Shown: positions 1 through 37,256 of the stretch, piece after piece
How the letters are laid out: every line of letters begins with the position of its first letter
How positions within the stretch are numbered: position 1 is the stretch's first letter
Virus record (IMG/VR): IMGVR_UViG_3300031669_000108
Span: 1 to 37,256 of that record
Source: a virus
Reading direction: 5' to 3' (one strand)
Length of the DNA: 37,256 nucleotides
The notes under the pieces: generated by a model
Seen by the model: only the letters and a program-made list of their open reading frames with translations
What the model was told of the DNA's origin: nothing
The model's database searches: none
Program-made: the position numbers and the translations under genes

Positions 1-127
1 ATATGTAATTGTGGTTCTTTAGATATTAGTTTTAGCAGAGAAATACCAATGAATTATTATTGTGGAAAGTGTGGTAAAGTATGTTAAAGCTACTAAAAAG
101 ACTATTCGCAGAAGATATTGAAAAACA
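1..127. repeat. Assembly closure overlap, copy 1 (identical to 37130-37256)
   Basis: Exact 127-nt identity read by eye (atatgtaattgtgg...gaagatattgaaaaaca at both ends). 127 is a common maximal de Bruijn k-mer, so this most likely marks a circular or circularly permuted genome of 37,129 unique bp. Bases 1-87 duplicate the 3-prime end of CDS 37079-37216. Confidence 0.9.
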
Positions 128-149
128 CTATGATAGAAAGGGATATTAG
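81..149 (+). repeat. Junction repeat copy c, also a 22-codon mini-ORF (MLKLLKRLFAEDIEKHYDRKGY)
   Basis: atgttaaagctactaaaaagac...actatgatagaaagggatattag is related to 36303-36347 and to the start of 37079-37216. Coding status is uncertain. Confidence 0.5.
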
Positions 150-165
150 ATATGGCTTGTTTTAC

Positions 166-194
166 TTGACTTTATTATTAAAATAGGTTATACT
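166..194 (+). promoter_or_regulatory. sigma70-type promoter TTGACT-17 nt-TATACT
   Basis: ttacTTGACT (166-171) and TATACT (189-194) with a 17-nt spacer. An ~85-nt structured leader follows (cgagcagg 207-214 pairs cctgctcg 239-246; gaccc 230-234 pairs gggtc 251-255 then gcttttattt). Confidence 0.6.
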
Positions 195-279
195 AATATT
201 TATCAGCGAGCAGGTTGATTTATTATTATGACCCTTTCCCTGCTCGGATTGGGTCGCTTTTATTTAAGGAGTAGATTGA

Positions 280-864
280 ATGATAGAAGAATGGAGATAT
301 ATCACAGGTTATTATGGTGTGTATATGGTTAGCAATACTGGTAAAGTTAGAAGTCTATATAGAGAATTAAAATCTTCTTATAATCAAAAAGGATACCTTG
401 GAACAACCTTATCAAATAATGGGAAAAGAAAAAGGTTTGCGGTTCATAGATTAGTTTTACAAGCATTTAAACCATTTGATAACAAACTAGATGTAAATCA
501 TATAAATGGGATTAAAGATGACAATAGATTAGAAAATTTAGAATCCTGCACTAGAAAAGAGAATATACAACATTATTTTAATAAATTAGATGGAAAGAGT
601 GGAAGAATAGGAAAGATAAACCTATTACATCATAGTTCTAAACCTTTTATTATGATAGACCCTAAAGGGAAAGAATATTTATTTTTAAGTAGTGGAGATA
701 TGATGAGAAGATTAAATATTAGTTGTGGATTGTTAAATGTAGCAAGAAACAAAGAATTACCTTATACATTTAAAGGTCAAATGAAAGACTGGGTATTTGT
801 AAAATGGTTAACACGAGAAGAAGCAGAAGAGGAACTAGAAAAACTAAAAGGAAAGGAAAAATAG
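280..864 (+). CDS. HNH homing endonuclease (NUMOD4-like N-terminus plus HNH_3-type core)
   Basis: EEWRYITGYYGVYMVSNTGKVRS (NUMOD4-like) and HRLVLQAF...VNHINGIKDDNRLENLESCTRKEN (HNH). AAGGAG lies 8 nt upstream of the ATG. Confidence 0.88.
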   Translation: MIEEWRYITGYYGVYMVSNTGKVRSLYRELKSSYNQKGYLGTTLSNNGKRKRFAVHRLVLQAFKPFDNKLDVNHINGIKDDNRLENLESCTRKENIQHYFNKLDGKSGRIGKINLLHHSSKPFIMIDPKGKEYLFLSSGDMMRRLNISCGLLNVARNKELPYTFKGQMKDWVFVKWLTREEAEEELEKLKGKEK

Positions 865-866
865 AT

Positions 867-1088
867 ATGAATCAAGATAAAAAAAATGAATTATGGGCTA
901 GTATTATAACAACAGGTATTATATTTTTAATAATTACAATAATAAGTCTATTAGTTAATTATGGAAGTAAAAATTCTATTTGTTATAAATATCAAGAAGT
1001 TCACAATAGAACTTGTGAAGATTTAAGAAAAGATTGGCATATTATAAAAACAAAGGAAAAACTTAAAAAACTAGAAAGTGAGGACTAA
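867..1088 (+). CDS. Small membrane protein (73 aa, one TM helix)
   Basis: ATG 867 sits just after the HNH stop; the ORF-track start 804 overlaps HNH. TM segment ASIITTGIIFLIITIISLLV. Confidence 0.55.
   Translation: MNQDKKNELWASIITTGIIFLIITIISLLVNYGSKNSICYKYQEVHNRTCEDLRKDWHIIKTKEKLKKLESED
1069..1084 (+). repeat. Gene-junction repeat aactagaaagtgagga (second copy 1237-1252)
   Basis: The identical 16-mer ends two consecutive small ORFs and supplies the SD (GAGGA) for the next gene. Confidence 0.7.
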
Positions 1089-1256
1089 ATGAAATCAATT
1101 TTATACTTAATACTTATTACCATAGTTGTAATTTTACAAATTATAGGAATATTATTAACACTTATACAAATACCAATAGAATATCTAGGTAATATTATCT
1201 TAGATTTAATTGAAAAGATAGGATTATATTTTAAACAACTAGAAAGTGAGGAATGA
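1089..1256 (+). CDS. Small membrane protein (55 aa, below the ORF-track cutoff)
   Basis: MKSILYLILITIVVILQIIGILLTLIQ... The ATG abuts the previous stop. It ends KQLESEE, as the preceding ORF ends KKLESED, within a shared junction repeat. Confidence 0.45.
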   Translation: MKSILYLILITIVVILQIIGILLTLIQIPIEYLGNIILDLIEKIGLYFKQLESEE

Positions 1257-1257
1257 G

Positions 1258-1455
1258 ATGGAATTACATTTTAACAAAAATCATAGTAAAGTATTTTACT
1301 ATCCGACAACAAACATAGATTGTATTAAAAACTTTATATGCTTAATATTGACTAAAAATTACAAAAGGACTTGGAGTGGTAAGATATACAACAAAAGTTC
1401 TTTTACTATTGAAAGAGATTGTGTATTGTCAGAATATCCTGATACTACTAGTTAA
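1258..1455 (+). CDS. Hypothetical protein (65 aa)
   Basis: ORF track 1246-1455. ATG 1258 is preferred because it lies after GAGGA and after the stop of the previous ORF. Confidence 0.5.
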   Translation: MELHFNKNHSKVFYYPTTNIDCIKNFICLILTKNYKRTWSGKIYNKSSFTIERDCVLSEYPDTTS

Positions 1456-1508
1456 ACAACGGTAGATCAACTTAATTAAGACTGCCACTTTAAAAGGAGA
1501 ATGAGAGA

Positions 1509-1670
1509 ATGTATAAAAATGAATATATAGTAAAATGTTTTAGATGTGAAGAAGTCTTTAGAGGAACAAAAAAAGAATGTAAAGATTGGAAATGTTCTAA
1601 TAATTGTGAAAGTAAAGATAAAACACCAGTAATACCAGCTTATTTTAAACAAACTAACAAGAGAGGATAA
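1509..1670 (+). CDS. Small Cys-rich (zinc-ribbon-like) protein, 53 aa
   Basis: MYKNEYIVKCFRCEEVFRGTKKECKDWKCSNNCES..., with aaaaggag upstream. Below the ORF-track cutoff; translated by eye. Confidence 0.45.
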   Translation: MYKNEYIVKCFRCEEVFRGTKKECKDWKCSNNCESKDKTPVIPAYFKQTNKRG

Positions 1671-1676
1671 ATAGAT

Positions 1677-1841
1677 ATGGAATTAAAAGAAGCAATAGAA
1701 AAAGCAAATGGAAAACCAATCACAAATGGGAAGATAACATTTAAGGTTGACAATAAGAAGTTTTATGATCTAACTTACAATCAAGTAGTTATATCAAATA
1801 CAGATGAGCTTTTTATAAATAATTGGAAAATCATCGCTTGA
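1677..1841 (+). CDS. Hypothetical protein (54 aa)
   Basis: MELKEAIEKANGKPITNGKITFKVDNKKFYDL..., with gagagg upstream. Its stop codon overlaps the -35 box of the next promoter. Confidence 0.4.
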   Translation: MELKEAIEKANGKPITNGKITFKVDNKKFYDLTYNQVVISNTDELFINNWKIIA

Positions 1842-1866
1842 CAAATAAATAAATACTTGCTATATT
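1838..1866 (+). promoter_or_regulatory. sigma70-type promoter TTGACA-17 nt-TATATT
   Basis: TTGACA 1838-1843 and TATATT 1861-1866. The leader has a 10-bp stem (aactaggtat 1874-1883 with atacctagtt 1922-1931). Confidence 0.6.
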
Positions 1867-1948
1867 ATAGATGAACTAGGTATTTACTCTTTACAGGATT
1901 TCCTCCCTTTAGTTTTGGTTTATACCTAGTTTATTTAAAAGGAAGGTT

Positions 1949-2122
1949 ATGGCAAGATATAGAAACAAAAAACACCCTAACTTAACAGATTATGTTTGTG
2001 ATGAATGTGGTAAAAGATGTGGTGGAGGTCTTATAAAAGAAAGACAAAGGCAACCAGCATTAGTATTTTGTAAAACAGAATGTAAAGAAGAATATTTTAA
2101 ATTAAGAAAGGAAATATTATGA
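1949..2122 (+). CDS. Small zinc-ribbon-like protein, 57 aa
   Basis: MARYRNKKHPNLTDYVCDECGKRCGGG...FCKTECKEEYF, with aaaaggaagg upstream. Confidence 0.5.
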   Translation: MARYRNKKHPNLTDYVCDECGKRCGGGLIKERQRQPALVFCKTECKEEYFKLRKEIL

Positions 2123-2274
2123 ATAAATGGTTTGATGAAGAAAAAGAAGAACTGAAACAAGAAATTCAAAATCAAAAACAAGAAATTAAAGAATTAAAAG
2201 ATTATATAAAATCTAATAAGAAACTAATATGCCTAAGAAAAGAGTGTAAACTTAGAGATAAGGTGTTAATATGA
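2119..2274 (+). CDS. Hypothetical coiled-coil protein, 51 aa
   Basis: MNKWFDEEKEELKQEIQNQKQEIKELKDYIK... ATGA-type overlaps at both ends suggest translational coupling. Confidence 0.45.
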   Translation: MNKWFDEEKEELKQEIQNQKQEIKELKDYIKSNKKLICLRKECKLRDKVLI

Positions 2275-2528
2275 AAAGAAACTATGTAAAGAAACATCAT
2301 CTTTGTTTTGGTCTAGGTAAAGAAGGACTAGAAACATTAGGAATCGTTACTTTTGATGATGATACTACTGAAGCTATAGTTATTAATAAAAAATATAACT
2401 CTTATAAAGTAGGAGATATTGATTTATCTACTATGGAATGCTTATATGATTTTATATCAAATAAAATGCCTGATAAGTATTACAAAGAAAGAGAACAACA
2501 AAATGAAGGAGAAAATAATGTTAAATAA
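2271..2528 (+). CDS. Hypothetical protein (85 aa)
   Basis: ORF track. ATGA overlap with the upstream ORF. Confidence 0.55.
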   Translation: MKRNYVKKHHLCFGLGKEGLETLGIVTFDDDTTEAIVINKKYNSYKVGDIDLSTMECLYDFISNKMPDKYYKEREQQNEGENNVK

Positions 2529-2838
2529 AAAAGTATTCGTAATATATAAAAGAGAAGTTCATGAAGGATTAATAACAGGTCATTACATATCAAAGCAAAC
2601 AGGATATGAGAAGTTTGAAGTAGCAACTGACACTATCACAATTCAAGCTGATAAATGTATGTTATTTAACACTGAGGAAGAAGCTGTTAAAGATCTTCCT
2701 AAACATATACAATTTTTAGATGATATGTTATTTATGATAAAAAACCATCAAATATTAGAAGATGAAAAAAGAAAAGAAATGATTGGCGAACCTATGATAG
2801 CTGATTTATCAATATTCCAAAGCAAAGAAGGAGAATAA
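2518..2838 (+). CDS. Hypothetical protein (106 aa)
   Basis: ORF track 2419-2838. ATG 2518 is preferred because gaaggag lies 8 nt upstream (MLNKKVFVIYKREVHEG...). Confidence 0.55.
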   Translation: MLNKKVFVIYKREVHEGLITGHYISKQTGYEKFEVATDTITIQADKCMLFNTEEEAVKDLPKHIQFLDDMLFMIKNHQILEDEKRKEMIGEPMIADLSIFQSKEGE

Positions 2839-2840
2839 TT

Positions 2841-3020
2841 ATGAAAGTATCAATTAAAAGAGAAATAACATTTGAAAAGCTTGTAAAAATAAGTAAAGAA
2901 GAAGATAAATATTTCATATATTACAGAGATGAAACAGGAAACAATGTAATTAAAGATGAAATTATAATGACTGAGTATGAAAAGGTTAAAAAACTTCTTA
3001 ATGGAAAAGAGATGTTATAA
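2841..3020 (+). CDS. Hypothetical protein (59 aa)
   Basis: MKVSIKREITFEKLVKISKEEDKYFIYYRDETG..., with aaggag upstream. Its stop overlaps the terS ATG (taATG). Confidence 0.45.
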   Translation: MKVSIKREITFEKLVKISKEEDKYFIYYRDETGNNVIKDEIIMTEYEKVKKLLNGKEML

Positions 3021-3478
3021 TGTCAGAAAAAGAAGTAGATAAAGGTGGTATAAGACCTTTTTATAAAACTCCTGAAGAAATGCAGTTAAAGATTGATGAA
3101 TACTTTAAAGAAAAAGTTTGTCATATTCCTTTCTTAGATAAAGAAGGACAACCTTTAACTACTAAAGCAGGTAAAATAGTATATGATATTAAACCTCCTA
3201 CTATAGCTGGGCTATCTCACTACTTAGGTTTCGCAAGTAGACAATCTATGTATGATTATAAAAATAAAACACCTGAGTTCTCTTACATAATAGAGAGGAC
3301 AATCACTTTAATTGAGGAATATGCAGAAATACAACTTACTCAAGGAAACTCTCAAGGAGCTATCTTTTGGCTTAAAAATAGAATAAATAATAACTGGAAA
3401 GATAAGCAGGAAACAGAACACTCAGGCGAAGTAACTGGAATAGTAATAAAAGGCTATAAGCCTAAGAATGAGAAATAG
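3020..3478 (+). CDS. terS: Terminase small subunit (Terminase_2-like)
   Basis: RPFYKTPEEMQLKIDEYF...PPTIAGLSHYLGFASRQSMYDY resembles the HTH region of Terminase_2-family small subunits. It lies upstream of terL. Confidence 0.7.
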   Translation: MSEKEVDKGGIRPFYKTPEEMQLKIDEYFKEKVCHIPFLDKEGQPLTTKAGKIVYDIKPPTIAGLSHYLGFASRQSMYDYKNKTPEFSYIIERTITLIEEYAEIQLTQGNSQGAIFWLKNRINNNWKDKQETEHSGEVTGIVIKGYKPKNEK

Positions 3479-3480
3479 AT

Positions 3481-3627
3481 GTGATAGAAGTTTGTATAAT
3501 AGTATCTTTGGTTATTATTCTAGTGTCAGCAGTTAAATCTTCTAATAATTTAATGAATGATAATGCAATGGATTTAGCAAGAAACTCACAACTTGCAGAG
3601 TGTAATAATATTACAAAATCAAATTAG
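3481..3627 (+). CDS. Possible small membrane protein (48 aa, GTG start)
   Basis: VIEVCIIVSLVIILVSAVKSS... fills part of the terS-terL gap. The RBS is weak, so this may be non-coding. Confidence 0.2.
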   Translation: MIEVCIIVSLVIILVSAVKSSNNLMNDNAMDLARNSQLAECNNITKSN

Positions 3628-3694
3628 GTTAAATAGGATAAATGGTAATAACCGATTACAGAGTATGAAATAAAATAACAAAAAAGGGTAATAA

Positions 3695-5014
3695 ATGGAA
3701 TTAGAGCTACCACTAATAAAGCTTAGAGATTATCAAGAAGATATATGGGATAAGTTAATTAACCTAGACTACAAAGAAACTATCCTTGTTTGGCACAGAA
3801 GAGCCGGCAAGGATTTATTTTGTTTAAACTATTTAATTGCTCGTGCTTTAATGGATGTAGGAAACTATTGGTTTATACTTCCTGAGGCTCAACAGGTTAG
3901 AAAAGCTATTTGGGAAGGTGTTACTAAAGATGGTGTGAAATATCTTGACTTCTTTCCGAAAGAGATGGTTCACAAGATAGATAATCAATCAATGACAGTT
4001 CATTTAAAGAATCCAGATAATATGAGTGAAGTAGGTAGTATTGTTTCATTCGTTGGTGGAGATAGATACGATAAAAGAGTTGGAGCAGGTATTAAAGGAG
4101 CTATTGTTTCTGAGTGGGCTTTACAAAAACCTATGTTATGGGAATTAGCTCTTGAACCTATGCTAATTGAAACTGGTGGTTGGGTAGTATTTAATACAAC
4201 TCCTCGTGGAGAAAATCATGCTTCTGATACCTATGAAAATATGAAGAAAATGGATGATTGCTTAGCAAGTTTATTAACTATTGATGACACAAATATTGTT
4301 GATCCTAGTGTTATTCAAAGACAAAGGGAACGAGGAAAACCTGAAGAAATTATACAACAAGAGTATTATTGCTCTTTTGAAGGTGCTATTCACGGTTCAT
4401 ATTATGGAGATATACTAAAGAAGTTAAAGAAAACTCAAGTTATGAATGTTCCTTATGACGGACAAGCACTAGTTCATACAATATGGGATTTAGGTGTTAG
4501 TGATAGCATGGCGATATGGTTCATTCAATTTGTTGGTAGAGAGATAAGAGTATTGGATTATTACGAAGCTAGTGGCTTTGGATTAAGTCATTATGCTAGT
4601 GTTATTCAATCAAAACCATATAATTATTGTTTCCATAATCTTCCTCATGATGGAGGAAATAGAACATTATCAGCTACAGAAAAAGCAATGACTATAGAAC
4701 AGCAATTAAGAACATTAGGGCTTGAGAATGTTAGATGTATTCCACGAACAAATGATGTTTATGGGGATATACAAATGGTTAGGTCTATACTTTCAAGATG
4801 TGTATTTGATGAAGTCAAGACAAAAGAAGGATATAGTTGCTTGAAACAATATCGTAGAGAATGGAATGAGAAGATGGCAAGGTTCAAGGATAGTCCATTG
4901 CATGACTGGAGTTCTCATGGAGCAGATGCTTTTAGAATACTGCCTTATATATTACAGCAAAGTGGAGGAGTTAAGAAAATGCAAACAATAAGGTTTAAAG
5001 GGTTGAAGATTTAA
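3695..5014 (+). CDS. terL: Terminase large subunit
   Basis: 439 aa. LRDYQEDIW...WHRRAGKD (Walker A-like) and a nuclease-half pattern IWDLGVSDSMAIWF...HD. Positioned upstream of the portal gene. Confidence 0.8.
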   Translation: MELELPLIKLRDYQEDIWDKLINLDYKETILVWHRRAGKDLFCLNYLIARALMDVGNYWFILPEAQQVRKAIWEGVTKDGVKYLDFFPKEMVHKIDNQSMTVHLKNPDNMSEVGSIVSFVGGDRYDKRVGAGIKGAIVSEWALQKPMLWELALEPMLIETGGWVVFNTTPRGENHASDTYENMKKMDDCLASLLTIDDTNIVDPSVIQRQRERGKPEEIIQQEYYCSFEGAIHGSYYGDILKKLKKTQVMNVPYDGQALVHTIWDLGVSDSMAIWFIQFVGREIRVLDYYEASGFGLSHYASVIQSKPYNYCFHNLPHDGGNRTLSATEKAMTIEQQLRTLGLENVRCIPRTNDVYGDIQMVRSILSRCVFDEVKTKEGYSCLKQYRREWNEKMARFKDSPLHDWSSHGADAFRILPYILQQSGGVKKMQTIRFKGLKI

Positions 5015-5018
5015 ATTA

Positions 5019-5047
5019 TTGACAAATGAAAATAAATTGTCTAAGAT
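5019..5047 (+). promoter_or_regulatory. sigma70-type promoter TTGACA-17 nt-TAAGAT
   Basis: TTGACA 5019-5024 and TAAGAT 5042-5047. The spacer resembles that of the promoter at 21067 (TTGACAAtGAaaATAAATT). Confidence 0.5.
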
Positions 5048-5065
5048 AAATGACAGGAGATTGTT

Positions 5066-5455
5066 ATGAATAAAGATATTATGGATAAATGGCAACCACT
5101 TATTGAGAATGACAGCGATGTTGATTTGACTGTAAGTCGTGATATGTTCGATTTATTATCAGATCAAATAAAGATTAAAGAATTTGGCAATAAAGGTGTT
5201 TTAGCTTATATTATAACAAACGAGTTCAATCAAGAAAGAAGTTTTAGTGAGTTATTTCTTTATGTTATGAAAGAACATAGAGGGTCATTTAAGCTATTGA
5301 ATAAAATTAAGAGTTTCATAGAAACAGAGGCAAGAGCCACAAACTGCGATGTAATTAAAATCGGAGCCAACTTTGGATTCAATGATGATGGGTTTAAAAG
5401 AGTATTAGAACGATGGGGTTTCGTTCCTGATACATATAGAAAGGAGATTTTATAA
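5066..5455 (+). CDS. GNAT-family N-acetyltransferase-like protein
   Basis: LYVMKEHRGSFKLLNKIKSFIETEARATNCDVIKIGANFGFNDDGFKRVLERWGFV fits the GNAT motif A/B pattern (V..hRG...L...A...g...i......N....+.+E+.GF). Confidence 0.55.
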   Translation: MNKDIMDKWQPLIENDSDVDLTVSRDMFDLLSDQIKIKEFGNKGVLAYIITNEFNQERSFSELFLYVMKEHRGSFKLLNKIKSFIETEARATNCDVIKIGANFGFNDDGFKRVLERWGFVPDTYRKEIL

Positions 5456-5727
5456 TGGCAGTAGCAACAGCAACGGCATTAACAGCAATGGCAGTAACTG
5501 GAGCAGTTCAAGGAGCTATGCAGTATCAAGCTAACAGAAAAACAAGGAAGGCACAAAAGGCATTAGCAAGAGAGCAAGCAGGTTTAATAGCCGAAGAGAA
5601 AAAGGTAGCAATGACAAAAAGAAAGTCATTGATTAAATCGCAAAGGGCTCAAGTTGGAGGTGGCGGAGGTTATTCTACTAAAAGAACAGGCTCAACAGGA
5701 TTAATAGATTCAGAACAGTTAGGATAA
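5455..5727 (+). CDS. Small Ala/Gly/Lys-rich virion-associated protein (positional analogue of T7 gp6.7/7.3)
   Basis: 90 aa with a hydrophobic N-terminus MAVATATALTAMAVTGAVQGA, then a basic region and a GGGGG run. Lies immediately upstream of portal. The assignment is by position only. Confidence 0.35.
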   Translation: MAVATATALTAMAVTGAVQGAMQYQANRKTRKAQKALAREQAGLIAEEKKVAMTKRKSLIKSQRAQVGGGGGYSTKRTGSTGLIDSEQLG

Positions 5728-5730
5728 ATT

Positions 5731-7290
5731 ATGTTAACAATAGAACAAATATTAAAGAAATATGAGAAAGCTAAGGGTATAAAAAACTCTTGGGATATTC
5801 ATTATGATAGGGTGTTTGATTATACAATGCCTAGTCGTAATGATATATATACAAGAAATACAGATGGTTCTTATGAAGAAAGAAGAGAATATTTATTTAC
5901 TTCAGTCGGAGAACAGTCAGCAGATGAGTTTGTTAATAGACTTCAAGGGGATATATTCCCTATTGGTTTTGATTGGATTAGTTTAAAAGCAGGTGTAAAT
6001 ACTTCAAAAGCAGAAATAGATAGTTTAAATAAAAGACTAAAAGCAGTAACAGACATTGCTAATAAATATAAAAACATAAGTAATTTTGATACAGCTATTT
6101 CAGAGTTCTTTTATGATTTAGTAGCAGGGACATCTGTTTTAATGGTTCTTGAAGGAAATAAAGACAAGCCTTTAAACTTCGTAGCAGTTCCAATTAAAGA
6201 ATTTTGTATTGATGAAGATGGTAAAGGTTCAGTAGGTTATTTATGGAGATCATATAAACTTAAAGGTAGAGATATTAAATCTAAGTGGATTGAAGCAGAA
6301 AATCAAGAATATGAAGATGATAAAGAATATGACTTATTAGAATCAGTATATAAATATAAAGATAAATGGATTTTCTGTGTTATAGAGCAATCAGAAAAGA
6401 AAAAGATTATCCAAAGAGAAAGTAAAGAATCTCCTATTTTATGTATGAGATGGACTAAAGCAAGTGGCGAAGTTTATGGTCGTGGTGTTGGAATGAAAGC
6501 ATTGAGAGATTTAAAAACTTTAAATAAGGTTATGGAAAATTCTTTAATAGCTCAAGGATTTACTTTACCAATGTTCTTGGCTCAACAAGATGGAATGTTA
6601 GATGTTGATAATATAGTTATAGAACCTGGTGCAGTTATTCCCGTTCCATCAACAGCGACAGGAAATCCTAGTATAACTCCGTTACAAATAAATACTAATC
6701 ATGATATATCTACTTATAAAACAGAAGAAATAGCTATGGGTATTAAAAAGACTATGATGGCTTCAACATTGCCGGGAGAATTAAAGTCAAATATGACAGC
6801 AACAGAAGTTATGCAAAGACAACAAGATTTAATGATTAACTTAGGTTCTACTTATGGCAGACTATATTCAGAAATATACGAGCCTCTAGTTAAAAGAATT
6901 ATAGAAATTCTTCTTAGAAGAGAACTTATTGGAGATTTTGATTTAAATACTGTTAATGGCTTAGACATTACAGTAGATATTAATACTCCAATCGCATTAG
7001 GGCAAAAACAACAACAAAATATAGCTATGATTAGAACTATTGAAATGTTTATGGGTTTAGATCCAACAGGTGCTATGTTGCAAGCTATTATAAATGTTCC
7101 ATCAACAGCAAAGAGATTGACAGAACAATCAGGCTTCCCTGCTGATCTAATATTCTCAGAAGATATGATTAAAGCTAATTTAACAAAAAATGCTTCTAAT
7201 CAAAAGCAAGCTATGGATGAAGAAAAAGATGATGATGCAACAAGGGAAATAATTGTTAATAAGTCAAAAGGAAAATCTACGAATGAGTAA
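5731..7290 (+). CDS. Portal (head-tail connector) protein, T7 gp8-like by size and position
   Basis: 519 aa, between terL and scaffold. The rest of the module is T7-like. Not confirmed by a motif. Confidence 0.7.
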   Translation: MLTIEQILKKYEKAKGIKNSWDIHYDRVFDYTMPSRNDIYTRNTDGSYEERREYLFTSVGEQSADEFVNRLQGDIFPIGFDWISLKAGVNTSKAEIDSLNKRLKAVTDIANKYKNISNFDTAISEFFYDLVAGTSVLMVLEGNKDKPLNFVAVPIKEFCIDEDGKGSVGYLWRSYKLKGRDIKSKWIEAENQEYEDDKEYDLLESVYKYKDKWIFCVIEQSEKKKIIQRESKESPILCMRWTKASGEVYGRGVGMKALRDLKTLNKVMENSLIAQGFTLPMFLAQQDGMLDVDNIVIEPGAVIPVPSTATGNPSITPLQINTNHDISTYKTEEIAMGIKKTMMASTLPGELKSNMTATEVMQRQQDLMINLGSTYGRLYSEIYEPLVKRIIEILLRRELIGDFDLNTVNGLDITVDINTPIALGQKQQQNIAMIRTIEMFMGLDPTGAMLQAIINVPSTAKRLTEQSGFPADLIFSEDMIKANLTKNASNQKQAMDEEKDDDATREIIVNKSKGKSTNE

Positions 7291-7549
7291 TGATAAGAAA
7301 ATAAAGATGTCAGATATGATGACAGACAAAGCTAAAGAAATTTATAATCAAAATAGAAACCAAAAGATTAAAGATTATATAGATACCTTTGATACTCCAC
7401 AAGGCAAGAGAGTATTAGAGGATATAGAACAATCAGTATATAATGACTGTTCTGAGCCACTTAACCCGTATGCTGTTATGAGAAAAGATGCAGTTCTTCA
7501 TCTCATAAAAGTATATATACCAACTAAATTAAAACAGAAGGAGAAATAA
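7283..7549 (+). CDS. Hypothetical protein (88 aa)
   Basis: ORF track 7253-7549. ATG 7283 overlaps the portal stop and follows aaagga. Confidence 0.5.
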   Translation: MSNDKKIKMSDMMTDKAKEIYNQNRNQKIKDYIDTFDTPQGKRVLEDIEQSVYNDCSEPLNPYAVMRKDAVLHLIKVYIPTKLKQKEK

Positions 7550-8368
7550 ATGTCACAAGAAGGATTAATTGATGATGTATCAACAGATGATACAACAGAC
7601 ACAACAACTACAGACACAACAACTACAGATACAACAACGGATAATCAGTTTGAAGGACTTCCTGAAGATATCATAGATAACGATGCTATATCTAACGATA
7701 AACTTAAAGATTATTTAGCTCAAAGAGATGAAGATAAGAAAAAAGATGAAAAAAGAATAAACGACCTTAGGGCTAAAGTTTCTAAAAAAGATAAACCTGA
7801 AAATGCAGATGGTTATTTTTTCAAATCAGAAAAATATGAAACTATTATTAATGATAATGAAAATATGCAAGAGTTAATGACTGGTTTAAAAGAAAAGTGT
7901 CACGAACAAGGAATGGGACAGACTGAGTTTGAGTTTGTTGCTAATCAAATGCTTGAGCTTGGAGAAAAAGAAGGTTTAATAGATACTCGTTCTGATGAAG
8001 AAGTTAAACAATGGAAAGCTGAAGAAAAAGCTAAACTAGGAGATAATGCTGATGAAGTTATTAAATCTTCTGTTGATTTTGTTAATGCAAGTAAGATATT
8101 TAATGAAGAAGAAAAAGATATACTTAAAGGATTAATGAATCAAGGGGCAGGCTTTATTGGTATAGTTAATAAAATGAATAGATTATTTGGAGATCCTAAT
8201 CCAATTCCAGTTGGCAACGAGGTAACATCAGGTTTAAAAAGTGATGCTGAGTTATGGTCTGAGTATTCTAATCCTGAAACAACTCCTTTTAGATGCAAGC
8301 AAATTATAGAACAAAGAGCTAAAGCAGGAAGAAAAGGAAAACTTTCTGAAGCAAAAGATAGCTTCTAA
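7550..8368 (+). CDS. Scaffolding protein (probable)
   Basis: 272 aa, very acidic and helical, between portal and capsid. The N-terminus carries a Thr/Asp repeat. Confidence 0.55.
   Translation: MSQEGLIDDVSTDDTTDTTTTDTTTTDTTTDNQFEGLPEDIIDNDAISNDKLKDYLAQRDEDKKKDEKRINDLRAKVSKKDKPENADGYFFKSEKYETIINDNENMQELMTGLKEKCHEQGMGQTEFEFVANQMLELGEKEGLIDTRSDEEVKQWKAEEKAKLGDNADEVIKSSVDFVNASKIFNEEEKDILKGLMNQGAGFIGIVNKMNRLFGDPNPIPVGNEVTSGLKSDAELWSEYSNPETTPFRCKQIIEQRAKAGRKGKLSEAKDSF
7595..7639 (+). repeat. 15-bp x3 tandem repeat (acagacacaacaact) encoding (TDTTT)n
   Basis: Units at 7595-7609, 7610-7624 and 7625-7639 (the last has 2 mismatches). Confidence 0.8.
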
Positions 8369-8392
8369 GAAATAAATCTTGGTGGGTTTGTG

Positions 8393-8424
8393 AAATACTA
8401 CTCAGAAATGGGTAGTATTTTTTT
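8393..8424 (+). terminator. Rho-independent terminator after the scaffold gene
   Basis: aaatactac (8393-8401) pairs with gtagtattt (8412-8420), followed by a T-run to 8424. Confidence 0.6.
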
Positions 8425-8426
8425 AC

Positions 8427-8455
8427 TTGACAATTAAATATTTTTACTTTATATT
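8427..8455 (+). promoter_or_regulatory. sigma70-type promoter TTGACA-17 nt-TATATT (capsid promoter)
   Basis: ttacTTGACA 8427-8432 and TATATT 8450-8455. Confidence 0.65.
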
Positions 8456-8580
8456 ATTAATTAAGCAAGAATCCCTAAAATTCTGAGCTTCCCTTGTTTT
8501 ATTACAAGACCTCATTATAGAAGAGTATGGCTCCATTCTTAGAACAGTTTAACTACTTATTAAGAAAGGAATTACATATT

Positions 8581-9408
8581 ATGAGTAGAGAAGTAAATGC
8601 AGTATTTATTGATTCATTTGATGCAGAAGTTCACAAAGCTTATCAAGGACAAAAAATGCTAAGAGATACCGTTAGATTAAAAACAGGTATTACAGGGAAA
8701 TCTCATAGATTCCCAAAATCAGGCAAAGGAGTTGCTACAAGACACATTCCAGGTAATGATGTTATTGCAATGAACCTTTCATACGACAAAGTAACAGCTA
8801 ATTTAGAGGACTGGAATGCAGATGATTATTCAGATATCTTTGATATTGAAAAAATCAACTTTTCAGAACAGCAAGAGTTAGCTTTCAATACAGCTTCAGC
8901 AATGGGTAGAAGAGAAGATCAGTTAATTATAGATGCAATGAGTTTAGCATCTAATACTACTGGTGGTTCTTCTACTGAATTTAATGTAGCTTTATTAAGA
9001 AGTCTTGGAAAAACATTAGATGAAAACAATGTTCCATCTGAAGATAGATTTATTGCTTGGTCTCCACAGCATAAATCAACTCTATTAGGAGTAACAGAAG
9101 CAACATCATCTGACTTTAATTCAGTTAATGCTTTAAATCAAGGAACTATTAACAGTTTCTATGGATTTACATTTAAACTTATTGGTAATAGAGAAGAAGG
9201 TGGATTAGGAATTGCAACAGTAGGAACTCCTAACACATACTATTTCTATGCTTATCATAAGAAAGCTGTAGGTCTTGCGATTGGTAAAGATATGACATCT
9301 CATGTTGACTGGATTGCAGAGAAAAAAGCTTGGTTAATCGGTTGTGATTACTCAGCTGGTTCAATAATCATTGATAACGAAGCTGTTATCAAAGGCGAGG
9401 CAAAATAG
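8581..9408 (+). CDS. Major capsid protein, T7 gp10-like
   Basis: F.DSFDAEVHKAYQG...ITGKSHRFPKSGKG.A..H.PG...DIFDIEK...MGRREDQLIIDAM parallels T7 gp10 (F..EV..AF...ISSGKSAQFPVLG...PG...IYDIED...). ATG 8581 has aaagga upstream; the ORF track allows 8527. Confidence 0.8.
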   Translation: MSREVNAVFIDSFDAEVHKAYQGQKMLRDTVRLKTGITGKSHRFPKSGKGVATRHIPGNDVIAMNLSYDKVTANLEDWNADDYSDIFDIEKINFSEQQELAFNTASAMGRREDQLIIDAMSLASNTTGGSSTEFNVALLRSLGKTLDENNVPSEDRFIAWSPQHKSTLLGVTEATSSDFNSVNALNQGTINSFYGFTFKLIGNREEGGLGIATVGTPNTYYFYAYHKKAVGLAIGKDMTSHVDWIAEKKAWLIGCDYSAGSIIIDNEAVIKGEAK

Positions 9409-9422
9409 AAAGGGATTAAATT

Positions 9423-9875
9423 ATGGCTTTTAATAATAAAAAATTAGCTCCAATGTCTAATAATGCAAGATCAGGGGATATTCCTATGGTTTGGTTATAT
9501 GACAATGTAGTTGAAGATACTGTAACAGGTGCAGGATTTATTCCAACAGGTTACGGTTTGAGAGCAAGAGATACAGTTCAAGTAACTGATGCAGATGGCG
9601 ATATAGCTTGGTATAAGGTGGGTATAACAGATAATGTTGCTACTCTAACACTTATGACAGCAGTTTCTTCATTCTCATTTACTGATTTAGATGATACTCC
9701 AGCATCTCTAACAGCAAATAAAGGTTTTGCTGTTAATGCAGGTGGAACAGCTATTGAAGAAGTTGACTTAGTTGCTGAATTATCTGATCTAAGTGATGTA
9801 ACTATCACAACACCATCAGATGATCAAGAGCTAAAATATGCTACTGATAAGTTTGTAAATTACACACCAGCTTAG
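9423..9875 (+). CDS. Hypothetical structural protein (capsid-associated or decoration candidate)
   Basis: 150 aa, co-transcribed with the capsid gene and followed by a strong terminator. Confidence 0.4.
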   Translation: MAFNNKKLAPMSNNARSGDIPMVWLYDNVVEDTVTGAGFIPTGYGLRARDTVQVTDADGDIAWYKVGITDNVATLTLMTAVSSFSFTDLDDTPASLTANKGFAVNAGGTAIEEVDLVAELSDLSDVTITTPSDDQELKYATDKFVNYTPA

Positions 9876-9884
9876 CTAAAATCT

Positions 9885-9918
9885 AGGGTAAGTCTTTAAT
9901 TAGGCTTACCCTCTTTTT
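9885..9918 (+). terminator. Rho-independent terminator after the capsid operon (T-phi analogue)
   Basis: agggtaagtc (9885-9894) pairs with ggcttaccct (9903-9912), then cttttt. Confidence 0.7.
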
Positions 9919-9933
9919 AAAAAGGAGTTTCTT

Positions 9934-10503
9934 ATGAGTGCAACTGATGACTTAAAAAATTTAATATTATTTGAATTAGGGGTTGATAATGTAACTGACT
10001 TCACTTCAAACGATCCACTAGTCTTAAAAGTAAATCAAGTTTATAGTGTAATGATAGAATCATTGCTGTCTATATATAGATGGAGTTTTGCTGTTAAGAG
10101 TGTTGAATTAACTGGGGATGCTTTAACGGATGAAAGATATAAATATTCGTTTGACCTACCAGAAGATTATTTAAGAACAGAAAATGTATTTGATAATGTA
10201 AAAGAAACATTTTCTATTGGAGATTATAGAATAATAGAAAATAAGATCCATTGTAATAAAGAAAAAATATATTTAAGATATGTATTTAAAGCTTCTGAAG
10301 AAAGTTTTCCTTCATATTTTGTAGAAGTTTGTAAATTCAAAGGTGCTTATGATTTATGTTATAATCTAACAGGAGATACAGACAAGCAACAAATACTTCA
10401 ACAGCAATTTACTTTCTTTTATATAAATGCAAAAAATGTAGATTCAAGGCAATTTGGAAGTAAAACAATCAAGAGTAAGCCATACACAGATATTAGGGGG
10501 TAA
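9934..10503 (+). CDS. Tail tubular protein A / adaptor analogue (T7 gp11 position)
   Basis: 189 aa. Its position and size match T7 gp11. No motif-level confirmation. Confidence 0.45.
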   Translation: MSATDDLKNLILFELGVDNVTDFTSNDPLVLKVNQVYSVMIESLLSIYRWSFAVKSVELTGDALTDERYKYSFDLPEDYLRTENVFDNVKETFSIGDYRIIENKIHCNKEKIYLRYVFKASEESFPSYFVEVCKFKGAYDLCYNLTGDTDKQQILQQQFTFFYINAKNVDSRQFGSKTIKSKPYTDIRG

Positions 10504-10507
10504 CTAA

Positions 10508-13444
10508 ATGAAAACAATTCAAAAGAGAGTAAAGTTTTCACAAGGAGAAATATCCCCAAAGTTATTAGAAAGAACTGATATAGATTTATTAGAAAGATCA
10601 GCTTCTTATATGAAAAACTATGTATCAACCAACTTCGGTGGTTTTCAAACAAGAGAAGGAACTATAAAAGTTGATGAAATATTGAATTCATTAACTCCTG
10701 CAAGTGTATCATTTACAAGTTATATTGGTGGAGATGTAGGAGATATAGGAACATTATTTATTTCTGATGCTCTTGGAACGGCAACTAATGAAATACTTGG
10801 AGATTTATCTACTGTAGATGATAGAGAATCTATTAAAATAAAAGGTATTAAGTTAAGTTTTGCAGAAGGAAGTGTTTCAGTTAGTGTTGGAGATACACCT
10901 CCTAATGAAAATAAGATTATTTCTCCTGTAATTGATGTAGCCGGAAAAGGTTATAAAGATATTACATTAAATGTTATTGGAGATGGCACAGGAGCAATAT
11001 TAACTCCTACTTTAGGGGCTGATGGTTCTATAGCAAGTGTAGTTGTTACAGATGGAGGCTCAGGATATACTACTGCAACAGTTGAAATTATTGAAAATGA
11101 TATTTGGACTGATATGCAATATGTTGAGATATCAGATGATGATATAACATATAGCACAGTAGCATCATTTGAAGCAACTAGAACAGCTCAAAGCTTTAAT
11201 TATACAGTAAATGTCGATTATAGATATTTAAGATTAAGAAGAGGTGGAACTGCTATAACAACTTGTTTAGAATTTACTGATATTCAACTATTTGATGTAA
11301 TAGATGCTAATAATAAAGTTAGAATACTGCCTTTTATATTTGGCAATAATCAAAAATATGTATTGATTTTACTAGATAAAACAATAAAAATATATCAAGA
11401 TGATCAATTATTAGAAACAATACCAGCAGATGGACTTGAAGAAGATTATTTAGAGGATATTAAATTCTCACAAAAAGATGATGTAATAGTATTAACTCAT
11501 CCTAACATGAAAACAAAAGAATTAGTTAGAGTTGGAACTGGTTCAGATACTGATGAAATACCTGAGTTTGCAGAAGGAGAAACATCTAAAGATGGATTTA
11601 CATTATCAGGTTTAGGTTCTTCTATTGCTTTATATAAAGGTGTTGATGGGAATTCAGCAACATATTATTCAAGAGGAGATTTATTTAATGCAAGTTCTTC
11701 AACTTCTAATATAAACGAAGATTATAAGGTTGAATTTCCAGTAGCTCAAACAATATCAAGAATAACATTTAAATATTCAAACTATAGTAATTTAAGAGTT
11801 TATGTGAAACAATCAGGAGTTTGGAACTTAATAAGAGAAGATTTAACAGAATCATTTAATAATGAAAAGATATTTCAAGATAATATAGTTAGAGAAATAG
11901 AAGGAATAAGAATAACATCTGATGATGTTAGAGAGAATATATCAGAAACTTTAGTTAATATATTTACATTAAGATTATTTGAGTTAAATGCTTTTTCAAC
12001 AGCAAGTAGTTTATTTGTATTTGAAGATTTCCCCGTTGAAAATACCCCTTATTATAATTTTAGTGGAAAAGTAATAACTCCACAAACAATAGGTATAACA
12101 CCATCAGCAGAAGAAGGAGCAGGAGAAATAACAGCAGATAGTAGTTTCTTTACTTCAGATAGTGTGGGGCAATATATTAATACATCAGAAGGATCAAGAT
12201 TTAAAATAACTTCATATATAAGTGGAACTAAAGTTTCAGGATATACAGTAATACCGTTTCTAAATACTAGCAAGATTACATCTTGGGATTACGAAACTGG
12301 TTACGAGTTAGCTTGGAGTGATGAGAGGGGGTATCCTTCTACTTGCTTGTTTTACCAGCAAAGATTATGGTTAGGTGGCTCTTTAAATATTCCTCAATCG
12401 CTCTGGGCTTCTAGGATTAATGAATTTAATAACTTTAATAACATAGGAAGTTATGACAATGATTCTATTGATGCCCCGATAGCCTCTAAGACTAATGATG
12501 ATATTGTTAATATATTTGATAATAGAGGACTTCAGATATTCTCTAGTTCTAAGGAATTTGTTGCAAATGAAGATTCTTTAACACCTAGTAATATATTTAT
12601 AACACCAACAACTTCAGATGGTAGTCTTAGAAGTGTTGAGCCTATTAGTGTTGGTGGATTAACTTTATTTATTGAAAAAAATGGTAACTCAATTATGAGT
12701 TTTGTTTATAATGATGTTGAAGCCAGTTATAAAACAGCTAAGTTAAATTTATATAGCTCCCATATGTTGAATAATCCTACTAGAATGCAGGTAAATGTAA
12801 ATACAAATGTTGAATCTTCTACTTATCTATATGTTGCTAAACAAGATGGCGAAATGTTATCAAGTTGTATATTGTTAGATCAAGGTATAAATGCCTTCAC
12901 TAGATTTATTACAGAAGGTTATGTTAAAGATGTTATGGTTCTTGATACAGAAGTTTATTTATTAGTTATTAGAAACGATAGATTATATTTAGAGAAGATA
13001 ACAGATACTAAAACAGATGGAACTTTTATTAAAGCTCCAGCACAAACTTTAACTGGATTAGATGCTTATGAAGGAGATGAGTTAAGAGTATATAACGAGA
13101 TAGATTATGGAGTTTATACTGTTATAAATGGAGAAATAACTCTATCTTCTGTGCCGACAGATAATGTTAATATAGGTTATGATATAGATTGTGAATTAAT
13201 ATCTAATAATGTTTCTGTAAAGAGCAGGACTACTTCTATATATTCAAGGATTTCTAAAGCAACAATAACAACAGAAGATACAGATAAACTAACATTTAAC
13301 GGATATGACTTAGAGCAAACAGATGATATATATGATGTTTATGGTGCTGGGACATGGACTAAAGAAAATAAGTTTACAATTACAAGTAAATTTGATAGAG
13401 TGTTTGTTAAGAGTATTGAGTTAAGTATAAATTATGGAGTGTAA
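10508..13444 (+). CDS. Tail tubular protein B / nozzle analogue (T7 gp12 position) with extra inserted domains
   Basis: 978 aa. GKGYKDITLNVIGDGTGAILTP...VVVTDGGSGYTTATVEI, plus two jelly-roll-like segments (..YRYLRLRRGG.., ..ISRITFKYSNYSNLRVYVK..). Confidence 0.5.
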   Translation: MKTIQKRVKFSQGEISPKLLERTDIDLLERSASYMKNYVSTNFGGFQTREGTIKVDEILNSLTPASVSFTSYIGGDVGDIGTLFISDALGTATNEILGDLSTVDDRESIKIKGIKLSFAEGSVSVSVGDTPPNENKIISPVIDVAGKGYKDITLNVIGDGTGAILTPTLGADGSIASVVVTDGGSGYTTATVEIIENDIWTDMQYVEISDDDITYSTVASFEATRTAQSFNYTVNVDYRYLRLRRGGTAITTCLEFTDIQLFDVIDANNKVRILPFIFGNNQKYVLILLDKTIKIYQDDQLLETIPADGLEEDYLEDIKFSQKDDVIVLTHPNMKTKELVRVGTGSDTDEIPEFAEGETSKDGFTLSGLGSSIALYKGVDGNSATYYSRGDLFNASSSTSNINEDYKVEFPVAQTISRITFKYSNYSNLRVYVKQSGVWNLIREDLTESFNNEKIFQDNIVREIEGIRITSDDVRENISETLVNIFTLRLFELNAFSTASSLFVFEDFPVENTPYYNFSGKVITPQTIGITPSAEEGAGEITADSSFFTSDSVGQYINTSEGSRFKITSYISGTKVSGYTVIPFLNTSKITSWDYETGYELAWSDERGYPSTCLFYQQRLWLGGSLNIPQSLWASRINEFNNFNNIGSYDNDSIDAPIASKTNDDIVNIFDNRGLQIFSSSKEFVANEDSLTPSNIFITPTTSDGSLRSVEPISVGGLTLFIEKNGNSIMSFVYNDVEASYKTAKLNLYSSHMLNNPTRMQVNVNTNVESSTYLYVAKQDGEMLSSCILLDQGINAFTRFITEGYVKDVMVLDTEVYLLVIRNDRLYLEKITDTKTDGTFIKAPAQTLTGLDAYEGDELRVYNEIDYGVYTVINGEITLSSVPTDNVNIGYDIDCELISNNVSVKSRTTSIYSRISKATITTEDTDKLTFNGYDLEQTDDIYDVYGAGTWTKENKFTITSKFDRVFVKSIELSINYGV

Positions 13445-13446
13445 TT

Positions 13447-13980
13447 ATGGCAGTAGATTTTGATAAATTATTAAGTGGATTAGGAGAAGAATATGATAAG
13501 TATTCTAAACTTAAAAAGTTTGGTTTAGGTGTAGATAGTCTTTCTAAATTCGGTGGATTGCTTTCAGATTATCAATCTACTAAAGCAGAGGCTTATTCTA
13601 TGGATGTGCAAGCTAGTGAAATTGAATTACAAGCTCAACAAAGAATTAATCAGATTAGAGAATCATTTAATGATGCCGTAGGAACTGCAACATTTTCAGC
13701 AACTCGTAGAGGAGTAGTTGCCGGAGAAGGTTCAGCAGGAAAAAACATAGAACAGTCATCTATAGAACTTGGGAAAGATATGGCATTAAATAAAAGAAGT
13801 GCAAAGATGAAAGCTAAATCATTTAGAACACAAGCTAAAATAAATAGAATACTTGGAAAAGGAAGCTTTGCAAGTGGTTTATTAAATATTGGTAGCAGTC
13901 TATTAGGTGGGTTTAGTGGTTCAGAAGGAACTAAGTCTTTACAAGTAAAACCTGGCATAAAGCCAACATATAGGGGATAA
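13447..13980 (+). CDS. Internal virion / ejection protein (gp14 position)
   Basis: 177 aa with a Gly-rich hydrophobic C-terminus (GSFASGLLNIGSSLLGGFSG). Assigned by position. Confidence 0.4.
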   Translation: MAVDFDKLLSGLGEEYDKYSKLKKFGLGVDSLSKFGGLLSDYQSTKAEAYSMDVQASEIELQAQQRINQIRESFNDAVGTATFSATRRGVVAGEGSAGKNIEQSSIELGKDMALNKRSAKMKAKSFRTQAKINRILGKGSFASGLLNIGSSLLGGFSGSEGTKSLQVKPGIKPTYRG

Positions 13981-13983
13981 ATA

Positions 13984-15477
13984 ATGAGTCAAATATATAA
14001 AGAAAAAGGTTTGCTAGATGTAGCTCAAGGAGTAAAAGCTCCTAGATTAAAGGTTGAAACTAATCTTGAAGAAAAGTTTGATAAGGAACTTGATGTTATA
14101 AATAAGAAAATGTATAACACGGCTCAAGCTTCAAGCACATCAGCTATGAATGACTTATATAATACTCATTCAGATAATCCAATTAAACTTCAAGAAGCAT
14201 TAGATAAGGTTCAAATAGACACTGCAGATTTATTTAAAGATAAAGATACTAAAGATGAGTTCTTGCTTAATTCAGAAGTAAGTAAGATTTCTTATATGAA
14301 TAGATCTAAGAATAACTTTAAGAAGAAACAAGATAAGGAATTTAAATTTTCTAGCAACTCTGTTGTAGATACTAATATTGAATTAATGAAGGAAAATGCT
14401 ATTTCCATGTGGAATGGAGATGAAGATGCTAAGACTTTACTTAATGAAAGTTATACAAATATACAAGAACAATTAAAAGCAACAGATTCTGATGGCTCTC
14501 CTATTTATACTGATGCTGATATTAGAAGAATAGAAAATGAGTTTTCCGATATGAAAGTTGACTCATATAAAGATAAATTAGACTCTGACTATTTAACAAA
14601 TGTTCCTCAAGCAGAGGCAACAATTAATGATTTTAATTCTAAGACAAGAGAACAATTAGGATTAACTCGTGATGAGTATGATGATATTAAAAAGTATAAT
14701 AAAACAGTTAAAGAATATTATACTAAACTTGAAAATAAAATGAATCCTAAAACTAAAGCTCCTTATACAGAAGAAGAAAGACTTGCTATATCAAGAGCTA
14801 CTGAAGAAGTAAGAGTTATTTATGAAGATATGAATCTTGGTATTGGCAAATTAACTGGTAAAGATTATATTAAAAATTCTTTATATGATAATGTAGGAAG
14901 TCTTATAGATTTTAGAAACTCTGCTACTGCTGTTTATGAAAGTGGTGGTCTTTCTACTAAAACTACTGATGGCTCATCTGAATATAATAAAATGATGATG
15001 AAAACATCTACTATATTAATGGATAAGATAAAAAAAGAAGATGTTGAAGAAGGTAGTCTTTGGTCTACTACTATTGAAGAAAGGTTAGCTAAACAAGTTA
15101 ATTCTAAGCCTGAGTATAGCGATTATCAAAAGACTATGTTATTTGAAAGGTCTTATAACAGAGCAATGAAAGATGGAATAAATCTTTTATCACATAACTC
15201 TAATGAAAAGAAAAAGATAGATGATATTATAAAACAAGAGTCTTTTTTCTTAACAACAGAACTTGAACCTGATGCTACTGATAAAAATGCAGTTGGTGTA
15301 ATTTATAATGAAAATGTATCTTGGTTTAATCCTGATGGAGATAAAGCAGAAGGTGTTAAGCTAGATAATGATTATAATATCAATTATATTGATGGTAAAT
15401 TTTATAATACATTAGAGGATGAAAATGGAGAAGTTATTTTTAAAAGTGAGGCTCTAATAAATGACAGAACAAAATAA
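13984..15477 (+). CDS. Internal virion / ejection protein (gp15 position)
   Basis: 497 aa, helical and charged. Assigned by position. Confidence 0.4.
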   Translation: MSQIYKEKGLLDVAQGVKAPRLKVETNLEEKFDKELDVINKKMYNTAQASSTSAMNDLYNTHSDNPIKLQEALDKVQIDTADLFKDKDTKDEFLLNSEVSKISYMNRSKNNFKKKQDKEFKFSSNSVVDTNIELMKENAISMWNGDEDAKTLLNESYTNIQEQLKATDSDGSPIYTDADIRRIENEFSDMKVDSYKDKLDSDYLTNVPQAEATINDFNSKTREQLGLTRDEYDDIKKYNKTVKEYYTKLENKMNPKTKAPYTEEERLAISRATEEVRVIYEDMNLGIGKLTGKDYIKNSLYDNVGSLIDFRNSATAVYESGGLSTKTTDGSSEYNKMMMKTSTILMDKIKKEDVEEGSLWSTTIEERLAKQVNSKPEYSDYQKTMLFERSYNRAMKDGINLLSHNSNEKKKIDDIIKQESFFLTTELEPDATDKNAVGVIYNENVSWFNPDGDKAEGVKLDNDYNINYIDGKFYNTLEDENGEVIFKSEALINDRTK

Positions 15478-18400
15478 AATAGATGTAGAAGAAAAAGATA
15501 CTTTAGCTAGTGCTGGTATAAATGTTGGAGAAACTACTACTACTTATGAACCTGATTCTTTTGAAAGGATTAAAGAAAAATTAAAACCTATACCTAGAGT
15601 TGATATAAAATCAAATGGAGCTAGTGTATCTGTTTATGATCCTAAAAACAAAATGACAGTAAATACAAATCTATCTGATGTAAATGCTATAAGATTTATG
15701 GAAGATGTCGGATTAAAAAGTAAATCAAGAGCAGATTATTTTGGAATGCAACCTATCTATGAAAAAGAAGATTTTTCAACAATGAGTAAGTCTTTTGCTA
15801 GAAGTGGTATTGAAATGACACAAACTCTAGCACAGCATTTTAATAGAGAGTTATTAAAAAGAGAACACTTAGATAAAGAAGGATTACAAAAAGCTATTGA
15901 TTCAGGAGATATTAAAACCGGAGAAGAGTGGGCTAAAGCTAGAAAAGACTTTATTAACTATGATGAAGTAGAAAGACAAATGAATATTATTAAAGATAAT
16001 AACAATTCTTTTATAAAAAGATTAGGTCTTGAAGCAACAGGTAATGAAGGTTTTATGAGTGATCTATTCTCAGGAGGAGCAAGTATTGTTGGAGCAATAG
16101 GATTAACTTATGCAACAAAAAATCCTTTAGCTGTAGGAACTGCTTTTGGATTAGTGCAAAAAGAAAGCACAATTACAGAGATGTTGTCTAATAACATTGA
16201 TTATCAAACAGCTGAGAAATATTCAAGTATAGCAGGTATTGTTGAAGGTGGATTAGAATCAGTTGGATTACATCTGTTATTTAAAGGTTTTAAAGGCAAT
16301 ACTGTTATTAAAAGAGTTGTAAATGGTTTTATTGTGGAGAGTATTCAAGAGGGTTCACAAACAGCATCAGAAGAAATTATAATGCAAACAGTAGGAGGAA
16401 GAGAAAAAGAGTTTTTAGCTACTTTAGGAGATATTGGTTATTCTGCATTAATAGGTGGTATATTAGGTGGTGGGATATCTTCTTTAGCTATAAACTCATC
16501 AAAAAAATTACAAAAAGAATTTGGACTAACAAAAGAGCAGGCTGATGAATTAACAAATAAAATAGTAGAAAAATCTTTAAGCAATCAAGAAGTTATTGAT
16601 GAAGCTAGTAATATATTAAAAAGAGAATCTTCTAATTTAACTTATAAAGATGGAGATTTTAATAAAAGTATTCAACACTTTAAAGAAACAATAGAAGGCA
16701 ATCAAAAGAGGTTTGAAGAAGGTCAGGATATCAGGGATATGGTTGAGAAAGATTTATCAACCTCTGATTATGCAAAAGAATTAACTTCACAAGCTAAAGC
16801 TGATATGACAGAGTTATTAGTTAATCAAGCTCAGATGTTTGCTGAGTCAGGTAATAGAATTGGTGTTTCTCCTAGAGAGTTTTACGAAGCAAATATGGCA
16901 ACTGATGTTAGAGAAGGGGTTATCGAAGGTGTAACCTTTGATGAAGAAGCTGGAGTAATGAAAGATGCTGATGGGAATGAGTTGTTTCAACTCCCTGATA
17001 ATGCTTATAGTGAAAAAGGACAAGTTAAAACAGAATCTCCAGAGTTTAAAAACTGGTTCGGAGATAGTGTTATTCGAAATGGGGCACATAAGCCCACACC
17101 TGTTTATCACGGAACAAGGTCTTCTTTTGATGAGTTTAAAAAACAAAATGTTAATTATGCTGCGTATTCTAAAAACTTTTACTTTACAAAAAATATAAAT
17201 AGAGCAAAAGATTTTGGAGACACTGTTATGGAGGTTTATTTAAAGGCAGAACACCCAATAAACACCAAGCGTTCAGTTTCTAAAGAGCAGGTTGATGTCG
17301 CTAATATAGCATTAGAAGATAATGGTTATGATACCATAACTGGAGAACAAGGCAGTGGAACATACACTACTGGGGAAAACTTCTTAAATGATTTAGGTGT
17401 AATGACAGAGCAAGATTATGACTTTGTTTTGAAAGCTATGGGATATGATTCAATTATAGCAGATGAGGAGATAGTTGTTTTCGACCCTACACAAATAAAA
17501 TCAGTAGATAACACAGGAACATTTGACCCACAAGATGCTAATATATTTTATCAAGGAGAAAAAGCCCCTACTGGTAAATACAATCCAGTATCAAGAATAA
17601 TTACAATGCTATTCGACTCTAATGTAACAACTCCTTTCCATGAAAGGTTAGGACATCATACTCTCGAACAAATGAGAGTTATGAATGATTTATATATTGA
17701 AAAGACTGGGGATAACTGGGAAGTATGGAATGATTTAGAAAGCTGGGTTGGTAAAGTTGCTCCAAGTGGTTTAACAAAAAAACAACATGAGAAATTTGCC
17801 GATGGTTATATAAAATTCCTAAAAGAAGGGAAAGCTCCTACTGGTAGATTAAAAGCTGTATTTGTTAGAATGTCAGAGTTATTTAAAGACATATATAATA
17901 AGGCTCTTAACAATAATATTGAATTAAATGAAAGTGCAAGAACACTTTACAAAACTATTCTAACAAGTCCTTATGCTAACTCTGTTGAATATTACCAACA
18001 ACTAAGTGATGATGTTGCTAAAGCTTCTAAGGACATAAGAGAGGGTAAATATAAAGATGTTTCTCCTGATAAACTTGCTGAATTAAATGAGTTAATAGAA
18101 CAGGCTAATATAAAAATTCCGAAAGAACCACAGGACTTTATTCAATATGTTCGTGAAAGAGGTGGAATAAACTTAAATACTGCTAAATTACTTGATTTAA
18201 CAAAATTAGGAGAGTTTGATAAAGCTGTTGGTTATAAAGGATTATTCAAGTCAACTTCTAAAAATAATGAAAATGACTTAACTGAAATGATGTCGGAATT
18301 TACAGGACAAGATGCTTATGAAGTAGAATCTACTGAAGCAGTTGATTTCTTTATAGAAGCTCTTGATGAGCCTGTTTATCGCCCTGAAGATTTAGAAGTA

Positions 18401-21046
18401 ATTAAAGCAATAGAAGATATAAATAGAAACAGAGAGATTATACTTGATACTCTTGGAGAAACAAAAGAACTTAAAAAAGAACTTAAAAGAGCTAAGAAAT
18501 ATCAAGACATAGGATTTACTGAGGTTGCTAGTGCTGAATTAGTAAGTAAAATGGTTGAAATAGATAAATTAAGAAAAGATAAAAGGCTTGATTCTCTGAC
18601 TAGAGAAGAAATAAAAGCAATGCAAAAAGAGATTACAAATTTAATTAAAGCTTTACCTATTAGTAAAGAAGGTCAATCTCAATTCTTAACAACTATTAAA
18701 AATGTAAATACTCCAATTCAATTTAGAAATGCTTATAAGAATATTCTTAATAGAGCAACTAACATATATGGTAAAGAAATAAGAAATAAAACTGCTGAAG
18801 CTATTGACAAGAAAATAAAACAGATGTCTGAAAATGTTGTTAGTGGAGTTAGAAAAGGTAAATATGATTATAATACAAATAAAACATTTGCTGATTTAAA
18901 AAGATATAACTCTATGAATAAAGAAGATGCTTTTAAAGAATGGGAGAAACTTAAAAAATCAGGAGAAACTGCAAGTTATATAAGAACAAGATTTTTAACA
19001 ATGAAAGTTTTAGGTAAAAAAGATGGTTCTGTTGAATTGTTTAAAAAAGTATATAGTGATTTATTAGCTTTAGAAAAACAAGGGAAAGAAAAAACACATC
19101 TAAAAGACTTTATTGAAAAAGAGCAAGAAATATCTGATATTGAAAAAGTTAAAGGAATAATTAAAGGAGTTAAGCCTGCTAGTAAGTTAGCTATAACATT
19201 TGATTTAGCTATGGGTAATTTCAAAAGTTTATTAAATTCTTTAGGAGGACAAAAACTTTCTAAGATGAATCTTATAAGATCACAGAAAAACGAAGAAGTA
19301 TCAAGATTTGCTAAAATAGAAGAATTAAACTCTATTGTAAGAAATGCTTATGACATAAAGCATAATGAAGTTCCGTTTAAAATGTCTGAAAATTCTCATG
19401 ATAACGAATATAAATTATTTTATAAAGATAAAACTCTTGGAGAGGTTAATTTAACTAAATCTAATATAATAAGTGTTTATAATTTAATTAAGAACCCTAA
19501 GATAAAAGAAGATTATTATAATACCTTTGGAGAGCTACAAGTTGATAGTTTAATAAACAATTTAACATCTGAAGATAAAGCTTTTGGAGATGGATTAACT
19601 GAGTTCTTTGAAGAATATTATACTGAAATGAATGAAATATTTATAGAGTTAAATGGTGTTGATTTAGGAAAGCCGGAGAATTACTTCCCTAGCTCATCAG
19701 AACATCAAACTTATGATGATATATTTAACGATTATGTGGGACAATCAAATATTCCTAGTAGCTTTAAATCAAAAGTAAAAGGAACAGTTATACCTAATCC
19801 TAAGATAGATTCTTATGGAATAGTTGTTAAGTATATAAGTCAAGCAGAAAGAATTAAAAATGTATCAAGAGAACAACAAAGATTATTAAAGATATTTAAA
19901 GATTTAGGCATTAAAAATATTATAACTAATTTATATGGAGCTAAGGTTTATCAGAATTTAATTAAGAAGTTAAATAGTTATGGTCTTGAAGGAATAGCAA
20001 AAGAACACGATTCTATTACTGGTTTTTTTAATAGGCTGTTAGCTAATTGGACTGGTGCTAAGGTTGGTTTAAATCCTTCTGTTGCATCAAAGCAGTTAAT
20101 ATCTATATTAAATTTTTCAAATGGAGTTAATAAAAAGACTTTTAGTAAGTATTTAGTTGAAGGTATGAAGACTCCTAAGAAAACTTGGAAGTTTATGCAC
20201 GAAGGTTCAGAATACATAGGAGTTAGAGAAAAACGAGGTGGTTCAGATATGATAACTCGTATGATATCTAATGCCGAACAAGACATAAATAAAATAGATA
20301 GAAAATTACAAAAATTAGGATATAATGAAATTACAGTTAAAAACTTTATTTCCTGGACTCAAAGAAAAGGAGATATAACTCCATTTATCTTTGGTGGTTA
20401 TGCTAAAGTTAAATATTTTATGAGTGAAGAAGGTGGAAGCTTAAGTAAAAAAGAAGCCTTTGAGAAAATGGAAGATGAAGGATTAGAAACACAACAATCA
20501 GGTTTATCTTCTATGCAATCGGATTTACAAAATAGAGGTGGTTATTTAAAAACTTTAACACAGTTTAAAAACGCTCAACATCAATATTATGCAATAATGA
20601 AAAATGCTACTCAAGATTATTTAAGAGGAGAGATTTCTAAAGAAAGATTAGCTGAGATATATATAATTTATGGAGTTGTTAATCCTGCTATATTCGGAGC
20701 AATAGCTTATGGTTTTGGATCAGGTCTAAAACATCTTGGTGGAGATGATGATGATGATAATATTTTAAAAGAAATGGGTCGTGCTATGGCTACTCAAGTT
20801 GCTGGAGGAGTTCCTTTGTTTGGTAAAGTATGGGAAGAAGCAATAAGAGGAATGACAAAAGGTTATACTTTTGGAGGTGGAACACCAGTAATAAGTGATA
20901 TATTAGGAGCAATGCAAGGATACGGTAATAATTTTGATGTTGATGTTGCTGAGGTAATAGAAGTTCTTATAGAAGGTGGGGTTGGAGTTCCAATTCAAAC
21001 ACCAATAAGATATAGTAAGAAAATAGGAAAAATAATAACACAATGA
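15461..21046 (+). CDS. Giant internal core / ejection protein (gp16 position), polyvalent with an ART-like module
   Basis: 1,861 aa. Gly-rich hydrophobic segments (nt ~16060-16500 and ~20660-20730) and an internal ART-PolyVal-like module. Confidence 0.6.
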   Translation: MTEQNKIDVEEKDTLASAGINVGETTTTYEPDSFERIKEKLKPIPRVDIKSNGASVSVYDPKNKMTVNTNLSDVNAIRFMEDVGLKSKSRADYFGMQPIYEKEDFSTMSKSFARSGIEMTQTLAQHFNRELLKREHLDKEGLQKAIDSGDIKTGEEWAKARKDFINYDEVERQMNIIKDNNNSFIKRLGLEATGNEGFMSDLFSGGASIVGAIGLTYATKNPLAVGTAFGLVQKESTITEMLSNNIDYQTAEKYSSIAGIVEGGLESVGLHLLFKGFKGNTVIKRVVNGFIVESIQEGSQTASEEIIMQTVGGREKEFLATLGDIGYSALIGGILGGGISSLAINSSKKLQKEFGLTKEQADELTNKIVEKSLSNQEVIDEASNILKRESSNLTYKDGDFNKSIQHFKETIEGNQKRFEEGQDIRDMVEKDLSTSDYAKELTSQAKADMTELLVNQAQMFAESGNRIGVSPREFYEANMATDVREGVIEGVTFDEEAGVMKDADGNELFQLPDNAYSEKGQVKTESPEFKNWFGDSVIRNGAHKPTPVYHGTRSSFDEFKKQNVNYAAYSKNFYFTKNINRAKDFGDTVMEVYLKAEHPINTKRSVSKEQVDVANIALEDNGYDTITGEQGSGTYTTGENFLNDLGVMTEQDYDFVLKAMGYDSIIADEEIVVFDPTQIKSVDNTGTFDPQDANIFYQGEKAPTGKYNPVSRIITMLFDSNVTTPFHERLGHHTLEQMRVMNDLYIEKTGDNWEVWNDLESWVGKVAPSGLTKKQHEKFADGYIKFLKEGKAPTGRLKAVFVRMSELFKDIYNKALNNNIELNESARTLYKTILTSPYANSVEYYQQLSDDVAKASKDIREGKYKDVSPDKLAELNELIEQANIKIPKEPQDFIQYVRERGGINLNTAKLLDLTKLGEFDKAVGYKGLFKSTSKNNENDLTEMMSEFTGQDAYEVESTEAVDFFIEALDEPVYRPEDLEVIKAIEDINRNREIILDTLGETKELKKELKRAKKYQDIGFTEVASAELVSKMVEIDKLRKDKRLDSLTREEIKAMQKEITNLIKALPISKEGQSQFLTTIKNVNTPIQFRNAYKNILNRATNIYGKEIRNKTAEAIDKKIKQMSENVVSGVRKGKYDYNTNKTFADLKRYNSMNKEDAFKEWEKLKKSGETASYIRTRFLTMKVLGKKDGSVELFKKVYSDLLALEKQGKEKTHLKDFIEKEQEISDIEKVKGIIKGVKPASKLAITFDLAMGNFKSLLNSLGGQKLSKMNLIRSQKNEEVSRFAKIEELNSIVRNAYDIKHNEVPFKMSENSHDNEYKLFYKDKTLGEVNLTKSNIISVYNLIKNPKIKEDYYNTFGELQVDSLINNLTSEDKAFGDGLTEFFEEYYTEMNEIFIELNGVDLGKPENYFPSSSEHQTYDDIFNDYVGQSNIPSSFKSKVKGTVIPNPKIDSYGIVVKYISQAERIKNVSREQQRLLKIFKDLGIKNIITNLYGAKVYQNLIKKLNSYGLEGIAKEHDSITGFFNRLLANWTGAKVGLNPSVASKQLISILNFSNGVNKKTFSKYLVEGMKTPKKTWKFMHEGSEYIGVREKRGGSDMITRMISNAEQDINKIDRKLQKLGYNEITVKNFISWTQRKGDITPFIFGGYAKVKYFMSEEGGSLSKKEAFEKMEDEGLETQQSGLSSMQSDLQNRGGYLKTLTQFKNAQHQYYAIMKNATQDYLRGEISKERLAEIYIIYGVVNPAIFGAIAYGFGSGLKHLGGDDDDDNILKEMGRAMATQVAGGVPLFGKVWEEAIRGMTKGYTFGGGTPVISDILGAMQGYGNNFDVDVAEVIEVLIEGGVGVPIQTPIRYSKKIGKIITQ
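17035..17560 (+). other. ART-PolyVal-like ADP-ribosyltransferase domain within CDS 15461-21046
   Basis: SPEFKNWFGDSVIRNGAHKPTPVYHGTRSSFDEF...NFYFTKNINRAKDFGDTVMEVYL...IVVFDPTQIKSVDNTGTFDPQDANIFYQ. Recognised from memory of the family consensus and not HMM-verified. Confidence 0.6.
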
Positions 21047-21066
21047 TAGCAGAAGGTAAAAATAAA

Positions 21067-21095
21067 TTGACAATGATTAAAATAAATTCTAGTAT
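21067..21095 (+). promoter_or_regulatory. sigma70-type promoter TTGACA-17 nt-TAGTAT
   Basis: TTGACA 21067-21072 and TAGTAT 21090-21095, upstream of the tail fibre gene. Confidence 0.55.
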
Positions 21096-21113
21096 AAAGA
21101 AAAGGAGAACATT

Positions 21114-23774
21114 ATGTTTATAAGAGAAAATTTAGGAACAGACACAGGACAATCAGGACAAGCATTTTCAATGTTTACCTACAAAACAGATGATAGCAAA
21201 GAAACTGTTTTGACTGATAATTACTTTAATGATGTATATAACTCATTTAGAGCAGGTGATTATGTGTTTGTTAGTGGTTTAGAAGGAACATATTACATAA
21301 AATGTTCTAGTATAAATTCAGGAACTAAAACAATAAGCTTTGAGGAAGACTCTTTATTAAGTAGTGCTTTTAACTATATAGACTTTCTAACTAATTTAGA
21401 TAATCCTGATTATAAAGAAGGAAGATTATTTTATGACAGTTCTTTAAAAACTTTATCTCATTATACAGATATAGAAAATATTGGTCCTTTAACAATAAAC
21501 AGAGAGTTAGTATCTAGGGGAACTAATATTACAGGGAATGTAATCACAAAAGGAACAGTTTGTATAGCTGGTCCACTTGCACTGGACAACATTGGTGCAT
21601 TACATATATCAGCTATTCCTGAAAAAGCAAATACTATTAAAAATGCACAAAGCTTATATGGGTTAGCTATGCATGATATTCCTGATGGAGAGAGTGGAAT
21701 TTTTGCAATTACATCATCTATATCAGGTGTTGATACTTCTGCTTGGGAAAATGGAGATTTACTATACTGGAGTTGTTCTGATATTGGAGAACTTACTAAT
21801 GTTAAACCAAAAGCCCCAGATTATGCAATTAGAGTTGGTGGTGTTATTTCAAAAGATGCCGTTAATGGTGTAATAGTTGTTGCCATATCTACTTATGACA
21901 ATTCTGATACTGGAGTTAACTTAGAAGGTGCATTAAATGGAATATGCACTCAGAAACAAAAAGTTGAATTTGTTGTTGATGGAGGTGTAGTATATGCTGA
22001 TGTTAGTAATTTAAATAATCCAACAGAAAATTTACCTTTTATTATAGATGGTAAAAGATATTTACTTAATACTACTACAGGTTCAGGAGTTGGTGGTTCT
22101 TCAAGAATTGCTTTAGTTTCAGCTCCTATAAATGAAGTTCAACAAAATTATATATATATAGAAAATCCTTCTAGCCCTGCTTTAAATGTTTCTTCTACAG
22201 AACCTACTGGAGATGTGGTAATATTAGGTAGGGCTCAATTAAAAACATTAGCAGAAACAGATGCTGATGGTGTATTATCTTGGCAAAGATATAATAATTC
22301 AGTAGAGGAATCATCAGGAGATGGTATTATAAGAGCTTTAATGGATAAAATAAGAAGTTTAGGAGCAAGTTATATATCTGGAGTAGATCCAACAATAACT
22401 ATTACTACTAATCCATTAGCAGTAGATTCAATAAAACTAGAAACAACATCTGGTATAGTTTCACAAGCTCGTAAAGATGTTTTTGATGCTTTAGATGGAA
22501 CTTCTTACTATATAGTAAACCACCCTACAGAGCCATTTAAAAAGATTTCAAACTTAAATGAGATTGATATTGATGCTAACGGAGATTCTTTATTTCTTAA
22601 TGGTATTAGATATGGATTAAATATTATTTACGGACAAAATTCAAATGGAGATGGAGGAGCTTCTGATAGAGCTTATGTTTTATTACCTAATGGTAGTTAT
22701 AATTCTGATATAGGGTGTATAAATGATATAAACAATTTTGCAAATACAAGTATGCCTAATAATTTTTCAGATAATTCATTTAGAACATTTAGGTTATGTT
22801 TTGGTTATACTAATGCAGATAATGGAACTATAACAAATATAATTGGTGTTAATTCATATCAAGATGAAAGAGGGTTTTCTCTTGGAGGAGGAGGAGGAGG
22901 AGGAGGTTCTTCTTCTATAGTTAATTTCTCCGATGGTGTATTTACTTGGTTTAATTCGGTAGATCCAACAAAAGTAGTTAAAGTTGATGTAAGTGGAGTT
23001 TCTACTGGAACTATAAGAAATTTAATATTCCCTGATAAAGATGGAACAATAGCATTATTAAGCGATGTAAAATTACCTAAAGGCTACATAAATGGTGGTG
23101 TTATAAGTAATAATGTAGGTGTGCCTTTAAAAACAATAGACATAACAGATTGTTTAGCTCGTTCTAGTGATGATACACAAGATTTAATTGTTAGTTCAGG
23201 AAGTTTAAATATAGATACAGCAGGAGATTGGGCTAGTGGCTCTGTTCCTACTTTAACAAATGCTAGTATATTTGTATGGGCTGATTATAATTCAGGAACT
23301 CAGAGATTTATATTAGATGATGCAACAGGTTCAAATATAGCAGGGGCAAAAAGAAGAACAGGTGCTTTTATTACTGATGCTAGTGGGGATATAATAGGAT
23401 TTACATCATTTGAATTAACAGGTGGAGCTGTTAGATATAAATATAAAAACCATATATTAGACTTATCAACAACTACTATTTCTACTGGTTCAAGAACAGC
23501 ACAGGCTTTGTCTGTTCCTCCTAATACTAAGGCAGAGATAAATACAAGATTTATCCACAATCCTACATCTAATTTAATTATTACAGAAGAAGGAGAAAAC
23601 GATTCTGCTCCTACAGATGGTAATTATACTCATAGATGTGTTAGCAATCAACCATCTATAATAGTATCTAATTATAATGTTAATAATAACAGTCAGATAT
23701 ACTATAGGGGAGATATAGCTAGTCTTACAGGTATATTTACGATTCAAACACTAGGATATAAGGAGAATAGATAA
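21114..23774 (+). CDS. Tail fibre / tail spike (receptor-binding protein)
   Basis: 886 aa, after the core proteins. Ser/Thr/Asn/Gly-rich with an internal poly-Gly linker. Confidence 0.6.
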   Translation: MFIRENLGTDTGQSGQAFSMFTYKTDDSKETVLTDNYFNDVYNSFRAGDYVFVSGLEGTYYIKCSSINSGTKTISFEEDSLLSSAFNYIDFLTNLDNPDYKEGRLFYDSSLKTLSHYTDIENIGPLTINRELVSRGTNITGNVITKGTVCIAGPLALDNIGALHISAIPEKANTIKNAQSLYGLAMHDIPDGESGIFAITSSISGVDTSAWENGDLLYWSCSDIGELTNVKPKAPDYAIRVGGVISKDAVNGVIVVAISTYDNSDTGVNLEGALNGICTQKQKVEFVVDGGVVYADVSNLNNPTENLPFIIDGKRYLLNTTTGSGVGGSSRIALVSAPINEVQQNYIYIENPSSPALNVSSTEPTGDVVILGRAQLKTLAETDADGVLSWQRYNNSVEESSGDGIIRALMDKIRSLGASYISGVDPTITITTNPLAVDSIKLETTSGIVSQARKDVFDALDGTSYYIVNHPTEPFKKISNLNEIDIDANGDSLFLNGIRYGLNIIYGQNSNGDGGASDRAYVLLPNGSYNSDIGCINDINNFANTSMPNNFSDNSFRTFRLCFGYTNADNGTITNIIGVNSYQDERGFSLGGGGGGGGSSSIVNFSDGVFTWFNSVDPTKVVKVDVSGVSTGTIRNLIFPDKDGTIALLSDVKLPKGYINGGVISNNVGVPLKTIDITDCLARSSDDTQDLIVSSGSLNIDTAGDWASGSVPTLTNASIFVWADYNSGTQRFILDDATGSNIAGAKRRTGAFITDASGDIIGFTSFELTGGAVRYKYKNHILDLSTTTISTGSRTAQALSVPPNTKAEINTRFIHNPTSNLIITEEGENDSAPTDGNYTHRCVSNQPSIIVSNYNVNNNSQIYYRGDIASLTGIFTIQTLGYKENR
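22884..22904 (+). repeat. (GGA)7 trinucleotide repeat encoding a poly-Gly linker
   Basis: ggaggaggaggaggaggagga then ggt, in frame with the fibre ORF. Confidence 0.9.
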
Positions 23775-24325
23775 TGACATATATAAGAACAGAAAACGGA
23801 TTAGAGAAATTTACAGAAGAAGAAGCTACAGCTTATGAAAATGGCTATCTAATTTATGAAAATAGAGAATGGACTATTGATACAACTTGTCCTGAATACT
23901 TAACTTGCAAAAGAAATGAAAAACTAGCAGAGCTTAAAGTAAAAATGCAAGAGTATCAAGACACTTATATTAAGTTTAATAATAGTAGGTCAGATTATTA
24001 TATTAAATCAACTGATAAAACAAAAAGTAATATTTTACAAAAATACAACTTAATAAAAGAAAATGTTGTTGGTGGTTATTGGTATGCTGATGGTGTTTAT
24101 ATTGAAGGTATAGCAACTTCACAAGCTACTAAAATAAATTTAGATTATCAACCTTTGCTTGATTTATTTATAGCTATTGGAGAATACTTTGAAACTATGA
24201 TAGATGCTTATTTAGATTGTAAATTAGAGATAAATTCAGCAACTACACCAGCAGAATTAGAAGTTATTGATTTAGATAGTATTAACTGGGGAAGTAATGA
24301 TATAGGAGCATTTGACAATGTATAA
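23774..24325 (+). CDS. Hypothetical protein downstream of the fibre gene (possible fibre accessory or assembly factor)
   Basis: 183 aa. ATGA-type overlap with the fibre stop. Assigned by position only. Confidence 0.35.
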   Translation: MTYIRTENGLEKFTEEEATAYENGYLIYENREWTIDTTCPEYLTCKRNEKLAELKVKMQEYQDTYIKFNNSRSDYYIKSTDKTKSNILQKYNLIKENVVGGYWYADGVYIEGIATSQATKINLDYQPLLDLFIAIGEYFETMIDAYLDCKLEINSATTPAELEVIDLDSINWGSNDIGAFDNV

Positions 24326-24443
24326 ACTAAAAGAAAAAACAAAAGATAAAAAGAAAGATAAAAAGAAATATAAGAAAAATGTTTATAAATTAGCTAACAG
24401 AACTAGCAATAAAATGAGAGGTCTTATTTATGGAGAAGGCTAA
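24318..24443 (+). CDS. Possible lysine-rich peptide (41 aa)
   Basis: MYKLKEKTKDKKKDKKKYKKNVYKLANRTSNKMRGLIYGEG. Contains the 12-bp x2 tandem aaagataaaaag (24342-24365) and overlaps both neighbouring genes. Confidence 0.25.
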   Translation: MYKLKEKTKDKKKDKKKYKKNVYKLANRTSNKMRGLIYGEG

Positions 24444-25158
24444 AAAACTTTCTTTAATTTATTTGTTTCTATATTTTATAGTGTCTTTTCTTGGATTCTA
24501 TACTAAAAATATATTTATTGAGGAAACATTAAGTAAACTAGAGTTTATTATGTTTGCTCTTTTAGGTTTCTTTGTTTGTTATTCAGATATAAAGCCTGCA
24601 AAAAGTCTTTTTTCTTTATTAGTTATATATAATATATTTATATTATTTACTGACTTTAAAATTTATATAAACCCTGTTTATGTATTTTGCGAAAATTTAT
24701 CATTTGTATTATTAGGTTCTCGTTTAATATTAAGAGAATATAATATAAAAAGTGATAAAATCAACAGAAAAAACATCTGCTTTGTGTTTAGAAAACCTAA
24801 AAAATTAAATGAATATTTAAAATCTATAGCAGGTTCTTATACTTCAAGCTTTGGAATGATAATTGATAATAATATTTTCCAACTAAGAAAAAGATTTGGT
24901 TCTATTCAATGTAATAGATATAAAGAAAGTTATATCTATAATAACTATATTGTATATGATACAGGTATTAGTATAAATACTTTAACTAAAGAAGATATTA
25001 AAAAACTATTATCTAATAAAGCTAGAAGATTAAAGACATTGTTTTTTAGAATAAATTGCTTAGTATGTTTCAAGGATGTTTTAAATAAAATAGGCTTAGG
25101 TTATGGTTGGAGATTTCTTCCATGTCTATTTATGAAAGTGGTTATAAATGACAGATAA
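24430..25158 (+). CDS. Polytopic membrane protein with a C-terminal soluble domain (function unknown)
   Basis: 242 aa. About four N-terminal TM helices, then a ~130-aa Cys-containing domain. The segment looks more AT-rich than its neighbours. Confidence 0.6.
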   Translation: MEKAKKLSLIYLFLYFIVSFLGFYTKNIFIEETLSKLEFIMFALLGFFVCYSDIKPAKSLFSLLVIYNIFILFTDFKIYINPVYVFCENLSFVLLGSRLILREYNIKSDKINRKNICFVFRKPKKLNEYLKSIAGSYTSSFGMIIDNNIFQLRKRFGSIQCNRYKESYIYNNYIVYDTGISINTLTKEDIKKLLSNKARRLKTLFFRINCLVCFKDVLNKIGLGYGWRFLPCLFMKVVINDR

Positions 25159-25435
25159 AGAATTAAAACAATTACAAAAGTTTTCTACTGATATAATTAA
25201 AAAGACTAGATTAGAAACAAGGAAAGAATGTTTTGAAGTAATGGGAGAAGCAATAGGTTATGATTTAGGTAATCCTGAAGATGTTAAAAAGCTTCAAAAT
25301 ATAGTTAAGTTTGGAGAAAATCAATTAATTATAAGAAATAAGATAGCAGATTCAACTATTAAAGCAGTAGTAGGATCAGTTGTTTTAGCTTTAGGAGGCT
25401 TGTTAATAACTGGTTTATATACTAAATTTAAATAA
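25148..25435 (+). CDS. C-terminally membrane-anchored protein (95 aa)
   Basis: C-terminal TM helix AVVGSVVLALGGLLITGLY. Could be lysis-related. Confidence 0.5.
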   Translation: MTDKELKQLQKFSTDIIKKTRLETRKECFEVMGEAIGYDLGNPEDVKKLQNIVKFGENQLIIRNKIADSTIKAVVGSVVLALGGLLITGLYTKFK

Positions 25436-25438
25436 AGC

Positions 25439-25468
25439 TTGACATATAAATTAAAGTGTTTTTATAAT
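25439..25468 (+). promoter_or_regulatory. sigma70-type promoter TTGACA-18 nt-TATAAT (lysis cassette)
   Basis: TTGACA 25439-25444 and TATAAT 25463-25468. Confidence 0.6.
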
Positions 25469-25503
25469 ACTTTATGTTTCAAACAAAATAAGGAGAAAAG
25501 AAA

Positions 25504-25710
25504 ATGGAAACAATTATAGATTTAATTATACAATATACACCTAAGGTTGCAGTTATAATTGGTTATATGTATGCCGGATTAATTGCTAGTAGAGGTTTAT
25601 TGACATTTATTGTTAAACTAACTAAAACAGACAAAGACAATGCTATTGTAAAGAAACTGTATGCATTTTTAGATAAATATGGTATTGACTTTAAAAAGTT
25701 AGAAAAATAA
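25504..25710 (+). CDS. Holin (probable)
   Basis: 68 aa. TM region VAVIIGYMYAGLIASRGLLTFIV with a charged C-terminus. First gene of the lysis cassette. Confidence 0.55.
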   Translation: METIIDLIIQYTPKVAVIIGYMYAGLIASRGLLTFIVKLTKTDKDNAIVKKLYAFLDKYGIDFKKLEK

Positions 25711-25711
25711 A

Positions 25712-25936
25712 ATGAAGAAATATTTATACATATTCGTAGCAGGGTTAGTAAGTTTATTAACTCTGCTTTTTATGTCTTTCAAAGCTGGAGGAGATAAAAT
25801 CAAAGTTAAAATATTAAATAAAACGGTAAAGAAAAATGAAAAAACACAAAGAATTAAAAACTCTAATGTTGGTATTAGTCGCGACAAGTATCTTAAATGG
25901 TTGCAGTCTAAAGGGAATAAGCATACAGGATTGTAA
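25712..25936 (+). CDS. i-spanin (Rz-like)
   Basis: 74 aa. N-terminal TM anchor YLYIFVAGLVSLLTLLFMSF with a charged periplasmic part. The o-spanin ORF starts inside it in another frame. Confidence 0.55.
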   Translation: MKKYLYIFVAGLVSLLTLLFMSFKAGGDKIKVKILNKTVKKNEKTQRIKNSNVGISRDKYLKWLQSKGNKHTGL

Positions 25937-26030
25937 ATATAAATTTGACTTGACTGACCCTGCTGTTGTAAATTTAAACCAACATAATATGGAAACAATA
26001 AAATCACACGAGGAGGATTGTTATGAATAA
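25836..26030 (+). CDS. o-spanin (Rz1-like outer-membrane lipoprotein)
   Basis: MKKHKELKTLMLVLVATSILNGC: signal peptide plus lipobox L-N-G-C. Starts within the i-spanin gene (overlapped architecture). Confidence 0.65.
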   Translation: MKKHKELKTLMLVLVATSILNGCSLKGISIQDCKYKFDLTDPAVVNLNQHNMETIKSHEEDCYE

Positions 26031-26454
26031 ATTAAATCCAATTATAGATGAATTTGAGGAATGCTATCTTTTTGCTTATGCAGATGATGGGGGCATAGCA
26101 ACTATTGGTAGAGGGACAACACATTACATTAATGGTAAGCCAGTTGAAATGGGAGATGAAATAACAGAAGATAAAGCAGATGCTTATTATTTCCACGATA
26201 TAAAAAAAATATATAAAAAATGTAAGTTTCCTAAATGGCTTGGTGTTAATCAAAAAATAGCATTAGAAAGCTTAGTGTATAATGTTGGTATTTCTGCATA
26301 TAACAAGTCTAAATTAAAAATAGCTATTGATAACAAGGACTTGAAAGAAATATATAAGCAATGGGATTGGATTTATATAAATAAAACCCCTGCTCGTGGA
26401 CTAGCTAGAAGAAGAGCATTAGAATTATATTATTTTATGAAAGATAAGATTTAA
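26023..26454 (+). CDS. Endolysin, GH24 (T4/lambda-type lysozyme)
   Basis: IIDEFEECYLFAYADDGGIATIGRGTTH matches the E...D..G..TIG.G catalytic region of GH24 lysozymes. Confidence 0.85.
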   Translation: MNKLNPIIDEFEECYLFAYADDGGIATIGRGTTHYINGKPVEMGDEITEDKADAYYFHDIKKIYKKCKFPKWLGVNQKIALESLVYNVGISAYNKSKLKIAIDNKDLKEIYKQWDWIYINKTPARGLARRRALELYYFMKDKI

Positions 26455-26455
26455 T

Positions 26456-26869
26456 ATGTTCGATTCGCAAAATAAGTTTACACTAAATATTAATCTGTAT
26501 TCTAGTAAAAATAGCAAGCAAATTAGATATAATCGCAAAACTAATCGTAGTTTTATAACTAAAAGTAATAATTGCATAGCAAAAGAGCCTGTTTTAATGC
26601 AGTGTTTATTAAATTCTAAACAAGACTGGCTAAAATTTATTAGAGGCACTGAAAAGCCCTTAAAACTAGGTATATATATTTACAGAAAAACTAAACATAC
26701 TTTTGATTATATAAATATAGTTCAACAATTATTTGATTGTATGACAAAATGTAATTATTGGGTAGATGATGATTCAAAGAATGTTGAACCTATTTTTTTA
26801 GGTTGTGATTATGACAAAGATAATCCCAGAATTTACTTTTACTTGATTGATGAAATTAAATTAAAATAA
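26456..26869 (+). CDS. RusA-like Holliday junction resolvase (divergent)
   Basis: PLKLGIYIYRKTKHTFDYINIVQQLFDCMTKCNYWVDDDSKNV aligns by eye with E. coli RusA [42 protein letters not shown]. The D72-equivalent residue is Ile. Confidence 0.45.
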   Translation: MFDSQNKFTLNINLYSSKNSKQIRYNRKTNRSFITKSNNCIAKEPVLMQCLLNSKQDWLKFIRGTEKPLKLGIYIYRKTKHTFDYINIVQQLFDCMTKCNYWVDDDSKNVEPIFLGCDYDKDNPRIYFYLIDEIKLK

Positions 26870-27054
26870 ACTTAATCTTCTTTGATTTTTAAGTTGTTTC
26901 CAAAATGGAAATAACTGCAAAGCCTTTGCTGATATATAAAATCTTCTTTGACTGTTATGTTATGAAAATCCAATATTAAACTTATGCTAACTTAATAAAT
27001 ATCATAATATACATAAATATATTAGTGTATAAAAAAACATAGAAAACTCATATA

Positions 27055-27089
27055 AGTAAAAAAGACTACCTAAATAAATAAGTAGTCTT
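27055..27089 (-). terminator. Intrinsic terminator oriented for the minus strand
   Basis: On the minus strand: aagactac-ttatttatttag-gtagtctt followed by tttttac. On the + strand the same hairpin is followed only by aattta. Confidence 0.45.
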
Positions 27090-27183
27090 AATTTAGCTAC
27101 CACCGAGAAAAGCCCAGAAATAGCAGATACCCATTGCTGGGATTAATATAGTGAAGTCTGAAATGTCTGACTTACTATTTAAC
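27055..27183 (-). ncRNA. Predicted ~130-nt minus-strand small RNA
   Basis: Bounded by the minus-strand promoter (27218-27190) and a minus-strand intrinsic terminator (stem 27089-27082 with 27069-27062, then a U-run from 27061-27055). No ORF. The body is locally GC-richer with two more hairpins. Confidence 0.3.
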
Positions 27184-27189
27184 TATTAA

Positions 27190-27218
27190 TATATAGCATA
27201 ACTATTATTGTTTGTCAA
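27190..27218 (-). promoter_or_regulatory. Minus-strand sigma70-like promoter TTGACA-17 nt-TATATA
   Basis: Reverse complement of 27213-27218 is TTGACA, and of 27190-27195 is TATATA. The -35 box and spacer (TTGACAAAcAATAATAGTT) recur at 27562-27544. Confidence 0.4.
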
Positions 27219-27286
27219 GTTATTGATTTTAAAGAGATTTTAAAGAGATTTTAAAGAGATTTTAAATGTATATAAGTGTATATAAA
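27200..27286 (+). repeat. Direct repeat copy A (contains three 11-bp units)
   Basis: aactattattgtttgtcaagttattgatttt + (aaagagatttt)x3 + aaatgtatataagtgtatataaa. Copy B starts exactly 100 bp downstream. Confidence 0.9.
27231..27263 (+). repeat. 11-bp x3 perfect tandem repeat aaagagatttt (iteron-like)
   Basis: Units at 27231-27241, 27242-27252 and 27253-27263. A fourth copy lies at 27331-27341. Confidence 0.9.
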
Positions 27287-27307
27287 AAAATGTATTTTTG
27301 TTTATTC

Positions 27308-27364
27308 TTGTTTGTCAAGTTATTGATTTTAAAGAGATTTTAAATGTATATAAGTGTATATAAA
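27308..27364 (+). repeat. Direct repeat copy B (one 11-bp unit)
   Basis: ttgtttgtcaagttattgatttt + aaagagatttt + aaatgtatataagtgtatataaa, identical to copy A apart from two missing 11-bp units. Confidence 0.9.
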
Positions 27365-27533
27365 TAACATTACCTAACTGTAACTTTTTTACTAAAATAT
27401 GTTATATCTTCTCCTATTACTCCTACATAACTATAATTTATCTTACTTCTCCTTTTAATATTTTATTATCTTTAATATCATATTCTATCTCTCTTTCTTT
27501 CTACACAACAACACTATATTGCTGATATTATTT

Positions 27534-27562
27534 ATTATTACACAACTATTATTATTTGTCAA
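27534..27562 (-). promoter_or_regulatory. Minus-strand sigma70-like promoter TTGACA-17 nt-AATAAT
   Basis: Reverse complement of 27557-27562 is TTGACA, and of 27534-27539 is AATAAT. It would transcribe the G-free tract as a C-free, purine-rich RNA. Confidence 0.35.
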
Positions 27563-27585
27563 ATAAAAATAAATTATTTTTTTAC

Positions 27586-27660
27586 TTGCAATTAAAATAG
27601 AAATGCTTTAACTTGTATATATATCGATTCGGATATAATAAACTAAGAAGGGAAAATATT
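27586..27660 (+). promoter_or_regulatory. Early promoter/leader cassette 1 (TTGCAA-17-TAACTT, TGTATATA box, CGATTCGG box, AAGGGAAAA SD)
   Basis: One of three paralogous ~80-bp cassettes (the others at 31650 and 33046). First promoter after the non-coding island. Confidence 0.55.
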
Positions 27661-27900
27661 ATGGGAACATTACACGAACATATAAGTAAAAAAGACTTAG
27701 ACAAAGACTGTAAAAGATGTGGAGGAGAATATAACACAAACGATAGAGTCAGGTGTATGACTTGTGGAAACTTAAATCCTAAGTTAAGAGCAAAAGAAGT
27801 TAAATCTCCATTTAGTAAAGATTATGTATGCACTATATCTAAAGAGGATTTAGCAGACCAACAAGATATGAGAAATCAAAAGGCAGGTTTAAGATGTTAA
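27661..27900 (+). CDS. Early zinc-ribbon protein (79 aa)
   Basis: MGTLHEHISKKDLDKDCKRCGG...RCMTCGN. ATG 27661 follows the conserved SD; the ORF-track start 27613 lies within the leader. Confidence 0.6.
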   Translation: MGTLHEHISKKDLDKDCKRCGGEYNTNDRVRCMTCGNLNPKLRAKEVKSPFSKDYVCTISKEDLADQQDMRNQKAGLRC

Positions 27901-28076
27901 CAACAAAAGAAATAAATAAATATCATAAAACAAGATTAAAACATAGAGTTAAATACTGGAAAAGTATGTATGAAGCTAAAGAAACATATTCAAGTAGTAA
28001 TGATAGAGTTTATATTTCTATTATTTGTATAATAATGATTATAAACATAATACTATTAGTTAAAACAGGAGGATAA
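27894..28076 (+). CDS. Small membrane-anchored protein (60 aa)
   Basis: C-terminal TM helix VYISIICIIMIINIILLV. Confidence 0.5.
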   Translation: MLTTKEINKYHKTRLKHRVKYWKSMYEAKETYSSSNDRVYISIICIIMIINIILLVKTGG

Positions 28077-28080
28077 ATAA

Positions 28081-28341
28081 ATGAAGATAGAGGAAAATAC
28101 ATTATATGCTATAATGGTAAGTGAAAGAGAACCTTATGGATTACAAAAAGCATATATAAGAGGAGAAGAAATTGTTTTTATTAGAAATAAAGCAGGAGTT
28201 CATTCTTGGCATTGTAATTATTTAAAATTAAACCATTCAGATATAGAAGGTTTTATATTAAATGGAAACTATTATAGAGATGAGATAGATGTTTTAAAAA
28301 AGCATTACAAAGAAATAGAACATAAAATTTACAAAGGATGA
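28081..28341 (+). CDS. Hypothetical early protein (86 aa)
   Basis: ORF track, with aggagg upstream. Confidence 0.6.
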   Translation: MKIEENTLYAIMVSEREPYGLQKAYIRGEEIVFIRNKAGVHSWHCNYLKLNHSDIEGFILNGNYYRDEIDVLKKHYKEIEHKIYKG

Positions 28342-28350
28342 TAAAACTAC

Positions 28351-28379
28351 TTGACTTTTAAAATAAACAAGTATAACAT
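28351..28379 (+). promoter_or_regulatory. sigma70-type promoter ctacTTGACT with TATAAC/TAACAT -10
   Basis: TTGACT 28351-28356. The -10 is either TATAAC (28372-28377, 15-nt spacer) or TAACAT (28374-28379, 17-nt spacer). A ~95-nt GC-richer leader follows. Confidence 0.45.
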
Positions 28380-28476
28380 AACAATTAATCATAGCAGTAA
28401 GCACTCGTTCTTCGGATTAGATGTCGACCTGATGTGATTACAATAAGCTAGTAATAGCTAAGAAAGGACATCGACA

Positions 28477-28662
28477 ATGACATATCAAGAAACATTTAAT
28501 CAGACATTAAAAGATATTAGAATGGTTTGTAATGCTACAGGCAACGAATCATTAGCTAATACTATAGTTAAGAGATTATTTGACTTTTCAGATGAATTAA
28601 AAAATAACGATTTAATAAAGGACACAGACAATGACACAACAATCGAAAACTACGACAAATAA
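28477..28662 (+). CDS. Hypothetical acidic protein (61 aa)
   Basis: ORF track, with aaagga upstream. Confidence 0.55.
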   Translation: MTYQETFNQTLKDIRMVCNATGNESLANTIVKRLFDFSDELKNNDLIKDTDNDTTIENYDK

Positions 28663-29305
28663 AGACCCAGCAGTATTATTATATACAAGTGATTTCTTAA
28701 CAGGAACACTATTTATGAACTATGAAGAAAAAGGTAAATATATAACCTTGCTTTGTATTCAACATCAAAAAGGAAGATTAACAAAAGAAGAGTTATTTTC
28801 TATTTGTAGTAAGGAAGATGTTAAAGTTATCTCTAAGTTTTCTATTGCAAAAAATGGACTTTACTTTAATAAAAGATTAGAAGATGAATCTATTAAAAGA
28901 AAAAAATACTCTGAAAGTCGCAGAAACAATAGACTTAATAAGAATAAAGATAAAGAAGATATAAATAACATATGTAAAACATATGATAAACATATGGAAG
29001 ATGAAATTGTAAGTAAAGATAATATAGTATTTGAAGATTTTTATTTACAATACCCAATTAAGAAATCTAAAGTTCAAGCATTAAGAAACTGGAATAGATT
29101 ATCAGAAACTATTAAAAGCAAATGTATCGATGTTGTAAATAGCAAAGAATTTAAAGACTGGGTAGAAAAGCAAGATAATAAATATATTAAACACCCTAGC
29201 ACTTGGTTAAGTCAAGGTTGTTGGGAAGATGAGCTAGAGATAAAACCTAAAAGCAGTTTAGATGATGATGAGCTATTTAAAAAAGCATTGGAGAGTTCAA
29301 AATGA
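28631..29305 (+). CDS. Replication organiser / initiator-like protein (DUF1376-like N-terminus)
   Basis: DPAVLLYTSDFLTGTLFMNYEEKGKYITLLCIQHQKG (DUF1376/YdaU-like) and FEDFYLQYPIKKSKVQALRNWNRL...HPSTWLSQGCWEDE (common in phage replisome organisers). Immediately upstream of the helicase. Confidence 0.55.
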   Translation: MTQQSKTTTNKDPAVLLYTSDFLTGTLFMNYEEKGKYITLLCIQHQKGRLTKEELFSICSKEDVKVISKFSIAKNGLYFNKRLEDESIKRKKYSESRRNNRLNKNKDKEDINNICKTYDKHMEDEIVSKDNIVFEDFYLQYPIKKSKVQALRNWNRLSETIKSKCIDVVNSKEFKDWVEKQDNKYIKHPSTWLSQGCWEDELEIKPKSSLDDDELFKKALESSK

Positions 29306-30198
29306 GTATATTACTAGAAGAACAAAAAAGAGCTGGTTATGTTGGTAGATTTGGAATACCATACTTAGATGATAAGCTAGGTTATATACTTGCAACAGAT
29401 TTTATTCTTGCAGGAGCTAGAAGTGGAGCAGGTAAGACAACAATATCAACTATTATAGCAATGGCAAATAAAGACAATAAGGTATGTTTATTTAGTTTAG
29501 AAAACTTTGCAAATGATTCTTTATTACAAGAAGCTTATGCTATTTATTGTAAATTAAACAAAAAATATGATTTAAGTTTAAGACAAATACTTTCTAGTAA
29601 GCATAATGAAGAAGTTAATTGGGATGTTTGGGAAAAAGCAGAATGTCAAGCTAAAGAAAAATTTGAACATATAAGATTGATTAGTCGTAGTGATGGTTAT
29701 AACTTAGAAAATTTAAAAAGAGATTGGGAGCAAGCAGTAGCAGATGGTTATAAATTAATAATATTAGACCATATAGACTATTTAGACAAAGTAAATGCTG
29801 GTGATAGTGATGTTATGCATATCTCCGAAATATGTAAAGAAATAAGGAAAATACAAAACAAAACACCTTGTGGACTATTTGCACTATCACATTTAAGAAA
29901 AACAGTTAGTAAAGAGCCACCAGCAGTCCCAAGTATTGATGAGTTTATAGGTTCAAGTAATAAAGTAAAAGAAGCAACTTGTGTATTAATGTTCGCACCT
30001 AACGACAAGAGAAATGAGGAAATTTTAAAAGATACAGGAAATGAGAATTTAAAATCAACCTTTTGTTGTATAAGAAAACTTAGGAATGGTGGTTTTAGTA
30101 ATAAAGTAGGTATAATGTATTTCAATAGAAATAAAAATAACTATGAATCAGATTATCAAGAAAAAATAGTTAGTTATAGTGGGGAGGTAAAAGAATGA
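29302..30198 (+). CDS. DnaB-type replicative helicase, RecA-like C-terminal core only
   Basis: GIPYLDDKLGYILATDFILAGARSGAGKTT (Walker A) and LIILDHIDYL (Walker B). At 298 aa it lacks the DnaB N-terminal domain. Confidence 0.7.
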   Translation: MSILLEEQKRAGYVGRFGIPYLDDKLGYILATDFILAGARSGAGKTTISTIIAMANKDNKVCLFSLENFANDSLLQEAYAIYCKLNKKYDLSLRQILSSKHNEEVNWDVWEKAECQAKEKFEHIRLISRSDGYNLENLKRDWEQAVADGYKLIILDHIDYLDKVNAGDSDVMHISEICKEIRKIQNKTPCGLFALSHLRKTVSKEPPAVPSIDEFIGSSNKVKEATCVLMFAPNDKRNEEILKDTGNENLKSTFCCIRKLRNGGFSNKVGIMYFNRNKNNYESDYQEKIVSYSGEVKE

Positions 30199-30506
30199 AA
30201 GATAAACTAGGATTTATATGTTCTGCTAGTTATGGAGATAGAGCTAATATACCGAAAGACTTTTGGGAAGAGCAAGAGAATAGAACTGATAGTAAATATA
30301 TATGCTTTCATAAAAGGTTAATAATTGGAGATTGGTTTAAACTGGCTGAATATTTGCCTGAATTTATAAAATGGCAAGAGGAGTTTATAACAGATTTAGA
30401 AGATTTAAAAGCAATAGGAGATGTTAATATATTTTTAAGAGAAAAGATTGAAGAAAATATTATAATATTTCAAACTAAATACTTACAACCATATATAGAT
30501 TTTTAA
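30195..30506 (+). CDS. Hypothetical protein (103 aa)
   Basis: ORF track. ATGA overlap with the helicase stop. Confidence 0.55.
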   Translation: MKDKLGFICSASYGDRANIPKDFWEEQENRTDSKYICFHKRLIIGDWFKLAEYLPEFIKWQEEFITDLEDLKAIGDVNIFLREKIEENIIIFQTKYLQPYIDF

Positions 30507-30519
30507 GGAGGGTTAGAAA

Positions 30520-30729
30520 ATGGCATTAAGAAAATTAAAAGACATATTACTAGATGGAGATAATAGAGAAATGAAAGCCTATCGTAGAAAGTTAACAGCA
30601 TATAAGCATAAGTTGGCAAAAGACATCTATGCAGAAGATGAAAGACTAGGTGTTGAAGAAAATATTAGATTAATCAATGAAAAAATAAAGGAGCAAAACA
30701 ATGCAACTAAATATATGTATAAACCATAA
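30520..30729 (+). CDS. Hypothetical protein (69 aa)
   Basis: ORF track, with aaggaggg upstream. Confidence 0.55.
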   Translation: MALRKLKDILLDGDNREMKAYRRKLTAYKHKLAKDIYAEDERLGVEENIRLINEKIKEQNNATKYMYKP

Positions 30730-30898
30730 CAAGCCAGAGCAACCTAAATATAAGTGGATAGATTGCAAGCCAGCTTATTGTAAAACAGGTAAGACTTGGG
30801 GAAAGAAAATAAAAGTAGAATATATATCTCCATATACAGGAGAAGTAAAAGAATCTTATTTTAGCAAAAAAAGGATTAGATATGATTCGGGGCAATAA
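30701..30898 (+). CDS. Hypothetical basic protein (65 aa)
   Basis: ORF track, with aaggag 8 nt upstream. Confidence 0.5.
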   Translation: MQLNICINHNKPEQPKYKWIDCKPAYCKTGKTWGKKIKVEYISPYTGEVKESYFSKKRIRYDSGQ

Positions 30899-31334
30899 AG
30901 AATTTATGAAACAATGGATTATGCACCCACTACTAAGAAAAAAGATTAAAGAATATAAATCAGATGATCTTGTATGTGATATAATGGTTTATTCAACTTG
31001 GTTAAGTAATCAACAAAACAAAACATTCCATACATTATTATCTTGTTATTGGTCTAGTGGTTGTTGTAGTGATGAAGACTATGAAGCATTAAGAAGCAGG
31101 TTTAAAAAACTTGTAGGACTTATAACTGTTAGTGAAACAACAGCAGGAAATTATAAGGTAATACAAGAAAAAGAGGTTTCGTGGTCTAAGGTTAAAAAAG
31201 AAGATGCTACGATAGCAATAAAATCTTTAATAGATGAAATGTTTGAAAGTGGAGTAAACACTCCAGCATTTCAAAGAATAATGATAGGATTAGGGGATAT
31301 ATTCCCTGATGCAAAGGTAGGTAGAAATGAGTAA
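30882..31334 (+). CDS. NinB/Orf-like recombination mediator (tentative)
   Basis: SNQQNKTFHTLLSCYW... and ...VSWSKVKKEDATIAIKSLIDEMFESGVN loosely parallel lambda NinB (SLDQNRKLWACLGDV...STSRMRVGEFAELLELIQAFGTERGV). Confidence 0.3.
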   Translation: MIRGNKEFMKQWIMHPLLRKKIKEYKSDDLVCDIMVYSTWLSNQQNKTFHTLLSCYWSSGCCSDEDYEALRSRFKKLVGLITVSETTAGNYKVIQEKEVSWSKVKKEDATIAIKSLIDEMFESGVNTPAFQRIMIGLGDIFPDAKVGRNE

Positions 31335-31641
31335 TTTTAAAAAAGAAAGAATACAAGATAAACAATGGCTGGCTTTTGCTAAAGAAATGAATTGTATGTT
31401 TTGCAGAGTAAAAAACGATACTGTTATAATGCACCATATAAGAGCAGGAGGTGGTGGAGGTATGGGAATGAAACCATCTGATAACCTCGTTGTCCCGACT
31501 TGTTTTTTATGTCATTCAGAAATAGAGCGAATCGGAGAAATACCTTTTTATAAACAATACAATTTTACAGTTCCTGAGCTTAAAAGTATAGCAATAAATA
31601 TGTATGAAAGATATATATACAATAAAAGTAAAAATAATTAA
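31327..31641 (+). CDS. DUF968-like His-Cys box protein (putative nuclease)
   Basis: MHHIRAGGGGGMGMKPSDNLVVPTCFLCHSEIERIG fits the HH...G.G.KPsD..vvPLC..CH pattern of DUF968/NinG-neighbourhood proteins. Confidence 0.4.
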   Translation: MSNFKKERIQDKQWLAFAKEMNCMFCRVKNDTVIMHHIRAGGGGGMGMKPSDNLVVPTCFLCHSEIERIGEIPFYKQYNFTVPELKSIAINMYERYIYNKSKNN

Positions 31642-31649
31642 TAAAAAGC

Positions 31650-31727
31650 TTGCAATTTATTTAAATATGCTTTAACTTGTATATATACCGATTCGGTATT
31701 AAACAAAATTAAGAAAGGGAAAATCTT
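31650..31727 (+). promoter_or_regulatory. Early promoter/leader cassette 2 (TTGCAA-17-TAACTT, TGTATATA, CGATTCGG, AAAGGGAAAA SD)
   Basis: Near-identical core to cassette 1: gctttaacttgtatatata(t/c)cgattcgg. Confidence 0.55.
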
Positions 31728-32318
31728 ATGGAAAAAATAGATGTATCAATGTATAAAGACTATGCTCTATTAAGAGAAAGTATAGGAACTTTACAGAAGA
31801 GTGGTGTTAATCCTCATTTTAAAAATACTTATGTTGAATTAAATACTGCTTTACAAGAGGTAGATAAACATATCGGAGAAAATAATTTTATATGTTTCAT
31901 TCAAGCACCAATAACTATTGATGGGAAAAATTATCTTAATACTAAATTGATTCATAATACAGGAAGTTTTATTGAAGCAAACTTAGAGTTATTAACAGTA
32001 AGGGTAGACCCACAAATGTTAGGTTCATCTTTAACTTATGCAAGAAGAAATAGTTTATTAACGGTTCTTGGATTACAAGCTACTGATGATGATGGAGAAG
32101 ATAGCTCTGGTAGAGGTAAAATAGGAGAAAAGGAAAAAGCTAAGCTTGAAAAAGAAAAGAAAAAAAGAGAATTATTTGAAAAGTTAAAAGCTTGTAAAAC
32201 AGTTGAAGCTATTGATGTTATAGTTGATAGTCTTGAAGAAAAAGTAAAAACAGAAAAATTTATAGTAACTATAAATAAATTAAAAGAAAAAATAGGAGAA
32301 AAAGAAGATGTTAAATAA
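31728..32318 (+). CDS. erf: ERF-family single-strand annealing protein
   Basis: GVNPHFKNTYVELNTALQEV and PQMLGSSLTYARRNSLLTVLGLQATDDDGE match ERF hallmarks (NPHFKskYa.L...; Q..GSalTYaRRY.L...G....DDDG). Confidence 0.8.
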   Translation: MEKIDVSMYKDYALLRESIGTLQKSGVNPHFKNTYVELNTALQEVDKHIGENNFICFIQAPITIDGKNYLNTKLIHNTGSFIEANLELLTVRVDPQMLGSSLTYARRNSLLTVLGLQATDDDGEDSSGRGKIGEKEKAKLEKEKKKRELFEKLKACKTVEAIDVIVDSLEEKVKTEKFIVTINKLKEKIGEKEDVK

Positions 32319-32733
32319 AGTAATGTTAATTGGTAGAGTAGGTAAAGATCCTGAAATAAGAAGTTTTCAAAACGGTGGTAGAGTGGCTAATTTTTCATTA
32401 GCTACATCTGATAAATGGAAAGATAAAACTACTGGAGAAAATAAAGAAAAAACAGAATGGCATAATATACAAGTTTTTGGTGGATTAGTTTCTGTAATTG
32501 AAAATTATTGTAGCAAAGGAACTATGTTATATCTTGAAGGGGCTTTACAAACTAGAAGTTATGAAACTAACTCAGGAGAAAAAAAGTATATAACTGAAGT
32601 TGTTTTAAATGGATTTGGAAACAAACTAAATATATTAAGTTCTAAAGATGACAATAAAGTAAATAATAAAGAAGTTAAACAAGAAAAGTCTAATTATGAA
32701 GAAAATGATTTTGATGATGACATCCCATTTTAA
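32308..32733 (+). CDS. ssb: Single-stranded DNA-binding protein
   Basis: MLNKVMLIGRVGKDPEIRSFQNGGRVANFSLATSDKWKDK...TEWHNIQVFG OB-fold, with the acidic tail ending DFDDDIPF. Confidence 0.92.
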   Translation: MLNKVMLIGRVGKDPEIRSFQNGGRVANFSLATSDKWKDKTTGENKEKTEWHNIQVFGGLVSVIENYCSKGTMLYLEGALQTRSYETNSGEKKYITEVVLNGFGNKLNILSSKDDNKVNNKEVKQEKSNYEENDFDDDIPF

Positions 32734-32744
32734 GGAGGAATACT

Positions 32745-33038
32745 ATGGAAGATAAGATGAAAAACAAAAAAATAATAACAGAGAAATTTGAGAAAATGCT
32801 AAAAGCTTGCAGATTAACTAAAAAGAATGCTTCAGTTATGCTAGCAACAACATATTTCACATATTATGAGAATCGAAAAGGAAAAACTAAGAGAAAAACA
32901 TTGTCTAAATATATGCTTTTGTATTTACTTTGTGAATTTTTCGTTAAGAAAAAGGATTTTAAGACAATCACAGATATTATGAAAGACACTGAAAGCTGGG
33001 AAGACAAAGGGATTGAGTTCTTAGATAAAAATAAATAG
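32745..33038 (+). CDS. Possible HTH regulator (97 aa)
   Basis: LKACRLTKKNASVMLATTYFTYYENRKG loosely resembles an XRE-type HTH. Strong SD taaggagg. Confidence 0.3.
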   Translation: MEDKMKNKKIITEKFEKMLKACRLTKKNASVMLATTYFTYYENRKGKTKRKTLSKYMLLYLLCEFFVKKKDFKTITDIMKDTESWEDKGIEFLDKNK

Positions 33039-33045
33039 TTTTTAC

Positions 33046-33119
33046 TTGCATAATATAAATATATACTTTATATTGTATATAAGGCGATTCGGAAAAACAA
33101 AACTAAGAAAGGGAAAATT
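33046..33119 (+). promoter_or_regulatory. Early promoter/leader cassette 3 (TTGCAT-17-TATATT, TGTATATA, CGATTCGG, AAAGGGAAAA SD)
   Basis: tttacTTGCATaatataaatatatacttTATATTgtatataaggCGATTCGGaaaaacaaaactaagaaagggaaaattATG. Confidence 0.55.
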
Positions 33120-33566
33120 ATGACAAAAGAAATAAACTTATTAGACTTAAAGGTTGGAGATACTATATTAACTAAAAGATTTGATAGTCTTAATGTTTTT
33201 GAATCAAAGGTAGTAAAAATATCTAAAATGTATACTTGGTTTGATAGAATGTTAGATGGTAATTTTATTAGTAAACTAAGAATACTAAATTCTACTATTT
33301 ATAATCAACATAAAAATAATACAGATGATGTTTTTATTGGAAAACAAAAAGATAGTTATACTAATATGTATTCTTACAATCTTTTGACAAAAAAAGGATT
33401 AGAAATTTTAGTTAATGCAGAACAAAAAAATATTAAAGATAAGTTTGATTGTAAAATATTAAAACTTAAAGAAGAAATTAAAAGATTAGAAATATTAAAA
33501 AATGAAGAATGCGAATTACAAGAAAAAATGTTTAATTATAAAGAAATAACAAACAAGGAGATTTAA
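33120..33566 (+). CDS. Hypothetical protein (148 aa, C-terminal coiled coil)
   Basis: ORF track, preceded by the cassette 3 SD. Confidence 0.6.
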   Translation: MTKEINLLDLKVGDTILTKRFDSLNVFESKVVKISKMYTWFDRMLDGNFISKLRILNSTIYNQHKNNTDDVFIGKQKDSYTNMYSYNLLTKKGLEILVNAEQKNIKDKFDCKILKLKEEIKRLEILKNEECELQEKMFNYKEITNKEI

Positions 33567-33568
33567 TT

Positions 33569-33667
33569 ATGAAAATATTATATAAAAACAATCTATATCC
33601 TTATAATTGGATTACTAGAAAACTATTAAAGAATGGGCTAGTAGTAAATCTAGTTAAAGGGTGGTAG
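33569..33667 (+). CDS. Possible mini-protein (32 aa)
   Basis: MKILYKNNLYPYNWITRKLLKNGLVVNLVKGW, with aaggag upstream. Fills the gap exactly. Confidence 0.3.
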   Translation: MKILYKNNLYPYNWITRKLLKNGLVVNLVKGW

Positions 33668-33668
33668 T

Positions 33669-33824
33669 ATGCGATATAAAGCAGAAAATAAGATACTAAG
33701 ATCATTGCTAATAAGAATATATAAGATAGCAGTAAAACAATATAAAAAGACACATAGTGAATTAGCATTTAAGATTATAAGAGAATTTACTAGAGTTGAT
33801 TTAAAATGGGAGAAAACAAAATGA
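33669..33824 (+). CDS. Possible small basic protein (51 aa)
   Basis: MRYKAENKILRSLLIRIYKIAVKQYKKTHSELAFKIIREF... ATGA overlap with the next gene. Confidence 0.35.
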   Translation: MRYKAENKILRSLLIRIYKIAVKQYKKTHSELAFKIIREFTRVDLKWEKTK

Positions 33825-34240
33825 AAAGAACAATGAAAGAAGCTATATTACAAGGCAAGGACTTTGAGTTTGATAACAGGACATTTAACAAGAATGAAGA
33901 TGGAGAATATAGTTCATTTGAAACCATAGCAACAAATATGTCAATGTTTAGAACTTTAAAACCAACATATCTACTAGAAAACCAAGATAAGCTAGTAGAA
34001 GTAAAAGACAACTACTGGGATTCGGAAGGTAGGGCTATTAGAGAGCTTGAAGAAGGTATGAAGTTTTATGTGCCTATGAATGAAAGTGACTCATTAGAAC
34101 AGATTTGGGGAAATAAATATCATAGCTACAAAATTTTCTTTAACACTGGCAACTGTTTCAAAGACAAAGAATCAGCAGAAGCAGAACTAACAAGATTAAA
34201 ACAAAAACAAAAAGAAAGAATGGCACAAAATGACAAATAA
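33821..34240 (+). CDS. Hypothetical protein (139 aa)
   Basis: ORF track 33806-34240. ATG 33821 gives an ATGA coupling overlap. Confidence 0.6.
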   Translation: MKRTMKEAILQGKDFEFDNRTFNKNEDGEYSSFETIATNMSMFRTLKPTYLLENQDKLVEVKDNYWDSEGRAIRELEEGMKFYVPMNESDSLEQIWGNKYHSYKIFFNTGNCFKDKESAEAELTRLKQKQKERMAQNDK

Positions 34241-34379
34241 AAACGACACACTAACAAAAGGATTAAGTGATATACTAGATCAAATGAAAGCAAGTAAAAT
34301 AACAAAAGAAGATTTAATAGAATCTCAAGAAGTAGTATTACAGATTGCAGATTTAATTGATAAAAGATTGGGGGAGTAG
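34230..34379 (+). CDS. Possible small protein (49 aa)
   Basis: MTNKNDTLTKGLSDILDQMKASKITKEDLIESQEVVLQIADLIDKRLGE. Overlaps the previous stop. Confidence 0.4.
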   Translation: MTNKNDTLTKGLSDILDQMKASKITKEDLIESQEVVLQIADLIDKRLGE

Positions 34380-34380
34380 G

Positions 34381-34539
34381 ATGCTAAAAATAAATTTATT
34401 TTCTTTTTTTGAAACTATGTTTTTTGGATTTATAGGTATAATTATATTAGGTGATAATTGTGATTTTATGTTTTTGTTAGGTGTTATATTATATAATTTA
34501 ATAATTATAAAGAATATTATATTTAATAAAGGAGTATAA
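34381..34539 (+). CDS. Small two-TM membrane protein (52 aa)
   Basis: MLKINLFSFFETMFFGFIGIIILGDNCDFMFLLGVILYNLIII, with gggggag upstream. Confidence 0.45.
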   Translation: MLKINLFSFFETMFFGFIGIIILGDNCDFMFLLGVILYNLIIIKNIIFNKGV

Positions 34540-34574
34540 ACAATGCACTTATACGATAGAGTAGTAAATTGGAT

Positions 34575-34596
34575 ATTAGAAAGGTTAGGGTTATGA
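34575..34596 (+). repeat. Gene-junction repeat attagaaaggttagggttatga (second copy 35050-35071)
   Basis: The identical 22-mer provides the RBS and ATG for CDS 34593 and CDS 35068. Confidence 0.85.
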
Positions 34597-34763
34597 GTAA
34601 AAGAATTCATTGCGATGTATGTGAAAAGATTATAGAGAGTGGTTGTTATTCACTACCTAGCAAAGAGGATTGCGATAATATAAAAGATGCAAACAAATAT
34701 GATGTATGTTATAGCTGTTATAATATATATGAGAAGGTTAAAGCTTTTGAACAACTAAAATAG
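34593..34763 (+). CDS. Small zinc-ribbon protein (56 aa)
   Basis: MSKRIHCDVCEKIIESGCYS...VCYSCYNIYEK. The start is chosen at the ATG within the repeated RBS (ORF track gives 34569). Confidence 0.55.
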   Translation: MSKRIHCDVCEKIIESGCYSLPSKEDCDNIKDANKYDVCYSCYNIYEKVKAFEQLK

Positions 34764-34775
34764 GAGGATATTATG
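34750..34775 (+). repeat. Gene-junction repeat aacaactaaaataggaggata(ttatg), with copies at 34915-34940 and 35690-35710 and variants at 35041-35050 and 36282-36290
   Basis: The same ~21-26-mer (C-terminal ..QLK codons, stop and AGGAGG SD) closes three or more consecutive cassettes. Confidence 0.85.
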
Positions 34776-34916
34776 AGAAAATGGAAAGAAATAGAAACTT
34801 GGTTATTTATGAAATGGTATAAGCTAGATTATTGTGAAGAATGCAATACAATGGTTTATAAAGGAACAAGGCTTTGTAATATATGTGATGCTTATCGAAA
34901 TCATACAACAATTTAA
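34773..34916 (+). CDS. Small zinc-ribbon protein (47 aa)
   Basis: MRKWKEIETWLFMKWYKLDYCEECNTMVYKGTRLCNICDAYRNHTTI, with a strong AGGAGG SD. Confidence 0.5.
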   Translation: MRKWKEIETWLFMKWYKLDYCEECNTMVYKGTRLCNICDAYRNHTTI

Positions 34917-34937
34917 CAACTAAAATAGGAGGATATT

Positions 34938-35027
34938 ATGAAGGATATTATAAAGATTATATTACAACAGCTTATATATTTATTAGCAGGAGTTGGGATT
35001 GCATACATATACATCAATGTGTTTTAA
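34938..35027 (+). CDS. Possible 29-aa membrane peptide
   Basis: MKDIIKIILQQLIYLLAGVGIAYIYINVF, with a strong AGGAGG SD. Confidence 0.35.
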   Translation: MKDIIKIILQQLIYLLAGVGIAYIYINVF

Positions 35028-35067
35028 AACAACAGAATTTAACAACTAAATTAGAAAGGTTAGGGTT

Positions 35068-35703
35068 ATGAAGATATTATTAGCTTGTGAGGAATCGCAA
35101 ACAGTATGTAAAGAATTTAGAAAATTAGGACACGAGGCTTATTCTTGCGATATATTGCCTTGTAGTGGAGGAAAACCAGAATGGCATATACAAGGAGATG
35201 TTTTGCCTTTATTGAAAGAGAAATGGGATTTAATTATAGCATTCCCACCTTGCACATATATATCAAATGCAGGAGCTTGCAGACTTTACCCTAAAAAAGG
35301 AGAGTTAAATATTGAAAGATATGAAAAAGGTTTAGATGCAAAAAAGTTTTTTATGGAGATATATAATGCAGATTGTGAGCATATTGCAATAGAAAATCCA
35401 GTTTCAAGTCTAGTATTTAATATGCCTAAACATACACAAGAAATACAACCTTATGAGTTTGGACATCCTTATAGTAAAAAAACTAGACTATGGTTAAAAG
35501 GTTTGCCAGATTTAAAATCTACTAATTTAATCAGAGATAATATAGTAAGTTGGGTGTCTGGTGGTTCTAAAGACCAATATGGTAATCCAAGAAAAAATAA
35601 AGGTACTAAAGCCAGAAGTTCTATATTAAGAAGCAAAACATTTCAAGGTATAGCAGAAGCAATGGCTAAACAATGGTCGGAATATTTAAAACAACTAAAA
35701 TAG
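35068..35703 (+). CDS. Minimal DNA (cytosine-5) methyltransferase-like protein (no canonical motif I or TRD)
   Basis: DLIIAFPPCTYISNAG (motif IV-like PC) and HIAIENPVSS (motif VI-like EN.). The N-terminus ILLACEESQTV replaces FxGxGG. Only 211 aa. Confidence 0.5.
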   Translation: MKILLACEESQTVCKEFRKLGHEAYSCDILPCSGGKPEWHIQGDVLPLLKEKWDLIIAFPPCTYISNAGACRLYPKKGELNIERYEKGLDAKKFFMEIYNADCEHIAIENPVSSLVFNMPKHTQEIQPYEFGHPYSKKTRLWLKGLPDLKSTNLIRDNIVSWVSGGSKDQYGNPRKNKGTKARSSILRSKTFQGIAEAMAKQWSEYLKQLK

Positions 35704-35712
35704 GAGGATACA

Positions 35713-36147
35713 ATGGAAGATAGATTTAAGTTTAGAGTTTGGATTAAGTTTCAAATAGGAGAGTTAATATCAGAATGTATAGAAACAGAGGCTAGTTGGT
35801 ATTTATTATCACAATCTGGAGATTTATACAAACACAATCCTATGGAGCCAATAGAAAAGGTAGAAATAGGTAAAAATGGGATTATAGATTTTAAGATTAT
35901 TAAATGCACAGGATTAAAGGATAAGAAAGAATCTAAAGATGTTTATTTTAATGATAAAGTTAGGGTTAGAAAAAACGGAAAAAGAATATTTGAAAGTGTA
36001 ATTTCTTGGGATAGATATAGAATTGTTGCCCTTGAAGATGATAGTAATATGTATAAAGATAAATATATTAAACATTCTATGGATAAAATAGAAATATTAG
36101 AAATAATAGGAAACATCCACACAGAGAAAGGAAACAATGATGAGTGA
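35713..36147 (+). CDS. YopX-family protein
   Basis: FKFRVW..., CTGLKDKKESKDVYFNDKV and EIIGNIHTEKG match the YopX pattern (KFRaW...TGLkDKnGkeIyeGDi...iGNIyEn). Confidence 0.6.
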   Translation: MEDRFKFRVWIKFQIGELISECIETEASWYLLSQSGDLYKHNPMEPIEKVEIGKNGIIDFKIIKCTGLKDKKESKDVYFNDKVRVRKNGKRIFESVISWDRYRIVALEDDSNMYKDKYIKHSMDKIEILEIIGNIHTEKGNNDE

Positions 36148-36310
36148 AAGAAGAAAACATAAATCTAAAAGAAAGCCTTATGGTTTATTAAAAGGGTGGT
36201 CTTATTCTGATTGTGATAGTTTCATTGAAACTTTTGTTAATAAGAAATTTGCTAGAGTATTGGGTAAAAAGGATATTGCAAAACAACTAAAGGAATCCAC
36301 CAATGATTAA
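36137..36310 (+). CDS. Small basic protein (57 aa)
   Basis: MMSERRKHKSKRKPYGLLKGWSYSDCDSFIETFVNKKFARVLGKKDIAKQLKESTND. Overlaps the YopX stop. Below the ORF-track cutoff. Confidence 0.4.
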   Translation: MMSERRKHKSKRKPYGLLKGWSYSDCDSFIETFVNKKFARVLGKKDIAKQLKESTND

Positions 36311-36347
36311 GCTACTAAAAAGACACTATAACAGGAAAGGATATTAA
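36303..36347 (+). repeat. Junction repeat copy a, also a 14-codon mini-ORF (MIKLLKRHYNRKGY), abutting the MTase ATG
   Basis: atgattaagctactaaaaagacactataacaggaaaggatattaa. Its first 19 nt equal 37079-37097. Overall it matches 81-149 with a 22-23-nt internal gap. Confidence 0.7.
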
Positions 36348-37082
36348 ATGATTAAATTATATAATGGAGATTGCTTAGAAGTAATGGATAAACTTATTGC
36401 AGATGGTGTTAAAGTTGATGCTATTATAACAGACCCACCTTATGGAACTACTGCCTGCAAGTGGGATTCTGTTATACCTTTTGATGAAATGTGGGAACGA
36501 TTAAACAAGCTGATTAAAGATAATGGTGCTATTGTCTTATTTGGCAGTGAACCTTTTAGTAGTGCTTTGAGAATGAGCAATATCAAGAATTATAAATATG
36601 ATTGGGTGTGGAAAAAAAGCAGACCTTCAGGAGCAATGAATGCAAAAAAACAACCATTAAGAGATTTAGAGAATATATCAATTTTTTACGACAAACAATC
36701 AACTTATAACCCACAAGGAACAATAGATTGCAACATTACACATAATATAACAGAAGGTAGAGCAAAAAATGGTGGTATTTTGGGAACTAATGGTAAAAAG
36801 GTTGGAGAACATAAGCAGTTAAAGTCTAATTATCCTAGACAAGTTTTAGAATTTGCAAGTGTCCATAATGTAGGCTCACATCCAACACAAAAGCCAGTAG
36901 CTTTAATGGAATATCTAATAAAGACATATACAAATGAATGCGAGTTAGTCCTAGACTTCACAGCAGGCAGTTTTTCAACTGGTGTTGCCTGTCTTAATAC
37001 TAATAGACAATTTATCGGAATTGAAAAAGATGCGAAATACTTTAATATAGCAAAAGATAGAATAGAAAGTCAGTTATTATGA
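36348..37082 (+). CDS. DNA methyltransferase, beta-class N6-adenine / N4-cytosine (DPPY)
   Basis: LYNGDCLEVM...DAIITDPPYG (motif IV) at the N-terminus and VLDFTAGSFSTGVAC...FIGIEKD (motif I) at the C-terminus, as in the PF01555-type family. Confidence 0.88.
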   Translation: MIKLYNGDCLEVMDKLIADGVKVDAIITDPPYGTTACKWDSVIPFDEMWERLNKLIKDNGAIVLFGSEPFSSALRMSNIKNYKYDWVWKKSRPSGAMNAKKQPLRDLENISIFYDKQSTYNPQGTIDCNITHNITEGRAKNGGILGTNGKKVGEHKQLKSNYPRQVLEFASVHNVGSHPTQKPVALMEYLIKTYTNECELVLDFTAGSFSTGVACLNTNRQFIGIEKDAKYFNIAKDRIESQLL

Positions 37083-37216
37083 TTAAGCTACTAAAAATAT
37101 TTTGGTATAGATATATAAAACAAGTAATGATATGTAATTGTGGTTCTTTAGATATTAGTTTTAGCAGAGAAATACCAATGAATTATTATTGTGGAAAGTG
37201 TGGTAAAGTATGTTAA
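37079..37216 (+). CDS. Small Cys-rich protein (45 aa)
   Basis: MIKLLKIFWYRYIKQVMICNCGSLDISFSREIPMNYYCGKCGKVC. ATGA overlap with the MTase stop. Its 3-prime part is duplicated at 1-87 by the closure overlap. Confidence 0.45.
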   Translation: MIKLLKIFWYRYIKQVMICNCGSLDISFSREIPMNYYCGKCGKVC

Positions 37217-37256
37217 AGCTACTAAAAAGACTATTCGCAGAAGATATTGAAAAACA
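37130..37256. repeat. Assembly closure overlap, copy 2 (identical to 1-127)
   Basis: See the feature at 1-127. Confidence 0.9.

Follow-up and report, generated by a model that had tools for sequence, protein, structure and literature searches.

A gene-free island between the late and early genes of a one-strand podophage is a candidate transcriptional control region

Divergent control regions, replication origins inside initiator genes and small RNAs of phages are all already known, and nothing described here overturns them. In lambda, the origin lies inside the initiator gene O and is activated by transcription from pR. The left end of T7 carries a terminal repeat, short repeat arrays, the leftward promoter A0 and the strong early promoters A1–A3. 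The DNA analysed here (the window: 37,256 nt, the whole of one IMG/VR virus record) belongs to an orphan phage lineage and contains a gene-free island of 791 nt (26870–27660) that can be compared with both systems.

With the lambdoid pRM/pR region the island shares back-to-back divergent promoters; early rightward transcription that would cross an initiator gene with iterons in its linker; a short leftward RNA, predicted in this case, ending at an intrinsic terminator as lambda oop and P22 sar do; and a similar gene set (RusA, Erf, SSB, initiator and DnaB-type ATPase). Unlike the lambdoid phages, this phage has a leftward unit that encodes no repressor or other protein, no recognisable lysogeny genes, a candidate small RNA with no coding gene opposite it at its locus, three nested leftward promoters and an HTVC010P-like podovirus virion. 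With the left end of T7 the island has in common a place at the junction of late and early genes in a one-strand podovirus, short repeats, and a group of strong host-type promoters that includes leftward ones. It departs from T7 in that its promoter cluster points leftward, not rightward; the small terminase of the phage is also of the P22 gp3 type, and no phage RNA polymerase was detected. On balance, we lean towards reading the island as a transcriptional boundary and control region of a host-RNA-polymerase-dependent podophage, probably one that packages by headful.

The phage genome (37.1 kb, 29% GC) was assembled as a closed circle with an exact 127-nt terminal overlap, giving a unique length of 37,129 nt, and all of its credible genes are on the plus strand. 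The island is flanked by the stop codon of RusA, the last late gene (26869), and the ATG of the first early gene (27661). It was originally noted as the single long non-coding stretch of the genome, without an ORF of 60 or more amino acids, and both observations held: with small Shine-Dalgarno-preceded ORFs counted as genes, the gap is 3.7 times as long as the second-largest one, the 216 nt between the small and large terminase genes, and the longest ORF on either strand has 33 amino acids. A 95-amino-acid ORF listed from 27613 is the frame of a 79-amino-acid gene started at an upstream TTG. The accompanying statement that gaps elsewhere are under 120 nt was inexact, since gaps of 216, approximately 160–210, 151, 142, 140 and 135 nt are present. 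The island is the only place in the genome where the GC skew, positive throughout, drops to zero and the strand composition bias is inverted. It is 100% identical in two further assemblies (L081 from ENA and L082 from JGI), so that its sequence is without variation among the three assemblies carrying it. No tRNA or tmRNA was matched; Rfam 15 covariance models gave no hit at the gathering score across the whole window and only noise in the island (E at least 1.9). Folded as a plus-strand RNA, the whole island is unremarkable (z −0.35).

The left part of the island follows the late operon, which has no intrinsic terminator of its own:

26870–27048, no strand assigned: untranslated tail 3′ of RusA, from sequence reading
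26874–26885 and 26940–26951, no strand assigned: 12-nt direct repeat AATCTTCTTTGA, from sequence reading

The tail includes a plus-strand hairpin at 26893–26916, and no canonical plus-strand terminator was found between RusA and the first early promoter. The 12-nt repeat and a 6-1-6 palindrome at 26917–26929 are both present as the preliminary description had reported, with its coordinates one base off in each case.

Comparison with other phages offered little to align. A DNA similarity search against 50,697 phage genomes gave no match, and IMG/VR yielded no relative for the endolysin, RusA or the DnaB-like protein. Identity to the closest RusA, which is not syntenic, is 48%, and to the closest polyvalent protein 27%; relatives of the initiator are mosaics with no equivalent island, and the genome map of MEP301 is organised differently.

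The proposal that early transcription starts in the island is supported by the organisation of its right end, which is one of three homologous promoter-leader cassettes:

27570–27660, plus strand: PE1, the first early promoter-leader cassette, sharing a 21-nt exact repeat with position 31667
31634–31727, plus strand: PE2, the second cassette, upstream of Erf (31728)
33030–33119, plus strand: PE3, the third cassette, upstream of the ORF at 33120

These cassettes are approximately 90–95 nt long, align three ways with a mean column identity of 85%, and each directly precedes an operon start. Their common layout is a −35 box TTGCA(A/T), a 17-nt spacer, a −10 box TAACTT or TATATT and then CGATTCGG, which occurs exactly nowhere in the genome but in the three cassettes, followed by an identical Shine-Dalgarno leader and an ATG. 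In PE1 the parts are TTGCAA (27586–91), TAACTT (27609–14), CGATTCGG (27625–32), the Shine-Dalgarno sequence AAGAAGGG (27646–53) and the ATG at 27661. In addition, all five intergenic TTGACA hexamers of the plus strand have a −10-like hexamer 17–18 nt downstream, and the intragenic ones are without. To judge by these boxes, the phage is using host-type promoters. Exact-pattern scans for the early promoter in IMG/VR and in a metagenome collection were empty.

The other approximately 500 nt of the island look like a leftward non-coding transcription unit, as far as their predicted elements indicate:

27534–27562, minus strand: P3, candidate leftward promoter (TTGACA, 17 nt, TG-T-AATAAT)
27289–27318, minus strand: P2, candidate leftward promoter (TTGACA, 18 nt, TACATT)
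27225–27266, no strand assigned: tandem array of the 11-nt unit GATTTTAAAGA, 3.8 copies at 100% identity
27190–27218, minus strand: P1, candidate leftward sigma-70-type promoter (TTGACA, 17 nt, TGC-TATATA)
27056–27183, minus strand: candidate small RNA of approximately 127 nt, from fold and terminator
27056–27089, minus strand: intrinsic terminator, an 11-pair stem (27089–27062) followed by six U (27063–27058)
27049–27067, no strand assigned: left copy of the 19-nt exact repeat CATATAAGTAAAAAAGACT, with the right copy at 27679–27697

The genome has five TTGACA sites on its minus strand. Three of them fall in the island region, which makes up 2% of the genome, and all three have a −10-like hexamer. 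These copies are not independent because they are located in repeats; promoter-like hexamers are common in DNA of 22% GC, and the scan total was not above that of shuffles. P1 (TTGACA-17-TGCTATATA, predicted start approximately 27183) has the same extended −10 element, TGCTATAT, as the plus-strand promoter at 1838, with a −10 box lacking the conserved final T. P3, back-to-back with PE1 and with a predicted start at approximately 27527, scores 11/12 and is the sole minus-strand site in the genome at 11/12 or above; the −10 hexamers of P2 (predicted start approximately 27282) and P3 are imperfect.

The direct repeats and tandem array described at the outset are real and are arranged around these promoters. 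The GATTTTAAAGA array lies at −40 to −90 upstream of P1, one extra copy is found upstream of P2 (27325–27335), and we infer that the array may serve as an A/T-rich upstream promoter element. A unit of approximately 45–65 nt is duplicated (27203–27289 and 27303–27367). A 19-mer first counted in three copies has two full copies (27200–27218 and 27544–27562); the third site (27300–27318) is partial, with only TTGTTTGTCAA in common. In a genome-wide motif scan the island repeats were found within the island only. An IHF site is not claimed, the IHF consensus being too degenerate, nor is curvature of the 11-mer array, since TTTTAAA is of the T-then-A tract type, which bends little.

That the two 19-nt copies and the partial one each overlap a −35 box, that the 11-nt array is phased, and that CGATTCGG forms a partial palindrome at the predicted start of every early cassette would also be expected if the repeats were operators at which a DNA-binding protein, of the phage or of its host, switched early and late transcription, with the leftward RNA incidental. 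We regard this as unlikely given that none of the ORFs is recognisable as encoding a helix-turn-helix, repressor or Cro-like protein and that the operator-candidate motifs are absent from the rest of the genome; it is also compatible with the island being a transcriptional control region, and does not exclude it.

The terminator is the only terminator-like site in 26400–28200, where shuffles expect 0.1, and among the four hairpins of at least 11 pairs in the genome it is alone on the minus strand. Between the predicted start of P1 and this terminator the minus strand would give an RNA that opens with a hairpin at its 5′ end and continues through two internal hairpins and an A/U-rich linker to the terminator, with a predicted 3′ end near 27057. 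Its folding energy is −39.4 kcal/mol (z −5.39), with none of 200 shuffles as good; the same stretch read as plus-strand RNA gives −24.9 kcal/mol (z −2.60), and one of the hairpins uses G-U pairs that would be A-C mismatches on that strand. The longest minus-strand ORF in the island, of 33 amino acids, overlaps the terminator. The candidate has a predicted promoter, an intrinsic terminator, no ORF and a strand-specific fold beyond that of shuffles, and from these features the island probably makes a short non-coding RNA from the strand opposite to the genes. No homologue was found by exact-pattern scans of IMG/VR and the metagenome collection, and a covariance model built from the single sequence had no match among the loci searched. 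In a genome collection the pattern scans gave a single 21-nt match, located in a GC-rich stretch of a Rhizobium genome with no flanking similarity, and this was read as chance.

The right copy of CATATAAGTAAAAAAGACT corresponds to codons 7–12 of the first early ORF, so that the leftward transcript would have 19 nt of exact complementarity to the 5′ coding region of that gene. A match of this length was reached in 4 of 1000 Markov-simulated islands. As a small structured phage RNA with such complementarity, the candidate resembles the c4 RNA of P1/P7 and the CI RNA of P4; unlike these it has no known processing signals, and there is no homology to them in sequence or structure (no Rfam match). 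Moreover, the complementary stretch lies in or beyond the terminator, and a correctly terminated RNA would therefore keep only approximately 10–12 nt of it. A search for possible targets in trans was uninformative: a contiguous-helix scan recovered only the known 19-nt repeat, and duplex folding returned unrealistically long duplexes.

The G-free tract of the preliminary description also held up on inspection:

27402–27520, no strand assigned: G-free tract of 119 nt, the longest in the genome

Its purine content of 28% (72% pyrimidine) is the genome minimum, against a genome mean of 59%. The 78 nt from 27437 (18 C or 23%, no G) are the genome maximum for C over G, and the region with a C–G excess of at least 10 (27349–27570) is the longest of eight in the genome. 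Read rightward, the tract would give C-rich, G-free, untranslated RNA resembling a Rho loading site; read leftward, its RNA would be C-free and purine-rich. It begins 530 nt past the last stop codon and has the untranslated length (at least approximately 78 nt) with C above G expected of a rut site. Like Rho terminators such as lambda tR1, it is untranslated for at least 78 nt with 23% C and 0% G beyond the last stop codon of an operon without an intrinsic terminator; unlike lambda tR1, it is a predicted site, and the tract can be read as well on the other strand; by sequence alone the rut and Rho-proof readings are indistinguishable. The presence of Rho and Hfq in the host is assumed.

As a control region, the island would work as follows. 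PE1 would drive rightward transcription via small early genes into the initiator gene, crossing a probable origin in that gene as lambda pR does. Up to three TTGACA-type promoters (P3, P2 and P1), nested in duplicated A/T-rich upstream sequence, would fire toward the end of the late operon and their transcripts would stop at the intrinsic terminator. The shortest product, from P1, would be the stably folded small RNA of approximately 127 nt, which may accumulate, and the longest, from P3, would be approximately 470 nt. Rho should load poorly on this untranslated leftward RNA, since the G-free tract makes it C-free there. For rightward read-through from the late operon, the C-rich, G-free stretch may offer Rho a loading site, and Rho loading together with converging leftward transcription could stop late transcripts from entering the early genes. 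Such insulation of late from early transcription would apply on a circular or concatemeric template.

A more far-reaching version is that, in this phage with all its genes on one strand and neither a repressor nor lysogeny genes recognisable, the opposite-strand non-coding unit, with its three promoters, C-free Rho-proof RNA and 127-nt small RNA, would be an RNA-based temporal switch or insulator. Through the 19-nt complementarity to codons 7–12 and head-on transcription it would silence the early genes and keep late transcripts from reading through, replacing the repressor or anti-terminator protein logic of the lambdoid phages. We offer this as a tentative possibility.

Alternatively, the island apart from PE1 could consist largely of DNA that is neutral or in decay, perhaps what is left of a leftward gene such as one for lysogeny, in which case its elements would be fossils or chance. 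Its minus strand does have a sense-like composition, a distant 38-kb analogue carries a leftward integrase right after the lysozyme gene, and coding DNA elsewhere in this genome is itself C-free for up to 125 nt. We think this origin doubtful: the minus-strand frames gave no protein similarity in a tblastn search of the 50,697 phage genomes; the integrase of the 38-kb analogue has no similarity in the island; perfect TTGACA boxes, an intact terminator, a strand-specific stable fold and a 100% identical tandem array are unlike decay; and 700 nt of junk would not be expected to persist in a phage so tightly packed.

The place of the island at the late–early junction, which recalls T7-like phages, and its short repeats would also be compatible with the physical ends of the genome, in the form of a pac or cos site or of a T7-type direct terminal repeat that the assembly has collapsed, and a leftward host promoter next to a terminal repeat is known in T7 (A0). 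The virion module had been called T7-like, which applies in the broad podovirus sense only: the portal is 25–30% identical to those of HTVC010P-type pelagiphages and MEP301. No phage RNA or DNA polymerase was detected in PHROGs and Pfam scans of the ORFs scanned, T7-type replication genes were not found, and the replication module combines the initiator with Erf, SSB and a DnaB-like ATPase. With 50.4 bits for PF16677 (cut-off 29.4), the small terminase falls in the P22 gp3 family, which is associated with headful packaging that starts at a pac site within or close to the gene of the small terminase. The large terminase, at most 40% identical to those of phages such as BUCT708, phiAX1 and Mx9, has Mx9 among its best cultured matches; DNA of Mx8, a relative of Mx9, is circularly permuted. 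Contigs L081 and L082 cross the island unbroken, and the 127-nt overlap at the window ends, away from the island, is as long as an assembler k-mer. Logan contig breaks in two assemblies are not evidence of ends because they fall exactly on internal repeats. No pac-like repeats were found around the small terminase gene, PDB sequence searches with both terminase subunits did not settle the packaging class, and papers on the ends of pelagiphages and OM43 phages contained no usable information on termini. T7-type ends in the island are disfavoured, and genome ends of any of these kinds there seem very improbable.

The island had further been put forward as the replication origin, with the 11-nt array and duplicated units as iterons and the A/T-rich or G-free DNA as an unwinding element. 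Tandem and direct repeats are indeed present, the island is among the least stable 200–400-bp stretches of the genome and is 1 kb upstream of the initiator gene, and a purine-rich leftward transcript on a pyrimidine-rich template could in principle prime by an R-loop. This was not borne out, as a much better candidate lies inside the initiator gene:

28967–29060, no strand assigned: origin candidate, three copies of AACATATG followed by an A/T-rich stretch, inside the initiator gene

The three copies, at 28967, 28978 and 28989, have an exact 11-bp spacing, form a CATATG array at 28967–28996 in the gene of the 224-aa initiator and are the only ones in the genome. In 73 of 76 distant relatives, 2–4 CATATG with 11–12-bp spacing occupy the equivalent position of the initiator gene, at a density of 8.05 per kb against 0.36 per kb elsewhere; conservation of these arrays does not depend on the reading frame, and A-rich repeats of the GAAAAT type usually come after them in a sample of the relatives. 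It is the CATATG array of the initiator gene that is conserved, as opposed to the island repeats, which occur nowhere else. The island itself contains no CATATG and no DnaA box (DnaA boxes are below chance genome-wide), similarly unstable stretches are found at about 24.6, 33.3 and 34.4 kb, and the cumulative GC skew, suggested as a check, is without inflection. On the strength of the conserved array, the origin most likely lies outside the island, probably inside the initiator gene; an origin in the island is highly unlikely.

What can now be annotated in this orphan lineage is a likely origin within the initiator gene, two classes of promoter and a candidate small RNA. Should the leftward unit prove real, it would show in compact form how the late operon is kept apart from the early one when a genome is transcribed in a single direction, and would lengthen the still short list of non-coding RNAs from apparently virulent phages.

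The last 127 nt of the window are an exact copy of its start (1-127 and 37130-37256); the assembly is therefore circularly closed, with a unique length of 37,129 nt and a GC content of 29%. This overlap is a k-mer artefact of assembling a circular contig and is uninformative on the real ends. All credible genes lie on the + strand, and their order and identities were taken from family scans of ORFs:

3020-3478, +, small terminase (PF16677, P22 gp3 family)
3695-5014, +, large terminase
5731-7290, +, portal
8527-9408, +, major capsid protein
10508-13444, +, tail-tube-B-like protein
15461-21046, +, polyvalent virion protein of 1861 aa with an ART-PolyVal (ADP-ribosyltransferase) domain
26023-26454, +, endolysin
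26456-26869, +, RusA, with the island adjoining its 3' side
27661-27900, +, 79-aa zinc-ribbon-like ORF, first gene after the island
28631-29305, +, replication initiator
29302-30198, +, DnaB-like ATPase
31728-32318, +, Erf
32308-32733, +, SSB
end of the listed order, +, two DNA methyltransferases and many small ORFs

These scans revealed no recognisable integrase, repressor, or RNA or DNA polymerase. The phage lineage is an orphan: its nearest RusA is 48% identical and its nearest polyvalent protein 27% identical, and the phage, IMG/VR, metagenome and genome collections yielded no DNA or neighbouring-protein matches. The nearest homologues of the 1861-aa ART-PolyVal protein are polyvalent proteins of approximately 25% identity, found in 34-38-kb contigs. 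Portal identity to HTVC010P-type pelagiphages and Methylophilales phage MEP301 is only 25-30%, and the large terminase matches those of various proteobacterial phages, Mx9 among them, at no more than 40% identity; the virion module can therefore be called T7-like only in a loose podovirus sense. A terminator-promoter pair immediately 5' of the major capsid gene (8392-8455) and a strong terminator 3' of the gene downstream of it (9885-9912) suggest a separately boosted capsid transcription unit. There are two HNH endonuclease genes (280-864 and 31327-31641); in many distant relatives, homologues of the first are neighbours of the initiator gene.

The RusA stop and the first early ATG enclose a single large non-coding island (26870-27660), as the preliminary description had proposed; no ORF in it exceeds 33 aa on either strand, and its minus-strand frames resemble no phage protein. 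In a simple gene call admitting small ORFs preceded by a Shine-Dalgarno sequence, this 791-nt gap was unique in the genome; the next gaps measured 216, approximately 160-210, 151, 142, 140 and 135 nt, rather than under 120 nt as first thought, and the gap at 1456-2270 is only apparent, being occupied by small genes. The G-free tract (27402-27520, 119 nt), the tandem array (11-nt unit, 27225-27266, 3.8 copies, 100% identity) and the direct repeats (a duplicated unit at 27203-27289 and 27303-27367) were all found as described. Two of the three reported 19-mer copies are full and the third is partial; the 12-nt repeat and the palindrome are both present, one base away from where they had been placed. 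In a distant 38-kb analogue (L093), a leftward integrase gene lies directly 3' of lysozyme at the island-equivalent position (22068-24293 of L093).

The island sequence is identical in two further assemblies, whose contigs L081 (ENA) and L082 (JGI) traverse it intact. Logan contig borders fall at 27237 (the end of two contigs) and 27335 (the start of one), exactly at internal-repeat borders, and thus mark breaks in assembly rather than ends of molecules. L081 lacks a single 12-nt unit of the AAAGATAAAAAG tandem repeat (24342-24353), within a 41-aa ORF; this is the sole length difference among assemblies. Physical genome ends are unlikely to lie within the island. On the background of established knowledge, the P22 gp3-type small terminase, the large-terminase affinities and the lack of T7-type enzymes favour packaging by the headful mechanism, starting from a pac site close to the gene for the small terminase.

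The island had also been put forward as the replication origin. Its DNA is unstable, yet not uniquely so in the genome; it contains neither CATATG nor a DnaA box, and cumulative GC skew rises monotonically with no inflection. A rival array lies within the initiator gene, in the part that encodes the linker, where all three genomic copies of AACATATG occur (28967, 28978 and 28989). Among 80 distant relatives of this gene collected from IMG/VR (L001-L080, 33-61% amino-acid identity), 73 of the 76 scorable carry two to four CATATG palindromes at 11- or 12-bp spacing, 270-335 nt past the match start, with a density of 8.05 sites per kb at the array position versus 0.36 per kb elsewhere; in the relatives sampled, GAAAAT-type A-rich repeats usually follow 3' of the array. 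The 11-bp spacing shifts the reading frame between successive copies and the frame varies among relatives, which places the conservation at the DNA level. An origin array within the initiator gene is the lambda O/ori arrangement, and the CATATG array (28967-29060 in the window) is probably a lambda-O-style origin for the whole initiator family. The origin thus probably lies outside the island, and of the proposed roles those of control centre and early start stand.

Early transcription start is supported at the right end of the island by a cassette of approximately 95 nt, which alignment revealed in three copies with a mean column identity of 85%:

27570-27660, +, PE1, early promoter-leader cassette 5' of the first early gene
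31634-31727, +, PE2, early promoter-leader cassette 5' of Erf
33030-33119, +, PE3, early promoter-leader cassette 5' of ORF 33120

Each consists of TTGCA(A/T), a 17-nt spacer, TAACTT or TATATT and then TATATA, followed by CGATTCGG approximately 10 nt past the -10 and a near-identical Shine-Dalgarno leader, AAACTAAGAAAGGGAAAAT, before the ATG; a 21-nt exact repeat joins 27603-27623 to 31667-31687. CGATTCGG, which is partly palindromic and lies where transcription is predicted to start, has exact copies only at these cassettes and could be an operator or 5' RNA element.

Beyond the left 179 nt (26870-27048), the remaining 500 nt or so of the island look like a leftward non-coding transcription unit with the following predicted elements:

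27562-27534, -, P3 candidate promoter, TTGACA-17-AATAAT with TG upstream, 11/12
27318-27289, -, P2 candidate promoter, TTGACA-18-TACATT
27218-27190, -, P1 candidate promoter, TTGACA-17-TGC-TATATA
27089-27062, -, intrinsic terminator downstream of P1-P3, 11-pair stem and then six U

The phage appears to rely on sigma-70-type promoters of the host: a -10-like hexamer stands 17-18 nt downstream of each of the five intergenic + strand TTGACA sites (1838, 5019, 8427, 21067 and 25439), and intragenic sites have none. Three of the five minus-strand TTGACA sites in the genome fall inside the island, and P3 is the sole minus-strand site scoring as high as 11/12. P1 and P3 have spacer sequence in common and all three share TTGACAAA; since all three lie within repeats, they do not count as independent. 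Upstream of P1 and P2, where A/T-rich upstream elements would be expected, lie the 11-mer array and the duplicated unit. P1 mirrors the + strand promoter at 1838; the latter (1838-1932; TTGACA, 17 nt, TGC-TATATT) is strong, and its leader carries a 10-bp inverted repeat, AACTAGGTAT...ATACCTAGTT, ahead of a small ORF (1949-2122).

Only four hairpins of at least 11 pairs occur in the genome, and the island terminator is the one on the minus strand. The predicted fold of the minus-strand RNA 27190-27052 has an energy of -39.4 kcal/mol (z -5.39; complement z -2.6), and its first hairpin starts at the predicted P1 start; one hairpin, read directly from the sequence, rests on G-U pairs. The 476-nt leftward RNA gave z -2.5 and the whole island as + strand RNA an unremarkable z -0.35. 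A single-sequence covariance model of the candidate RNA found no match in 564 kb of collected loci. A 19-nt exact repeat (27049-27067 and 27679-27697), reached by 4 of 1000 simulated islands and so unlikely to be chance, would give a leftward transcript running past the terminator antisense complementarity to codons 7-12 of the first early gene; in an RNA that ends at the terminator, only 10-12 nt or so of the repeat would be left, within the terminator stem.

The G-free tract has a purine fraction of 28% versus a genome mean of 59%, about five standard deviations lower and the minimum in the genome, and holds the strongest C-over-G window in the genome (18 C and no G in 78 nt). Transcribed leftward it would give an RNA rich in purines and devoid of C, onto which Rho is not expected to load. 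In the rightward direction the tract is untranslated, C-rich and G-free, beginning 530 nt past the last late stop codon, and no canonical intrinsic terminator was found for the late operon. Untranslated C-rich, G-free RNA is the typical look of a Rho loading site, which the rightward tract would match; the two readings are not mutually exclusive. Its mirror image, a 125-nt C-free + strand stretch (34416-34540), lies where the DNA is very A/T-rich, of low stability and occupied by small ORFs.

The island is best read, from its sequence, as a boundary and divergent control region that includes a candidate leftward small RNA. The region would work like lambdoid control regions, although it encodes no repressor, and like convergent-terminator boundaries. 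The G-free tract, together with converging leftward transcription, suggests that the island shields the early genes against read-through from the late operon.
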